A DNA stretch of 64,000 nucleotides, taken from assembly GCF_041886205.1 (NCBI RefSeq), contig NZ_CP169029.1. One strand, written 5' to 3'. Within the stretch, counting starts at the first letter, position 1. Each line of letters begins with the position of its first letter. Below the pieces are notes generated by a model that saw only the letters and a list, made by a program, of their open reading frames with translations, was not told the origin of the DNA and did not search any database. A program made the position numbers and the translations under genes. Shown here one piece after another: positions 1-64,000 of this stretch. The stretch is from Escherichia coli. Lineage in GTDB: Bacteria > Pseudomonadota > Gammaproteobacteria > Enterobacterales > Enterobacteriaceae.

Positions 1-1642
1 GACCTGTTTTCGGATTACGGTAACGATTTTCTGTGCCAAAACTCCCCATTCCGTGCCCCATCTGCAGGTTATTAATGCAGCCAAAGCTGGCGTTATCAAA
101 CAGCAGAATGGTGACCTTAATTCCCTCCTGTACGGCAGTTTGCAGCTCTGAGTGCAGCATCATGTACGAACCATCGCCTACCATGGCATACACCGGCTGC
201 TGAGGTTTTGCCAGCTTCGCACCAATAGCCGCTGCGACCTCATACCCCATGCAGGAGTAACCATACTCCAGATGGTAACTGTCAGGCGTTTTAACCTGCC
301 AGAGGCGTTGCAAATCCCCTGGCAGCGATCCGGCCGCCCCCACCACAATGGCGTTATCCTCAATATGCTGGTTAATGAGCCCCAACACCCGCGTCTGGGT
401 CAGGTGTGTGTTGAGCGTTTCACCGTATTCCATTAGCTGTGCATCAAGGTGCCCTGCCACTTCGGGAACGTCGTCAGGATGCCACTGGCGTTCCCACAGT
501 CGACAGCATTCATCGTGCCAAGCGGATTTCGCATGGGCAATCGCCTCCCCCCAGCCACTACGATAATCTTTCAGTGCGTGGGTCAACGCTGTCAGACCAG
601 TTCGGGCATCGGCAATGAGCGCGGTGGCATCCAGCTTCAAGGAGTCAAACTCAGCCACGTTCAGCAGCAGGAACTCGACGTCGGGATGAGAAAAGAGCGC
701 CTTAGAGCCGGTAGTAAAATCCGTCAGGCGCGTGCCGATGCCAATCACTAAGTCAGCCTGCGGCGCAAGCTGGTTGGCAGCCATTCCGCCCGTCACGCCC
801 ACCCCGCCCAGATTAAGCGGGTGGTCACTTACCAGCGCCCCCTTACCGGCCTGGGTTTCGGCAAACGGCAATTGCAGCACTTCAACAAATTCCCGTAACG
901 CCTCATGCGCACCGGAGTAACGCACGCCACCGCCGCACACCACCAGTGGACGGCGCTTGCGGGAAATCAATGCATGAGCCTGCGCCAGTCGCTGCGGGTC
1001 AGGCGGACGGCGTTCAATATGATGCACCCGACGCGCAAAGAAACTCAGGGGGTAATCCCAGGCCTCCCCCTGCACATCCTGAGGTAGGCAAATGGTCACC
1101 GCCCCTGTATTTGCGGGGTCAGTAAGCGTTCGCATCGCACTTAACATCGCGCTCATAAGCTGTTCAGGACGGTTGATGCGGTCCCAGTAGCGGGAAACCG
1201 GGCGGAAGCAATCGTTGGTACTGATGCTGAGATCGTGATACTGCTCGATCTGCTGCAACACGGGGTCAGGCTGGCGGCAGGCGTAGATATCCCCTGGCAG
1301 TAGCAGCAGTGGAATGCGGTTCGCCGTGGCCGTCGCTGCCGCCGTCACCATATTGGCAGCGCCAGGCCCAACGGATGAGGTGACAGCAAAAATACGCTGA
1401 CGGCGATGCTGTTTGGCGAATCCCGTCGCCATATGGGCAATCCCCTGCTCGTTACAGCCTTGCATCACCTGCAGATGACCAGGATCCTGCTCCAGCGCCT
1501 GGCCGATACCGAGCACGTTACCGTGCCCAAAGATCGTTGCCACGCCCTCCACAAAGGGCGTTTCTTTACCATCAACGCTAACATATTGTTGGTTAAGAAA
1601 TCTGACCAGAGCCTGGGCCATAGTCATACGTTCGGTTTGCAT
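1..1642 (-). CDS. iolD: ThDP-dependent IolD-like enzyme (3D-(3,5/4)-trihydroxycyclohexane-1,2-dione hydrolase family); partial, 3' end lies beyond window start
   Basis: Manual minus-strand translation from ATG at 1640-1642 gives [50 protein letters not shown]..., a ThDP-enzyme N-terminal domain; SD agggggtttt upstream; start abuts iolA stop. Confidence 0.65.
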
Positions 1643-1653
1643 AAAACCCCCTG

Positions 1654-3159
1654 TCAGCCCAGAGTCGGCATGGAGAACGCTGCACCTGTCTCCTGCTGCA
1701 TTTCCGGCCAGCGTGCAGTGATGGTTTTCATTCGGGTGTAGAAACGCACGCCATCGTTCCCGTGAACATTGAGCGCGCCAAAAATGGAACGTTTCCAGCC
1801 ACCGAAACAGTGGAATGCCATTGGCACCGGGATCGGCACGTTGACCCCCACCATACCCGCCTGCACCTCTTCACAAAAGCGGCGTGCGCAGCCACCGTCA
1901 CGGGTGAAAATGGCCGAGCCATTACCATATTCGTGTCGGTTAATCAGATCCACCGCGCTGGCGTAATCTGCTACGCGCACCACAGAAAGCACCGGTCCGA
2001 AAATTTCTTCTTTATAGATGGTCATCTCCGGGGTGACGTTATCGAACAGAGTCGGCCCAACGAAATAGCCCTGCTCGTGCCCTTTCACGCTGAGGCCACG
2101 CCCGTCCACACGCAGGTTAGCCCCCTGAGCTTCGCCACTGTCGATATAGCCCAACACTTTGCTGCGGTGTGCGGCGGAGATCAGCGGCCCCATCTCGTTT
2201 TCTGGCGTCTGGTTCAGGCCAGGTCCGACGCGCAGCGAAGCGATCTTTTTTTCCAGCCGGGCGCAGAGTTCATCAGCCGTTTTATCGCCAACCGCCACCA
2301 CCACGGAAAGCGCCATGCAGCGTTCTCCTGCCGCACCATAAGCTGCGCCCATTATGGCGTTTGTCGCCATATCCATATCGGCATCCGGCATTAAAATGCA
2401 GTGGTTTTTCGCACCGCCGAGCGCCTGACAGCGCTTACCGTGGGCGGACGCAGTCAGGTACATGTATTCGGCAATCGGTGTTGAACCGACAAAACTGACG
2501 GCCTGCACGCGCGGGTCGGTCAGGAGCACATCAACGGATTCTTTATCGCCCTGCACCACGTTGAATACGCCGTCCGGCAGGCCTGCCTCTTTCAGCAGTT
2601 TCGCCAGCGCGAGCGCCAGAGACGGATCTTTTTCCGACGGTTTCAGCACGAAGGTGTTGCCTGTCGCCAGAGCTATCGGGAACATCCACATTGGCACCAT
2701 CGCCGGGAAGTTAAACGGCGTGATCCCGGCGCAGACCCCGAGCGGCTGCATCAGTGAGTGGCTGTCGACACCTGTGCCAACGTTCGCAGAGTGTTCGCCT
2801 TTTTGCAGATGTGGGATGCCGCAGGCGAATTCTACCACTTCCAGACCACGGGTCAGTTCACCTACTGCATCTGAGAAGACCTTACCGTGTTCTTCACTGA
2901 TAATACGGGCCAGACGCACCATATTCTCTTCAAGCAACGCTTTGAAGCGGAACATCACACGCGCGCGCTTGAGTGGAGCAAAACGTGCCCACGCGGGAAA
3001 CGCCAACTGTGCTGCGGCAATCGCCTGTTCGGTTTCCTGTGCCGTACTCATCACCACCTGGCGAATCTGCTCGCCAGTGGCCGGGTTGAAGATAGCCTGA
3101 ATGCGCTGGCCTGAACCGGTGACACATTCGCCGTGAATAAAATTCGCTACCGTCTCCAT
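1654..3159 (-). CDS. iolA: CoA-acylating (methyl)malonate-semialdehyde dehydrogenase
   Basis: 501-aa ORF; ALDH-family hallmarks (VLKPSEKDP, catalytic Cys in GERCMALS); directly upstream of iolD-like gene. Confidence 0.8.
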
Positions 3160-3449
3160 CCTTAACCTCTCGCTGTTGATACGTGACTGTTACCTGAACG
3201 TTATGTACTGAACACTATATATGAAACAAATATTCCATTTTAAGTTGAAATAAAATAAATAATGATTATTGTGATCAAGGATGGATTTTTATGTGAACAG
3301 CCAGCATCACTGACTCAGCCTGAGCTATTAGGAGTTTCGGGCGAGGAAATGACTGAAGCTTCTGTTTCATTTTTGCTGCCAGGTGGATGGCCAACATTTA
3401 AAAGACGCGGTTTTGCGTTTAGAATCATGAGACTGGATAGGGGGATAAC

Positions 3450-4310
3450 ATGACGACAGCAACCAGCCTGAACGAACTACAAAAGCAAATCCGCGATCGC
3501 TACGATAGCCTGAGCAAAAGGCTGCAGCAGGTCTCCCGCTATGTACTGGATAATACGAACAGTGTCGCGTTTGATACGGTTGCGGTCATAGCCGAACGTG
3601 CCGATGTTCCACCCTCTACACTGATTCGTTTTGCCAATGCCTTTGACTTCACCGGCTTCAACGAAATGAAACAGTTATTTCGTATGCACCTGGTGGAGGA
3701 AACCGCCAGCTACAGCGATCGTGCGCGACTGTTCCGCGAAATGGAGAGCGAAGCCGTACCTGAAACGCCGCTCGATATTTTGCAGGAGTTCGCCAGTTCG
3801 AACTCGCAGGCGCTGCAGCAGTTGGCTGCCCGCGCCGAACCGGAGATGCTGGAGCACGCCGTACAACTACTGGCCTACGCCGACACCATTTACATCGCCG
3901 GATTACGCAGATCCTTTAGCATTGCTGCTTATCTTACCTATGCTTTAAGCCACCTAGAGTGCCGCCCTATTCTGCTTGACGGGATGGGCGGCATGCTGCG
4001 CGAACAGATCAGCCGTATTAAGGCGTGCGACATTGTGGTGTCGATCAGTTTCTCGCCGTACGCGGAAGAAACGGTGATGGTCAGCAAAACCGCCGCCAGC
4101 GTCGGCGCTCGGCAGATTGTGATTACGGATAGCCAGATCAGCCCACTGGCAACGTTCAGTGATCTCTGCTTTGTGGTGAAAGAGGCTCAGGTGGACGCAT
4201 TTCGGTCTCAGTCGGCAACATTGTGTCTGGTGCAGTCGTTAGTGGTCGCGCTAGCTTACCGTTTAGGAGATAAAAAACATAATAATACCCAGGAAAACAG
4301 TAACCAATAA
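3450..4310 (+). CDS. RpiR/MurR-family transcriptional regulator (IolR-like repressor candidate)
   Basis: 286-aa ORF, N-terminal HTH and C-terminal SIS-type sugar-phosphate-binding region; divergent from the iol catabolic genes. Confidence 0.75.
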   Translation: MTTATSLNELQKQIRDRYDSLSKRLQQVSRYVLDNTNSVAFDTVAVIAERADVPPSTLIRFANAFDFTGFNEMKQLFRMHLVEETASYSDRARLFREMESEAVPETPLDILQEFASSNSQALQQLAARAEPEMLEHAVQLLAYADTIYIAGLRRSFSIAAYLTYALSHLECRPILLDGMGGMLREQISRIKACDIVVSISFSPYAEETVMVSKTAASVGARQIVITDSQISPLATFSDLCFVVKEAQVDAFRSQSATLCLVQSLVVALAYRLGDKKHNNTQENSNQ

Positions 4311-4505
4311 TAACCAATGAACTCCTCCCCCGAGTCCATATAAGAGTAAATGATTCGGTGCCAGTAGCGATACAGACTTCAGATTGAATATCAACTGTAC
4401 TGCTATCTCCCTAAAAGGTCATGCCCCATGTGAGCGTACAACGAGAGCCTTAATCCTTAATAGCGAAGAAGATTTCTCTAGTAGGTGGTAATGTAACCCA
4501 GATAT

Positions 4506-4898
4506 AACGGCTTCTTTAAACAGTTTATTTACCATCGTTTTCTTACCTAGCAGGCGCTGAAGTTCTTTAATTTTATTCATGGCGGCAGCAAGTTCAGAGG
4601 CCGGAATACCCTGTTCTTCGGCTGTCACAGTAGTGAAGCTTCCTTCAAGGTAATGATACGCCAGAGAAATAACTGGCTGGCAGCCACACCGTGTTGCCGG
4701 GCAACAAGGGAGACCGTCATTCCCGGTTCAAAACTCTGCTGAACAATAGCGATCTTTTCCTGTGTAGTACGCCGTCTGCGTTTCTCCGGTCCTAAGACAT
4801 CAATCATCTGCTCTCCAATGACTAGTCTAAAAACTAGTATTAAGACTATCACTTATTTAAGTGATACTGGTTGTCTGGAGATTCAGGGGGCCAGTCTA
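4506..4898 (-). mobile_element. insC: IS2 remnant (IRL plus degenerate, frameshifted insC/orfA; insD deleted)
   Basis: Reverse complement of 4869-4898 reads TAGACTGGCCCCCTGAATCTCCAGACAACC (IS2 left IR); ORFs 4625..4852 and 4419..4628 together match IS2 InsC ([49 protein letters not shown]... [23 protein letters not shown]) with a frameshift; similarity stops near 4506. Confidence 0.75.
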
Positions 4899-4900
4899 TA

Positions 4901-5115
4901 CACTACCTCAGGTAGATGATGAGATCAGATACAGGGATCAACTGACGGTGAGCGCAGGCCCGCGAGTGCCCTGATTTAGCGCTGGTTTTGCTTTCCCATC
5001 GAAGGGCCCATACATCATCACGCCCGCGAAACAGTCGACAAAATAACGCAACTTTCTCATCCGTGGATAATACGGAAACGCACTGCACAGGACTCTGCGG
5101 TTTACGTCACCATTC
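4901..5115 (-). pseudogene. N-terminal fragment of an unidentified island gene, cut off at the IS2 end
   Basis: Minus-strand ORF ...VQCVSVLSTDEKVALFCRLFRGRDDVWALRWESKTSAKSGHSRAC... ends with a stop 3 nt before the IS2 IRL; second frame ORF 4938..5132 overlaps. Confidence 0.3.
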
Positions 5116-5328
5116 AATCCCATAAGCTTCAAGTTATGTTTGCCCTCAGTGCAGCTAATTCATCACTGTCAGATTTATGAACCATAGTCGTTACCTGTAT
5201 CCGATCCACTGAGGCACCACGGCAGAAATTCGGGTCCCCTACACTGATGACAAAGCCGCCCTCTTCTGCCTATTAACTCAAGCACCTCCCAACAACTTAC
5301 AGAAACTTAATCCTAATACAACTGTAAT

Positions 5329-5892
5329 TCAGTTGTGTCGTGGTCGGCCGCGGTTGCTTTTTTCGGGAAGCCTGCTACGGCCCAGAATAATACCGTGTTC
5401 TTTCTGATCCTGTTTAGCCAGATAGCTAAGGGCGTAACGTAAGTTGTCTACCGCGGACTTATCACTATAGTGCATCACGTGATCGATACGCACCGGGTAT
5501 TTGTCTTTAGCCCGGCAAAGGTGAAAGTAACCCTCCCCTTCCGTGATCTGCCTCCAGATATCTCCCAGTTGCCTGGATATCTGATAAGAGTTCTTGTGAC
5601 GTTGCCCATCCAGGTAGCCGACAAAATGAATATGAAGCCCTTTGTTTTGTGTATATTCCATTACCCAGTAATATCCCGCCAACATCGATTGGGTTTCGCT
5701 AAGTAAGCGGTATATTTCCATACACATACTGTGCTTACAGCCATGACCAAAACTGGGCGTGTCTTTCCTGTAGGCAAAATCAATTCTGAAAGGTAACAGT
5801 TTAGAAAAACGTTGAAACAGACCTTCCATGTGTTCATTCACGTCTTTCAGAATCATGAAGTCCATTTCGTAATTGGGATTAGCATTATACAT
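5329..5892 (-). CDS. YagK/YfjJ-family (inovirus Gp2-like) cryptic-prophage protein
   Basis: 187-aa ORF in same orientation as alpA and the split gene, matching CP4-57-type gene order (alpA - yfjI-like - yfjJ-like); family assignment from recalled sequence similarity only. Confidence 0.4.
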   Translation of the reverse strand: MYNANPNYEMDFMILKDVNEHMEGLFQRFSKLLPFRIDFAYRKDTPSFGHGCKHSMCMEIYRLLSETQSMLAGYYWVMEYTQNKGLHIHFVGYLDGQRHKNSYQISRQLGDIWRQITEGEGYFHLCRAKDKYPVRIDHVMHYSDKSAVDNLRYALSYLAKQDQKEHGIILGRSRLPEKSNRGRPRHN

Positions 5893-6858
5893 TTTATAGT
5901 CCTTACTTTATAAAACTGACAGGAAAGTGGAATTACATAAATACTGAGAGTACAGAAACGCCGTACCGCGGCATTAATAAACGAGGTAACCAGCAGCACA
6001 GACAACCTGATAAAACTGTTTCGTATTACCTCATTACAGTAATAGGGTAATGATTCAGAATACAGTAAGACTCTCTTAAACTGAGGACCAGAACGAATTA
6101 CAATAAAAAACACACCTCATATAATTGAGTTTAAGAAAGCACCATTCAATTACTTACAGGAAATAATCTGATCTTCACAAAAGTCAGCATTGAATAGCCA
6201 CAGGCAACATCGCTATTAGTATTGCCGTACCATTAAGTAAAAACAGAGACTCTGCAGAGAGAGCCTACAGATATTTAATCTCACAATAAGAAGATTATTT
6301 CATACAGAAAAGATTATATTTACCCATAAACTGTAACGGAGCTATAACGTACGAACTAAAGACAATATACTCTAATAGTGTTCTGGTACGTAACTAGTAT
6401 TAAATACAAACCAGACATACATTCAGTGGATTAACTTTCTCAATATTACGCTATAAGTGTAGTAACATAATTTACACATAACTAAACTCCATACACCACC
6501 ACACTGTAGTGTATGGAGATATATGTATTACGCACATACAGAATACTTAGCATAAAGAGGAGTGATATTACGATAGAAAGAGATAAGACAACATAACAGA
6601 TAACATAACTCCCATTAATAATACTAATTAACCTAAATTATTTATTGAACACGAAAACAATGAAGGCCCCACCTCACCTCAGACTAAAGCCGACAATATC
6701 CTGAGCAACACTCTATCCAATAGTAAATAGTGGTTACACCAGTTATATTTACTGACTGACCTGTACCAGAGTTTTCTAATACAACGCTGACATGGTAAAG
6801 ACATTAGTCTCCTCCGCAAGTAGCAGAGGAGACTATATGTACTCAACGATTAAGTCGT

Positions 6859-7191
6859 TCAGAGGTCAAAGTTAGGTGCGACACACAACGTTTTTCCCTC
6901 AATAACCGGTACAACTCTGTTTTGTTCATACAGTAAATCCAGTAACCAGTTGATTTTATCCTTTTTCCGGAAACGGTTCGGACCACGCTGTAAAATGTCA
7001 TTTTTTTTCATACAGAGGATCCCCTTCTCAATACAATAGCTTTTTATCCAGTTGAAAAGTTCAAGCTCCTCTGGAATGAGTCGCACAGGTACGGTCAGGG
7101 CAGAGTTGTCAAAAGTTAACGGATTAGACAACCGCACATACTCATTACCGTACCATATTGCTAATTCTCTCGCCATTTCTGCAGTGTAAGG
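6859..7191 (-). pseudogene. C-terminal part of island gene split by IS186 (YfjI/DUF3987-like, putative replication-associated)
   Basis: ORF 6859..7176 is in frame with ORF 8530..9660 once IS186 and one TSD copy are removed. Confidence 0.6.
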
Positions 7192-7202
7192 GGAAATATC
7201 CC

Positions 7203-8541
7203 CATAAGCGCTAACTTAAGGGTTGTGGTATTACGCCTGATATGATTTAACGTGCCGATGAATTACTCTCACGATAACTGGTCAGCAATTCTGGCCCATA
7301 TTGGTAAGCCCGAAGAACTGGATACTTCGGCACGTAATGCCGGGGCTCTAACCCGCCGCCGCGAAATTCGTGATGCTGCAACTCTGCTACGTCTGGGGCT
7401 GGCTTACGGCCCCGGGGGGATGTCATTACGTGAAGTCACTGCATGGGCTCAGCTCCATGACGTTGCAACATTATCTGACGTGGCTCTCCTGAAGCGGCTG
7501 CGGAATGCCGCCGACTGGTTTGGCATACTTGCCGCACAAACACTTGCTGTACGCGCCGCAGTTACGGGTTGTACAAGCGGAAAGAGATTGCGTCTTGTCG
7601 ATGGAACAGCAATCAGTGCGCCCGGGGGCGGCAGCGCTGAATGGCGACTACATATGGGATATGATCCTCATACCTGTCAGTTCACTGATTTTGAGCTAAC
7701 CGACAGCAGAGACGCTGAACGGCTGGACCGATTTGCGCAAACGGCAGACGAGATACGCATTGCTGACCGGGGATTCGGTTCGCGTCCCGAATGTATCCGC
7801 TCACTTGCTTTTGGAGAAGCTGATTATATCGTCCGGGTTCACTGGCGAGGATTGCGCTGGTTAACTGCAGAAGGAATGCGCTTTGACATGATGGGTTTTC
7901 TGCGCGGGCTGGATTGCGGTAAGAACGGTGAAACCACTGTAATGATAGGCAATTCAGGTAATAAAAAAGCCGGAGCTCCCTTTCCGGCACGTCTCATTGC
8001 CGTATCACTTCCTCCCGAAAAAGCATTAATCAGTAAAACCCGACTGCTCAGCGAGAATCGTCGAAAAGGACGAGTAGTTCAGGCGGAAACGCTGGAAGCA
8101 GCGGGCCATGTGCTATTGCTAACATCATTACCGGAAGATGAATATTCAGCAGAGCAAGTGGCTGATTGTTACCGTCTGCGATGGCAAATTGAACTGGCTT
8201 TTAAGCGGCTCAAAAGTTTGCTGCACCTGGATGCTTTGCGTGCAAAGGAACCTGAACTCGCGAAAGCGTGGATATTTGCTAATCTACTCGCCGCATTTTT
8301 AATTGACGACATAATCCAGCCATCGCTGGATTTCCCCCCCAGAAGTGCCGGATCCGAAAAGAAGAACTAACTCGTTGTGGAGAATAACAAAAATGGTCAT
8401 CTGGAGCTTACAGGTGGCCATTCGTGGGACAGTATCCCTGACAGCCTACAAAACGCAATTGAAGAACGCGAGGCATCGTCTTAACGAGGCACCGAGGCGT
8501 CGCATTCTTCAGATGGTTCAACCCTTAAGTTAGCGCTTATG
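7203..8541 (+). mobile_element. IS186 (IS4 family), complete 1339-bp copy
   Basis: 23-bp terminal inverted repeats CATAAGCGCTAACTTAAGGGTTG at 7203-7225 and 8519-8541 (rc); flanked by 11-bp direct duplication GGAAATATCCC at 7192-7202 and 8542-8552 in a GGGG-N6-CCCC target. Confidence 0.85.
7252..8370 (+). CDS. insL: IS186 transposase (DDE, IS4 family)
   Basis: 372-aa ORF with C-terminal YRLRWQIELAFKRLK motif typical of IS4-family transposases; lies between the IS186 inverted repeats. Confidence 0.85.
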   Translation: MPMNYSHDNWSAILAHIGKPEELDTSARNAGALTRRREIRDAATLLRLGLAYGPGGMSLREVTAWAQLHDVATLSDVALLKRLRNAADWFGILAAQTLAVRAAVTGCTSGKRLRLVDGTAISAPGGGSAEWRLHMGYDPHTCQFTDFELTDSRDAERLDRFAQTADEIRIADRGFGSRPECIRSLAFGEADYIVRVHWRGLRWLTAEGMRFDMMGFLRGLDCGKNGETTVMIGNSGNKKAGAPFPARLIAVSLPPEKALISKTRLLSENRRKGRVVQAETLEAAGHVLLLTSLPEDEYSAEQVADCYRLRWQIELAFKRLKSLLHLDALRAKEPELAKAWIFANLLAAFLIDDIIQPSLDFPPRSAGSEKKN

Positions 8542-9660
8542 GGAAATATCCCCCTCTTCACCGCTCGAATGGTAAATAAGTCCTGCCAGTCTTGCCATAT
8601 ACTCTGCATTTTTAGCAGCATATTCCCGGCAATGTCTTAAAGGCCCCAATCCCCCCAGCTTCGATTCCACATCATTGTAATAATCCGTCCAGATTCTGGC
8701 AGCCTGAGGAGAAAAGTGAAGGCAACGTCGTTCACCACTCATCGCCAGACTTTCATCAATAAGCTCATTGATCCTCTCTTCAAACAAATCCTGATACTGT
8801 GATGAATAATTATCTCCGGTTATTATCCTTGTCCCCTGCGTTGATGTTGGTTGACACATCAAAAACCTTGCATGATGTCCTGACGTTTTCACAATTTCTT
8901 TTTTTCGCGTACAAAAACCTTTGTGGTAAACATCAGGCTGAATCATCACCGATATCGTCAGTCTTGGCTCCTTCAAATTAATTCCGGGAGATGATTTCCT
9001 GTCGATGAAAAGAGAACCTCCATCCCACAAAGTGTTAATAATTCCCAGTTTACTCATGGCCCGGCTGTCAAAAATTACCCCCCCTTCACTGGATACAAGA
9101 GCAAAAGAGCGATTGCTGTCGGAATAATATTTTAACATTCCCTCTATCGTTGTCTCATTAAAAATTGTTCGACGTATCTGCGGCGGAACAGGAGGTTTAT
9201 TCAGATGCGTTTCAAGCTCTGATTCTGTTGCCTTGTAATCTTTACCGGCACGAATCTCTTTATGAAATTTTGATTCCAGCGCTTTTTGTTTTTGCTCCCA
9301 TATTTCCTTTTCTGTACTGTAATTCTCAACCAGTTTCGCGTATTCTTCCGCCAGGGCTTCATCCCTGAGATAAAATGCTTTCATAAACACTTTATCCACG
9401 GTCGTTTTCCTTTCACCGGAATCAGCCAGAATCAGAGAGTAAAGATTAACAGGCCCATGTAAATTTCCAGGTCTGCACACGTCAATCTGATTCTGACAGG
9501 CAATTGAGATCGCTGTTAATGCGGATGTTGCCACCATAGCCAAAGGTGCCTGTGTATTTTTTTGAGTTTCAATTATTGCATTTCTCACCAGCGGTGGTAG
9601 TGCATATATCGGATAAGGATTTTCTGGTGCAAGTAAGCACATAAAAGCCTCTCTTTTCAT
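8542..9660 (-). pseudogene. N-terminal part of island gene split by IS186 (YfjI/DUF3987-like); as-is ORF reads into the IS to a stop at 8530
   Basis: 376-aa ORF 8530..9660; last codons (EEGDISHKR) are encoded by TSD and IS186 IR; reconstructed uninterrupted gene would be 483 aa. Confidence 0.6.
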
Positions 9661-9674
9661 TAATGGGTTAGTAA

Positions 9675-9717
9675 AATAGCAGCAAATCCCGCTACAATAG
9701 CGAAAATAGCTGCTATT
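9675..9717 (-). promoter_or_regulatory. Nested palindrome (AATAGCAGC-N24-GCTGCTATT with inner CGCTA-CAA-TAGCG) in leader of the split gene; candidate operator
   Basis: Seen directly, 15-57 nt upstream of start codon at 9660; repeated in the duplicated copy at 10141-10180. Confidence 0.4.
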
Positions 9718-9860
9718 CAGACCTGATGCTCTGAGAAATACAGAGCATTTGTAGATCTGATGTTTAATAAACCGATAAGGTTAATTCAGTGAAGACTGTA
9801 TTATTCACCACGAAATATCATTCATATTTCTCATTCTTAATACCTCCAGAAATTATTTCA

Positions 9861-10190
9861 CTAATACCTTTCCCCCGGTCTTTTCCCTTTCTCCAGAACC
9901 ATAGTGTAAATATTAACGGCCCCACGTAAATTTCCGGGACTGCATACGTCAACCTGATTCTGACAGGCAATTGACATCGCTGTTAATACTGACATTGCAA
10001 CCAGAGTCAGAGGTACTTGTTTATTGTATTGAGCTTTAATTATTGCCTTCCCTATCATTGATGGTCATGCATATACTGAATACGGCATATCCGGTTTGAT
10101 GTAAGACATAAATGCTTCCTTTTTCGTAATACGTTTCGGTTATAGCAGCAATTACCGCTACAATAGCGACAATAGCTGCTCTTTCAACAA
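9861..10190 (-). repeat. Partial tandem duplication of the 5' end and leader of the split island gene (truncated paralogous ORF 9861..10058)
   Basis: 9861-10190 aligns to 9380-9730 at roughly 85% identity by eye; ORF 9861..10058 (MIGKAIIKAQYNKQVPLTLVAMSVLTAMSIACQNQVDVCSPGNL...) parallels the N-terminus of ORF 8530..9660. Confidence 0.6.
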
Positions 10191-10284
10191 TGAATGCTGG
10201 AAATTCTGTTTATCAATTAAACTTCTGGATAAATTGTTCTTATGCTTCTTTTTCCTCCTGAGGTGATCACGTGATGACAAAAAC

Positions 10285-10593
10285 TTATCTGCTCATGGTC
10301 ATATCTGAAGAAAGCGTATGTCGCACTTCGTCATTAACACCTTTGACTGCTGATCTGGCAGGTACAGTATGTAAAGTAAGCCATTCGTCAATAGCTGATG
10401 AACGCCAGCCCACAGAACCACTACCAAGACGTACCGGCCTGGGGAAGGTTGCATCGTAGTATTTCGATAACGGATTCATTTTTTCGTAAATTGTCGAACG
10501 AGATATACCTAACAATTGGCTCAGTTCAGGCATCCGTAAGATGCGTGAAGGAGTCCAGCAGTATCCGGATTGATCTGGCATTTTATCCCCCAT
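10285..10593 (-). CDS. alpA: AlpA-family phage/island HTH regulator (start codon uncertain; alternatives at 10581 or 10665)
   Basis: Contains ILRMPELSQLLGISRSTIYEKMNP...YDATFPRPVRLGSGSVGWRSSAIDEWL, matching the AlpA signature (YDATFP...SVGW...EIDEWL). Confidence 0.6.
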   Translation of the reverse strand: MGDKMPDQSGYCWTPSRILRMPELSQLLGISRSTIYEKMNPLSKYYDATFPRPVRLGSGSVGWRSSAIDEWLTLHTVPARSAVKGVNDEVRHTLSSDMTMSR

Positions 10594-10789
10594 AGTGTGG
10601 TGAACTGTCGTTACAGTTTGTATTCCCCGGGTAAATTTGTCTGCGTAAAAAAATGGGCTGAGCAAAAAGACAATAAATAATTAAAAATCAATACGATAGA
10701 AAACAACAGCATTATTGTTATTTTACTTTCACCTTATCGCTGTCGATTCTCATTATCATTCATTGGTAAAAAACAGCAAAAGAGGCCCT

Positions 10790-11553
10790 GGTAATGACTC
10801 CAGTCAGTAGTACAGTGTTTTCGACAAATGAACCAATGGCTTTTCGTGAATTTCCAGGGAGCGTGAAAAGCAAATCGTTTTCCGGGCTGGTCGTTTGATG
10901 TGAGTACGAAGTGTCAGATTGTTGCACTCAATGCGCCGGGTAAATATCTTGCCGACAAGATGCTTATCCTGTGGCATTTCTCTGGTATAACTGCTCCGGT
11001 TGTCTCTGGTTATCATGCCTGTGGAGAATGGCTTCAGGAGTTCCGGCAACTCACGACATGTTTCATCAGTGCGAGGACCAAAAGTGTAAGCCAGCACACC
11101 TCCAGATTTGGTGTTATACGCATACCAGTGCCACTGCTGACGAGCTTTGTTTTCGACAAAACTCCATTGTTCATCAAGTTCGCAGATAAGCGTCACATCG
11201 GCACTGGCGACTGGAGATGTGGTTACTTTGCGTGGTGAGCGTTTTATAAAGTGAGAATGACGGTGTTGATATCCACCTTCAGCGTTCTGGAACTATCGCG
11301 AACCCCGACTCCGTTATGAACCATTTCAACAATTTGCTCTTTAATGCCTGGTTTTCGGGTTTCGTAGATGTAATTCAGTTGAAATACACACGTTTGCAGG
11401 ATTAGCACTGGAAACGCTCATGATCTGAGGTGCTGTGATCATAATGGTACACTTTATAGGAATTACAGCTGGGAGAATGTACTGTAACTGTTGCCATATG
11501 GTCTCCAGATACCAATAGAATACCACATTAATCTATCGTCAGAAGGCATCACC
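10790..11553 (-). mobile_element. Degenerate IS1-family element (764 bp; insA frameshifted, insB N-terminal region degenerate)
   Basis: Terminus GGTAATGACTCC at 10790; ORF 10804..11196 matches IS1 InsB C-terminal half (QWHWYAYNTKSGGVLAYTFGPRTDETCREL...KTICFSRSLEIHEK); manual translation upstream gives InsA-like MATVTVHSPSCNSYKVY... then, after a frameshift, LNYIYETRKPGIKEQIVEMVHNGVGVRDSSRTLKVDINTVILTL; other terminus ...GCATCACC at 11546-11553. Confidence 0.65.
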
Positions 11554-11693
11554 GGGGCCTTCTGACATAATCTGTTAATACGTGTACTATTACCCTGTTC
11601 AGAAAATATTGATTCAAAAATGAAAACCAGTTAACAGAAAAGCAAAATGATATAATGTTAAAATTTTATATAGTGCAATAAAAGGAGAATGTT

Positions 11694-13511
11694 ATGTATA
11701 ATTTTATCACTATAATGTATGATGTCTTTTCATGTTTTGGTGTTCTGGCTAAAAACCAGAATACCCGTGACATCCGAAATATTAAAAATTTTTCCTCACA
11801 TCAATATTCACTGGGCGACATGTTTGATGAATTAATAAACATTATTGATAAAGAACAAGTATTGAGTACAGAACAACGAAAAGTTATATTTAGGAGATAT
11901 GAAGATCTCTATGTTAAGCTAATGCACTATTCTGTTTTTACAGACCAAACACATCAAATAATAAAACAAAAATATTTTAATGACATTGTACCAATGATTC
12001 TCGCACTCGACATCAGGAACACATATCGCCCGGATAATGAGATGGCATTTTACTATCATATTCATTCTTTTCTCACTCAGATACCGGATAATGAGGATGA
12101 TATATATCATGCTGCAAGGACATATCTGCGAAATTACGTTAAGTTATGTTTATCCGGATACACACCAGCGAATGCGCATTTCAAAGATATCTTTGATGGC
12201 GTATATGAATTCATTCGTAATATTCGCAAAAACAGTACACCAGGAAAAACAAAACTTATCGCAACTATCAACACATGCAAAGAAACCTGTAAACATCTGC
12301 TTTATTTAAGTAATGAAGACAAGGAAAAAATAATTTCTGACTTAGATAAAGTTCAGGTTGCATGTTATTATCTCACTATATTACTGGCTTTCGAAAGACG
12401 AACTTCATTAACAAGCACCCTGGCAACTTTATATAAAATGCTGATAAGCGAAAGAGAAGTTTCAGAATATGAATGCCAGTTATTATATTTAACCAACCCA
12501 ATAGATGTAATGAATATACTGAACAAATACATATATTACTTTCCTAATGAAAACTCACCATTTTATACACTGAAAATTGACAGTGCATTATCGTGGGATG
12601 CCATTGACGCAATACGAGACTATAGTATTTCTGATATTTATCTTTATCCTGAACAAAAAACAATAAATTGTGTCGTTGAGATTGAAAACATTGTCTTTGG
12701 CGGTTACATTTATACATTGAACAACGGCGTCACATTACAAAACATAGAAAACACTTTAAAAGATTCTTCATGCCATTATGTCTTAAATGGCTATACAGAA
12801 TTTGTTAACTGTTTGATACAACTTACTTCAGGAAAGACTGAAAGTGTTCATCGCACCATCAATAAACTGAACTATGAGAAATTACCTTTTGGATTTATCA
12901 TTGCCGCGTTTGCTATACTAAAGATAGCATTTAAAATAAAATTCAGTAAAAATCATGTAAATATCCGAGCATTATTAAATGACATCAATTATTTTATGAC
13001 TTATCAGGGCGAGTCCATTAACCTTATTTCACTGGATCACGAATACCCAGAGTCCTGTCTTCAAAATGACACAAACACATATTTATTAGGAAGAGTAATA
13101 TTTCTGTATAACTCAATGATTTATAAGTTCATAAACTGTCAGGAACATGAAACCAATAACATTCACTCAGCTATGATAAATAACCTATTACAGGAAGTTG
13201 ATATAGCCCTTGGTAAAATAAATAACATTATAGACAGCAGAAACATATCAGCCCCCCATGAACTGGCAAATATTCTTACCCGCGAAAAAATACTTACAAC
13301 ACGGGAAAAAAAAGGAAACCTGATAAGCCTGTTTGATGGATTCACTTTATTCCATTGTGTTGGAATGATAACCTTTCTTATCCATTATCTCAGAACACCT
13401 GAAGAAAAAGTTGAAAATATATTTATGTTATATGGTGCAGATAAAAACAATAAACTACGCAGAAGACTGATTTATGACGCACTAGGAATAATTCAGTCTC
13501 AGCAGGAGTGA
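11694..13511 (+). CDS. Hypothetical 605-aa protein, AT-rich cargo gene in the int-alpA hotspot; no recognisable catalytic motif
   Basis: Long uninterrupted ORF in very AT-rich DNA; SD aaaggaga 5 nt upstream of ATG; TATAAT at 11651-11656; convergent with integrase. Confidence 0.7.
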   Translation: MYNFITIMYDVFSCFGVLAKNQNTRDIRNIKNFSSHQYSLGDMFDELINIIDKEQVLSTEQRKVIFRRYEDLYVKLMHYSVFTDQTHQIIKQKYFNDIVPMILALDIRNTYRPDNEMAFYYHIHSFLTQIPDNEDDIYHAARTYLRNYVKLCLSGYTPANAHFKDIFDGVYEFIRNIRKNSTPGKTKLIATINTCKETCKHLLYLSNEDKEKIISDLDKVQVACYYLTILLAFERRTSLTSTLATLYKMLISEREVSEYECQLLYLTNPIDVMNILNKYIYYFPNENSPFYTLKIDSALSWDAIDAIRDYSISDIYLYPEQKTINCVVEIENIVFGGYIYTLNNGVTLQNIENTLKDSSCHYVLNGYTEFVNCLIQLTSGKTESVHRTINKLNYEKLPFGFIIAAFAILKIAFKIKFSKNHVNIRALLNDINYFMTYQGESINLISLDHEYPESCLQNDTNTYLLGRVIFLYNSMIYKFINCQEHETNNIHSAMINNLLQEVDIALGKINNIIDSRNISAPHELANILTREKILTTREKKGNLISLFDGFTLFHCVGMITFLIHYLRTPEEKVENIFMLYGADKNNKLRRRLIYDALGIIQSQQE

Positions 13512-13698
13512 AACGTTAAAACAGGCAAATTGTTTTTTATAAATAGGAGATTGTTGAGTAATCCCCTGTTTATAAAAATACGCTTTCCTGACGATCTGAT
13601 AATTATCAGCTCAATACATTTGACATAAAAGCGGTTCCTTAATTACTACTGCCACGATCACATATCAAATCATGATCGTACAATATACATTTTCACTA

Positions 13699-14901
13699 TT
13701 ATTTATTCACAATTTGAGACATCACATAATCCGCCCATGCCTGCATCATCGGTACACGCTGCTCCAGTAGATCAGTACGATGATATGCCGCCTCAACCTT
13801 ATTTTTCAGCGTATGAGCGAGCGCCCTTTCCGCCAGATCCCGCGAATACCCCTGTTCACTACACCAGTCCCTGAATGTTGAGCGAAAACCATGTGCCGTG
13901 GCAACTCGCCCCGGAATGTCACTGACGGCTTTCTTTTTACGCAGAAAACTTGTCAACACCATATCGGAAAGGATCTGCTGCTTTCTGGGTGAAGGGAACA
14001 CCAGTTCATCATGCAGGCCACGTATATTTTCCAGAATGTAAATAGCCTGCCGGGATAAAGGAACACGATGCTGTAGCCTGGCTTTCATTCTTTCTGCAGG
14101 TATAGTCCATACCCGCTTATGAAAATCAATTTCAGCCCAGCGCATTCCCCTGGCTTCGCCCGAGCGAGTTGCTGTAAGTATCACCATTAATAACAGTGCG
14201 CGGGTAACATTATAAGGTTCATCACTATACACACTGGTCGCCACAAAAAGCGGTAACTGCCTCCAGGGCATTGCTGGTTGGTGTTCATCACGTCCTCTTG
14301 TCTGCTGAGGAAGCAAATGGTCAACCACATCAACAGGATTTGCCACACAAAAACCGTGCGCCCATCCCCACTGCATAACAACATGAATGCGCTGTTTAAC
14401 CCGGCTTGCCGTTTCTGACAAGGTTAACCAGACTGGACGCAGTGTTTCTGCCACGTCCGCAGCCGTAATCGAATCCAGCGTTTTTGCTCCCAGTTGAGGA
14501 AACGCGTAATTCTCAAGCGTCGATAACCACTGCCTTACATGCTTTGGATTTTCCCATCCTGGAGACAATTCTGCATGTACACGCCTGGCTGCATCGGCAA
14601 ATGTTGGGATAACGACTTTCTCAGATTCAGCCTTTTTAATCTCCAGAGGATCATCACCTGCAGCAAGTTGCTCTCGCATTATCCGGGCAGTACGTGCAGC
14701 TTCAGCAATACTGACCTCTGGGTAAGTTCCCAATCCAGCATTACGTCTTTTTTGTGTCACCGGACTTACATAACGAAAAACCCATTTCCCCCGCCCCTTT
14801 ACTGAAGAAGGATGAAGGGTCAGTCCGGTAATTCCCCCATGGGGCAATGGTTTGTCATCAGGTTTGATATGTCTTGCTTTCGTATCCGTCAATACTGCCA
14901 T
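13699..14901 (-). CDS. int: Tyrosine site-specific integrase, P4/CP4-57 IntA-like
   Basis: 400-aa ORF; N-terminal LTDTKARHIKP...FRYVSP arm-binding-type region and C-terminal catalytic motifs (HGFRSTFRDW, LAH, Y in EAAYHR). Confidence 0.9.
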   Translation of the reverse strand: MAVLTDTKARHIKPDDKPLPHGGITGLTLHPSSVKGRGKWVFRYVSPVTQKRRNAGLGTYPEVSIAEAARTARIMREQLAAGDDPLEIKKAESEKVVIPTFADAARRVHAELSPGWENPKHVRQWLSTLENYAFPQLGAKTLDSITAADVAETLRPVWLTLSETASRVKQRIHVVMQWGWAHGFCVANPVDVVDHLLPQQTRGRDEHQPAMPWRQLPLFVATSVYSDEPYNVTRALLLMVILTATRSGEARGMRWAEIDFHKRVWTIPAERMKARLQHRVPLSRQAIYILENIRGLHDELVFPSPRKQQILSDMVLTSFLRKKKAVSDIPGRVATAHGFRSTFRDWCSEQGYSRDLAERALAHTLKNKVEAAYHRTDLLEQRVPMMQAWADYVMSQIVNK

Positions 14902-15044
14902 ACGCTAATTCCCGTCACTCTGGTATGCCATCCAGTATGCCATTAGTCTCTCGCTTCACTAAGAATACATTAGATAATATCGGACAACAAAAAGTGTAAT
15001 ACATTGTTTATAATGAAATTATATAACACCCCTGGATTAAGTCA

Positions 15045-15525
15045 GATTTATTTCAGGCGGTCCCCCTCACCGCCATATTTAAAGAAGAGCTCGTACGAAA
15101 GTACGGGCTTTTTTTTCGTATATTGCACACACCGGGGGGATGAGAATCCCCGACCGGGGGTCGACAACTGGCGGCAGCCAGTTGGACAGACCGTGAACGC
15201 AGTGAGCGGGCTGCCCGCAGGGCGAGCGAAGCGAGTCAATCCCCCCCTCACCGCCATATTTAAAGAAGAGCTCGTACGAAAGTACGGGCTTTTTTTTTCG
15301 TATATTGCACACACCGGGGGGATGAGAATCCCCGACCGGGGGTCGACAACTGGCGACAGCCAGTTGGACAGACCGTGAACGCAGTGAGCGGGCTGCCCGC
15401 AGGGCGAGCGAAGCGAGTCAATCCCCCCCTCACCGCCATATTTAAAGAAGAGCTCGTACGAAAGTACGGGCTTTTTTTCGTGTATTGCACACACCGGGGG
15501 GATGAGAATCCCCGACCGGGATACT
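15045..15525. repeat. Tandem direct repeat array, unit about 181 bp, about 2.7 copies
   Basis: Units begin near 15061, 15241 and 15421 with near-identical sequence; each has a terminator-like hairpin plus T-run (gagctcgtacgaaagtacgggcttttttt) and hairpins GGGGAT-GAGA-ATCCCC and CAACTGGC-N4-GCCAGTTG (loop differs between copies, stem conserved). Confidence 0.9.
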
Positions 15526-15528
15526 TAG

Positions 15529-16215
15529 TTAATGCAACGGTTCACTCTTTGTCGCCGCGACTAATGGGCGAATTTTGTCACGAGTCTCCCAGACCGGAGG
15601 GATTTCCTCCAATTTAGTGACAGAAGCTCGTACAAAAGGCACTCGTGCAAGAGTCATAATCGTATCCAACCAACGGTCACGAATAATGCGATCCGCCCTT
15701 TCATGACTCGGGTCATCCAGCTCAATAACACAGACTATTTTATTGTTCTTCTTTGAAACCAGAACATAATCCATTGCCATGCCATTATAAATTGCAAAGA
15801 AACGCTTTCTTTCTTCTTCGCTAAACTCAGGTTGTTCTGGATAGTTGAGCAAGCGCCCCAGAGAGACCTGGCAATGGATATGACAATAATGTCCAAACCA
15901 TTTCTCCAGATTATCGAAATACATTTTTTCACAACGCGTGATTAACCACTCTTTTCCTTCCAATAAAATACCTTCGGCAACCATTCCCTGAAATAACTCA
16001 TCTCGTTCTTGCCAACGAGAGTCACGATAGGTTTTCTGCGGTATATAGGTCCTTGTCGACGACTTAGCAGCAGGGGAAGTTGCAGATGAAGGGACTGGTT
16101 GCGATTTAGCGATGATTACCGATGAGGCAACTTTTCGGAGTGTCAATTTTCTGGCAACAGCAAAACCGGCGACAAATGCAATTGTCAAACAAGTTACAAA
16201 AGCCATAAAGCTCAT
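15529..16215 (-). CDS. Membrane-anchored protein with DUF2726-like (nuclease-fold) C-terminal domain
   Basis: 228-aa ORF: N-terminal hydrophobic helix, Ser/Pro-rich linker, C-terminal globular domain; family call from recalled similarity only. Confidence 0.45.
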   Translation of the reverse strand: MSFMAFVTCLTIAFVAGFAVARKLTLRKVASSVIIAKSQPVPSSATSPAAKSSTRTYIPQKTYRDSRWQERDELFQGMVAEGILLEGKEWLITRCEKMYFDNLEKWFGHYCHIHCQVSLGRLLNYPEQPEFSEEERKRFFAIYNGMAMDYVLVSKKNNKIVCVIELDDPSHERADRIIRDRWLDTIMTLARVPFVRASVTKLEEIPPVWETRDKIRPLVAATKSEPLH

Positions 16216-16761
16216 AATTAATTTTCACTTATCCATGTTGATTATATTTCATTACCAATGTTACTCGCTGAAGCGTGTTACATGCCAACAATGCAACGAT
16301 CAATATATAGTTAGTATCATGTTTTGATTATTACAACCATCCCTATTTTGCCATTGCAGCTTGCCTTCCACAAAAAAAATAACAACAAACAATATTAGCC
16401 AAAGAATTAATTAAGATTAACCTTGCATTTATAATATTATCCCTAAAGAATAAATCAGAGGAATATATTCGGTGTTAATCAGTCAGTCAAATTATGGCCC
16501 ATTGTTGATTAAACCTCATAAGCAAAATTGGCACCAGATCTCCTGTACAGGTTGAATGGCCGAAAAAAGATAGGCAGATGCTCGCTTTTTTGGCTTCTGG
16601 AAGAAAAACTCTCCGCACTGGCAGTATTACACTGGTCTGATGCTATGACGAAAAATGCCTGGTAAGAGTATCTAAACCAGACTCCAGTTCAGCTTATCAA
16701 CACGCTCAAAGTCGCCCCCCTGAACGCTAACCTGAAGTTAAAGTCTTTGCTGTTAATGAAA

Positions 16762-16790
16762 TAAAACAAAGCCCGGTTCGCCCGGGCTCT
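16762..16790 (-). terminator. Intrinsic terminator downstream of phoH
   Basis: GC hairpin AGCCCGG-TTCG-CCCGGGCT followed on the minus strand by a T-rich run. Confidence 0.5.
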
Positions 16791-16805
16791 GCACCGATAA
16801 CACAC

Positions 16806-17729
16806 TTAACTGTATGCATGCAGCGTACGTTGGCAAAGTGCCGAACGTACGCAATCCTCTTTACCGAACCGGACGATCCCAACCATTTCATCTTCTTCGA
16901 AACGTTCCAGCGCGTCACTTAATCCGGAGCACACGCCGCGAGGCAAATCGCATTGCGTGATATCACCGTTGACGATAACTGTCACGTTCTCCCCGAGGCG
17001 GGTTAAAAACATTTTCATTTGCGCGGCAGTCACATTCTGCGCCTCGTCAAGAATGACGACTGCATTTTCAAAGGTACGTCCACGCATATAGGCGAAAGGC
17101 GCAATTTCCACCTTCCCTATTTCCGGTCGCAGGCAGTACTGCATAAAGGAAGCCCCTAAGCGCCGGACCAGCACGTCGTAAACCGGGCGAAAATAGGGAG
17201 CAAACTTTTCTGCGATATCTCCAGGTAAGAAGCCAAGATCTTCATCGGCTTGCAGAACTGGACGGGTGACGATAATCCTGTCGACATCCTTATGTATCAG
17301 GGCCTCTGCCGCTTTTGCTGCGCTGATCCAGGTTTTTCCGCACCCGGCTTCGCCCGTGGCGAATATCAGCTGCTTACTCTCAATAGCCTTCAGATAGTGC
17401 AATTGCGCTTCATTACGCGCGAGGATGGGCGAAGTATCGCGACTGTCGCGGGCCATACCAATGGCTTCTACGCCGCTCATTTGCACAAGCGAGGTGACCG
17501 ATTCTTCTTCACGCTGCTTATGGCTGCGCGAATCCCGTCTCAGCACACGTTTTGCCTCGCGACGAGCTTTGATCACTGCTTTTTGTCTTCCCATGGAGAG
17601 CACCTTGAGTTGTTTGTATTCATCACACGCGCCGTTGGCAGCGCGATTATGCGCACGAACATCAGAGGGTTGGCTTCCTTGTAAGCCATAGTTTGCTTTT
17701 GGATAAAATGCCGAAAAACGGCTACGCAC
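16806..17729 (-). CDS. phoH: PhoH ATPase core ORF; N-terminal extension appears frameshifted, so the full gene would span 16806..17869
   Basis: ORF with Walker A GEAGCGKT; separate upstream ORF 17573..17869 (MVTSYTGHVLDNQ...) with SD ggag overlaps it in another frame. Confidence 0.8.
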   Translation of the reverse strand: MRSRFSAFYPKANYGLQGSQPSDVRAHNRAANGACDEYKQLKVLSMGRQKAVIKARREAKRVLRRDSRSHKQREEESVTSLVQMSGVEAIGMARDSRDTSPILARNEAQLHYLKAIESKQLIFATGEAGCGKTWISAAKAAEALIHKDVDRIIVTRPVLQADEDLGFLPGDIAEKFAPYFRPVYDVLVRRLGASFMQYCLRPEIGKVEIAPFAYMRGRTFENAVVILDEAQNVTAAQMKMFLTRLGENVTVIVNGDITQCDLPRGVCSGLSDALERFEEDEMVGIVRFGKEDCVRSALCQRTLHAYS

Positions 17730-18017
17730 ACCGTTTGCGGCGTCGGTAACACGAGTAAAGAGAGGAAGTGAGAAAAATACAGAGTGACGAAGTTGCTACC
17801 GGAGGAGAAAACTCCGCGAGTGGTGGCGCGTTGATTATCTAAAACATGTCCAGTATAGGACGTTACCATCCGCGATCTCCATAGTGACTGACTATCACTG
17901 CCGGGAACTTCCGCTGCTACTTAATAAGTACAACAGATCTCGCATTTATTGCAACAATATATTTACTTATATTTAACTATAAAACACCATTTTAGTGACA
18001 TTAGTTTCTACTGGAAA

Positions 18018-18036
18018 GATGACAGAGTGATGACAG
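18018..18036 (-). promoter_or_regulatory. Pho box (PhoB site) in phoH promoter
   Basis: Reverse complement reads CTGTCATCACTCTGTCATC, two tandem CTGTCAT half-sites, about 150 nt upstream of the ATG at 17869. Confidence 0.6.
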
Positions 18037-18070
18037 TGATGAAAAAAGCTGTGTGCTTTCAGCAGGATTT

Positions 18071-18400
18071 GCATCAGGCATCAGTGCACGATCGCCGGAT
18101 GCGGCGTAAACGCCTTATCCAGCCTACCAAACCCGCACCGATTATAGGCATGATAAGACGCGCAAGCGTCGCATCAGGCATCAGTGCACGATCGCCGGAT
18201 GCGGCGTAAACGCCTTATCCAGCCTACCAAACCCGCACCGATTGTAGGCATGATAAGACGCGCAAGCGTCGCATCAGGCATCAGCGCACGAACGCCGGAT
18301 GCGGCATCAACGCCTTATCCCGCCTACCGAACCCGCACCGATTGTAGGCATGATAAGACGCGCAAGCGTCGCATCAGGCATCAGCGCACGAATGCCTTAT
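18071..18400. repeat. BIME/REP array (three units of about 110 bp containing GCCGGATGCGGCGTAAACGCCTTATCC)
   Basis: Three near-identical copies of canonical REP palindromes between phoH promoter and efeB. Confidence 0.85.
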
Positions 18401-18413
18401 TCGCCTAAAAACA

Positions 18414-19685
18414 TTAAACCCGCAATAACGCGCTTCCGAGATAATCATTCGCGTCCTTCACTCCCGGCAGCGCAAAAAAATAACCGCCGCCGATGGGTTT
18501 AACGTATTCCTCCAGCGCTTCGCCATTGAGCCTTTTTTGTACTGTCAGGAAGCCTTTTTCCAGATCGTGTTGGTAGCAGACAAACAGTAGCCCCATATCC
18601 AGTTGCCCGGAGTTGGTGACGCCCAGTGAATAACTGTAGCCACGACGCAGCATCAGGCTGGACTCACTCTCCGCCGTACGGGGATTCGCCAGCCGGATAT
18701 GGCTGTCCAGCGCGATCACCTTCCCTTCAGGGTCGCTGGCGTAATCAGGCACATCATGCTCATGCTGCATTCCCAGCGGCGCACCGGTTTGCTTATCACG
18801 GCCAAAAATCGTCTGCTGTTCTTTCAGCGGCGTTCTGTCCCAAAATTCCACTCGAAACTGAATCAAGCGTACTGCCTGATAGCTGCCACCAATTGTCCAC
18901 GCAGGCTCCTGCTGATCTGCCGTTACCCACACCACTTTTTGCATCAACTTATCATTCTGGCTATCGGGATTGGCAGTGCCGTCTTTGAAACCCAGCAAAT
19001 TAATCGGCGTCTCTTTGCCTTTACTACGCGCTGCGTGATCGGAAATAAACCCTTCCCGCTTCCAGCGCACACTGAGCAAATCCGGCGTGTGTTTGATGAT
19101 ATCGCGCAGCGCATGGATCACCGTGTCCTGGGTGTTGGCGCAAATTTGTAGCAACACATCACCATGACATAACGCCGCATCCAGCGAGTCGTTGGGGAAA
19201 CGCGTCATCTTCTGCAACTTTTTCGGCATCTGTGGCGCAAGGCCAAACCGCTCATCAAACAATGAGTGGCCCACCGATAACGTTATGGTGAGATTATCGG
19301 GCGCAATGTAGCCGCCAAGAATGCCGGAATCGAGTGGTGGCAGGCGCGGATTTGGCGTTTCTGGTGCCGCTCCGCCCTGAGTCAGAAAAGCAAAACGCTG
19401 AGTCAACAAGCGAAACAACCGTTCAAGATCGGCTTTATCGCTGGCAAGCACATCAAACGCCACCAGCATCATTGCGGCCTGTTGTGGCGTCAGGATCCCT
19501 GCCTGATGCTCACCATAAAACGGCTGTTTCTCATTGCGTGCATCCGGTGAAAGCGTGCCCGGTGCACTTTGCGTTTTTTGTGCATGAACGACCGGACAAC
19601 TTCCCGCCAGCGCCAGCGCACCAATCCCTTTCAGTAAACGTCGGCGTGACGGTTCATTCACGCCGTTTTCATCTTCATACTGCAT
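18414..19685 (-). CDS. efeB: Dye-decolorizing peroxidase EfeB (Tat-exported)
   Basis: 423-aa ORF with twin-arginine signal ([10 protein letters not shown]); conserved operon position. Confidence 0.9.
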
Positions 19686-19690
19686 AACGC

Positions 19691-20818
19691 TTAATCCAGT
19701 CCCAGCACACCGCGAAGTTGCGCCAGATCTTCCGCCAGCGCAGTAATCGGTCCTTTCAGTGCATTCCGGTCGGCATCGGTCAATTTGTCGTAGGTTTCAA
19801 AACCGTCTTTAGTACGGTATTTCGCCAGAATGGTATCGACCTTTTTAAAGTTGGCATCGACTTTTGCCAGCAGTTCCGGGTTGGCTTTTTGCAGTTGTGG
19901 ACGCAGCAAATCGACAATTTTCTGCGAGCCTTCAACGTTAGCCTGGAAATCCCACAGATCGGTGTGGCTGTAGCGATCTTCTTCACCGCTAATTTTGCTG
20001 GCTGCCACTTCCTCAATCAGTCCGGCTGCGCCGCCGACCACTTTTGAAGGTGGGAAAGCCAGTTCACTGATGCGTTTTTGCAAATCGACCACATCTGTAT
20101 AAAGCTGCTCAGCGTACTGATCCATCCCTTTGGTGGTGTTGTCGCCAAACAATGCTTTTTCCAGACGGTGGAAACCAGTGAATTTTGGGTCGGCGGCTTT
20201 TTGCTCGTAATCATCTTCACGGGCGTCAATGCTGCCATCCAGATCGGAGAACAGTTCAGCAATCGGTTCAATGCGCTCATAGTGCTGGCGCGTCGGCGCA
20301 TACAGTGCTTTCGCTTTTTCGATATCGCCAGCTTTAATCGCGTCGGTAAAGGCTTTGGTGTCGGTCACCAGCTGCGTGGTTTCCGCCATGACATACGCTT
20401 TATATGCAGTAATTGCACCACCAAGACTTAACAGCGCATCACTTTGCGCCGCATCCGCCGTTGCCTCACCTTTGACGATCAACTTCCCTTTCGGGTTAGT
20501 CAGCAGACCGCAGGTCATATCGTATTCGCCAGGCTGTAAATTCGCCGTCATTTTCTGGCTAAAACCAGGGGCGATATTTTCCCGCTCTTCCACCACCATC
20601 ACGCCTTTGAGGATCTCCCACTCCAGCGCCTTCTGGCTATGGTTCTGAATAATGAACTGTGTTTTCCCGGCGTTAACCGTAATGGTCATCGGTTCGCACT
20701 GCTTATCCGTCACGGTCACTTTGACCTGCGGCACATCAGCGGCGTTAGCCATAAAAGCAGAAGAAAACAGCGCAGCCACGCTCAACTGCAATGCGTTACG
20801 GCGGAAGTTAATGGTCAT
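19691..20818 (-). CDS. efeO: Periplasmic iron-binding protein EfeO
   Basis: 375-aa ORF with signal peptide; between efeU and efeB. Confidence 0.9.
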
Positions 20819-20875
20819 GACGAGACTATCCCTTTAAAGTATGTTGTAACTAAGCAAGAGTTTGCGTCGTATTTG

Positions 20876-21706
20876 TTACGCGGAGCGAGACGCTGTCGCC
20901 CCTGCGCGTGGTGGCAGAGCAAATGCCACCAGCGCCGGGATGAGATAAATAAACCAGACGGCGACTTCGCTGACGCTCGGCGCTTCCTGATAGCCAAAAA
21001 TCCCTTCCATCAGCGTGCCAAACAGCGAGTGAGTTGAGAGCACCGCACTCATATCGAAGGCGATTTCCTGAAAGTGGTTCCACAATCCGGCTTCATGAAA
21101 TGCGCGAATGGCACCAGCTGCCAGCCCTGCGGCGACGAAGAGAATAAACAGGCTGGTCCATTTAAAAAATGCACCAAGATTGAGGCGAATACCGCCCCAG
21201 TAGAGCAGGAAGCCTAGCACCACGGCAGTAGCAAGACCGAGCATTGCACCCAGCGGCGGCCAGATCCCGACATCTTGTTGAAATGCCGCCAGCAGGAAAA
21301 AGACCGACTCCAGCCCTTCCCTTGCAACGGCAAAAAAGACCATCATCACCAGCGCCCAGCCATGATGATTTCCACGCTGCAATGCGCTATCGACTGCCTG
21401 TTCCAGTTGCACTTTGACGTTGCGCGACACTTTGCGCATCCAGAAAACCATCCAGGTAAGGATCACCACGGCGATCACCGCCACGATACCTTCAAACAGT
21501 TCCTGTTCTTTTTGCGGAAATTCGCCGGTGGTTTCGTTAATGAAGATACCCAAGCCCAGGCACAACGCAGCGGCAAGCAACACGCCAATCCACATCACAC
21601 CAATCCATCGGCCTCGCTGGGTACGCTTAAGATAGCTGGCAATCAAACTGACAATCAGCGCGGCTTCAAGTCCTTCGCGCAACATAATGAGAAACGGAAC
21701 AAACAT
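20876..21706 (-). CDS. efeU: Ferrous iron permease EfeU (intact)
   Basis: 276-aa polytopic membrane ORF from MFVPFLIMLREGLEA...; REGLE motifs present. Confidence 0.85.
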   Translation of the reverse strand: MFVPFLIMLREGLEAALIVSLIASYLKRTQRGRWIGVMWIGVLLAAALCLGLGIFINETTGEFPQKEQELFEGIVAVIAVVILTWMVFWMRKVSRNVKVQLEQAVDSALQRGNHHGWALVMMVFFAVAREGLESVFFLLAAFQQDVGIWPPLGAMLGLATAVVLGFLLYWGGIRLNLGAFFKWTSLFILFVAAGLAAGAIRAFHEAGLWNHFQEIAFDMSAVLSTHSLFGTLMEGIFGYQEAPSVSEVAVWFIYLIPALVAFALPPRAGATASRSA

Positions 21707-21762
21707 GCCACCCACCCTTAAACGTTTTTCTGAGTCAATCTATGCAAAGAAAAGTAAATCGC

Positions 21763-21783
21763 AGTGATAGCGATTATCATTAC
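21763..21783 (-). promoter_or_regulatory. Candidate Fur box upstream of efeU
   Basis: TGATAGCGATTATCATTA resembles the GATAATGATAATCATTATC consensus; about 60 nt upstream of efeU start. Confidence 0.4.
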
Positions 21784-22248
21784 GGCAAAGAAAAACACAA
21801 GCGGAATGTTTATAAAATGATGTTGGAATGTAAACAAAGAGAGGTAATGCCAGGGGATATAAACGATTATTCCAGGGTAGAAAGATGGGATTGTTTGCAA
21901 AGAACCATGTGTTCTTGCCGGATGCCGCGTAAACGCCATATCCAGCCGACAAAACTGTCCAGACTCAATGCATCAGAGCTTCCATGTAAAACTGATAAGC
22001 GGGTGTATCAAGCAATTTCGTCCATCCGCGATTATCAAATCTAACTTTTTGCCCGGAACATAATAACAGCTCGGGTGTTGGTGGCGTCAAAATCGCTGAA
22101 GCGTTCCCCTAAGGCCGGGACAGCAGGGGGCGGCGGCGATTGGCCGCCCCCTGCGCGCTCCCTGCACCATTCAATTTATATGGCGAGGCACATTAAGGGA
22201 GCGCAACCCGCTGCTGAAGCCAAACAAAACCGCCGCAGGCTAAGTCCC

Positions 22249-23757
<1,509 letters not shown>

Positions 23758-23939
23758 CTAAAGTCTCCAAAAAATTATTATCGGCAATGTCGAAACTTGC
23801 CGTTATATCTGCCACCGGAACGGGGTAACAGAGTTTATGTTTTACCAGGGCGACCGTATCCTGCCGGAAGCGCTGGTTATTCACAATCGATTTAACACAC
23901 CATTTACATTAAATTTTAGTGCTCAGCGACACTATTTTT

Positions 23940-24155
23940 CATCAGGTTGCACTCTCTCACATTTTTTGCGGTTGCACCTTTCAAAAATGTTAACTGCCGC
24001 AGAGAAAAAGTCTGAGTTATTTTTTTAATCACTGTCATATCGATTTCTTTTATTAACATTTCATTCATTTTTAAGCTTGCTACGCAAGTCACATTTAACA
24101 TGGTTGCACAAAGTTGCAACATCATGGATATTTCACGATAACGTTAAGTTGCACC
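23940..24155. promoter_or_regulatory. put control region with repeated GTTGCA PutA operator motifs
   Basis: At least five GTTGCA motifs in the putP-putA intergenic region. Confidence 0.6.
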
Positions 24156-24179
24156 TTTCAGAACAACAGGAGTAATGGC

Positions 24180-27100
24180 ATGGGAACCACCACCATGGGG
24201 GTTAAGCTGGACGACGCGACGCGTGAGCGTATTAAGTCTGCCGCGACACGTATCGATCGCACGCCACACTGGTTAATTAAGCAGGCGATTTTTTCTTATC
24301 TCGAACAACTGGAAAACAGCGATACTCTGCCGGAGCTACCTGCGCTGCTTTCTGGCGCTGCCAATGAGAGCGATGAAGCACCGACTCCGGCAGAGGAACC
24401 ACACCAGCCATTCCTCGACTTTGCCGAGCAAATTTTGCCCCAGTCGGTTTCCCGCGCCGCGATCACCGCAGCCTATCGCCGCCCGGAAACCGAAGCGGTT
24501 TCTATGCTGCTGGAACAAGCCCGCCTGCCGCAGCCAGTTGCTGAACAGGCACACAAACTGGCGTATCAACTGGCCGATAAACTGCGTAATCAAAAAAATG
24601 CCAGTGGCCGCGCAGGTATGGTCCAGGGGTTATTGCAGGAGTTTTCGCTGTCATCGCAGGAAGGCGTGGCGCTGATGTGTCTGGCGGAAGCGTTGTTGCG
24701 TATTCCCGACAAAGCCACCCGTGATGCGTTAATTCGCGACAAAATCAGCAACGGTAACTGGCAGTCACACATTGGTCGTAGCCCGTCACTGTTTGTTAAT
24801 GCCGCTACCTGGGGGCTGTTGTTTACTGGCAAACTGGTTTCCACCCATAACGAAGCCAGCCTCTCCCGCTCGCTGAACCGCATTATCGGTAAGAGCGGTG
24901 AACCGCTGATCCGCAAAGGTGTGGATATGGCGATGCGCCTGATGGGCGAGCAGTTCGTCACTGGCGAAACCATTGCGGAAGCGTTAGCCAATGCCCGCAA
25001 GCTGGAAGAGAAAGGTTTCCGTTACTCTTACGATATGCTGGGCGAAGCCGCGCTGACCGCCGCAGATGCACAGGCGTATATGGTTTCCTATCAGCAGGCG
25101 ATTCACGCCATTGGTAAAGCGTCCAATGGTCGTGGCATCTATGAAGGTCCGGGCATTTCAATCAAGCTGTCGGCGCTGCATCCGCGTTACAGCCGCGCCC
25201 AGTATGACCGGGTAATGGAAGAGCTTTACCCACGTCTGAAATCACTCACCCTGCTGGCGCGTCAGTACGATATTGGTATCAACATTGACGCCGAAGAGGC
25301 CGATCGTCTGGAGATCTCCCTCGATCTGCTGGAAAAACTCTGTTTCGAGCCTGAGCTGGCAGGCTGGAACGGTATCGGTTTTGTTATTCAGGCTTATCAA
25401 AAACGCTGCCCACTGGTGATTGATTACCTGATTGATCTCGCCACCCGCAGCCGTCGCCGTCTGATGATTCGCCTGGTGAAAGGCGCGTACTGGGATAGTG
25501 AAATCAAGCGTGCGCAGATGGACGGCCTTGAAGGCTATCCGGTTTATACCCGCAAGGTGTATACCGACGTTTCATATCTCGCCTGTGCGAAAAAGCTGCT
25601 GGCGGTGCCGAATCTAATCTACCCGCAGTTCGCGACGCACAACGCCCATACGCTGGCAGCGATTTATCAACTGGCAGGTCAAAACTACTATCCGGGTCAG
25701 TACGAGTTCCAGTGCCTGCATGGTATGGGCGAGCCACTGTATGAGCAGGTCACCGGGAAAGTTGCCGACGGCAAACTTAACCGTCCGTGTCGTATTTATG
25801 CTCCGGTTGGCACACATGAAACGCTGCTGGCGTATCTGGTGCGTCGCCTGCTGGAAAACGGTGCTAACACCTCGTTTGTTAACCGTATTGCCGACACCTC
25901 TTTGCCACTGGATGAACTGGTCGCCGATCCGGTCACTGCTGTAGAAAAACTGGCGCAACAGGAAGGGCAAACTGGATTACCGCATCCGAAAATTCCCCTG
26001 CCGCGCGATCTTTACGGTCACGGGCGCGACAACTCGGCAGGGCTGGATCTCGCTAACGAACACCGGCTGGCCTCGCTCTCTTCTGCCCTGCTCAATAGTG
26101 CACTGCAAAAATGGCAGGCCTTGCCAATGCTGGAACAACCGGTAGCGGCAGGTGAGATGTCGCCCGTTATTAACCCTGCGGAACCGAAAGATATTGTGGG
26201 CTTTGTGCGTGAAGCCACGCCGCGTGAAGTAGAACAGGCGCTGGAAAGTGCGGTTAATAACGCGCCAATCTGGTTTGCCACTCCTCCGGCTGAACGCGCG
26301 GCAATTTTGCATCGCGCTGCCGTGCTGATGGAAAGCCAGATGCAGCAACTGATTGGTATTCTGGTGCGTGAAGCCGGAAAAACCTTCAGTAACGCCATTG
26401 CCGAAGTGCGCGAAGCGGTCGATTTTCTCCACTACTACGCCGGACAGGTGCGGGATGATTTCGCTAACGAAACCCATCGTCCATTAGGGCCTGTGGTATG
26501 TATCAGCCCGTGGAACTTCCCGCTGGCGATTTTCACCGGGCAGATCGCTGCCGCACTGGCGGCAGGTAACAGCGTACTGGCAAAACCGGCAGAACAAACG
26601 CCGCTGATTGCCGCGCAAGGGATCGCCATTTTGCTGGAAGCGGGTGTACCGCCAGGCGTGGTGCAATTGCTGCCAGGTCGGGGTGAAACCGTGGGCGCGC
26701 AACTGACGGGTGATGATCGCGTGCGCGGGGTGATGTTTACCGGTTCAACCGAAGTCGCTACGTTACTGCAGCGCAATATCGCCAGCCGCCTGGACGCTCA
26801 GGGTCGCCCTATTCCGCTCATCGCTGAAACCGGCGGCATGAACGCGATGATTGTCGATTCTTCAGCACTGACCGAACAAGTAGTAATAGATGTGCTGGCC
26901 TCGGCGTTCGACAGTGCGGGTCAGCGTTGTTCGGCACTGCGCGTGCTGTGCCTGCAAGATGAGATTGCCGACCACACGTTGAAAATGTTGCGCGGCGCAA
27001 TGGCCGAATGTCGGATGGGTAATCCGGGTCGCCTGACCACTGATATCGGTCCGGTGATTGATAGCGAAGCGAAAGCCAATATCGAGCGTCATATTCAGAC

Positions 27101-28142
27101 CATGCGTAGCAAAGGCCGTCCGGTGTTCCAGGCGGTGCGGGAAAACAGTGAAGATGCCCGTGAATGGCAAAGCGGAACCTTTGTCGCCCCGACGCTGATC
27201 GAACTGGATGACTTTGCCGAATTGCACAAAGAGGTCTTTGGTCCGGTGCTGCATGTGGTGCGTTACAACCGTAACCAGCTGCCAGAGCTGATCGAGCAGA
27301 TTAACGCTTCCGGTTATGGTCTGACGCTTGGCGTTCATACGCGTATTGATGAAACCATCGCCCAGGTCACTGGCTCAGCCCATGTTGGTAACCTGTATGT
27401 TAACCGTAATATGGTGGGCGCAGTGGTTGGGGTGCAGCCATTCGGCGGCGAAGGGTTGTCCGGTACCGGGCCGAAAGCAGGCGGTCCGCTCTATCTCTAC
27501 CGTCTGCTGGCGAATCGCCCGGAAAGTGCGCTGGCAGTAACGCTCGCGCGTCAGGATGCAGAGTATCCGGTCGATGCGCAGTTGAAAGCCGCATTGACTC
27601 AGCCGCTAAATGCACTGCGGGAATGGGCAGCAAATCGTCCAGAATTGCAGGCGTTATGTACGCAATATGGCGAGCTGGCGCAGGCAGGAACACAACGATT
27701 GCTGCCGGGGCCGACGGGTGAACGCAACACCTGGACGCTGCTGCCGCGTGAGCGCGTATTGTGTATCGCGGATGATGAACAGGATGCGCTGACTCAGCTC
27801 GCCGCCGTGCTGGCGGTGGGCAGCCAGGTACTGTGGCCGGATGACGCGCTGCATCGTCAGTTAGTGAAGGTATTGCCATCGGCAGTCAGCGAACGTATTC
27901 AACTGGCGAAAGTGGAAAATATAACCGCTCAACCCTTTGATGCGGTGATCTTCCACGGTGATTCGGATCAGCTTCGCGCATTGTGTGAAGCCGTTGCCGC
28001 GCGGGATGGCGCAATTGTTTCGGTGCAGGGTTTTGCCCGTGGCGAAAGCAATATCCTGCTGGAACGGCTGTATATCGAACGTTCGCTGAGTGTGAATACC
28101 GCTGCCGCTGGCGGTAACGCCAGTTTAATGACGATCGGTTAA
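24180..28142 (+). CDS. putA: Bifunctional proline dehydrogenase / P5C dehydrogenase and repressor PutA
   Basis: ORF 24114..28142; start set at the internal Met (MGTTTMGVKLDD...) to give 1320 aa; RHH N-terminus, PRODH and ALDH domains. Confidence 0.95.
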   Translation: MGTTTMGVKLDDATRERIKSAATRIDRTPHWLIKQAIFSYLEQLENSDTLPELPALLSGAANESDEAPTPAEEPHQPFLDFAEQILPQSVSRAAITAAYRRPETEAVSMLLEQARLPQPVAEQAHKLAYQLADKLRNQKNASGRAGMVQGLLQEFSLSSQEGVALMCLAEALLRIPDKATRDALIRDKISNGNWQSHIGRSPSLFVNAATWGLLFTGKLVSTHNEASLSRSLNRIIGKSGEPLIRKGVDMAMRLMGEQFVTGETIAEALANARKLEEKGFRYSYDMLGEAALTAADAQAYMVSYQQAIHAIGKASNGRGIYEGPGISIKLSALHPRYSRAQYDRVMEELYPRLKSLTLLARQYDIGINIDAEEADRLEISLDLLEKLCFEPELAGWNGIGFVIQAYQKRCPLVIDYLIDLATRSRRRLMIRLVKGAYWDSEIKRAQMDGLEGYPVYTRKVYTDVSYLACAKKLLAVPNLIYPQFATHNAHTLAAIYQLAGQNYYPGQYEFQCLHGMGEPLYEQVTGKVADGKLNRPCRIYAPVGTHETLLAYLVRRLLENGANTSFVNRIADTSLPLDELVADPVTAVEKLAQQEGQTGLPHPKIPLPRDLYGHGRDNSAGLDLANEHRLASLSSALLNSALQKWQALPMLEQPVAAGEMSPVINPAEPKDIVGFVREATPREVEQALESAVNNAPIWFATPPAERAAILHRAAVLMESQMQQLIGILVREAGKTFSNAIAEVREAVDFLHYYAGQVRDDFANETHRPLGPVVCISPWNFPLAIFTGQIAAALAAGNSVLAKPAEQTPLIAAQGIAILLEAGVPPGVVQLLPGRGETVGAQLTGDDRVRGVMFTGSTEVATLLQRNIASRLDAQGRPIPLIAETGGMNAMIVDSSALTEQVVIDVLASAFDSAGQRCSALRVLCLQDEIADHTLKMLRGAMAECRMGNPGRLTTDIGPVIDSEAKANIERHIQTMRSKGRPVFQAVRENSEDAREWQSGTFVAPTLIELDDFAELHKEVFGPVLHVVRYNRNQLPELIEQINASGYGLTLGVHTRIDETIAQVTGSAHVGNLYVNRNMVGAVVGVQPFGGEGLSGTGPKAGGPLYLYRLLANRPESALAVTLARQDAEYPVDAQLKAALTQPLNALREWAANRPELQALCTQYGELAQAGTQRLLPGPTGERNTWTLLPRERVLCIADDEQDALTQLAAVLAVGSQVLWPDDALHRQLVKVLPSAVSERIQLAKVENITAQPFDAVIFHGDSDQLRALCEAVAARDGAIVSVQGFARGESNILLERLYIERSLSVNTAAAGGNASLMTIG

Positions 28143-28181
28143 ACAGGTAGCCGGAGGATGTTACAACCTCCTCCGGCATCT

Positions 28182-28820
28182 TTAACGTGGTCGAATCCCC
28201 TCAATAATAATCCGCTGCACGTTTTCAACCGTTTGATTGAAAAATATCTCATCGCGCAACGTCGCGCCTGTCACCGCCTCCACCTGAGGGGCGAAATCGG
28301 CGTAATGTTGAGTGGAAGCCCAAATCATAAAAATCAAATGCTGCGGATCAATCGGCGCGAGTTTGCCGCTTTTGACCCAACCGGCAATCAGCGCCGATTT
28401 CTCATCAATTAATGCCTTCAAATCACCCGTCAGTTCATCCATTAACAACGGCGCGCCTGCCAGCATCTCCATACAAAACAGACGTGAAGCCTGCGGATAA
28501 TCGCGTGAGACTTCCAGCTTAAGACGGATGTACTCTTTGATCGCCGCCAGCGGGGCGAAATCTTCACGAAACGCTTTTAACGGTGCCAGCCAGATATCGA
28601 GAATCTGCCGCAGCACGGCAATATACAGCGCCTCTTTTGACGGAAAGTAATACAGCAGATTGGTTTTTGAAACACCCGCCAACTCTGCGATCTGCTCCAG
28701 CCTTGTGCCGTGAAAACCGAATTGTGAAAAAGTGTCCAGTGCTGCGCTAAGAATCGCTTTTTTCTTCGCGCTTACTGCGCGCGAACGTTTACCCGTTGTT
28801 TTCACTGCGCCTTGCGTCAT
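28182..28820 (-). CDS. rutR: TetR-family regulator RutR
   Basis: Start set at MTQGAVKTT... (212 aa); TetR HTH. Confidence 0.9.
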   Translation of the reverse strand: MTQGAVKTTGKRSRAVSAKKKAILSAALDTFSQFGFHGTRLEQIAELAGVSKTNLLYYFPSKEALYIAVLRQILDIWLAPLKAFREDFAPLAAIKEYIRLKLEVSRDYPQASRLFCMEMLAGAPLLMDELTGDLKALIDEKSALIAGWVKSGKLAPIDPQHLIFMIWASTQHYADFAPQVEAVTGATLRDEIFFNQTVENVQRIIIEGIRPR

Positions 28821-29050
28821 GCGCTCTCCCCTCTTGTAGATTGGCAACAGGATAGCAAAACCCCCGCCCGGCCTCGACCTTCTGCACTCTCATCGCGCAC
28901 GGATGCATGTTTTATGTGCAACTGTTTTGACCGTTTAGTCCACTTTTTACCAGATATTTTAGATAACGCAATGTTAACACATTAATAACATTCACTTTTT
29001 AAAAACTGGCATCCGCTTTGCAAACAATCCATTACGCGGCTGAAAAGGAT

Positions 29051-30891
<1,841 letters not shown>

Positions 30892-30902
30892 GGAGTTTAA
30901 CG

Positions 30903-31289
30903 ATGCCAAAATCCGTAATTATTCCCGCTGGCAGCAGCGCACCGCTGGCCCCCTTCGTTCCCGGCACGCTGGCTGATAGCGTGGTGTATGTCTCCGGTAC
31001 GCTGGCTTTTGATCAACATAATAACGTGCTGTTTGCCGATGACCCAAAGGCGCAAACCCGCCACGTTCTGGAAACTATCCGCAAGGTGATCGAGACGGCG
31101 GGTGGCACGATGGCGGATGTGACCTTCAACAGCATCTTTATTACCGACTGGAAAAATTACGCCGCGATTAACGAAATCTACGCCGAGTTTTTTCCGGGTG
31201 ATAAACCGGCGCGATTCTGCATTCAGTGCGGACTGGTAAAACCTGACGCGCTGGTGGAAATCGCCACAATTGCGCATATCGCCAAGTGA
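30903..31289 (+). CDS. rutC: Aminoacrylate deaminase RutC (RidA family)
   Basis: 128-aa ORF, operon position. Confidence 0.9.
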
Positions 31290-31296
31290 GGCCGCG

Positions 31297-32097
31297 ATGA
31301 AACTTTCACTCTCACCTCCCCCTTATGCTGATGCGCCCGTAGTGGTGTTGATTTCGGGTCTTGGCGGTAGCGGCAGTTACTGGTTACCGCAACTGGCGGT
31401 GCTGGAGCAGGAGTATCAGGTAGTCTGTTACGACCAGCGCGGCACCGGCAATAATCCCGACACGCTGGCAGAAGATTACAGTATCACCCAGATGGCAGCG
31501 GAACTGCATCAGGCGCTGATAGCCGCAGGGATTGAGCATTACGCAGTGGTCGGCCATGCGCTCGGTGCGCTGGTGGGAATGCAGCTGGCGCTGGATTATC
31601 CCGCGTCGGTAACTGTGCTGGTCAGCGTTAACGGCTGGCTACGAATAAACGCCCATACGCGCCGCTGTTTTCAGGTTCGCGAACGATTACTGTATAGCGG
31701 CGGCGCGCAGGCATGGGTGGAAGCGCAGCCGTTGTTCCTCTATCCCGCCGACTGGATGGCGGCCCGTGCACCTCGCCTTGAGGCAGAAGACGCGCTGGCA
31801 CTGGCGCATTTTCAGGGCAAAAATAATTTACTGCGTCGACTTAACGCCCTCAAACGCGCTGACTTTAGTCACCATGCGGATCGCATCCGCTGCCCGGTGC
31901 AAATCATCTGCGCCAGTGATGATCTGCTGGTGCCATCAGCATGTTCCAGTGAACTTCATGCCGCCCTGCCCGATAGCCAGAAAATGGTGATGCGCTATGG
32001 CGGACACGCCTGCAACGTGACCGATCCCGAAACGTTTAATGCTCTGTTACTCAACGGGCTTGCCAGCCTGTTACATCACCGTGAAGCTGCCCTGTAA
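31297..32097 (+). CDS. rutD: Alpha/beta hydrolase RutD
   Basis: Start [10 protein letters not shown]... (266 aa). Confidence 0.9.
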
Positions 32098-32106
32098 GGA
32101 ATTGCT

Positions 32107-32697
32107 ATGAACGAAGCCGTTAGCCCAGGTGCGCTTAGCACCCTGTTCACCGATGCCCGCACTCACAACGGCTGGCGGGAGACACCCGTCAGCGATGAGA
32201 CGTTACGGGAGCTTTATGCCCTGATGAAATGGGGGCCGACATCAGCTAACTGTTCTCCGGCACGGATCGTGTTTATCCGCACTGCAGAAGGAAAAGAACG
32301 TCTGCGCCCGGCGCTTTCCAGCGGCAATCTGCAAAAAACCCTGACCGCGCCCGTCACCGCTATCGTCGCCTGGGACAGTGAATTTTATGAACGGTTACCA
32401 CAACTGTTTCCCCACGGCGATGCCCGCAGTTGGTTTACCTCCAGCCCACAACTTGCTGAAGAAACAGCGTTTCGCAACAGTTCCATGCAGGCGGCTTATC
32501 TGATCATCGCCTGCCGTGCGCTGGGGCTGGATACCGGCCCGATGTCGGGTTTTGACCGTCAACACGTAGACGACGCCTTTTTTGCAGGCAGCACGCTGAA
32601 GAGCAATCTGCTGATTAATATCGGCTATGGCGATAGCAGCAAACTTTTTGCGCGCCTGCCACGTCTGTCCTTTGAAGAAGCCTGCGGGCTGTTGTAA
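32107..32697 (+). CDS. rutE: Malonic semialdehyde reductase RutE (nitroreductase family)
   Basis: 196-aa ORF, operon position. Confidence 0.9.
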
Positions 32698-32707
32698 GGA
32701 GCAAACT

Positions 32708-33202
32708 ATGAACATTGTCGATCAACAAACTTTTCGCGATGCGATGTCCTGCATGGGTGCGGCGGTCAATATCATCACCACGGACGGTCCAGCCGGGCGC
32801 GCCGGGTTCACCGCCAGCGCCGTCTGCAGCGTGACCGACACGCCGCCCACATTACTGGTGTGCCTGAATCGTGGGGCGTCCGTCTGGCCGGTATTCAATG
32901 AAAATCGAACGCTGTGTGTAAATACACTTAGCGCCGGGCAGGAGCCGCTTTCAAACCTTTTTGGCGGCAAAACGCCCATGGAACACCGCTTTGCCGCCGC
33001 CCGCTGGCAGACAGGTGTGACCGGATGCCCGCAACTGGAAGAGGCACTGGTTTCGTTTGACTGCCGTATCAGCCAGGTGGTGAGCGTCGGCACCCACGAC
33101 ATTCTGTTTTGCGCCATCGAAGCGATTCATCGTCACGCCACCCCCTACGGGCTGGTGTGGTTTGATCGCAGTTATCACGCGCTGATGCGCCCTGCTTGTT
33201 AA
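32708..33202 (+). CDS. rutF: FMN reductase RutF
   Basis: Start [13 protein letters not shown]... (164 aa). Confidence 0.9.
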
Positions 33203-33222
33203 CCTCCTTAAGGAGACAGCTG

Positions 33223-34551
33223 ATGGCAATGTTCGGTTTTCCTCACTGGCAGTTAAAATCGACCTCTACAGAGAGCGGCGTGGTCGCGCCGGATGAACGA
33301 TTGCCGTTTGCTCAGACGGCAGTAATGGGCGTTCAACACGCGGTGGCGATGTTTGGCGCGACGGTGTTAATGCCTATTCTGATGGGGCTGGATCCCAATC
33401 TTTCCATTTTGATGTCGGGGATCGGCACGTTACTGTTTTTCTTTATTACCGGCGGGCGCGTCCCCAGTTATCTCGGCTCCAGCGCGGCTTTTGTCGGCGT
33501 GGTGATCGCCGCGACGGGCTTTAACGGTCAGGGCATGAACCCGAATATCAGCATCGCGCTGGGCGGGATTATCGCCTGTGGGCTGGTTTATACCGTCATT
33601 GGCCTGGTGGTGATGAAAATTGGTACACGCTGGATTGAACGGCTAATGCCGCCGGTGGTGACGGGTGCGGTGGTAATGGCGATTGGCCTGAACTTAGCGC
33701 CTATCGCAGTGAAAAGTGTATCGGCTTCGGCCTTTGATAGCTGGATGGCGGTAATGACGGTGCTGTGTATTGGGCTGGTGGCGGTGTTTACCCGTGGCAT
33801 GATCCAGCGGTTATTGATTCTCGTAGGATTAATTGTCGCCTGTCTGCTGTATGGCGTGATGACCAACGTTTTAGGGCTGGGAAAAGCCGTCGATTTTACT
33901 CTCGTCAGCCATGCTGCCTGGTTCGGTCTGCCACATTTTTCCACTCCTGCTTTTAATGGTCAGGCAATGATGCTGATTGCGCCCGTGGCGGTGATTCTGG
34001 TGGCGGAAAACTTAGGTCATCTCAAGGCGGTCGCAGGGATGACCGGACGCAATATGGACCCGTATATGGGGCGAGCATTCGTCGGTGATGGTCTGGCAAC
34101 GATACTTTCCGGCTCTGTCGGCGGTAGCGGCGTCACCACCTATGCTGAAAATATCGGTGTGATGGCCGTGACAAAAGTCTACTCGACGCTGGTGTTTGTT
34201 GCTGCTGCCGTCATCGCCATGCTGTTGGGCTTTTCGCCGAAATTTGGCGCGCTGATCCATACCATTCCGGCCGCGGTGATTGGTGGTGCATCAATTGTTG
34301 TGTTCGGGCTGATTGCCGTCGCAGGCGCAAGGATCTGGGTACAAAACCGTGTCGATTTAAGCCAGAACGGTAATTTGATTATGGTCGCAGTAACCTTAGT
34401 GCTGGGCGCGGGTGATTTTGCTCTCACGCTGGGCGGTTTTACGTTGGGAGGGATCGGTACAGCCACCTTTGGCGCGATTTTACTCAATGCGTTGTTAAGT
34501 AGAAGGTTGGTTGACGTTCCACCGCCAGAAGTTGTTCATCAGGAGCCATAA
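33223..34551 (+). CDS. rutG: Pyrimidine permease RutG
   Basis: Start MAMFGFPHWQL... (442 aa); NCS2-family membrane protein. Confidence 0.9.
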   Translation: MAMFGFPHWQLKSTSTESGVVAPDERLPFAQTAVMGVQHAVAMFGATVLMPILMGLDPNLSILMSGIGTLLFFFITGGRVPSYLGSSAAFVGVVIAATGFNGQGMNPNISIALGGIIACGLVYTVIGLVVMKIGTRWIERLMPPVVTGAVVMAIGLNLAPIAVKSVSASAFDSWMAVMTVLCIGLVAVFTRGMIQRLLILVGLIVACLLYGVMTNVLGLGKAVDFTLVSHAAWFGLPHFSTPAFNGQAMMLIAPVAVILVAENLGHLKAVAGMTGRNMDPYMGRAFVGDGLATILSGSVGGSGVTTYAENIGVMAVTKVYSTLVFVAAAVIAMLLGFSPKFGALIHTIPAAVIGGASIVVFGLIAVAGARIWVQNRVDLSQNGNLIMVAVTLVLGAGDFALTLGGFTLGGIGTATFGAILLNALLSRRLVDVPPPEVVHQEP

Positions 34552-34557
34552 ACAGAA

Positions 34558-34595
34558 AACCGCCGGGGTAACCGGCGGTGATGGCTTTTTGACGA
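34558..34595 (+). terminator. Intrinsic terminator after rutG
   Basis: Hairpin CCGCCGG-GGTAA-CCGGCGG followed by T-run. Confidence 0.5.
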
Positions 34596-34633
34596 GCTAC
34601 AGACAAAAATGCATTCGTCATTGATTAGCCCGG

Positions 34634-46651: not shown

Positions 46652-49396
46652 GTGAATTTAACCCTGACCCGAAGACTCTGGATGGGCTTTGCCCTGATGG
46701 CGCTGTTAACCCTGACCAGTACCCTGGTGGGATGGTACAACCTGCGCTTTATCAGCCAGGTGGAAAAAGACAACACTCAGGCATTGATTCCTACCATGAA
46801 TATGGCGCGCCAGTTGAGCGAAGCCAGCGCCTGGGAACTTTTCGCCGCGCAGAACCTGACCAGTGCCGATAACGAAAAGATGTGGCAGGCGCAGGGGCGA
46901 ATGCTCACCGCACAAAGCCTGAAGATTAATGCGTTGCTGCAAGCGTTACGGGAACAAGGTTTTGATACCACCGCTATTGAACAACAGGAGCAGGAGATCT
47001 CCCGTTCGTTACGTCAGCAAGGGGAACTGGTGGGGCAGCGTTTGCAACTGCGCCAGCAACAACAGCAACTCAGTCAGCAGATAGTCGCTGCCGCCGATGA
47101 GATCGCACGCCTGGCGCAAGGTCAGGCGAATAATGCGGCAACCTCCGCCGGAGCGACCCAGGCCGGGATTTACGATTTGATCGAACAAGATCAGCGTCAG
47201 GCTGCTGAAAGTGCACTCGACCGGCTGATTGATATCGATCTTGAGTATGTTAACCAGATGAATGAACTGCGCCTTAGCGCCCTGCGGGTGCAGCAAATGG
47301 TGATGAATCTGGGGCTGGAACAGATCCAGAAAAATGCGCCAATGCTGGAAAAGCAGCTCAATAATGCGGTGAAAATTCTGCAACGTCGGCAAATACGCAT
47401 TGAAGATCCGGGTGTTCGCGCGCAGGTCGCAACAACGTTAACTACCGTTAGCCAATATAGCGATTTGCTGGCGCTGTATCAGCAGGACAGTGAAATCAGC
47501 AATCACCTACAAACTCTCGCCCAAAATAACATCGCCCAGTTCGCGCAGTTTAGCAGCGAAGTCAGTCAGCTGGTCGACACCATTGAGCTGCGTAATCAGC
47601 ACGGACTGGCGCATCTGGAAAAAGCCAGTGCACGCGGGCAATACAGCCTGTTATTGCTGGGGATGGTTTCACTTTGCGCACTGATTCTGATCCTCTGGCG
47701 CGTGGTTTATCGCTCAGTCACGCGTCCACTTGCCGAACAAACGCAGGCGCTGCAACGGCTGCTGGACGGTGATATTGACTCCCCTTTCCCGGAAACCGCT
47801 GGCGTACGGGAGCTGGATACCATCGGGCGGCTGATGGATGCGTTTCGCAGCAGTGTTCATGCACTGAATCGCCACCGCGAACAGCTGGCGGCGCAGGTCA
47901 AAGCGCGTACAGCTGAATTGCAGGAACTGGTGATAGAACACCGACAGGCACGGGCGGAAGCAGAAAAAGCCAGCCAGGCAAAATCGGCGTTTCTGGCGGC
48001 GATGAGCCATGAGATCCGCACACCGCTGTACGGTATTCTCGGCACTGCTCAACTGCTGGCAGATAACCCCGCACTTAACGCCCAGCGTGATGATTTGCGG
48101 GCGATTACCGACTCTGGCGAATCGTTGCTGACCATCCTGAACGATATTCTCGATTATTCGGCTATCGAAGCGGGTGGCAAGAATGTTTCGGTCAGCGATG
48201 AGCCCTTTGAACCGCGCCCGCTGCTGGAAAGTACCCTGCAATTAATGAGCGGACGGGTGAAAGGTCGCCCGATTCGCCTGGCAACGGCAATTGCCGATGA
48301 TGTACCGAGCGCGTTAATGGGCGATCCACGACGTATTCGTCAGGTCATTACCAACCTATTGAGCAATGCCCTGCGTTTTACTGACGAAGGGCAGATCGTT
48401 TTACGTAGCCGCACTGATGGCGAGCAATGGCTGGTCGAAGTGGAAGACAGCGGCTGCGGTATTGATCCCGCGAAACTGGCAGAAATCTTCCAGCCATTTG
48501 TGCAGGTAAGCGGCAAACGCGGCGGCACCGGGCTGGGGCTGACTATCAGTAGCCGTCTGGCCCAGGCGATGGGCGGCGAACTCAGCGCCACCAGCACGCC
48601 GGAGGTTGGAAGCTGTTTTTGTTTACGCTTGCCGTTACGTGTTGCCACGGCACCCGTGCCAAAAACAGTCAATCAGGCGGTGCGTCTTGACGGTTTACGT
48701 TTGCTGTTAATTGAAGATAACCCGCTAACCCAGCGAATTACCGTTGAGATGCTGAACACCAGTGGTGCGCAGGTTGTTGCTGTTGGCAATGCCGCGCAGG
48801 CTTTAGAGACACTGCAAAATAGCGAACCGTTTGCTGCCGCACTGGTGGATTTTGATCTGCCGGATGTCGACGGCATTACGCTTGCCCGACAACTGGCACA
48901 GCAATATCCGTCGCTGGTTTTGATTGGCTTTAGCGCCCATGTCATTGACGAAACGCTGCGCCAGCGTACCAGTTCATTATTCCGCGGGATTATCCCTAAA
49001 CCGGTGCCGCGTGAAGTGCTCGGTCAGTTACTGGCGCACTATCTCCAACTGCAAGTCAATAACGATCAATCGCTGGATGTATCGCAACTCAATGAAGATG
49101 CTCAGTTAATGGGGACGGAGAAGATCCACGAATGGCTGGTATTATTTACACAACATGCCCTGCCGCTTCTCGATGAAATCGACATTGCCCGCGCCAGTCA
49201 GGATAGCGAGAAAATAAAGCGTGCCGCGCATCAGCTAAAAAGCAGTTGCTCGAGTTTGGGAATGCGTATCGCCAGCCAGCTATGCGCACAACTGGAGCAG
49301 CAGCCATTATCTGCCCCCCTTCCACACGAAGAAATTACACGCAGTGTTGCCGCTCTGGAAGCATGGTTGCATAAGAAAGACCTGAACGCGATTTGA
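46652..49396 (+). CDS. torS: Hybrid sensor kinase TorS
   Basis: 914-aa ORF with HisKA (MSHEIRTP), receiver and HPt domains. Confidence 0.95.
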
Positions 49397-49467
49397 ATCA
49401 ATATCAGCCAGTTAAGAACAACTAGAATAGTGGCATTTGGTATGCAACTTAACGGACTGGCAAAATC

Positions 49468-50541
49468 ATGGCAGAGAAAAAAAGAACCCGCTGGCAGCGG
49501 CGGCCAGGCACGACGGGCGGCAAATTACCGTGGAATGACTGGCGCAATGCCACGACCTGGCGTAAAGCGACGCAATTATTACTGTTGGCAATGAATATTT
49601 ATATTGCCATCACGTTCTGGTATTGGGTGCGCTATTATGAAACGGCAAGTAGCACGACATTTGTCGCCAGACCGGGAGGTATCGAAGGCTGGCTACCGAT
49701 TGCCGGTCTGATGAATCTGAAATATAGCCTTACAACAGGTCAGTTACCGTCCGTCCACGCCGCCGCGATGCTGTTATTGGTCGCTTTTATCGTCATCAGT
49801 CTATTACTCAAAAAGGCCTTTTGCTCATGGTTATGCCCGGTTGGTACGCTTTCTGAATTAATCGGCGATCTCGGTAACAAACTGTTTGGTCGGCAATGTG
49901 TCCTTCCCCGCTGGCTGGATATTCCTCTGCGCGGCGTGAAGTATTTGCTGTTGAGTTTTTTTCTCTATATCGCGTTATTGATGCCCGCTCAGGCGATTCA
50001 CTATTTTATGTTGTCGCCCTACAGCGTGGTGATGGACGTTAAAATGCTCGATTTCTTTCGTCATATGGGGACCGCGACATTAATCAGCGTGACCGTTTTG
50101 CTGATTGCCAGCCTGTTTATTCGCCATGCCTGGTGTCGTTATCTTTGCCCATATGGCGCGCTGATGGGCGTGGTTTCGCTATTGTCGCCGTTTAAGATTC
50201 GTCGCAATGCCGAAAGTTGTATCGACTGTGGCAAATGCGTAAAAAATTGCCCATCACGGATCCCGGTAGATAAATTAATTCAGGTACGAACAGTGGAATG
50301 TACCGGCTGTATGACTTGCGTAGAGTCATGTCCGGTAGCCTCAACATTGACCTTTTCACTGCAAAAACCTGCGGCAAATAAAAAAGCTTTTGCGTTGTCT
50401 GGCTGGTTAATGACGCTACTGGTTCTGGGGATTATGTTCGCGGTGATTGGTTACGCAATGTATGCGGGAGTATGGCAAAGCCCGGTGCCGGAGGAATTGT
50501 ACCGACGCTTAATTCCACAAGCGCCAATGATTGGTCACTAA
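49468..50541 (+). CDS. yccM: Membrane 4Fe-4S ferredoxin-type protein YccM
   Basis: 357-aa ORF with CxxCxxCxxxCP clusters. Confidence 0.9.
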   Translation: MAEKKRTRWQRRPGTTGGKLPWNDWRNATTWRKATQLLLLAMNIYIAITFWYWVRYYETASSTTFVARPGGIEGWLPIAGLMNLKYSLTTGQLPSVHAAAMLLLVAFIVISLLLKKAFCSWLCPVGTLSELIGDLGNKLFGRQCVLPRWLDIPLRGVKYLLLSFFLYIALLMPAQAIHYFMLSPYSVVMDVKMLDFFRHMGTATLISVTVLLIASLFIRHAWCRYLCPYGALMGVVSLLSPFKIRRNAESCIDCGKCVKNCPSRIPVDKLIQVRTVECTGCMTCVESCPVASTLTFSLQKPAANKKAFALSGWLMTLLVLGIMFAVIGYAMYAGVWQSPVPEELYRRLIPQAPMIGH

Positions 50542-50589
50542 ATTAGCAACAAGCGGAACATCACCTCGCACGGGGTGATGTTCACAAAA

Positions 50590-50763
50590 TCACATTATTT
50601 TGATTTTGACATCATAACTTTCAAGCCCGGTCATTTTTTCTCGTGCGGTGAAGCGAATTTCAGAGACTTCTTTCCCTGTATTCTTGTTCAGCTCGGCGAT
50701 TTTTTGCGCGATAAAGTCGGCGATTTCCGTTTCGGCTTGTTTTTTTAACTCTTCAATATTCAC
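50590..50763 (-). CDS. gnsA: GnsA (GTG start)
   Basis: Manual translation VNIEELKKQAETEIADFIAQKIAELNKNTGKEVSEIRFTAREKMTGLESYDVKIKIM; not in supplied ORF track. Confidence 0.8.
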   Translation of the reverse strand: MNIEELKKQAETEIADFIAQKIAELNKNTGKEVSEIRFTAREKMTGLESYDVKIKIM

Positions 50764-50983
50764 TGTTAACCTCTTCTGGTCTTAAAAGACAGCAACACGC
50801 CAGTAAGGTGTTGGTTCCCGGTACCCTGGTCAGGTAAGAAATGTTATAAGCCATCTCCCCGAAAGATTCAATAATCAACAGGTTATCGCTTACTATACAT
50901 ACAGCGTTGAAGAAAAATAAGGCAGATATAAAAAAGGCTCCACGAGGGAGCCTGATATTATTTTGTGAAATCCAGCGGCGCAT
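50753..50983 (-). CDS. ymcE: Cold-shock-locus small protein YmcE
   Basis: 76-aa product from MRRWISQNNIRLPRG... within ORF 50753..51016. Confidence 0.7.
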   Translation of the reverse strand: MRRWISQNNIRLPRGAFFISALFFFNAVCIVSDNLLIIESFGEMAYNISYLTRVPGTNTLLACCCLLRPEEVNSEY

Positions 50984-51156
50984 GGTCAGTGCGTATTTGC
51001 AGCGCGACGTTATCAAAGGTGATCATCGTCGATTTACAAAAAATACACTTAGCGCCCAAAGGGTTTCGCTCCGTCACATCGAATGCCGATGTGCGGTACT
51101 GTGAACCATGACAACATGGACAGCGGAAATGGAGATGTTGAGTAATAATGGCAACC

Positions 51157-51369
51157 TTAGAGCGTAACAACGTTCGCTGCCGCGGGGCCACGTTGCCCCT
51201 GCTCAATAGAAAATTCAACTTTCTGATTTTCGTTCAGCGTGCGGAATTCATTGCTCTGGATGGCGGTGAAATGGACGAAAACGTCTTTGCTGCCATCATC
51301 AGGAGTGATAAAGCCAAAACCTTTATCTGCGTTAAACCATTTTACTAAACCAGTCATTTTATTAGACAT
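51157..51369 (-). CDS. cspG: Cold shock protein CspG
   Basis: 70-aa CSD protein ([21 protein letters not shown]). Confidence 0.9.
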
Positions 51370-51654
51370 ATTTTACTTCCTTCATTTTGGGCCTTTCGGC
51401 AAACAGGGCTTTAATACAGAAACTACTTAGTGTTCAGGAGAGAGACTCAAAAGAAGGGGATAATGCCTGATAATGAGAACTGCTTTAGTAAACTACTTTG
51501 TATGCTGTCTGTCTTTCAAACCGACGCAGCTATTAACGCATGATAATTGAGATTAAGCAAATTTTATTTTAGCCGTCCGGCGGTCTTAAATATCGCTGGC
51601 TTTATTTTATTAACCCCGTATAGTGCAGCGCAGTATTTTCAGTAAGGAATTTGT

Positions 51655-51867
51655 TTGTCCCGTAAAATGACAGGAATTGTCAAAACCTTTGATCGCAAAA
51701 GCGGCAAAGGATTCATTATCCCCTCCGACGGTCGTAAAGAAGTTCAGGTCCATATTTCCGCATTCACTCCCCGCGACGCAGAAGTGCTTATACCAGGATT
51801 ACGTGTGGAATTTTGCCGCGTAAATGGCCTGCGAGGACCAACAGCGGCAAATGTTTATCTCTCTTAA
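51655..51867 (+). CDS. cspH: Cold shock-like protein CspH
   Basis: 70-aa CSD protein ([21 protein letters not shown]). Confidence 0.9.
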
Positions 51868-52355
51868 TATGACGCTGCTTGTTTAAAGCTGACTGGTTTT
51901 ATTGGAATAGTGCAATAGTCAACATCATACATTATAACATCAGTTACTTTTCCACAAAGAAACTAATCCATTTAAGCGAATATCTCTGCACCTAATAGTT
52001 ATAAATGCCATTTAACAGCCAGTTATAGTACCACTTGAAACTATATTACCAACAATAATTAATAGCTTTCGTAACAATTTCCTTATCTTTAATTTGTATT
52101 TTGCTAAGATTTATCTTATGCTCACAAGTCGTATTTCCAGAGGGGGATAGTTAACAATCTTATATTTCCCTCTGCGCGCCTTTCCTACCCGCAGTATATA
52201 GTGCAAGCGGTATGAGGAAAGGGAGATTTCACAAGGATGTTATACTCAAAGTAGACAATCCTGATCTCAAGCGTACGTATTGTCCATGCGATGAATAAAG
52301 GAAAAGTTATGAAACACAAGCTTTCTGATCCTACCCACGTAATGTGGACACGGCC

Positions 52356-53222
52356 CTAAGCGAGATTATGGTTTTCAAATTGTTCCGGGCTGAGACCGCC
52401 ACAGGCACTGTGACGACGCCAGCGATTGTAATCACACTCGATATAATTAAACACCGTTGCCCGCATTATTTCCCGGCTGCTAAAGCGTTCTCCATGGATA
52501 CATTCCACTTTCAGCGAATGAAAGAAGCTTTCCACGCAGGCATTATCGTAGCAGCAACCTTTTGCGCTCATACTTCCACGCAGATTATGCCGCTTCAGTT
52601 GCGCCTGATAATCTGCTGAACAGTACTGGCCTCCACGGTCCGTGTGAACGATAACGTTCCGGGGCCTCTTACGCCGCCACAGCGCCATCTGCAGGGCATC
52701 GCAGGCCAGTTGCGCCGTCATGCGTGGCGACATTGACCAGCCAATAACGGCACGTGACCACAGGTCAATGACCACTGCCAGATACAGCCAGCCTTCATCT
52801 GTACGTAAGTACGTGATGTCTCCTGCCCACTTCTGGTTCGGGCCACTGGCGTAAAAATCCTGCTCCAACAGATTTTCTGACACAGGCAGGCCGTTTGCGC
52901 GGTAGCTGACCGGGCTGAACTTCCGGGAGGCCTTTGCCCTCAGTCCCTGACGGCGCAGGCTTGCCGCCACGGTTTTTACGTTAAAGGGGTAACCCTGAGC
53001 ACGCAGTTCATCCGTCAGGCGTGGGGCACCGTAACGCTGTTTTGACCGGGTAAAAGCCGCGAGGACAACGCTGTCGCAGTGTTGGCGGAACTGCTGACGC
53101 GTGCTTATCCTTGTCCGCCGCTGACACCACGTATACCAGCCGCTGCGGGCCACCCGGAGCACGCGGCACATTGCTTTGATGCTGAACTCAGCCTGATGTT
53201 TTTCAATAAAGACATACTTCAT
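52356..53222 (-). CDS. insF: IS3 transposase OrfB (DDE integrase domain)
   Basis: 288-aa ORF matching IS3 InsF. Confidence 0.9.
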
Positions 53223-53518
53223 TTCAGGCGCTTCGCGAAGTATGTCGCGGCCTTTTGGAGGATAGCCAGCTCTTCATCCCGTTCTGCCAGCTGGCGTTTG
53301 AGACGTGCAATCTCGGTAGACATCTCCAGTTCACGTTCAGAAGACGTCTGCTGATTTTGCTGTTTACTGCGCCAGTTGTAGAGTTGTGATTCATACAGGC
53401 TGAGTTCACGGGCTGCGGCAGTAACACCGATGCGTTCAGCAAGCTTCAGGGCTTCACTGCGAAATTCAGGCGAATGCTGTTTACGGGGTTTTTTACTGGT
53501 TGATACTGTTTTTGTCAT
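53219..53518 (-). CDS. insE: IS3 OrfA (HTH)
   Basis: 99-aa product from [19 protein letters not shown]... Confidence 0.9.
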
Positions 53519-53830
53519 GTGAGTCACCTCTGACTGAGAGTTTACTCACTTAGCCGCGTGTCCACTATTGCTGGGTAAGATCAGCTGCTGGCGCTGTCGG
53601 CACGGCGACAGTTGTCGGTGTGGCAACGGCTGTTGGTGTGGCGACGTTGGCAGTTGTTGCAGCAAATGACAGTGGCGATGGCGGTTCTCATAACACCTCA
53701 ACCACCACGTCCACTACACGCTAATACTGCTTTAACGCGTCGAAATTAAAGTTAAATGATACCCGGTTGCGATATTCGTACCGGGCTTTAGAGATTTGCA
53801 TTTTTTTAATTAACCTTTCAAGGATTAAAG

Positions 53831-54475
53831 GTGCGCCCTCTTATTTTATCGATTTTCGCACTATTTCTTGCGGGATGTACGCACAGCCAGCAAAGTATGG
53901 TCGATACATTTCGCGCCAGCCTTTTCGATAATCAGGATATCACCGTAGCGGATCAGCAGATCCAGGCGTTGCCTTATTCCACTATGTATTTACGCCTTAA
54001 TGAAGGGCAACGAATCTTTGTGGTACTGGGATATATAGAACAAGAACAAAGCAAATGGTTATCCCAGGATAACGCCATGCTGGTTACCCACAATGGACGT
54101 CTTTTAAAAACCGTCAAACTTAATAATAATCTGCTGGAAGTGACAAATTCCGGGCAGGACCCTCTGCGTAACGCGCTGGCAATAAAAGATGGCAGCCGCT
54201 GGACGCGCGATATTCTCTGGAGTGAAGACAACCATTTTCGCTCTGCGACCCTGAGTTCTACTTTTTCCTTTGCTGGATTAGAGACGCTGAATATTGCGGG
54301 TCGCAATGTGCTGTGTAATGTCTGGCAGGAAGAGGTGACTTCCACGCGGCCAGAAAAACAGTGGCAAAACACATTCTGGGTCGATTCGGCTACTGGCCAG
54401 GTTCGTCAAAGTCGGCAAATGTTAGGCGCAGGGGTTATTCCCGTAGAAATGACGTTTCTTAAACCCGCACCATGA
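53831..54475 (+). CDS. gfcB: Lipoprotein GfcB
   Basis: 214-aa ORF with lipobox (LAGC); operon order. Confidence 0.85.
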   Translation: MRPLILSIFALFLAGCTHSQQSMVDTFRASLFDNQDITVADQQIQALPYSTMYLRLNEGQRIFVVLGYIEQEQSKWLSQDNAMLVTHNGRLLKTVKLNNNLLEVTNSGQDPLRNALAIKDGSRWTRDILWSEDNHFRSATLSSTFSFAGLETLNIAGRNVLCNVWQEEVTSTRPEKQWQNTFWVDSATGQVRQSRQMLGAGVIPVEMTFLKPAP

Positions 54476-55218
54476 ATAAATTACAGTCGTATTTCATTGC
54501 CAGCGTACTTTACGTAATGACACCCCATGCCTTTGCGCAAGGAACGGTGACTATTTATCTGCCTGGCGAACAACAGACACTTTCCGTTGGCCCCATGGAA
54601 AATGTTGTCCAGTTGGTGACACAACCGCAACTGCGCGATCGCCTCTGGTGGCCTGGTGCCTTGCTGACCGACTCTGCGGCGAAAGCTAAAGCGCTTAAAG
54701 ACTACCAACATGTCATGGCACAGCTTGCTTCCTGGGAAGCAGAAGCTGACGACGATGTGGCGGCAACGATTAAATCCGTGCGCCAGCAGTTACTCAATCT
54801 CAATATCACTGGTCGCTTACCGGTCAAACTGGACCCTGATTTTGTACGAGTGGATGAGAACAGCAATCCCCCGTTGGTCGGGGACTATACGCTCTATACC
54901 GTACAGCGTCCGGTGACTATTACTCTGCTGGGTGCGGTTTCTGGGGCCGGGCAATTGCCCTGGCAGGCAGGCCGTAGCGTTACCGATTATCTGCAAGATC
55001 ACCCCCGCCTTGCAGGCGCGGACAAGAATAACGTTATGGTGATTACGCCTGAGGGTGAGACTGTCGTCGCCCCTGTTGCCCTGTGGAATAAAAGACATGT
55101 GGAACCACCGCCTGGCAGCCAGCTTTGGTTGGGCTTTTCTGCGCATGTACTGCCCGAAAAATATGCTGATTTAAATGACCAGATTGTGTCTGTTTTAACG
55201 CAACGTGTTCCTGACTGA
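54472..55218 (+). CDS. gfcC: GfcC
   Basis: 248-aa ORF with signal peptide; operon order. Confidence 0.85.
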
Positions 55219-57314
55219 TGAAGAAGAATTCTTATCTTTTAAGCTGCCTGGCCATTGCCGTCTCCAGTGCCTGTCATGCTGAAGTATTAACCTACCCGGA
55301 TCCGCTGGGTTCGTCGCAATCAGACTATGGCGGCACAGGATTGTTGCAGATGCCAAATGCGCGCATCGCACCGGAAGGTGAATTCAGCGTCAACTACCGG
55401 GATAACGATCAATACCGGTTCTACTCCACCTCCGTGGCGCTGTTCCCATGGCTGGAAGGCACCATTCGTTATACGGATGTGCGCACACGCAAATATAGCC
55501 AGTGGGAAGATTTCAGCGGCGATCAGTCATACAAAGACAAATCATTCGATTTTAAACTTCGCCTGTGGGAAGAAGGTTACTGGCTACCGCAAGTGGCGTT
55601 TGGTAAACGTGATATTGCTGGTACGGGTCTGTTTGACGGTGAGTATCTGGTGGCCAGCAAGCAAGCGGGGCCATTTGATTTCACCCTCGGGATGGCATGG
55701 GGCTACGCCGGTAATGCGGGCAATATTACCAACCCGTTTTGCCGGGTGAGCGATAAATATTGTCATCGCGCAGAGTCTCACGATGCGGGCGATATCAGCT
55801 TTAGCGATATCTTTCGTGGCCCGGCTTCCATCTTTGGCGGCATTGAGTATCAAACGCCGTGGAATCCCCTGCGTCTGAAACTCGAATACGATGGCAACAA
55901 TTACCAGAATGATTTCGCTGGCAAACTGCCTCAGGCAAGCCATTTCAACGTCGGCGCAGTTTATCGCGCTGCCAGCTGGGCAGATCTCAACCTGAGTTAT
56001 GAACGCGGTAACACGTTGATGTTTGGCTTCACGTTACGGACCAATTTCAACGATCTGCGCCCTGCCCTGCGCGATACGCCAAAACCGGCATATCAACCTG
56101 CGCCTGAATCTGAAGGATTGCAGTACACCACAGTAGCGAACCAACTTACCGCGCTGAAGTACAACGCAGGTTTTGAAGCACCGGAAATTCAGCTGCGCGA
56201 TAAGACGCTGTATATGTCTGGTCAACAATACAAATACCGTGATTCTCGCGAAGCGGTCGATCGTGCCAACCGGATTCTGGTGAATAACCTGCCGCAAGGC
56301 GTTGAGAAGATTAGCGTGACGCAAAAGCGCGAGCATATGGCGATGGTGACTACCGAAACCGACGTAGCCAGCCTGCGCAAACAGCTGGCTGGTACAGCGC
56401 CTGGTCAATCAGAGCAACTTCAACAACAACGTGTTGAAGCAGAAGATCTTTCTGCCTTTGGTCGGGGCTACCGTATTCGTGAAGATCGCTTTAGCTACTC
56501 TTTCAACCCAACACTTTCACAGTCGCTGGGCGGCCCGGAAGATTTCTATATGTTCCAGCTGGGGCTGATGTCCAGTGCCCGCTACTGGTTTACCGACCAC
56601 CTGCTGCTTGATGGCGGTATTTTCACCAATATTTACAACAACTACGACAAGTTTAAGTCTTCGCTGTTGCCCGCGGACTCTACCCTGCCCCGCGTGCGCA
56701 CGCATATCCGTGACTACGTTCGCAATGACGTTTATCTCAACAACTTGCAGGCGAACTATTTTGCTGACTTAGGCAATGGTTTCTATGGCCAGGTGTATGG
56801 CGGTTATCTGGAAACGATGTACGCCGGTGTCGGTTCCGAGCTGCTTTATCGCCCGCTAGATGCCTGCTGGGCGCTGGGTGTGGACGTTAACTACGTGAAG
56901 CAACGTGACTGGGACAACATGATGCGTTTCACCGATTATTCCACGCCAACAGGTTTCGTGACGGCTTACTGGAACCCGCCGACGCTCAATGGCGTACTGA
57001 TGAAACTTAGCGTTGGGCAATATCTGGCAAAAGATAAAGGCGCAACGATCGACGTCGCCAAACGCTTTGACAGCGGCGTGGCGGTAGGGGTATGGGCGGC
57101 AATCAGTAACGTATCTAAAGATGACTACGGCGAAGGCGGCTTTAGTAAAGGTTTTTATATCTCGATTCCATTCGACTTGATGACCATTGGACCTAACCGC
57201 AACCGCGCGGTGGTTTCGTGGACACCATTGACGCGTGATGGTGGACAAATGCTGTCACGCAAATACCAGCTCTATCCAATGACGGCAGAGCGAGAAGTAC
57301 CGGTTGGACAATAA
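55218..57314 (+). CDS. gfcD: Outer membrane protein GfcD
   Basis: 698-aa ORF with signal peptide; operon order. Confidence 0.85.
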
Positions 57315-57359
57315 CCTGACGTAATTCATAACATTACATTGACTGATAAATATAAACCA

Positions 57360-58499
57360 ATGAAAAAGAACATTTTTAAGTTTTCGGTACTGACATTGGC
57401 TGTTCTGTCTTTGACAGCATGTACCCTTGTTCCTGGTCAGAATTTATCGACCAGTAACAAGGATGTCATTGAACTACCTGACAATCAGTATGACCTGGAC
57501 AAAATGGTCAATATCTATCCCGTCACGCCAGGATTGATTGATCAGTTGCGCGCCAAACCGATTATGTCGCAGGCTAACCCGGAGCTGGAGCAGCAAATCG
57601 CAAACTATGAATATCGTATCGGGATTGGTGATGTGTTGATGGTTACGGTCTGGGATCACCCGGAACTAACCACCCCCGCAGGGCAATACCGTAGCGCCAG
57701 TGATACCGGCAACTGGGTTAACGCCGATGGTGCGATTTTCTACCCCTATATTGGTCGCCTGAAAGTGGCCGGGAAAACACTTACCCAGGTACGCAACGAG
57801 ATTACAGCGCGTCTCGATTCAGTCATTGAAAGCCCGCAAGTCGATGTCAGCGTCGCGGCGTTCCGATCGCAAAAAGCGTACGTCACCGGCGAAGTCAGCA
57901 AATCGGGTCAACAGCCGATTACCAATATTCCTCTGACCATCATGGATGCGATTAACGCCGCGGGCGGTCTGACCGCAGATGCAGACTGGCGCAACGTGGT
58001 GCTCACCCAGAATGGCGTAAAGACCAAAGTGAACCTCTATGCGCTGATGCAGCGTGGCGACTTGCGCCAGAACAAACTGCTGCACCCGGGCGATATTTTA
58101 TTTATTCCGCGCAACGATGATCTGAAAGTCTTCGTGATGGGTGAAGTGGGTAAACAGAGCACGCTGAAAATGGACCGCAGCGGTATGACCCTGGCGGAAG
58201 CGCTGGGTAACGCTGAGGGTATGAATCAGGATGTCGCTGATGCGACGGGGATTTTTGTTATTCGTGCAACGCAAAACAAGCAGAATGGCAAAATCGCCAA
58301 TATTTATCAGCTGAATGCGAAGGACGCATCGGCAATGATACTCGGAACGGAATTCCAGCTTGAACCTTACGACATTGTTTATGTCACTACCGCGCCGCTG
58401 GCTCGTTGGAACCGTGTGATTTCTCTGCTGGTACCGACGATTTCCGGGGTGCATGACCTGACAGAGACTTCACGGTGGATTCAAACATGGCCCAACTAA
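57360..58499 (+). CDS. gfcE: Wza-like outer membrane polysaccharide export lipoprotein GfcE
   Basis: Start [21 protein letters not shown]... (379 aa). Confidence 0.85.
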
Positions 58500-58933
58500 A
58501 ATTTAACTCAATCCTGGTGGTTTGTACCGGCAACATTTGCCGTTCGCCCATTGGCGAGCGCTTGCTGCGTAAACGTCTGCCGGGCGTAAAAGTCAAATCG
58601 GCAGGTGTTCATGGTCTGGTAAAACACCCTGCAGATGCGACAGCGGCAGATGTTGCCGCTAATCATGGCGTATCTCTTGAAGGACATGCCGGACGTAAGC
58701 TCACTGCTGAGATGGCACGAAATTACGATCTGATTCTGGCAATGGAGTCGGAACATATTGCTCAGGTTACCGCAATTGCTCCCGAGGTCCGCGGGAAGAC
58801 AATGCTGTTTGGGCAATGGCTGGAACAGAAAGAGATCCCGGATCCCTATCGTAAAAGTCAGGACGCATTTGAACATGTCTACGGTATGTTGGAGCGCGCC
58901 AGTCAGGAATGGGCGAAGCGCCTCAGCCGGTAA
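58487..58933 (+). CDS. etp: Low-molecular-weight protein-tyrosine phosphatase Etp
   Basis: CTGNICRSP active-site loop; start [12 protein letters not shown]... Confidence 0.9.
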
Positions 58934-58952
58934 TTTGAGTTTATAAAATACG

Positions 58953-64000: not shown

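What the first reader, a model, noticed from the sequence alone, without database searches (positions are those of the whole stretch)
15529..16215. Membrane-anchored DUF2726-like (nuclease-fold) protein next to the repeat array
The gene has a single N-terminal TM helix, a Ser/Pro-rich linker and a C-terminal domain I recall as DUF2726, a restriction-endonuclease-like fold. It sits at the island edge directly beside the tandem repeats. Such proteins recur in defence and mobile-element contexts; this one may act with the island or be a stand-alone effector.
Basis: inference. Interest (0 to 1): 0.4.

Follow-up and report, generated by a model that had tools for sequence, protein, structure and literature searches.

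The report
Membrane-tethered Vsr-like nuclease gene beside phoH
This is a real, conserved E. coli/Salmonella gene for a nuclease-fold protein tethered to the inside of the cell membrane; it does not belong to the neighbouring genomic island, its function has never been tested, and its relatives ride on conjugative elements, filamentous phages and secretion-system clusters, which suggests (without proving) that it cuts DNA entering the cell.

Summary

The gene touches the repeat array but lies outside the integrase island. Island-free strains (IAI1, C4, 980-2), E. albertii and Salmonella all have phoH-DUF2726-serX, so this is an old resident of that interval. About 81% of E. coli carry pgaABCD-dgcT-ycdU there instead.

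The TM anchor is typical of the family (125/158 homologues). Charge bias puts the domain in the cytoplasm in 111/111.

Close relatives sit as single genes in variable slots:
- PFGI-1-type integrative conjugative elements (ICEs), after traG
- a T6SS tssA/tssF slot
- Vibrio inoviruses
- the tra region of a plasmid

No defence-database match and no experimental data exist. My best guess (about 0.35) is a membrane-tethered nuclease that cuts nucleic acid entering at the inner membrane, analogous to SNIPE. It is a new member of a known but uncharacterised family; moderate interest.

The parts
15529..16215 (-). Complete gene, 228 aa: TM-anchored DUF2726 (Vsr-like nuclease fold) protein; RefSeq WP_000009225-type 'DUF2726 domain-containing protein'
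   Evidence: ORF; Pfam PF10881 E 1.7e-18; RefSeq annotation of the same gene; GC 43.5%, GC3 40% against phoH 52.6%/54%
16138..16209 (-). Codons for residues 3-26: single N-terminal transmembrane helix (signal-anchor; N-terminus out, rest in the cytoplasm)
   Evidence: Hydropathy 2.3; AF2 helix 3-26, pLDDT 93-96; 0 K/R before the helix and 4 K/R within 15 residues after it; the same bias in 111/111 TM-bearing homologues
16006..16137 (-). Codons for residues 27-70: disordered Ser/Pro/Thr/Ala-rich, basic linker
   Evidence: Composition; pLDDT 57-72 with no secondary structure; fastest-evolving part, dN 0.56 against Salmonella; length and sequence vary in alignment A1
15547..16005 (-). Codons for residues 71-223: pre-domain helix (the SRWE.RDELFxGM motif spans residues 66-78) plus the alpha-beta-beta-beta-alpha-beta nuclease core. 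Candidate catalytic residues are E96, D149, E165, D167(D168), H171, D180; R176 and R179 are also conserved
16216..16762 (-). AT-rich (36% GC) non-coding leader/promoter region of the gene. Together with the gene (15521-16762) it forms the 1.24-kb segment that K-12 replaces with pgaDCBA-dgcT-IS3-ymdE-ycdU
   Evidence: Boundaries from blastn against K-12; GC; promoter-like sites on the minus strand at 16490-16462 (10/12) and 16354-16327 are consensus matches only
16766..16792 (-). phoH intrinsic terminator, which separates phoH from the DUF2726 gene, so the gene should be transcribed on its own
   Evidence: 11-bp stem, 7 GC pairs, T-run; shared with K-12
15062..15520 (+). Neighbour, not part of the gene: 2.5 tandem 182-bp units, each carrying the last 19 nt of tRNA-Ser(GGA) serX and its terminator ('RtT sRNA' in RefSeq). 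The array marks the chromosomal side of the island junction
   Evidence: TRF; exact serX 3' end at 15238 and 15420; comparison with IAI1 serX; island junction at 15061/15062
13699..14901 (-). Neighbour, not part: P4-type tyrosine integrase at the right end of the serX island
   Evidence: Pfam Arm-DNA-bind_3, Phage_int_M, Phage_integrase; absent from IAI1, C4 and 980-2, which still carry the DUF2726 gene

Best explanation
The gene encodes a small bitopic inner-membrane protein. A short N-terminal stub faces the periplasm, followed by one TM helix and a roughly 45-residue flexible basic linker. A compact Vsr-like (restriction-endonuclease superfamily, Pfam DUF2726) domain faces the cytoplasm, with a complete E..D..ExD..H..D metal-dependent active site.

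Shown here: architecture, fold, conservation of the catalytic residues, purifying selection, chromosomal (non-island) residence, and the family's contexts.

Inferred: it is an active nuclease held at the membrane, away from the nucleoid. It would cut nucleic acid, most likely DNA, that appears at the inner membrane as it enters the cell by phage injection, conjugative transfer or filamentous-phage entry. That would make it a single-gene entry barrier or exclusion factor. The logic is that of SNIPE, built on a different nuclease fold.

The copy in the E. coli/Salmonella phoH-serX interval is an old, vertically kept representative of a module that otherwise travels in variable slots of ICEs, T6SS clusters, inoviruses and plasmids.
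For: - Architecture and fold.
- Active site: E96, E165, H171 and D180 are invariant; D149, D167, D168, R176 and R179 are >=90% conserved in 110 homologues down to about 20% identity. They occupy, in order, the positions of Vsr E25/D51/F62-equivalent acidic/H64/H69/D97 as described for I-Bth0305I.
- Topology: K+R averages 4.72 in the 15 residues after the TM and 0.22 before it, with C>N in 111/111. 125/158 homologues of >=140 aa have an N-terminal hydrophobic segment.
- Selection: dN/dS 0.05 for the domain against Salmonella; the full ORF is intact in Salmonella.
- Autonomy: the phoH terminator lies upstream, the gene has its own AT-rich leader, and there is no conserved partner gene.
- Contexts of relatives with the same architecture (36-54% id):
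  - six ICE loci after TraG_N in TIGR03755/6/7-type elements;
  - the T6SS tssA/tssF slot in Rahnella, Citrobacter, Pantoea and metagenomes. The orthologous E. coli cluster has this slot empty or filled by LprI, so the gene is cargo, not core.
- More distant TM-bearing relatives: Vibrio inoviruses, a Vibrio plasmid tra region, and IncI2/IncX4 mcr-1 contexts according to PMC12915395 (no TM information is given there).
- Precedent: SNIPE has an N-out single TM with a cytoplasmic nuclease, cleaves phage DNA during injection, and is toxic without its TM.
- Some relatives carry a C-terminal topoisomerase-type zinc ribbon, suggesting DNA binding (the Pfam scores are below the cutoff).
Against: - No experiment on any DUF2726 protein was found. 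The 8 open-access papers holding the term include classification/domain surveys, two transposon-screen hit lists and mcr-1 context descriptions.
- No PADLOC model matches this protein or its ICE, T6SS or inovirus relatives.
- The orthologue is near-fixed at one chromosomal site in Salmonella and stable in 19% of E. coli. That is more core-like than typical defence genes.
- The Xenorhabdus relative sits among ordinary metabolic genes.
- The protein lacks anything like SNIPE's DUF4041 DNA-binding/targeting domain. A 45-residue tether may not be enough to protect the chromosome.
- Vsr itself is a sequence- and mismatch-specific nickase, not a degradative nuclease.
- The active-site mapping is by motif order, not by 3D superposition.
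Confidence: 0.35

Rival explanations
1. It is an accessory component of envelope-spanning machines (T6SS or the ICE type IV secretion system), for example processing DNA or regulating assembly at the membrane. The phoH-adjacent copy would be an orphan relic of such a cluster.
For: It is embedded in operon-like spacing between tssA and tssF in four or more genera. There it diverges at about the rate of TssA/VgrG (65% vs 59-66% identity). It holds a fixed position after TraG_N in six ICE loci. The serX site in Salmonella is also the SPI-19 T6SS insertion site.
Against: The orthologous E. coli T6SS cluster has tssA and tssF 33 bp apart with no such gene, or an LprI gene instead, so the machine does not need it. 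The same module occurs in inoviruses and at the phoH-serX site with no secretion genes. No T6SS or ICE neighbour protein has a remnant in the window. The phoH, T6SS and ICE clades are separate, with unresolved deep nodes.
Confidence: 0.17
2. It is a membrane-localised RNase (a RAP/Vsr-like RNA-cleaving or RNA-binding domain) acting on membrane-proximal transcripts or incoming RNA.
Against: The top hit and the sequence motif are those of the DNA enzymes Vsr, I-Bth0305I and DUF559. Some relatives carry a topoisomerase-type DNA-binding zinc ribbon. All contexts involve DNA-transfer elements.
Confidence: 0.1
3. It is a toxin: a T6SS-delivered or addiction-type nuclease effector kept harmless by membrane sequestration.
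For: It is a nuclease fold located in T6SS clusters and next to vgrG in Erwinia. Toxin-antitoxin pairs are nearby in ICEs. TM-less SNIPE is toxic.
Against: No adjacent immunity or antitoxin gene is conserved in any context. There is no PAAR/Rhs/MIX/adaptor fusion. The N-terminal segment has reverse signal-anchor features with an acidic or neutral N-terminus, which is not a secretion signal. The chromosomal copy is stably maintained as a single gene.
Confidence: 0.08
4. It is a housekeeping DNA repair or processing nuclease (Vsr-like nicking at lesions or mismatches) that happens to be membrane-bound.
For: Vsr is the closest solved structure. The gene is fixed next to phoH in Salmonella and under purifying selection.
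Against: 81% of E. coli lack it and carry pga at that site instead. Its low GC (43.5%, GC3 40%) is atypical. There is no Pfam Vsr hit and no sequence hit to any PDB chain. Relatives are carried by ICEs, inoviruses and plasmids.
Confidence: 0.06
5. One reading: it is cargo or an effector of the adjacent integrase island and acts with it.
For: It lies 630 bp from the integrase gene and directly beside the repeats.
Against: It lies outside the att junction (15061/15062). It is present with identical boundaries in island-free strains and in other species.
Confidence: 0.02

Closest known systems
Pfam DUF2726 (PF10881), PD-(D/E)xK clan; grouped with Vsr/DUF559 by Steczkiewicz et al. 2012 (PMC3424549)
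   Same: The protein scores 67 bits against the family model (cutoff 24.7). It has the same conserved IELDDxSH..R..RD block. The family is described as of unknown function, with mobile elements nearby in some taxa.
   Different: This Enterobacterales subfamily adds a conserved pre-domain motif (SRWE.RDELFxGM, residues 66-78) and a linker outside the Pfam model. The TM anchor and its cytoplasmic orientation, documented here for the family, are not mentioned in the passages of the papers I read.
Vsr endonuclease (1cw0), the EDxHD homing endonuclease I-Bth0305I (3r3p) and DUF559 (3hrl)
   Different: There is no detectable sequence similarity (no PDB hit at E<=10). None of Vsr's four zinc ligands (Cys66, His71, Cys73, Cys117; my recollection, not checked) could be mapped, and there is no Pfam Vsr hit. 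NUMOD/HTH DNA-binding domains are absent. D167 replaces Vsr His64. The protein is membrane-anchored.
SNIPE (PD-lambda-1 type), a membrane-bound nuclease that cleaves phage DNA during injection (bioRxiv 10.1101/2025.11.03.685801)
   Same: It is a single gene. It has one N-terminal TM with the N-terminus out and a cytoplasmic nuclease at the C-terminus. The N-terminal region varies while the nuclease is conserved.
   Different: SNIPE's nuclease is GIY-YIG, not the Vsr/PD-(D/E)xK fold. SNIPE has a DUF4041 DNA-binding/targeting domain and is about twice as long. No Pfam or PADLOC relationship exists. Function here is untested.
RAP domain (FASTK family, mitoribosomal RAP proteins)
   Different: Eukaryotic organellar RNA-binding proteins; low identity (6-10%); different context.
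NERD domain
   Same: Also a PD-(D/E)xK-superfamily nuclease-related domain (per the Pfam clan; my recollection is that NERD proteins often carry N-terminal TM segments, not checked).
   Different: No NERD hit in the Pfam scan, even at E<=1.

Membership tests
Pfam DUF2726 (PF10881) | Score above the curated gathering threshold of the family HMM | tested here: met
   67 bits against 24.7, E 1.7e-18, profile positions 3-116 of 126
PD-(D/E)xK / restriction-endonuclease-like superfamily | alpha-beta-beta-beta-alpha-beta core fold | tested here: met
PD-(D/E)xK / restriction-endonuclease-like superfamily | Canonical motif: Asp on strand 2 and (D/E)-x-K on strand 3 | tested here: not met
   Strand 3 reads E165-L-D167, and no conserved Lys is present at that position in 110 sequences. 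The site is the Vsr-type variant with His171.
Vsr-like / EDxHD active-site variant | Conserved Glu (helix 1), Asp (strand 2), His general base and downstream Asp, in that order | tested here: met
   E96, D149, H171 and D180 are invariant or >=90% conserved. Correspondence to Vsr E25/D51/H69/D97 is inferred from order and spacing; no 3D superposition of side chains was possible.
Vsr mismatch endonuclease proper (Pfam Vsr, PF03852) | Sequence membership | tested here: not met
   No Pfam Vsr hit at E<=1. No PDB sequence hit with the protein or the 110-sequence profile at E<=10.
Vsr mismatch endonuclease proper (Pfam Vsr, PF03852) | Structural zinc site and T:G mismatch recognition | not tested
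   No zinc-site mapping or substrate assay was done; both would need a side-chain superposition on 1cw0 or biochemistry.
SNIPE | DUF4041 domain plus GIY-YIG nuclease | tested here: not met
   Neither domain is found by Pfam, and no PADLOC model matches
SNIPE | Single N-terminal TM, N-out / nuclease-in topology | tested here: met
   Prediction only: positive-inside bias in 111/111, AF2 helix. Not tested experimentally.
SNIPE | Cleaves phage DNA during injection; TM-less form is toxic | not testable with these tools
   Needs phage challenge and expression experiments
Known anti-phage defence systems (PADLOC-DB 2.0.0) | Match to any defence protein model | tested here: not met
   0 families for the query and for the T6SS, ICE and inovirus relatives
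NERD (PF08378) | Pfam NERD match | tested here: not met
   Only DUF2726 is reported at E<=1
Cargo of the adjacent serX island | Lies between the island's att sites and is absent when the island is absent | tested here: not met
   The junction is at 15061/15062. The gene is present in island-free IAI1, C4 and 980-2 with the same boundary.
T6SS effector | Delivery determinant (PAAR/VgrG/Hcp fusion, MIX, adaptor) and adjacent immunity gene | tested here: not met
   Single-domain protein. It is flanked directly by tssA and tssF, or by phoH and the repeats, with no small conserved partner ORF.

The most novel reading that the evidence does not exclude
TM-anchored DUF2726 proteins are a widespread, so far unrecognised class of single-gene entry barriers. 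They would be Vsr-fold nucleases held on the cytoplasmic face of the inner membrane that cut DNA as it crosses the membrane during phage injection, conjugation or inovirus entry. ICEs, inoviruses and plasmids would use them for exclusion of competitors, and E. coli/Salmonella would keep a domesticated chromosomal copy. This would be a second, independently evolved fold implementing the SNIPE principle of telling self from non-self by location.
Probability: 0.3. Interest if true: 0.7.

Novelty: new member of a known kind. Interest (0 to 1): 0.4.

Why it matters
No DUF2726 protein has been characterised, yet the family is large: 920 representatives at 50% clustering matched this one query. This branch is present in essentially all the Salmonella loci sampled and in about a fifth of E. 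coli.

If the membrane tether really confines a nuclease to DNA entering the cell, location-based self/non-self discrimination, shown so far for SNIPE, would be a general strategy that has evolved more than once. It could also explain exclusion by ICEs and filamentous phages. The system is easy to test because K-12 naturally lacks the gene.

A more modest result is that the phoH-serX interval has two nearly complementary states in E. coli. One carries this gene, the other the pga biofilm operon. That is useful for interpreting strain differences in PNAG (poly-N-acetylglucosamine) production.

Tried and rejected
2. NCBIfam and PADLOC gave no hits.
3. I looked for a link to phoH. The adjacency is conserved only within Escherichia/Salmonella and a terminator separates the genes, so I reject functional coupling.
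4. I looked for remnants of ICE or T6SS neighbour genes in the window with tblastn and found none. I therefore cannot claim the chromosomal copy is an ICE or T6SS relic.
5. I first thought the T6SS embedding meant a new T6SS component. I rejected this after finding the orthologous E. coli cluster with an empty or LprI-filled tssA/tssF slot.
6. I suspected that most Salmonella carry an N-terminally truncated (TM-less) gene because of the 151-aa P0009. This is a mis-called start; the full ORF is intact.
7. I guessed STM1127 as the LT2 locus tag. That was wrong: STM1127 is a MurR-type regulator.
8. tblastn against plasmids returned only mislabelled chromosomes plus one Vibrio plasmid. The mcr-1-linked DUF2726 of IncI2/IncX4 is too distant to be found that way.
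9. Literature searches for a membrane-anchored nuclease defence by phrase and for a T6SS link found nothing specific.
10. Rfam's gathering scan does not call the repeats RtT, although RefSeq does.

Full report
1. OBSERVATION

The minus-strand ORF 15529-16215 (ATG start, 228 aa) exists exactly as reported.
- Pfam assigns residues 90-205 to DUF2726 (PF10881) at E 1.7e-18, 67 bits against a cutoff of 24.7. No other family appears even at E<=1.
- NCBIfam and PADLOC give nothing.
- Residues 3-21 are the most hydrophobic 19-mer (Kyte-Doolittle 2.3).
- AlphaFold2, run with a 110-sequence alignment, gives mean pLDDT 87.7. It predicts a helix at 3-26, an unstructured segment at 27-70 (pLDDT 57-72) and a confident alpha/beta domain at 71-223 (pLDDT 92-98).
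- The linker is rich in Ser, Pro, Thr and Ala (22 of 40 residues) and is basic.
- The stop codon lies 8 nt from the end of a 2.5-copy, 182-bp tandem array at 15062-15520.
All descriptive elements of the finding are therefore correct.

2. WHERE IT IS

The window is E. coli chromosome. To the right lie phoH (16806-17729, minus strand), efeBOU, putP and putA. To the left lies a P4-type integrase (13699-14901) at the end of an island that fills window 1-15061.

The tandem units are not anonymous repeats. Each contains the last 19 nt of tRNA-Ser(GGA) serX, followed by the serX terminator. RefSeq labels the units 'RtT sRNA'.

The island/chromosome junction is at 15061/15062, where homology to island-free genomes begins within the serX 3'-end core. 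The DUF2726 gene lies beyond the repeats, on the chromosomal side.

Strains without any island have serX, 0.5-2.5 repeat units, the same gene with the same truncated-repeat boundary, and then phoH. This holds for IAI1, C4 and 980-2. So the gene is not island cargo.

The gene occurs once per genome in 1049 of 5426 complete E. coli genomes at 95.8-99.9% identity.

K-12 has the 10.9-kb pgaDCBA-dgcT-IS3-ymdE-ycdU segment in place of window 15521-16762. That segment occurs in 4403 of 5426 genomes. The two states are therefore nearly complementary.

E. albertii (87% aa) and Salmonella (71% aa) keep the same order, phoH-DUF2726-serX. In Salmonella the protein is listed in thousands of assembly blocks. 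It is usually mis-called as 151 aa, although the 219-aa ORF with the TM helix is intact.

Synonymous divergence matches that of phoH within E. coli (dS 0.03-0.08 against 0.05-0.07) and is saturated against Salmonella for both genes. dN/dS is 0.28-0.42 within E. coli. Against Salmonella it is 0.05 for the domain, while the linker evolves fast.

GC is low: 43.5% overall and 40% at third positions, against 52.6% and 54% for phoH. The 550-bp leader is 36% GC. A strong phoH terminator precedes the leader.

My reading is that this is an old, probably once-acquired, independently transcribed gene. It has been inherited vertically in this interval since before the Escherichia/Salmonella split and was lost from most E. 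coli.

3. WHAT THE PROTEIN IS

Steczkiewicz et al. list DUF2726 both in the Vsr/DUF559 group of the PD-(D/E)xK superfamily and as a separate entry of unknown function. Anantharaman et al. call it a restriction-endonuclease-fold DNase found fused to an AbiJ N-terminal domain (AbiJ-NTD3).

In 110 homologues down to about 20% identity, E96, E165, H171 and D180 are invariant. D149, D167, D168, R176 and R179 are at least 90% conserved. In order and strand register these fit the Vsr/I-Bth0305I active site: Vsr E25, D51, the acidic residue at the F62 position, H64, H69 and D97. This mapping is inferred; I could not superpose side chains. The canonical lysine of PD-(D/E)xK is absent.

4. THE MEMBRANE ANCHOR IS A FAMILY TRAIT

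A full HMMER scan found 920 cluster representatives at E<=0.001.
- Of the 158 retrieved homologues of at least 140 aa, 125 have an N-terminal hydrophobic 19-mer.
- In all 111 that could be scored, the 15 residues after the helix carry more Lys+Arg than those before it (mean 4.72 against 0.22).
- The N-terminus is typically Met-Asp or Met-Ser, which is not a signal peptide.
By the positive-inside rule the nuclease domain is cytoplasmic, tethered to the inner membrane by a flexible linker.

5. CONTEXTS OF RELATIVES

Relatives with the same architecture (36-54% identity) fall into well-supported clades.
- **phoH clade:** described in section 2.
- **ICE clades:** six loci from E. coli, Pectobacterium cacticida, P. 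brasiliense, Dickeya and two metagenomes. The gene follows DUF1525-TraU-x-x-TraG_N and precedes an Integrase_1 gene, with different toxin-antitoxin pairs nearby. NCBIfam identifies the neighbours as TIGR03755/6/7 integrating conjugative element proteins.
- **T6SS clade:** Rahnella, Citrobacter, Pantoea and metagenomes. The gene sits between tssA and tssF in a PAAR-x-tssM-tssA-X-tssF-tssG-tssJ-vgrG-VRR_NUC cluster. The orthologous E. coli cluster has tssA and tssF 33 bp apart, or an LprI gene in that slot. The slot is therefore variable and the gene is cargo, not a core part.
- **Other close relatives:** an Erwinia copy lies upstream of an orphan vgrG. A Xenorhabdus copy lies among metabolic genes.
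- **More distant TM-bearing relatives:** Vibrio inoviruses, after the secretin gene, belonging to phrog_14167. A Vibrio plasmid tra region also carries one.
- **From the literature:** a review-type analysis reports a DUF2726 gene beside mcr-1 on IncI2/IncX4 plasmids.
- **Fusions:** some relatives carry a C-terminal topoisomerase-type zinc ribbon (below the Pfam cutoff) or two DUF2726 domains.
- **Partner genes:** no conserved partner gene accompanies the module.

6. HOW IT MOST LIKELY WORKS

Shown here: a self-contained, single-gene module encoding a cytoplasm-facing, membrane-tethered Vsr-fold domain with an intact active site. It is under purifying selection and is repeatedly carried in variable slots of elements that move DNA across the inner membrane.

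Inferred: it is an active nuclease whose tether keeps it from the nucleoid, so that it acts on nucleic acid arriving at the membrane. That would make it an entry barrier or exclusion factor.

The only experimentally studied analogue I found is SNIPE. It has the same topology but a GIY-YIG nuclease plus a DUF4041 domain. It cleaves lambda DNA during injection and becomes toxic when its TM is removed.

I put about 0.85 on 'membrane-tethered nuclease-fold enzyme with an intact catalytic site' and about 0.35 on the entry-barrier role.

Arguments against the entry-barrier role:
- no defence-database match;
- no experimental data on any family member beyond two transposon-screen hit lists;
- a core-like distribution in Salmonella;
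- no targeting domain;
- possible RNA substrates (RAP similarity).

Rivals are listed separately: secretion-machine accessory, RNase, toxin, repair enzyme, island cargo. Island cargo is refuted.

7. COMPARISON AND NOVELTY

The gene is a bona fide member of Pfam DUF2726 and is already annotated as such in RefSeq. It is not a new kind of object. It is not a member of Vsr proper, SNIPE, NERD or any PADLOC system.

What is new here:
- the family-wide TM anchor and its cytoplasmic orientation;
- the Vsr/EDxHD-type site;
- the ancestral phoH-serX residence and its near-complementarity with pga;
- the recurrent ICE, T6SS-slot and inovirus contexts.

The functional hypothesis is testable in K-12, which lacks the gene.

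Verdict: observation confirmed; interpretation partly supported; new member of a known, uncharacterised family; moderate interest (0.4).

Noticed in passing
window 15062-15520: The 'tandem repeats' are 2.5 units of 182 bp, each made of the last 19 nt of tRNA-Ser(GGA) serX plus its terminator and about 130 nt more. This parallels the tyrT/RtT repeats. RefSeq calls them RtT sRNA, but the Rfam gathering scan does not. Copy number varies from about 0.5 (C4) to about 3.4 (K-12). Each unit duplicates the attB core used by the P4-type integrase. No tRNA gene is found anywhere in the 64-kb window, so serX itself lies beyond the left end.
   Followed up: partly
window 11694-13511 (+): A 605-aa ORF of 27-35% GC lies immediately inside the island next to the integrase. 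It has no Pfam or PADLOC hit. The same ORF sits in the same position in O26:H11 and pig-strain islands.
   Followed up: partly
window 15521-16762 versus K-12 (L014 3101-13961): The phoH-serX interval has two nearly complementary states in E. coli. One is this 1.24-kb DUF2726 segment (1049 genomes). The other is the 10.9-kb pgaDCBA-dgcT-IS3-ymdE-ycdU segment (4403 genomes). The window has no pga DNA, only an IS3 copy at 52322-53592. Strains of this type may lack PNAG synthesis unless pga lies elsewhere.
   Followed up: partly
L047 5277-8693; L048 777-5464; L028 6187-10280: In a T6SS cluster shared by E. coli, Citrobacter, Rahnella and Pantoea, the tssA/tssF junction is a variable cargo slot. 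It is empty (33 bp) in E. coli MEW, holds an LprI-family gene in E. coli GPEC484-624, and holds a TM-DUF2726 gene in the other genera.
   Followed up: yes
L042-L044 about 5800-6456: The Salmonella orthologue is widely annotated as a 151-aa protein starting at an internal Met. The upstream in-frame 68 codons, including the TM helix, are intact, so the true product is 219 aa.
   Followed up: yes
L045 8132-8773 (Vibrio phage 10N.261.55.E6_PE002): Filamentous phages (Tubulavirales) of Vibrio cyclitrophicus carry a TM-anchored DUF2726 gene just after the G4P secretin gene (phrog_14167, function unknown). It is a candidate superinfection-exclusion gene.
   Followed up: partly
window 16811-17004 (+), 18147-18324 (-), 51103-51525 (-): Rfam gathering-level hits: Ysr251 antisense to the 3' end of phoH, two naRNA4 (REP-derived) copies between phoH and efeB, and a cspA thermoregulator.
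   Followed up: no
L022 (MAG labelled Collinsella sp.) and L027 (labelled Chryseobacterium sp.): A 1.45-kb 'Collinsella' MAG contig encodes the E. coli-type protein at 93% identity. A 'Chryseobacterium' assembly shows the same ORF layout and the same tblastn statistics as the Citrobacter T6SS locus L028. Both are probably contamination or mislabelling in the public records.
   Followed up: no

Follow-up and report, generated by a model that had tools for sequence, protein, structure and literature searches.

infB is the classic gene in which an in-frame internal start gives two isoforms, and phoH is a core gene of the Pho regulon. In Escherichia coli K-12, phoH (b1020, NP_415539.1, UniProt PHOH_ECOLI) is annotated as a 354-aa protein, and Ribo-RET placed an in-frame internal translation start in it (10.1101/520783); phoH is listed in the Ribo-RET set of two-isoform genes of Meydan et al. 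No phoH entry was found in the supplements of the Ribo-RET preprint, TRAINSPOTTER, or TetRP. A second group of described systems, mdtU-mdtJI and toiL-topAI (PMC7815308) and tnaC-tnaA, carries upstream of the gene a leader ORF of ∼10–30 codons with a conserved SD and ATG that is kept by selection, and has a C-rich, G-poor tract and a K-12 RNA 3′ end within the leader. In this work we compared these systems with phoH in a 64,000-nt stretch of E. coli DNA (NCBI RefSeq assembly GCF_041886205.1, contig NZ_CP169029.1; the whole stretch is referred to as the window). The window phoH, like the two-isoform genes, keeps a downstream SD and ATG, but its two starts are out of frame and it therefore has no two-isoform relationship; across species, moreover, the part of phoH unique to the long isoform is not under protein-level selection. 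With the mdtU, toiL, and tnaC type it shares the selected upstream SD/ATG ORF, the C-rich, G-poor tract, and the K-12 RNA 3′ end, but the phoH leader ORF is longer (84–98 codons), has neither a conserved peptide nor sensing codons, and overlaps or is fused to phoH.

All features described here lie on the minus strand. The phoH coding sequence (16806..17594; 262 codons plus stop) encodes an intact P-loop ATPase of the PhoH family; its SD, AAGGTG (17601..17606), is positioned 6 nt 5′ of ATG 17594, and an intrinsic terminator with an 11-bp stem and then a T run follows the gene (16766..16792). The leader ORF upstream (17573..17869) has 98 codons, ends with TGA at 17575-17573 and overlaps the phoH start by 22 nt; its SD, GGAG (17877..17880, read directly), lies 7 nt 5′ of ATG 17869. 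As the preliminary description had stated, this ORF with its SD overlaps the PhoH core ORF in a different frame: the ORF listed with a GTG start runs from 17729 to 16806 in a frame other than that of the leader ORF, and the PhoH frame meets a stop codon 68 codons upstream of ATG 17594. Its count of 1064 nt from ATG 17869 to the stop at 16806, one nt under the 1065 nt (354 codons) of K-12 b1020, was also borne out. The spacing from ATG 17869 to the phoH ATG is 275 nt in the window (2 mod 3) and 276 nt in K-12 (in frame); because of the 275-nt spacing, the leader ORF is read in the -1 frame and terminates 22 nt inside phoH, at UGA 17575-17573. Alignment showed that the leader ORF is homologous to codons 1–92 of the K-12 354-codon annotation, with the -1 frame from about codon 31 on, and that relative to this annotation the upstream ORF is indeed separated from the PhoH core. 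K-12 has the same locus, Pho box, and upstream ATG/SD as the window; the upstream ORF is fused in K-12 and separate in the window.

The 262-codon phoH (17594..16806) is the functional gene and has an invariant SD and ATG of its own. The Pfam model PF02562 matched residues 57–261 over model positions 2–204 of 205 (256.9 bits, cut-off 27; E = 1.5e-76), and the NCBIfam equivalog NF007827 matched over its entire length (model positions 1–253 of 253; 511.6 bits, cut-off 380). Walker A (GEAGCGKT, applied as GxxxxGKT) and Walker B (VVILDEAQ, applied as hhhhDE) are intact in the translation and invariant in a 33-sequence alignment. The 262-aa core differs from that of K-12 by one residue (G to S). The RefSeq product for the window phoH, at the same coordinates 17594..16806, is WP_000533533.1 (262 aa; RefSeq/PGAP, NF007827), with a protein identical to that of the window, and the phoH DNA is 100% identical to the locus of strain 6EVA, which, like other strains, carries the same annotation. 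PhoH protein identity is 92–100% from residue 1 (80 species), AAGGTGC is invariant in 40 aligned sequences, and all 81 sequences examined have AAGGTG followed by the downstream ATG. An AlphaFold2 model of the K-12 long form (33-sequence alignment) had a mean pLDDT of 35, core included; it was uninformative and was discarded.

Selection at the amino-acid level, as judged from 81 Enterobacteriaceae sequences, begins exactly at ATG 17594. Codon-position diversity is 0.21/0.21/0.19 just upstream of this ATG and 0.01/0.002/0.205, then 0.02/0.02/0.42, downstream of it; over the whole leader ORF it is 0.329/0.323/0.331 versus 0.053/0.022/0.392 in the core. Within genera, substitutions at the three codon positions of the leader ORF in gap-free alignments numbered 34/32/37, 35/31/39, 23/27/38, and 39/48/46, and those in the core were distributed, for example, 18/6/185. 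Codon periodicity is thus absent from the upstream 92–98 codons, and no Pfam or NCBIfam domain was found in the 92-residue extension. In the first 10 codons of the phoH core the third-position diversity is 0.07, so that synonymous variation is lowered around the internal start. The one-base indel that distinguishes the window from K-12 falls ∼60 codons upstream of ATG 17594, where the coding signature begins. The preliminary description had offered a pseudogene as one reading; the 262-aa PhoH is intact (PF02562, NF007827) and annotated by RefSeq, and the frameshift lies outside the part under protein-level selection. For annotation, the window phoH is an intact 262-codon gene and not a pseudogene, and the 354-aa model of K-12/UniProt stands for an arrangement not shared by one-third of E. 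coli or by several genera; its 92 extra residues lack protein-level constraint.

Alignment to K-12 located the net loss of one base at or beside the T5 run at 17777-17773, in a ∼45-nt hypervariable, C-rich, G-poor tract (17751..17795) with ∼14 substitutions relative to K-12 and flanks that are 99–100% identical; the difference is thus a 1-nt indel within a divergent 45-nt haplotype. A single-base deletion had been proposed earlier within the ORF overlap. The window is indeed one base shorter than K-12, but the difference is upstream of the overlap: the overlap (17573-17729), which contains the T5 run at 17718-17714 and an A5 run, is equal in length to that of K-12 and has a single substitution (17728). 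The T run at 17718-17714 is a second Escherichia indel site, with T5 in K-12 and the window and T4 in E69, E. albertii, and E. whittamii; Citrobacter and Salmonella also have one base fewer there. Among 5426 complete E. coli genomes, 1940 carry the exact 84-nt allele of the window, 1964 the window haplotype of the tract, and 3417 the K-12 haplotype. By identity band, ∼1999 genomes have a 297-nt span versus 3417 with 298 nt, and in an evenly spread sample the span was 297 nt in 21/21 low-identity rows and 298 nt in 38/38 high-identity rows. About 37% of E. coli therefore have the 275-nt "split" spacing and 63% the K-12 "fused" spacing. We concluded that the two E. coli forms differ through indels at short T runs, and that the window phoH is a natural split allele, common, and neither a sequencing error nor a pseudogene. 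A private or recent lesion is contradicted by the 1940/5426 genomes with this allele and by the split form in other species. The possibility, raised beforehand, that the reference phoH has the same two-ORF organisation does not hold for K-12, but the organisation is present in a third of E. coli and in other species. Phase variation at the T runs was considered and rejected because the runs are only 4–5 nt long and the alleles are fixed and identical in ∼1900 genomes. An inversion of the divergent patch was likewise rejected, its reverse complement being unlike the other allele by inspection.

In each of the 81 sequences (56 fused species and 25 split ones), the ORF that begins at the leader ATG remains open until it is at most 23 nt short of the phoH ATG or has passed it, and the SD/ATG block, TGGAGATCGCG(A/G)ATGG, is nearly invariant in ∼80 species. 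The other frames of the leader contain 3–7 stops, and the probability that a shuffled leader is open is ∼0.02 per sequence; 14.7 nonsense changes were expected in the leader ORF and none was observed (P = 4e-7). The ATG-to-ATG spacing is 0 mod 3 in 56 species, 2 mod 3 in 25, and 1 mod 3 in none, and within-genus leader alignments have 0 gap columns, the frame never being broken by indels. Spacing in multiples of three (fused) is found in K-12, 63% of E. coli, and most other Enterobacteriaceae genera; in this form the leader ORF continues into phoH and is annotated as the 354-aa protein. The split arrangement occurs also in E. albertii, E. whittamii, Salmonella arizonae/diarizonae, Kluyvera, and nearly all sampled Citrobacter species, two Citrobacter sp. 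isolates being fused. PGAP mostly leaves the leader ORF unannotated; a few records call it a hypothetical protein, such as WP_040062665.1 in strain VE-T9, and that exact protein is present on 89 contigs. Taken together, these patterns show that selection keeps the leader ORF stop-free in both arrangements and leaves its amino-acid sequence unconstrained, and we infer translation from ATG 17869 from this conservation. An ORF can persist by selection on translation alone and in this way mislead gene callers and frameshift detectors.

Codon 17737-17735, read in the leader frame of the window, is CAA in the window and TAA in K-12 and EcN; the TAA version is found in at most 24 genomes, in keeping with maintenance of the ORF. 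Nissle-type alleles count against the interpretation that we prefer. In EcN_Sk the TAA shortens the leader ORF to 44 codons, and no obvious harm is seen, which means that translation over a long stretch of the leader is dispensable.

The leader RNA is predicted to form a series of hairpins. In the leader helices 97.1% of cells are paired versus 28–52% in slid controls (RNAalifold and pair counts), and double-sided changes number 94 cells versus 13–24 in slid controls, a level reached by 0 of 500 shuffles; the single-sequence fold of the window leader (z = -1.46) is not significant alone. Hairpin h4 (17798..17819), a UCGCGGA / UCCGGU stem with a variable loop, is paired in 97.5% of cells and has compensatory changes in 3/6 pairs. 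Hairpin h6/h7 (17707..17744; 6 + 4 bp) contains codon 17737-17735 and the T5 run at 17718-17714, and all 6 of its outer pairs have compensatory changes (CG to UA in 12–14 sequences). Hairpin h9/h10 (17621..17651; CAU...CGCGCU-loop-GGCGCG...AUG) is paired in 98–100% of cells, and three of its pairs have 5–12 compensatory changes each. Hairpin h8 (17671..17688; UGGCUU-ACAAGG-AAGCCA) is nearly invariant and paired in 99.2% of cells; with 4/6 pairs that never vary and compensatory changes in none, its covariation is untestable. RNAalifold also predicted that GGUG of the phoH SD pairs with CACU 17786-17783 (4 pairs, one-sided changes only). The predicted SD-masking and long-range helices are invariant and hence beyond a covariation test. 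A search of positions 17562-17984 against Rfam 15 gave no family match at E ≤ 1.

Between h4 and h6/h7 lies the C-rich tract, whose composition is retained while the sequence itself is not conserved: in 40 diverse species it averages 8% G (range 0–18%) and 34% C. The segment 17784-17745 of the window has 13 C and 3 G and has the C-rich, G-poor, poorly structured composition of a rut site. In K-12, Term-seq placed a dominant RNA 3′ end at 1085072 (∼17789 in the window; PMC7815308), which is 80 nt into the leader ORF and 9 nt downstream of h4; this end is listed only in condition tabs without Rho scores (PMC7815308).

The leader, ∼390 nt and conserved, is predicted to be transcribed from a Pho-box promoter. 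The putative Pho box (PhoB binding site, TGTCATCACTCTGTCATC; 18018..18035) has the same sequence as the K-12 PhoB site upstream of phoH detected by ChIP-seq (PMC10294691). As in Pho regulon promoters, it consists of two direct repeats of the TGTCA type, spaced by 11 bp, that stand where a -35 element would otherwise be. The preliminary description had put the 98-codon ORF immediately downstream of this box; the box is upstream of the ORF, but ∼150 nt away from ATG 17869 and not adjacent to it. A consensus scan indicated a P1-like hexamer pair, TTTCCA-17-TAAAAT (18017..17989), directly 3′ of the Pho box and with TAAAAT as its -10-like element, and a P2-like pair, TTTATA-16-TATATT (17983..17956), both upstream of the leader ATG. 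These pairs may be the phoH promoters P1 and P2 reported by Kim et al. in 1993. The promoter scan called no internal promoter at the conserved CATAAT (17651-17646), bases that belong to helix h9.

The window carries the split form of an intact phoH, and we consider it quite probable that the structured leader of phoH is translated for the sake of ribosome transit and not for its peptide. The selected feature would be the passage of ribosomes through the leader: translation probably unfolds the leader and brings ribosomes to the phoH start or uncovers it, which may take place by termination-reinitiation or by unmasking of the SD. The C-rich tract is probably also protected from Rho by these ribosomes, and Pho-induced transcripts would then extend as far as phoH. 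A broader proposal, which is possible but which we hold only tentatively, is that the 5′ third of the reference phoH gene may be, instead of ordinary protein-coding sequence, an undescribed, Enterobacteriaceae-wide riboregulatory leader, a structured RNA that comprises covarying hairpins, a tract resembling a rut site, and a hairpin resembling a CsrA site, and that translation as such may be what selection favours here, as a means of coupling ribosomes to the phoH start and/or of blocking Rho. The frame would then switch back and forth between the fused form (354 aa) and the split one (98 + 262 codons) via T-run indels, within E. coli and between genera, and could do so freely because translation itself is selected. 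A conserved, structured, and putatively translated 390-nt leader implies a layer of post-transcriptional control for phoH, and the natural fused and split alleles are ready material for testing control by the leader.

Other explanations were weighed against a translated leader. K-12-type strains might make both a 354-aa and a 262-aa PhoH, the window strain being frameshifted and left with the short form, with functional consequences. The long ORF is in frame in 56/81 species and 63% of E. coli, and Ribo-RET classes the K-12 downstream start as internal to a longer gene, which would agree with such a loss. The flat codon-position diversity of the extension within and between genera speaks against amino-acid-level constraint, however, and the extension has no Pfam or NCBIfam domain. 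Fusion is moreover absent from nearly all sampled Citrobacter, both Salmonella representatives, Kluyvera, and 37% of E. coli, and RefSeq does not annotate the 354-aa form outside K-12. We regard this explanation as unlikely, even though Kim et al. in 1993 reportedly overproduced a 39-kDa K-12 PhoH and sequenced its N-terminus; if so, K-12 does make the fused form as a protein. Very unlikely, in our estimate, is a purely non-coding structured RNA in which the ORF from 17869 is untranslated and its openness incidental. It would account for the covarying hairpins, the absent codon periodicity, and the usual lack of PGAP annotation, but not for stop avoidance far beyond chance (P = 4e-7, with ∼0.02 per sequence in shuffles), for within-genus indels that never break the frame (0 gap columns), for a strong SD and ATG that are conserved, or for a third phase that occurs in no species.

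Programmed -1 frameshifting could in principle join the 98-codon ORF to PhoH, so that split strains still make the long form. Relative to the leader ORF, PhoH is read in the -1 frame, and the two frames both stay open between 17795 and 17573. A_AAG tetranucleotides are found at 17698 and at 17581; the second of these lies two codons short of the leader stop, with the SD-like AAGGTG ∼20 nt ahead of it. A canonical X_XXY_YYZ heptamer, on the other hand, is absent from the leader frame of the overlap in which both frames are open, the PhoH frame of S. diarizonae is open for just 13 codons upstream of the ATG, and there is no evident benefit because the extension sequence is unconstrained; we consider such frameshifting extremely improbable. 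A homopolymer sequencing or assembly error, suggested in the preliminary description and by the T5 run that adjoins the difference from K-12, has practically no chance of being correct: the identical 84-nt stretch is present in 1940 complete genomes that are independent of one another and come from many laboratories and platforms, the indel sits in a haplotype with ∼14 linked substitutions, and the 275-nt spacing recurs in other species. This reading is already refuted by the population data.

The CsrA-like element of the proposed leader is hairpin h8. No literature on phoH with CsrA, Rho, or a leader peptide was found; phoH was not found in the available part of the supplements of an E. coli CsrA CLIP-seq study, and the only match in the accessible Salmonella CsrA CLIP-seq supplements was a description of phoL. 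Described CsrA sites have GGA in a hairpin loop, as in the pgaA leader (PMC4052769), and h8 is alike at the motif level only. In h8, ACAAGGA spans the loop and the first bases of the 3′ arm, so that GGA falls at the loop/stem junction; GGA is present at both SDs too.

In the window, an ATG leader ORF of 98 codons (17869..17573, minus strand, with GGAG 7 nt 5' of the ATG) overlaps a second ORF in a different frame, listed from a GTG at 17729 to the stop at 16806 on the same strand. The preliminary description had given this arrangement and a span of 1064 nt between ATG 17869 and the 16806 stop, and both coordinates and arithmetic were correct on re-reading; phoH of K-12 MG1655 (b1020) is 1065 nt, or 354 codons. 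The missing base had been placed in the ORF overlap, at its T5 and A5 runs, but the overlap (17573-17729) matches K-12 in length and differs from it by a single substitution (17728). Alignment to K-12 phoH located the one-base gap at or beside T5 17777-17773, where the pairwise alignment and a 13-sequence Escherichia/Citrobacter/Salmonella alignment agreed. This run lies inside a hypervariable patch of ~45 nt (about 17795-17751) with ~14 differences from K-12, between flanks of 99-100% identity. Escherichia also has a second genuine indel site, the run at 17718-17714: K-12 and the window both have T5 there, and E. coli E69, E. albertii, and E. whittamii have T4; Citrobacter and Salmonella have one base fewer at this site. 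The two indel sites therefore give three Escherichia states: T4 with full patch (275 nt, leader ORF separate from phoH, "split"), T5 with full patch (276 nt, leader in frame with phoH, "fused", the K-12 state), and T5 with a patch one base shorter (275 nt, split, the window state). Upstream, the Pho box TGTCATCACTCTGTCATC (18035-18018) has the same sequence as the K-12 ChIP-seq PhoB site. A second conserved ATG (ATGGAGATCGCGGATGG, 17882-17880, minus strand) overlaps the leader Shine-Dalgarno sequence (SD) and opens a frame of 15 codons (MEIADGNVLYWTCFR); no separate SD is obvious for it.

The frequency of the two alleles was estimated among 5426 complete E. coli genomes. The 70-nt patch of the window was found in 1964 of them and the K-12 patch in 3417. 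An 84-nt window stretch (patch plus two downstream SNPs) was identical in 1940 genomes, among them CFT073, 55989, O111:H8, and O103:H2, which disposes of the suggestion of a sequencing error: the window carries a natural, common split allele. With the 298-nt K-12 leader as query and rows sampled evenly along the ranking, all 38 sampled rows at ≥98.3% identity spanned 298 nt and all 21 at 91-92% identity spanned 297 nt; the corresponding identity bands held 3417 and 1999 genomes, respectively, and E. coli is therefore ~63% fused and 37% split. Phylogroup B2 holds both forms (JJ1886 fused, CFT073 split). In the 13-sequence alignment, Escherichia sp. E1V33 carries a patch matching the window's, and the patch of Escherichia sp. 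MOD1-EC7003 is similar to that of K-12. On this sequence evidence the fused/split difference is an old, recombining polymorphism.

The protein itself is unaffected. The ORF from ATG 17594 (17594..16806) encodes 262 aa with Walker A and Walker B motifs; PF02562 spans residues 57-261, and the match to the NCBIfam PhoH equivalog NF007827 extends over the full model (511.6 bits vs a cut-off of 380). The DNA of the locus is 100% identical to that of strain 6EVA, in which the RefSeq CDS is exactly this one (WP_000533533.1), and the 262-aa protein was found on at least 1000 contigs. No annotated feature lay over the patch region in any of 80 sampled rows, in either allele class, and the 354-aa model was met only in the K-12 MG1655 record. 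phoH is thus intact in the window and not the pseudogene that had been proposed; the finding as originally posed is ordinary and largely explained away.

We surveyed the locus in Enterobacteriaceae using one genome per species, which returned 80 loci. PhoH identity was 92-100%, starting at the first residue of the 262-aa form, and the upstream ATG (TGGAGATCGCG-R-ATGG) was kept in essentially all of them. In 56 sequences (K-12 counted) the arrangement is fused: the leader ATG lies 270-282 nt from the phoH ATG, always a whole number of codons, giving an ORF of 352-356 aa. This group comprises Enterobacter, Klebsiella, Kosakonia, Buttiauxella, Phytobacter, Pluralibacter, Pseudocitrobacter, Lelliottia, Cedecea, Franconibacter, Yokenella, Trabulsiella, and some Escherichia. 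In the 25 split sequences (window counted) the distance is 2 mod 3. Those at 275 or 272 nt (E. coli E69, E1V33, E. albertii, E. whittamii, E. cloacae M-7, the Citrobacter freundii, amalonaticus, and sedlakii groups, and S. enterica arizonae and diarizonae) have an ORF of 97-98 codons ending at a shared TGA 22 nt inside phoH; those at 278 nt (Kluyvera, Pseudescherichia and relatives) have an ORF of 84 codons ending 23 nt before the phoH ATG. The third phase occurred in none of the 56 fused and 25 split sequences. C. koseri was left unscored, the contig ending ahead of the leader start.

Diversity at codon positions 1/2/3 was 0.053/0.022/0.392 in the PhoH core, 0.329/0.323/0.331 in the leader ORF of fused species and 0.273/0.261/0.262 in that of split species. 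The coding signature begins exactly at ATG 17594, with 0.21/0.21/0.19 at -30..-1 nt and 0.01/0.002/0.205 at +30..+59 nt. Within-genus gap-free alignments gave leader substitutions of 34/32/37, 35/31/39, 23/27/38, and 39/48/46 (core example, 18/6/185). Neither measure detected protein-level constraint 5' of ATG 17594. A rival reading gives the fused 354-aa isoform a function; the long frame is present throughout the fused group, but its N-terminal part has the flat codon-position profile just described, an AlphaFold prediction of the K-12 long form was uninformative, and we consider such a role improbable. The frame itself is maintained. The two other leader frames contain 3-7 stops, shuffled leaders keep the frame open in ~2% of trials per sequence, no nonsense changes were observed vs 14.7 expected from 429 within-genus substitutions (P = 4e-7), and no frame-breaking indels of the leader were found within genera. 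These comparisons show a leader ORF conserved as an open frame without constraint on the peptide. A rare natural early-stop variant in Nissle is a useful test case: codon 17737-17735 is CAA in the window's leader frame and TAA in K-12 and Nissle, and the E. coli Nissle derivative EcN_Sk (L084 482-616) combines a window-type patch with the K-12-type TAA. This combination, present in at most 24 genomes, cuts the leader ORF to 44 codons (a stub called hypothetical protein by PGAP in EcN_Sk), and this truncation marks long-range translation of the leader as dispensable.

RNAalifold predicted 11 helices from 40 non-redundant leaders. By pair counting, 97.1% of cells were paired vs 28-52% with slid partners, two-sided changes numbered 94 cells vs 13-24 in slid controls, and 0 of 500 shuffles attained the real values. 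Among the predicted hairpins, h6/h7 (17744-17707) has compensation in all six outer pairs, h10 (17645-17628) has three pairs with 5-12 compensatory changes each, and h4 (17819-17798) has three of six pairs compensated; h8 (17688-17671; UGGCUU-ACAAGG-AAGCCA) hardly varies and carries a GGA motif where loop meets stem. Two invariant long-range pairings were also predicted, GAUCGC (17877-17872) with GUGAUC (17576-17571) and CACU (17786-17783) with the phoH SD GGUG (17604-17601). The covariation shows that the predicted leader structure is conserved; the leader has no Rfam family. The hypervariable tract holding the window's indel is conserved in composition and not in sequence (mean 34% C and 8% G in 40 species), a rut-like composition.

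The K-12 Ribo-RET list includes phoH as having a conserved in-frame internal start with a local drop in synonymous variation (10.1101/520783); we infer this start to be Met93, equivalent to 17594. K-12 Term-seq placed a dominant RNA 3' end at 1085072 (+), 80 nt into annotated phoH; two growth conditions showed it, with no Rho score, and the source paper, whose discussion covers mdtU-mdtJI and topAI as cases of uORF-dependent Rho attenuation, leaves it unexplained (PMC7815308). This end corresponds to approximately 17789 in the window, which is 9 nt 3' of h4, on the margin of the C-rich tract. Our literature search found no link of phoH to CsrA, Rho, or a leader peptide. From the comparisons we propose that ribosomes entering at 17869 translate the leader along its length, and that this transit may shield the C-rich tract from Rho, unfold the structure surrounding the phoH SD, or both. 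Ribosomes would run on into PhoH in fused alleles; in split alleles they would terminate 22 nt past or 23 nt before the phoH AUG, and the 262-aa protein would come from ribosomes that reinitiate, or initiate de novo, at the invariant SD/AUG. Since transit alone would count, T-run indels could switch alleles back and forth between fused and split, the two phases that are tolerated; in the third phase, translation would end 140 nt or more before phoH. The locus is modestly interesting and apparently undescribed, with a long, structured, putatively translated leader whose frame relation to the gene is evolutionarily fluid.

Antisense to the phoH 3' end, 16811-17004 (+) gave a strong match to Rfam Ysr251 (Yersinia sRNA 251; 188.5 bits vs a gathering score of 100), which may merely reflect extreme conservation of the phoH coding sequence opposite which the model was built. 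Between efeB and the phoH promoter is a tandem array (18071-18391; 100-nt unit, 3.2 copies, 96% matches) that matches Rfam naRNA4, a REP-element-derived nucleoid-associated RNA, on both strands. Directly downstream of phoH is a DUF2726 gene (15529-16215, minus strand), where K-12 has pgaD; the pgaABCD region (PGA biofilm polysaccharide) is missing here in the window's lineage, as in 6EVA and 2014C-3075. Downstream of the DUF2726 gene is a tandem repeat (15062-15520; 182-nt unit, 2.5 copies, 98% matches), and collinearity with the closest complete genome, strain 6EVA, breaks exactly at 15062. Beyond this repeat are a tyrosine integrase (13699-14901, minus strand; Arm-DNA-bind_3, Phage_int_M, and Phage_integrase domains) and a 605-aa ORF (11694-13511, plus strand) without a Pfam family. 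In their place 6EVA has a tRNA-Ser gene after the repeat, and no tRNA was found in window 13000-17000; together these features suggest a strain-specific island insertion.

Follow-up and report, generated by a model that had tools for sequence, protein, structure and literature searches.

The DNA analysed here, called the window throughout, is a single stretch of 64,000 nucleotides from Escherichia coli (contig NZ_CP169029.1). On its minus strand the order is efeO, efeB, a short repetitive array, the phoH promoter and phoH, and the features that frame the array are the following.

16806..17594, minus strand: phoH, the downstream gene, in the 262-aa form given by the RefSeq annotation of a strain with the identical allele
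18019..18036, minus strand: perfect PhoB box, CTGTCATCACTCTGTCAT, in the promoter of phoH, some 35 nt past the array
18071..18391, no strand assigned: BIME-2 tandem array, whose 100-nt unit consists of a Y REP and a Z2 REP, the first preceded by a linker of 14 nt and the second by one of 16 nt
18414..19685, minus strand: efeB, the upstream gene, of which the array is the 3' untranslated region

Over the 1 kb that surrounds the array, the window is 100% identical to E. coli strains 6EVA and wlxctx60. The core of the Pho box, TGTCATCACTCTGTCAT, falls inside the PhoB ChIP-seq motif TGTCATCACTCTGTCATC that is given for phoH in K-12 (PMC10294691). The space from the efeB stop codon to the PhoB-dependent promoter of phoH is therefore filled by the array, on the strand that is transcribed together with efeB.

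The repetition itself is simple and very regular. Tandem Repeats Finder reported a repeat at 18071-18391 with a period of 100, 3.2 copies, 96% matches and zero indels, and a separate repeat search returned three 149-nt copies spaced by exactly 100 nt. The window was also searched with the E. coli Y and Z2 REP consensus sequences, with 100 dinucleotide-preserving shuffles of the window as the control. Three matches were found in the array for the Y consensus (2-3 mismatches in 34 nt) and three for the Z2 consensus (2-3 mismatches in 36 nt), and there were zero matches to either in the 100 shuffled windows. The Rfam naRNA4 alignment independently gives the same two hairpins as these consensuses. 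A first-pass annotation, made from the letters of the sequence, had placed a REP/BIME array between phoH and efeB, and this pattern search confirms it. The same annotation had spoken of three REP units; three is the correct number of BIME-2 repeat units but not of REPs, of which there are six, three Y copies on the plus strand in strict alternation with three inverted Z2 copies on the minus strand. The complete and partial elements are, in order from the phoH side:

18071..18079, minus strand: 9-nt remnant of a Z2 REP, GCATCAGGC on the plus strand, at the phoH-side end, recognised by reading of the sequence, alignment with K-12 and the allele series
18094..18127, plus strand: Y REP copy 1, GCCGGATGCGGCGTAAACGCCTTATCCAGCCTAC, with 2 mismatches to the Y consensus
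18144..18179, minus strand: Z2 REP copy 1, with 3 mismatches to the Z2 consensus and its foot tetranucleotide changed from GTAG to ATAG on the plus strand
18194..18227, plus strand: Y REP copy 2, a match to the Y consensus
18244..18279, minus strand: Z2 REP copy 2, a match to the Z2 consensus
18294..18327, plus strand: Y REP copy 3, with the loop variant GCATCAAC, which lacks the in-frame TAA that ends ORF1 (see below)
18344..18379, minus strand: Z2 REP copy 3, the first complete REP hairpin past the efeB stop codon, at a distance of 34 nt
18394..18407, plus strand: 3' half of a fourth Y REP, GCCTTATTCGCCTA, left as a remnant on the efeB side, recognised by comparison with CFT073

The last of these remnants is intact elsewhere, since CFT073 has a complete Y REP where the window keeps only the 3' half; the spacer of that strain reads Y-Z2-Y, with the second Y complete. 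The Z2 remnant at the other end, together with the 14-nt linker that follows it, forms a direct repeat that brackets every unit. The linkers between the REPs are ATCAGYGCACGAWC (14 nt) and CRAACCCGCACCGATT (16 nt). The GTAG/CTAC foot tetranucleotide is kept in five of the six REPs, the exception being Z2 copy 1, whose 3' end reads TAT instead of TAC. That GTAG-to-ATAG change is the single base by which unit 1 differs from unit 2, and unit 3 differs from unit 2 at six positions. The G+C content is 59% in the array and 35% in the adjoining phoH promoter region. An inverted-repeat search of 17700-18800 returned no match because its 9-nt exact seed misses imperfect palindromes, which the consensus searches and the folds do show, and the empty result is not counted against the REPs.

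BIME-2 elements are defined as Y and inverted Z2 REPs with short linkers, in tandem copies that show good conservation inside one locus and whose number differs from strain to strain (PMC3333891). The array has the Y/Z2 make-up, the inverted alternation, the GTAG/CTAC feet, imperfect palindromes, short linkers and tandem copies of variable number, and it is extragenic and belongs to a dispersed family. The predicted folds give interrupted hairpin stems of the form ((.(((((.(((((....))))).))))).)). With the array as query, matches are found in 5,425 of 5,426 genomes; the number of places in a genome ranges from 2 to 29, with a median of 9. Within the window, an isolated Y-like REP with 3 mismatches lies at 61150-61183 on the plus strand. 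The neighbouring class, BIME-1 or RIP (a REP with an IHF site), likewise pairs a Y REP with an inverted Z-type REP, but it occurs singly, with Z1 as partner and a long L motif, whereas the partner in the window is Z2, the linkers are 14 and 16 nt, and the units are in tandem. The IHF core WATCARNNNNTTR has 12 matches in the window and none within 18050-18420. Since Z1, the long linker and the IHF core are all missing from it, the array was rejected as a BIME-1.

The K-12 element at this locus has been catalogued as REP95 (1084683-1084768, efeB/phoH, "tandem"; supplement of bioRxiv 10.64898/2026.03.23.713779), and no repeat feature is annotated in the efeB-phoH stretch of the K-12 RefSeq record. 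The window and REP95 share the locus and the flanking sequence, and both have the inverted, alternating Y and Z2 REPs, short linkers, extragenic position, tandem units and strain-variable copy number of BIME-2. They differ in that the window has three units and K-12, like the great majority of complete genomes, has one. The mutated foot of one Z2 (ATAG in place of GTAG) is a second departure, both from REP95 and from BIME-2 in general; according to PMC3333891, it should abolish the binding of TnpA(REP) to Z2 copy 1.

The closest relative that has been studied is REP325, an array of six Y/Z2 units that lies between yjdM and yjdN; one of its units is the basis of the Rfam naRNA4 model (RF02564). 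Two units of the window pass the gathering score of that model:

18147..18224, minus strand: naRNA4-like unit of two hairpins, Y and Z2, joined by a 14-nt linker; 81.0 bits, the gathering score being 59.5
18247..18324, minus strand: second naRNA4-like unit, 68.1 bits against the same 59.5

Both sit on the efeB-sense strand, and the alignment shows both expected hairpins; partial copies at the ends and matches on the plus strand fall below the gathering score. The two arrays thus share the order of Y hairpin, linker of about 14 nt and Z2 hairpin, and each lies between two co-oriented genes. They differ in that the array in the window has half as many units, other flanking genes and linkers of its own. 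This likeness raises the question of whether the array could be a cluster of naRNA4-type non-coding RNA genes, whose two-hairpin RNAs would act with HU to bridge cruciform DNA and condense the nucleoid, as was originally proposed for this same type of Y/Z2 unit in REP325 (PMC4550694). The two scores above threshold, on the strand co-transcribed with efeB, are what such a cluster would be expected to give. However, the Rfam match mainly marks membership of the same repeat family, and most strains have one unit at this locus and some have zero. Recent work, whose authors include Sankar Adhya, further found that deletion or over-expression of REP325 leaves nucleoid volume unchanged and that contacts between REPs are not seen in Hi-C (bioRxiv 10.64898/2026.03.23.713779). 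Because these results contradict the nucleoid-bridging role, we rank it low and consider an RNA gene cluster of this kind improbable.

The array is also crossed by open reading frames. Three overlapping ORFs with a repeated peptide had been pointed out at 17949..18502 in the first-pass annotation, all three are present, and two further repeated ORFs of 35 aa occur on the minus strand:

17949..18209, plus strand: ORF1, spurious, 86 aa from a TTG start, beginning in the AT-rich phoH promoter region and antisense to efeB-phoH transcription
18184..18408, plus strand: ORF2, spurious, 74 aa from a GTG start, wholly within the array
18299..18502, plus strand: ORF3, spurious, 67 aa from an ATG start, running antisense into the 3' end of efeB
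18074-18181 and 18174-18281, minus strand: two spurious 35-aa ORFs with ATG starts, on the transcribed strand, absent in CFT073 and O157

ORF1 to ORF3 have in common the peptide RRMRRKRLIQPTKPAPI(I/V)GMIRRASVASGISAR, and the reason is arithmetical. The period of 100 equals 3 x 33 + 1, that is, 1 mod 3, and each plus-strand ORF starts at offset 1 of its own unit. Since the period is not a multiple of 3 and every unit carries the same stop-free phase, the repeated peptide appears in three absolute frames. One phase of the GC-rich unit happens to contain no stop codon, and successive units put that phase into a new absolute frame each time, which yields three overlapping ORFs for the same arginine-rich peptide. 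The stop codon of ORF1 is the TAA in the loop of Y copy 2, and ORF2 reads through to 18408 because Y copy 3 is without that TAA.

The opposite reading, that these ORFs are real genes for small arginine-rich repeat peptides, can point to the lengths of 67-86 aa, to the ATG starts and transcribed-strand position of both 35-aa ORFs, and to the databases, where the exact sequences of two of them are deposited as hypothetical proteins (KHG96174.1 and KHH05420.1 for ORF1, PWD34478.1 for ORF2). At 90% identity, the exact-sequence cluster look-up gave 76 members for ORF1, including a UniRef entry found on 399 contigs, and 9 members for ORF2. Absence of homologues had been put forward as a way to check that the ORFs are not genes; since the databases are populated by these same miscalls, that test cannot be used and would have misled. 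The warning that automated annotation might miscall the ORFs was borne out by the same GenBank entries, although the array ORFs are not called in the RefSeq records that were checked.

Other evidence speaks against coding. None of the five ORFs has a Shine-Dalgarno-like motif of at least 4 nt in the 20 nt upstream, as the proposed ribosome-binding-site check had anticipated, and two of the three plus-strand ORFs start with TTG or GTG. No Pfam-A or NCBIfam family reaches its cut-off for any of the five. A period that is indivisible by 3 places the repetition at the level of DNA rather than of protein, and a composition such as 16 arginines in 74 aa is expected from translating a GC-rich palindrome. 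The three long ORFs are antisense to efeB-phoH transcription, and one of them overlaps efeB in antisense. Finally, the ORF boundaries shift or vanish with lineage and copy number: the length of the first ORF goes from 44 aa (CFT073) through 59 (zero-unit allele), 65 (O157) and 115 (K-12) to 119 (two-unit allele), and the remaining ORFs come and go between lineages. The earlier judgement that the ORFs are not genes stands on these grounds; the five ORFs are by-products of the repeat, and genuine peptide genes here would be very surprising. Translation of one of the sense-strand 35-aa ORFs is much less likely than the regulatory effect of copy number considered below. For annotation, the ORFs over the array should be masked, and a homology match to the GenBank or UniRef hypothetical proteins lends no support for coding.

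What the array might do depends on its transcript. The minus-strand array RNA folds at -189.7 kcal/mol, with a z-score of -7.5 against shuffles, and the single Z2 hairpin of copy 3 folds as RNA at -14.8 kcal/mol (z -5.1). Single Y REPs folded with DNA parameters do no better than shuffles (z about -0.9 to -1.0), so that the structural case is built on the Z2 hairpins, on the folds of the RNA and on the z-score of the whole array. In a terminator scan of the array, no REP hairpin had a U-tract directly after it, and intrinsic termination is therefore not expected. A Rho-independent terminator was also rejected for the only U6 run, at 18043-18048 on the minus strand, which follows a weak hairpin (-5.9 kcal/mol, z -1.0). 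This hairpin and its U6 run, GCUGAAAGCACACAGCUUUUUU at 18043-18064 on the minus strand, lie between the array and the Pho box and are conserved in all alleles examined; the fold is no better than shuffles, and the element might contribute to ending the efeB transcript. A translation-stalling mechanism has been described for REPs within 15 nt of a stop codon (the RepRanger criterion). Stalling was judged unlikely here, with the first complete REP 34 nt past the efeB stop codon and an intervening remnant that folds no better than shuffles.

From studies of other REPs, together with in vitro data on the K-12 allele, we infer that the array is likely to be a 3'-UTR insulator or stabiliser for efeUOB. 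In the proposed mechanism, the array would be transcribed as the 3' untranslated region of efeUOB, where its stable hairpins would block 3'-to-5' exonucleases and so stabilise the upstream message. The hairpins would also pause RNA polymerase and allow partial Rho-dependent termination ahead of the phoH promoter, with the outcome that the PhoB-controlled promoter starting about 35 nt past the array would be insulated. REP325 provides the closest precedent: it is a partly Rho-dependent terminator, at which transcription into yjdN is attenuated in a partly bicyclomycin-sensitive manner, and it stabilises the upstream yjdM mRNA and gives a ladder of hairpin-ended RNAs (bioRxiv 10.64898/2026.03.23.713779). 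Tandem gene pairs with REPs show upstream-biased expression (bioRxiv 10.64898/2026.03.23.713779), and REP95 itself overlaps in vitro Rho-binding regions, with and without NusG (supplement, bioRxiv 10.64898/2026.03.23.713779). The same study also holds evidence against such a role, in that REP effects depend on context, terminal REPs have no general effect on half-life, and fragments of two to four hairpins are not Rho-sensitive (bioRxiv 10.64898/2026.03.23.713779). As double-stranded DNA, the array is a probable preferred site for gyrase, by analogy with the enrichment of gyrase cleavage sites in BIME-2 elements, chiefly at Y REPs (PMC6379681); no entry for efeB, phoH or ycdB was found in the supplements of that cleavage map that were searched.

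The length of the array varies between strains in whole units. Measured as the interval between the fixed anchors AAAAAAGCTGTGTGCTTTCAGCAGG and AACATTAAACCCGC, it is 85 nt in TUM17668 (zero units), 185 in K-12 (one), 285 in LHM10-1 (two) and 385 in the window (three). The three-unit form occurs in at least 6 of 5,426 complete genomes and the two-unit form in at least 2, all of them at the top of the ranking, the lower-ranked records among the matches listed having one unit; these counts are lower bounds, as multi-unit alleles in divergent backgrounds could rank lower. In an even-step sample of 59 chromosomes, 55 have spans of one-unit size, one has a zero-unit allele and three have a different spacer. 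In two strains, PCN033 and CRECJHTL34, the spacer holds a single Y REP and an unrelated small palindrome, ATGCCCGAT...ATCGGGCAT, next to a different efeB 3' end (positions about 340-520 of the extracted stretches). The array is dispensable, as is shown by the zero-unit allele and by those lineages whose spacer is different. The region is very probably a BIME-2 array at the K-12 REP95 locus in a rare expanded allele, likely an insulator or stabiliser in a 3' untranslated region, and crossed by ORFs that are not genes. The array is of an already known kind at an already catalogued locus, and the only feature specific to the window is the rare three-unit allele.

The steps by which this allele arose can be partly read from the series. 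The array grows and shrinks by exactly 100 nt at a time, between the direct repeats on either side of each unit; such a repeat is composed of the Z2 tail and the 14-nt linker, and the zero-unit allele keeps it as a 23-nt sequence. Behind these changes may lie slippage during replication, unequal recombination, or DNA cleavage with strand transfer by the REP-associated transposase TnpA(REP). The 100-nt steps and the 23-nt repeat left in the zero-unit allele fit slippage or unequal recombination, and amplification mediated by TnpA(REP), as modelled in PMC3333891, would be an alternative. The two-unit allele is composed of unit 2 and unit 3, and units 1 and 2 differ by one base; in the last step, from two units to three, the distal unit was therefore apparently duplicated very recently.

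Variation of this kind invites the view that the repeat has no host function here, being selfish or neutral DNA in which slippage or RAYT activity makes the copy number drift. Alleles of zero, one, two and three units exist, other lineages have unrelated spacer content, the three-unit form is rare (the 6 or more of 5,426 genomes above), and the near-identity of units 1 and 2 suggests a very recent duplication, all of which speaks for this view. In vitro, BIMEs are cut and recombined by TnpA(REP), and these elements are generally known to differ in the number of tandem copies (PMC3333891). On the other hand, some REP element is present in this spacer in nearly all sampled genomes, in vitro Rho-binding regions map onto the K-12 element, and across the genome an association exists between upstream-biased expression and REPs that lie between tandem genes. 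A neutral or selfish reading is reasonable for the copy number; it is compatible with the best explanation as regards origin and differs only on whether the array has any effect at all. That the array has no function whatever we regard as possible, though the insulator or stabiliser role is the one we favour.

A bolder proposal is that the expansion from one unit to three is itself a regulatory allele, which we put forward as rather unlikely. If it were true, six hairpins in place of two would block more effectively the read-through of the iron- and acid-induced efeUOB operon into phoH, and the efeB mRNA might be more strongly stabilised. Altered local loading of gyrase could in addition change the response of the phoH promoter, whose PhoB box lies so close to the end of the array. 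The biological importance of the finding is small, as this is a textbook REP/BIME-2 array at a locus already catalogued in K-12. The series of zero-, one-, two- and three-unit alleles, together with in vitro Rho binding on the K-12 allele, nevertheless offers a convenient natural test of how hairpin number relates to termination and mRNA stability.

Several observations concern the genes around the array. The 354-aa "long" phoH ORF of K-12 (b1020) is broken in the window by a 1-nt indel inside a patch of about 40 nt (about 17754-17795) that is strongly divergent from K-12. Its N-terminal part is a separate ORF of 98 aa at 17573-17869 on the minus strand, which is a RefSeq hypothetical protein (WP_040062665.1) in strain VE-T9, and suggests that the long form of phoH is not the conserved product. 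This 98-aa hypothetical protein near the array was considered as a REP ORF and rejected, being what is left of the broken long phoH. Rfam Ysr251 (Yersinia sRNA 251, antisense class) matches 16811-17004 on the plus strand, antisense to the 3' end of phoH, with 188.5 bits against a gathering score of 100; the match may be due simply to the conserved coding sequence of phoH. A second Pho-box-like site, ATGTCATATTTCTGTCAC, with 1 mismatch, lies at 37340-37357 on the minus strand, and its distance to the phoH box is that of the PhoB ChIP-seq site upstream of agp in K-12 (PMC10294691).

In 6EVA, which has the identical allele, phoH is followed by a DUF2726 gene, tRNA-Ser and ghrA, corresponding to about 14000-16800 of the window, with the DUF2726 ORF at 15529-16215 on the minus strand. 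The pga operon, which adjoins phoH in K-12 (pgaD), is not annotated between phoH and tRNA-Ser in the 6EVA lineage. On the other side, efeU is annotated in that lineage as an intact 276-aa permease, at about 20876-21706 on the minus strand of the window as mapped from the 6EVA annotation. The K-12 efeU, in contrast, is a frameshifted pseudogene, and because efeU is annotated as intact here the efeUOB operon upstream of the array is probably functional in the lineage of the window. Farther away, an Rfam cspA-thermoregulator match of 159 bits lies at 51103-51525 on the minus strand and is presumably the leader of a cold-shock gene.

Follow-up and report, generated by a model that had tools for sequence, protein, structure and literature searches.

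Iron permeases of the Ftr1p type (OFeT) are built of seven helices, with REXXE motifs in the first and the fourth transmembrane helix. The partner of Ftr1p is the multicopper oxidase Fet3p, a place taken in the bacterial system by EfeO and EfeB. As reportedly described by Grosse et al. in 2006 and by Cao et al. in 2007, EfeU is the permease of a low-pH iron transporter, EfeUOB.

The title of Cao et al. 2007 (Mol Microbiol 65:857, PMID 17627767) presents EfeUOB as acid-induced, CpxAR-regulated, cryptic in K-12 and functional in O157:H7, and a passage of PMC7549933 relies on that work to describe the system as cryptic in K-12, due to a frameshift, and functional in O157:H7. The same work is cited to the same effect in passages of PMC4746246 and PMC9600279, and an intact efe operon is mentioned for an ExPEC strain in PMC7549933. 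Regarding its control, Table 1 of PMC4746246 gives low iron and low pH as the inducing conditions of Efe, passages of PMC4145685 and PMC9600279 state that CpxR represses efeU, and PMC4145685 predicts, for an ExPEC O78 strain, a Fur box at efeU and names Fur and CpxR as the regulators of this gene.

The locus studied here lies in a 64,000-nt stretch of Escherichia coli DNA from contig NZ_CP169029.1 (the whole stretch is called the window below), and consists of efeUOB (ycdNOB) flanked by putP and phoH. When compared with the EfeU (YcdN) system of O157:H7 and Nissle 1917, the protein encoded in the window was found to be 100% identical to WP_000497942.1, the accession under which EfeU is annotated in both E. 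coli O157:H7 strain 7636 and strain VE-T9. The O157:H7 operon also has the same gene order and the same promoter-proximal sequence, including a Fur-like site, but between putP and efeU the O157:H7 sequence has an additional gene of 1344 nt, absent from the window. The K-12 efeU pseudogene (ycdN) has the same coding DNA as the window save one base. With Ftr1p of S. cerevisiae (OFeT, PF03239), the EfeU of the window shares a full-length FTR1 domain, two REXXE motifs and seven hydrophobic segments.

The efeUOB genes and their products

The three genes are read from the same strand in the order efeU-efeO-efeB, with gaps of 57 nt between efeU and efeO and of 5 nt between efeO and efeB. The features of the operon are the following:

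20876-21706, minus strand: efeU, 831 nt, 276 aa, predicted iron permease
21711-21719, 5-13 nt 5' of the efeU ATG: Shine-Dalgarno-like sequence AAGGGTGGG
19691-20818, minus strand: efeO, intact, 375 aa, periplasmic cupredoxin and imelysin (M75) protein
18414-19685, minus strand: efeB, intact, 423 aa, Tat-exported DyP-type haem peroxidase/deferrochelatase

An earlier note on this DNA, made from the sequence alone, had described efeU as one uninterrupted open reading frame, and its coordinates proved to be exact: a single frame runs from the ATG that begins at 21706 to the TAA whose last base is 20876, with no internal stop. With a GTG in frame at 21715, 9 nt before the ATG, the maximal open reading frame reaches 279 aa; RefSeq relatives have the gene annotated from the ATG. 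The protein scored 331.2 bits against the NCBIfam EfeU equivalog NF041756 (cut-off 255), 351.7 bits against TIGR00145 (cut-off 303.8) and 300.3 bits (E = 1.8e-89) against Pfam FTR1 PF03239 (residues 1-275), with NF041756 and PF03239 both matched along their full lengths, and because of these scores the frame cannot be taken for a chance one.

Two REGLE motifs of the REXXE type were detected in EfeU, at residues 10-14 and 129-133, each of them inside a hydrophobic peak (residues 5-23 and 119-138) that corresponds to the first and the fourth helix of the hydropathy profile. In total, the Kyte-Doolittle profile has seven peaks that reach 1.59 or more (5-23, 38-56, 70-88, 119-138, 152-170, 185-203 and 248-266), together with one further weak peak of 1.17, so that the assignment of seven helices is one made from hydropathy only. 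A search by sequence among solved structures found no relatives of EfeU. From its sequence, the product of efeU is predicted to be an inner-membrane iron permease of the FTR1/OFeT type.

The other two products were also assigned, both with scores above the equivalog cut-offs. EfeO (NCBIfam PRK10378, 772 bits) has the Pfam domains Cupredoxin_1 and Peptidase_M75, is identical to the O157:H7 protein at 374 of its 375 residues and has a near-identical solved structure, 7wgu. EfeB (TIGR01412, 617 bits) shares 419 of its 423 residues with the O157:H7 protein, shows a twin-arginine motif, SRRRLLKG, at residues 13-20, and is near-identical to the solved structures 2y4f and 3o72.

With regard to the neighbourhood, rutR-putA-putP-efeUOB-phoH is the usual chromosomal order, as annotated in the closest relative, a 24-kb match with 98.6% identity. 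The maximal open reading frame of putA in the window (24114, TTG start) encodes 1342 aa, compared with 3963 nt and 1320 aa annotated in that relative. Between efeB and phoH, directly 3' of efeB, there is a REP-type array of about four units with 100-nt spacing (18035-18420), two of which score above the gathering threshold of the Rfam family naRNA4 (RF02564), with 81 and 68 bits. Beyond phoH, the annotation of the closest relative (positions 286-6216, aligned to about 10300-16200 of the window) includes a tyrosine integrase, an RtT sRNA, a regulator of the AlpA family, a DUF2726 gene and a degraded IS1, and this stretch looks like an integrated island.

The K-12 deletion and the distribution of intact efeU

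The same earlier note had claimed that efeU is intact here, unlike the K-12 allele, and had proposed its alignment to the K-12 and O157 genes as the way to check it. In this alignment, efeU of MG1655 showed a 1-nt gap with respect to the window at column 306, and a comparison by script of both coding sequences located the first difference at nt 107, the other 830 nt being identical. The position affected is the following:

21600-21601, minus strand: GG dinucleotide of codon Gly36 (nt 106-107 of the coding sequence); one G is lost in K-12, both are present in the window

Because one of these two Gs is missing, the K-12 frame encodes only 36 residues before it stops, the remainder of the protein carrying on in another frame, and RefSeq gives the MG1655 gene, 830 nt long, as a "frameshifted" pseudogene. 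This one-G deletion is the sole difference between both coding sequences, in full agreement with the claim, and an internal frameshift that the first inspection could have missed is thereby excluded.

As the whole difference from K-12 amounts to one base in a dinucleotide run, an error of sequencing or assembly at this short run of Gs could in principle have concealed a K-12 type lesion in the strain. This we consider extremely improbable. The window and K-12 share 99.7% identity over 1601 nt of the locus, with SNPs besides the indel, one of them (alignment column 54) being the only difference in the 200 nt 5' of efeU, and because of these differences the window does not come from a K-12 derivative. 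Moreover, the 62-mer of the window around the GG site was found exactly in 3637 independent complete genomes of the 5379 searched, O157:H7 included. Most genomes without an exact copy differ by a SNP, as in the case of Nissle 1917.

The frequency of the K-12 allele was also studied. For this, a 61-mer across the deletion was used as query against the 5379 complete genomes with a threshold of at least 99% match, which at such a length means an exact one. The frameshift allele was rare, with 368 of the 5379 genomes carrying it, and the 60 carriers among the matches listed were without exception laboratory strains or lines evolved in the laboratory, most of them bearing the names of K-12 derivatives (MG1655, DH5alpha, DH1, C600, J53 and others). 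Thus, an intact efeU is the norm of the species and K-12 is the exception, and the condition is not special to the present strain. The assignment of an intact locus is correct but ordinary, and was already known, as it matches Cao et al. 2007.

The fact that a single deleted G is the only difference in 830 nt suggests that efeU was inactivated very recently in K-12, possibly only within the K-12 lineage or during its domestication, in such a way that the allele of the window would be approximately the ancestral one and a one-base repair would restore the gene. We hold this reading to be evenly balanced between right and wrong; if true, it would slightly refine what is known and would not amount to a new system.

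The Fur-like site and the upstream region

The region upstream of efeU was searched for regulatory elements. The Fur consensus used was the 19-bp GATAATGATAATCATTATC, and the elements retained were the following:

21766-21784, minus strand (that of efeU): Fur-box-like sequence CGTAATGATAATCGCTATC, 15 of 19 positions matching the consensus, centred about 70 nt 5' of the ATG
21744-21758, plus strand: CpxR-box-like sequence GCAAAGAAAAGTAAA, 1 mismatch from GTAAA-N5-GTAAA, located between the Fur-like site and the start codon

The site that the earlier note had pointed out upstream of efeU as resembling a Fur box is thus present, although the consensus gave no match at up to 3 mismatches. When 4 mismatches were allowed, two sites were detected in the 64-kb window, compared with 0.19 expected from shuffled sequences. 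The site (alignment columns 123-141) and all the sequence from it to the ATG of efeU are the same in the window, K-12, O157:H7 and VE-T9, and over the promoter-proximal 130 nt the window does not differ from K-12, with O157:H7 being near-identical there. Further 5' of efeU (columns 1-72) the O157:H7 sequence diverges completely. Across 5425 genomes, the matches start at the end of putP, or only at position 21871 or 21809 of the window (query positions 430 and 492), and because all these starting points lie where they do, the shared core retains the Fur-like site.

A match at only 15 of 19 positions, which fails the 3-mismatch threshold, could also have arisen by chance in an AT-rich intergenic region, without any part in iron control, and a site of equal quality actually exists in another AT-rich spacer of the window, among neighbours with no obvious link to iron. 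We regard such a coincidence as unlikely, given the 0.19 sites expected per window, the position of the site within the block that is still shared where the upstream sequence of O157:H7 diverges, and the published data, as Fur regulation of efeU is reported in a passage of PMC4746246 and the Fur box is predicted there in the passage of PMC4145685 mentioned above. A role of the site in iron control is therefore the reading that we prefer. The second site, GATCACAATAATCATTATT (3258-3276, 15 of 19), may be due to chance; it is flanked by divergent genes, one similar to methylmalonate-semialdehyde dehydrogenases (1654-3159, minus strand) and one for a regulator of the RpiR/MurR family (3450-4310, plus strand).

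A terminator-like hairpin was also detected at 21757-21775; because it overlaps the dyad of the Fur box, it was not read as a terminator and is taken as a by-product of a palindromic operator. With respect to CpxR, its pattern was found 7 times compared with 4.0 expected, which is not above chance, and the box at 21744-21758 is listed only because of the published repression of efeU by CpxR.

A scan with the sigma-70 consensus between 18300 and 22300 yielded no promoter at the thresholds used. By eye, a weak candidate can be proposed, with TTGTGT at 21795-21800 and GATAAT at 21773-21778 separated by a 16-nt spacer, which would place the -10 element inside the Fur box. The result of the scan, together with the 4 residues in EfeB and the 1 residue in EfeO that differ from O157:H7, would fit a system with an open efeU frame that is nevertheless non-functional because of a defect elsewhere, be it in these substitutions, in the promoter or in Tat export. 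Such a defect seems to us very unlikely, since EfeU is the same as in O157:H7, whose operon is reported as functional (Cao 2007, as cited in a passage of PMC7549933), the 130 nt next to the gene are those shared with K-12 and, nearly so, with O157:H7, and EfeU, EfeO and EfeB are all far above the curated equivalog cut-offs. A functional system is thus the interpretation maintained below.

The spacer between putP and efeU (21809-22248) is polymorphic in E. coli. In around one third of the genomes, the homology to the window does not reach further 5' than about 21871 or 21809, a short distance 5' of the Fur-like site, and in O157:H7 the extra gene in this spacer is annotated as "hypothetical protein" (WP_001247490.1; region 3641-6313 of the compared record). 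A solitary REP-like element (21911-21955), about 210 nt 5' of efeU in the window, shares 90% identity with units of the array 3' of efeB and matches naRNA4 weakly, with 28.5 bits. In the Rfam scan of 18000-24300 no sRNA or riboswitch was found in the efeU leader, the only matches being REP-derived naRNA4. An open reading frame of 73 aa (21718-21939), 5' of efeU, overlaps the promoter and the REP element, and is unannotated in the four related records inspected.

Proposed function and regulation

On the basis of the literature and of the identity with the O157:H7 proteins, we infer that the strain's EfeUOB would be active in transport, controlled by Fur and CpxR, and specialised for low pH. A seven-helix EfeU, a periplasmic EfeO and the Tat-exported haem peroxidase EfeB would together import iron, mainly under acidic, iron-poor and aerobic conditions. 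Fe2+-Fur bound at the Fur box upstream of the ATG would repress the transcription of efeUOB, and CpxR would repress it at higher pH. That the window carries an ordinary wild-type efeUOB, with iron import as deduced from identity and literature and with Fur/CpxR control as expected, appears to us nearly certain.

Beyond correct annotation, the importance of this locus is small: from its sequence, a working EfeUOB route of iron uptake is to be expected in this strain, as in most E. coli, under acidic, iron-limited conditions. The exceptional character of the K-12 efeU is worth recalling when the physiology of K-12 is extrapolated to natural isolates.

Follow-up and report, generated by a model that had tools for sequence, protein, structure and literature searches.

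A described precedent for the lesion analysed here comes from three populations of the long-term evolution experiment (LTEE), in which 14 of 83 insertion sequence (IS) movements were accompanied by deletions of between 14 bp and 48.9 kb and left no target-site duplication (Ngan et al. 2024, PMC11708052). All 14 of these deletion-associated movements involved IS150, a member of the IS3 family, and in every case the IS had been present at the same position earlier (PMC11708052). In our literature search, we did not find adjacent deletion documented for IS3 itself, unlike for IS150 or IS911, and a search combining gfcA and IS3 gave no earlier account of such an insertion. In K-12, the group 4 capsule operon carries an IS lesion, with IS1D lying between cspH and gfcA (PMC12428005), and the same arrangement is seen in our genome collection, in agreement with the initial annotation of this DNA, which had placed an IS1 upstream of the K-12 operon. 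In EPEC O127, formation of the O-antigen capsule reportedly depends on each of the seven g4c genes, according to the citation of Peleg et al. 2005 given in PMC4368438, and GfcA is presumed to be a small protein, rich in Thr, that is either secreted or located in the inner membrane (PMC8592465).

The window, by which we mean the whole stretch of 64,000 nucleotides of the Escherichia coli contig NZ_CP169029.1 that was analysed, carries a complete IS3 of 1258 bp within gfcA, with its transposase on the minus strand, as located from the sequence by script (Table 1). The element has TG...CA ends (TGATC...GATCA), and its imperfect terminal inverted repeats agree at 29 of 39 positions. Because both orfA and orfB lie on the minus strand, the end of the element with the lower window coordinates is IRR, and that with the higher is IRL. 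The product of orfB matches PF13333 and PF13276 in addition to PF00665, and orfB overlaps orfA in the -1 frame (ATGA); an identical copy in E. coli wlxctx60 is annotated in RefSeq as an IS3 family transposase with a predicted programmed frameshift.

The left flank of the IS ends in ATGAAACACAAGCTTTC, which corresponds to gfcA nt 1-17, with the T of IS3 completing codon 6 (Ser), such that gfcA is interrupted after MKHKL(S), precisely as had been proposed from a first reading of the DNA. The right flank begins with GCTGCTGGCGCT, at gfcA nt 166, and is in frame to the stop codon at 53722-53724; the interval initially assigned to the lesion, 52309-53724, has the start and stop codons of gfcA as its precise limits. 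The description of the IS as inserted in codon 6 holds for the left junction, but not for the right junction, which lies in codon 56 and may, by analogy with a pair of alleles discussed below, mark the original insertion site. Since the flanking triplets differ, being TTC on the left and GCT on the right, this copy of IS3 is without the 3-bp (occasionally 4-bp) target-site duplication that IS3 makes. We also considered a duplication hidden by the choice of boundary, but re-inspection with the boundary moved by 1-2 nt created no 3-bp duplication, and the difference between the triplets noted at first reading stands. The missing duplication reflects the history of the copy in the window, rather than a property of the element.

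We used the intact 306-bp gfcA of wlxctx60 (L003 3836-4141, where L numbers denote loci) as the reference against which to describe the lesion. Relative to this gene, exactly 148 bp are absent from the window, namely nt 18-165 (codons 6-55), confirming by alignment that the IS is accompanied by an adjacent deletion, as the initial annotation had considered probable. The missing 148 bp abut the IS terminus, and the ends of the deletion share no microhomology. Both 400-bp flanks of the IS show 0 mismatches to wlxctx60, as does the window from 48474 to 52325. The lost segment encodes the hydrophobic N-terminal (signal/membrane) region of GfcA and most of its Thr-rich tract, and neither this segment nor an intact gfcA is found elsewhere in the window. 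The two fragments that remain (nt 1-17 and 166-306) are identical to the WP_001295358-encoding gfcA of wlxctx60, and have the same neighbours, in the order cspH - gfcA - gfcBCDE - etp - etk - appA, such that the stub and remnant are not an unrelated sequence with an intact gfcA present at another position of the window.

The 101-codon frame of gfcA is thus broken, with codons 6-55 replaced by IS3. The frame of the stub continues into IS3 as far as a stop codon at 52357-52359, giving a 16-codon open reading frame (ORF), and the frame of the 3' remnant, read from its upstream stop inside IRL, offers no start codon ahead of the remnant. gfcA is a pseudogene in this strain, and, as judged from these reading frames, the anticipated abolition of GfcA is borne out, all that is left being the 16-codon stub and 46 codons without a start. 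The genes from gfcB to etk differ from those of wlxctx60 by 2 nt and 2 aa altogether.

Table 1. Positions of the IS3 copy and the gfc genes in the window, of related IS3 copies in other genomes, and of the further IS3 sites at gfcA. Positions are window coordinates unless a locus (L number) or gfcA is named.
Feature	Position	Strand or orientation	Remarks
DDE_Tnp_1 transposase	7252-8370		within window 1-15061
DUF3987 protein	8530-9660	-	within window 1-15061
P4-type integrase	13699-14901	-	within window 1-15061
cspH-gfcA intergenic region	51868-52308	+	unaltered; presumed to hold the gfc promoter region
gfcA 5' stub	52309-52325	+	nt 1-17 (MKHKL + 2 nt of codon 6)
IS3, complete, mosaic variant	52326-53583	-	bounded by IRR (52326) and IRL (53583)
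IRR (right terminal inverted repeat)	52326-52364	-	adjoins gfcA nt 17
IS3 orfB	52356-53222	-	288 aa, DDE integrase core; rve, PF00665, E = 6e-28
IS3 orfA	53219-53518	-	99 aa; HTH_Tnp_1, PF01527, E = 5e-10
IRL (left terminal inverted repeat)	53545-53583	-	adjoins gfcA nt 166
gfcA 3' remnant	53584-53724	+	nt 166-306, 46 codons + stop
gfcB, gfcC, gfcD, gfcE, etp, etk	53831-61133	+	full length, no internal stops
Identical mosaic IS3 in wlxctx60	L011 2501-3758		beside a truncated papB/focB-like regulator
IS3 locus, LR-46	L007 1141-2398
IS3 locus, EA2	L015 759-2016
IS3 locus, F3_13_1_3	L016 1047-2260
IS3 site	about -105	window's orientation	duplication TGC
IS3 site	~52 bp upstream of gfcA ATG		two states: EA2/F3_13_1_3 vs LR-46
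IS3 site	gfcA 76-78	window's orientation	duplication ACA
IS3 site	gfcA 117-119	window's orientation	duplication AAC
IS3 site, mip270_04 (L010 1144-2401)	gfcA 131-134	opposite (only such site)	4-bp duplication GTGC
IS3 site	gfcA 144-146	window's orientation	duplication TGC
IS3 site	gfcA 178-180	window's orientation	duplication GTC
IS3 site	gfcA 266-268	window's orientation	duplication GTT
IS3 site	gfcA 279-281	window's orientation	duplication CTC
IS3 site	gfcA 282-284	window's orientation	duplication AAC

The closest complete genomes to the window are those of E. coli wlxctx60 and 6EVA, both of which have an intact gfcA between cspH and gfcB. Leaving the IS3/gfcA lesion apart, the window differs from wlxctx60 by about 6-9 substitutions over ~48 kb, with 2 in 30 kb upstream, or 5 when the count covers window 15062-52325, and 4 downstream (53584-64000, 10.4 kb), in addition to one indel in a repeat. 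As there are so few substitutions, the gfcA lesion must postdate a very recent split. Searches for the exact sequence of the IS3-gfcA junctions found neither junction among 5,426 complete E. coli genomes, nor in GTDB species-representative contigs or JGI metagenome contigs. Within the collections searched, the IS3-gfcA allele is therefore private to the source strain, and it is recent.

The relationship to wlxctx60 also delimits a second feature of the window, as the first part of the stretch (1-15061) has no BLAST match of at least 300 bp to the syntenic stretch of wlxctx60 (L012). In addition to the genes listed in Table 1, this part encodes an aldehyde dehydrogenase and an RpiR-type regulator, and it is probably a genomic island. 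We note that wlxctx60 has a tRNA-Ser near the island breakpoint, and that ARAGORN found no tRNA in the window between 13500 and 17000. At the island boundary, window 15062-15520 matches three overlapping positions of wlxctx60 that are 181 bp apart, which points to a tandem repeat of ~181 bp that differs in copy number between the window strain and wlxctx60.

The IS3 copy in the window is a mosaic. It is 98.6% identical over 1258 bp to the IS3 present in REL606 (E. coli B), E. coli C, ATCC 8739 and others, and 16 of the about 17-19 differences from this common IS3 are found within the 161 bp next to IRR (window 52326-52486), with one difference in the remaining ~1,100 bp. Between positions 19 and 161, this IRR-proximal stretch is ~11% divergent from common IS3. 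A copy that is 100% identical to the mosaic is found once at another locus of wlxctx60 (Table 1), which is the sole other complete genome to have it, and that copy is likewise without a duplication (AAT vs CTG); the best identity in 6EVA is 99.6%, and in every further genome is at most 98.8%. It is plausible that a mosaic copy of the wlxctx60 type was the donor for the insertion into gfcA. We also considered the mosaic as the footprint of two IS3 variants recombining at gfcA, and rejected this, as the identical mosaic is already present elsewhere in wlxctx60, where gfcA is free of any IS. Because of this identical copy at another locus, comparison of the copies indicates that the mosaic is an older, lineage-specific variant of IS3, and was not made by the event at gfcA.

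IS3 is found repeatedly in this part of the chromosome. Among the complete genomes, 37 carry an IS3 that lies inside gfcA or a short way upstream and is oriented as in the window, and one carries it in the opposite orientation. Reading of representative loci (L001, L002, L005-L010 and L013-L016, for the region of window 52200-53724) resolved these into ten independent sites in addition to that of the window, giving 11 sites within ~390 bp of gfcA and its leader in complete E. coli genomes. At 10 of these 11 sites, the transposase is antisense to gfc, and at one it is sense (two-sided binomial P ~0.012). A clean duplication of 3-4 bp is present at nine of the ten sites other than that of the window, such that regular insertion is the norm at gfcA, and copies without a duplication represent a derived condition. 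More broadly, the cspH-gfcB interval (query L003 3395-4247) is present in 3,719 of the 5,426 complete genomes, and is split or truncated in 187 of these 3,719 (~5%), such that the head of the gfc operon, being missing, split or truncated in many genomes, is commonly lost or disrupted. IS3 accounts for ~38 of the ~98 large interruptions of this interval, with K-12-type and some other strains carrying IS1 instead.

The collection holds 18,876 IS3 places in total, from which ~1.5 would be expected per 390 bp if all were independent and uniformly distributed, and as the number of truly independent IS3 events must be far below 18,876, the gfcA region is enriched for IS3. Tentatively, one could go further and regard gfcA and its leader as a genuine hotspot for IS3 in which one orientation is strongly preferred, with the allele in the window then being one outcome of recurrent, directional capsule loss or modulation rather than a random event, although we consider this extended reading doubtful. 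A possible cause would be that IS3 prefers certain targets in a strand-asymmetric manner not recognised so far, for instance the GC-rich tract of Thr codons, and another would be selection on how the insertion rewires the expression of gfcB-etk. Alignment of eight duplication-bearing target sites gave no obvious target consensus. As for a replication-linked orientation bias of the IS3 family in general, this has been found to be unsupported in Proteobacteria (P = 0.273; PMC3971601), and we do not take it to be the cause of the skew.

One of the ten further sites, ~52 bp upstream of gfcA, occurs in two states. In EA2 and F3_13_1_3, the IS3 at this position is flanked by an ACA duplication. In LR-46, the IRL junction, the flanks and a rare SNP at position 817 of IS3 are all identical to those of the EA2/F3_13_1_3 insertion, and 18 bp are absent directly at IRR, which correspond to one copy of the duplication and a further 15 bp. 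Comparison of these sequences indicates that EA2/F3_13_1_3 and LR-46 form a natural precursor/product pair, in which IS3 was inserted first and an adjacent deletion followed. As a separate observation, 44 bp are missing from within the IS3 of F3_13_1_3, and the annotation of gfcD in this strain includes an internal stop, both of which suggest that its gfc locus is decaying further.

Taking these observations into account, the history that we favour for the window, albeit with measured confidence, is a normal insertion of IS3 into gfcA, followed later by a transposase-dependent adjacent deletion. A resident IS3 of the lineage would first have entered gfcA by a copy-out-paste-in reaction, with duplication of 3 bp of the target, and a transposase-dependent deletion would then have removed the DNA from one end of the IS to a nearby point, taking one copy of the duplication and 148 bp of gfcA, and leaving the IS complete. 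We favour this two-step route because the LR-46/EA2 pair exhibits it with the same IS at the same locus. The allele in the window shares with an adjacent deletion the complete IS, an IS terminus lying directly at the deletion and the loss of the duplication. A precursor with the same junction and a duplication, that is, IS3 flanked by duplicated GCT (nt 166-168) or duplicated TTC (nt 15-17), was not found among the 5,426 genomes, the GTDB representatives or the JGI metagenomes, which is to be expected for a private allele and is compatible with membership of the adjacent-deletion class. By analogy with LR-46/EA2, the IRR end is the most likely starting point of the deletion, in which case the original target would have been GCT at gfcA nt 166-168 (codon 56), and 151 bp would have been lost from there back to nt 17. 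We infer both the order of the events and the side of the deletion in the source strain through this analogy, and a single analogous pair lends the choice of the IRR side thin support.

The same evidence can be set against a one-step event, in which the two IS3 ends attacked phosphates ~150 bp apart, or IS3 was captured at a deletion break, such that a duplication was never made. An intermediate is absent from every collection searched (the 5,426 genomes, GTDB and JGI), which speaks for a one-step event, and insertion into breaks without duplications has been proposed for IS5 and IS481 (Ngan et al., PMC11708052). However, the absent intermediate is weak evidence for such an event, because the allele is private and recent, and all 14 IS150 deletion events of the LTEE had an earlier plain insertion (PMC11708052), as does the LR-46/EA2 pair, which demonstrates the two-step route with IS3 at the gfcA locus itself. 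We thus consider a one-step origin unlikely.

We regard it as quite improbable that two IS3 copies in the same orientation were inserted separately (at TTC, nt 15-17, and GCT, nt 166-168), and that the interval and one copy were afterwards lost through homologous recombination of the pair. Recombination of this kind is the classical account of IS copies without duplications (PMC11708052), and predicts exactly the flanks that are seen, with one half of each duplication and a net loss of 148 bp; the shared orientation that it needs would also be readily provided by a recurrent IS3 target at which 10 of 11 events are alike. It would, however, require that a rare insertion happened twice within 150 bp, and in a lineage separated by only ~6-9 SNPs over 48 kb from a relative free of the IS, when even one IS3 is present there in only ~38 of the ~3,700 genomes with the locus, and none of the 5,426 genomes carries either of the single insertions or the double insertion. 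Applied to LR-46, the same model would need insertions only 15 bp apart, and yet a precursor with a single insertion exists in that case. Finally, it is hardly credible that the arrangement is an artefact of repeat misassembly, with an IS3 consensus wrongly joined to two pieces of gfcA and 148 bp left out, as, although IS copies are a classic site of assembly errors, both junctions here lie exactly at the IS termini with flanks that match wlxctx60 perfectly, the copy is a lineage-specific mosaic rather than a generic consensus, and real IS3 insertions of this kind are common at gfcA.

Whichever route was taken, the components of a functional group 4 capsule (G4C) are no longer all present, with gfcA destroyed, and gfcB-etk intact as ORFs. 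As the capsule reportedly needs each of the seven gfc genes, in the work on EPEC O127 as it is cited in PMC4368438, we predict by analogy that the strain is without a group 4 (O-antigen) capsule. Between the gfc promoter region and gfcB, there now lie 1.26 kb of untranslated, antisense IS3, and because transcripts must cross this DNA, transcription of gfcB-etk is probably lowered, with Rho-dependent polarity, a prediction that we make from the arrangement of the sequence. A consensus scan found no intrinsic terminator-like site in IS3, with site counts no higher than in shuffled sequence. The initial annotation had also raised the possibility of an outward-reading promoter that would affect the downstream genes, for which we obtain no support: the end that faces gfcB is IRL, and a consensus scan for plus-strand promoter-like sites reading out of IRL toward gfcB found none, again with site counts no higher than in shuffled sequence, a level at which the scan speaks neither for nor against such sites.

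The predicted loss of the capsule bears on phage adsorption, on resistance to serum and defensins and on colonisation of the gut, and the IS3-gfcA allele is in addition a clean natural marker that separates the strain from its near-identical relatives. The orientation-biased target at gfcA could serve for studies of how IS3 chooses its targets, or of selective pressure on commensal E. coli to lose the capsule. The allele also adds a case from a natural isolate to the evidence for an origin of duplication-less copies of IS3-family elements by insertion and subsequent adjacent deletion.

Compared with IS3 of E. coli as it is known, the element in the window has the same length, TG...CA ends, imperfect repeats of ~39 bp, and overlapping orfA (HTH) and orfB (DDE rve) reading frames, and differs in being without the 3-bp duplication and in being a mosaic. 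The IS1D of K-12 is similar in that an IS has likewise altered the start of the gfc operon of a commensal or laboratory lineage, but it is an IS1 of 768 bp with a 9-bp duplication, which lies upstream and leaves the coding sequence of gfcA intact. The allele of LR-46 is closer, with the same IS in the same orientation at the same locus, no duplication and DNA lost beside an intact IS end; in LR-46, however, 18 bp were lost upstream of an intact gfcA, in contrast to the 151-bp loss inside gfcA in the window on our preferred reading, and a precursor is found for LR-46, whereas none is found for the allele in the window. The IS150 events of the LTEE (PMC11708052) share the IS3-family membership, the complete IS, the missing duplication and a deletion abutting one end of the IS, and differ in the element (IS150 rather than IS3), in the setting (a laboratory population rather than a natural isolate) and in that the insertion intermediate was seen there and not for the allele in the window. 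Set beside these systems, the event at gfcA is an ordinary, well-precedented lesion of the IS3 family that has killed a capsule gene in one strain.
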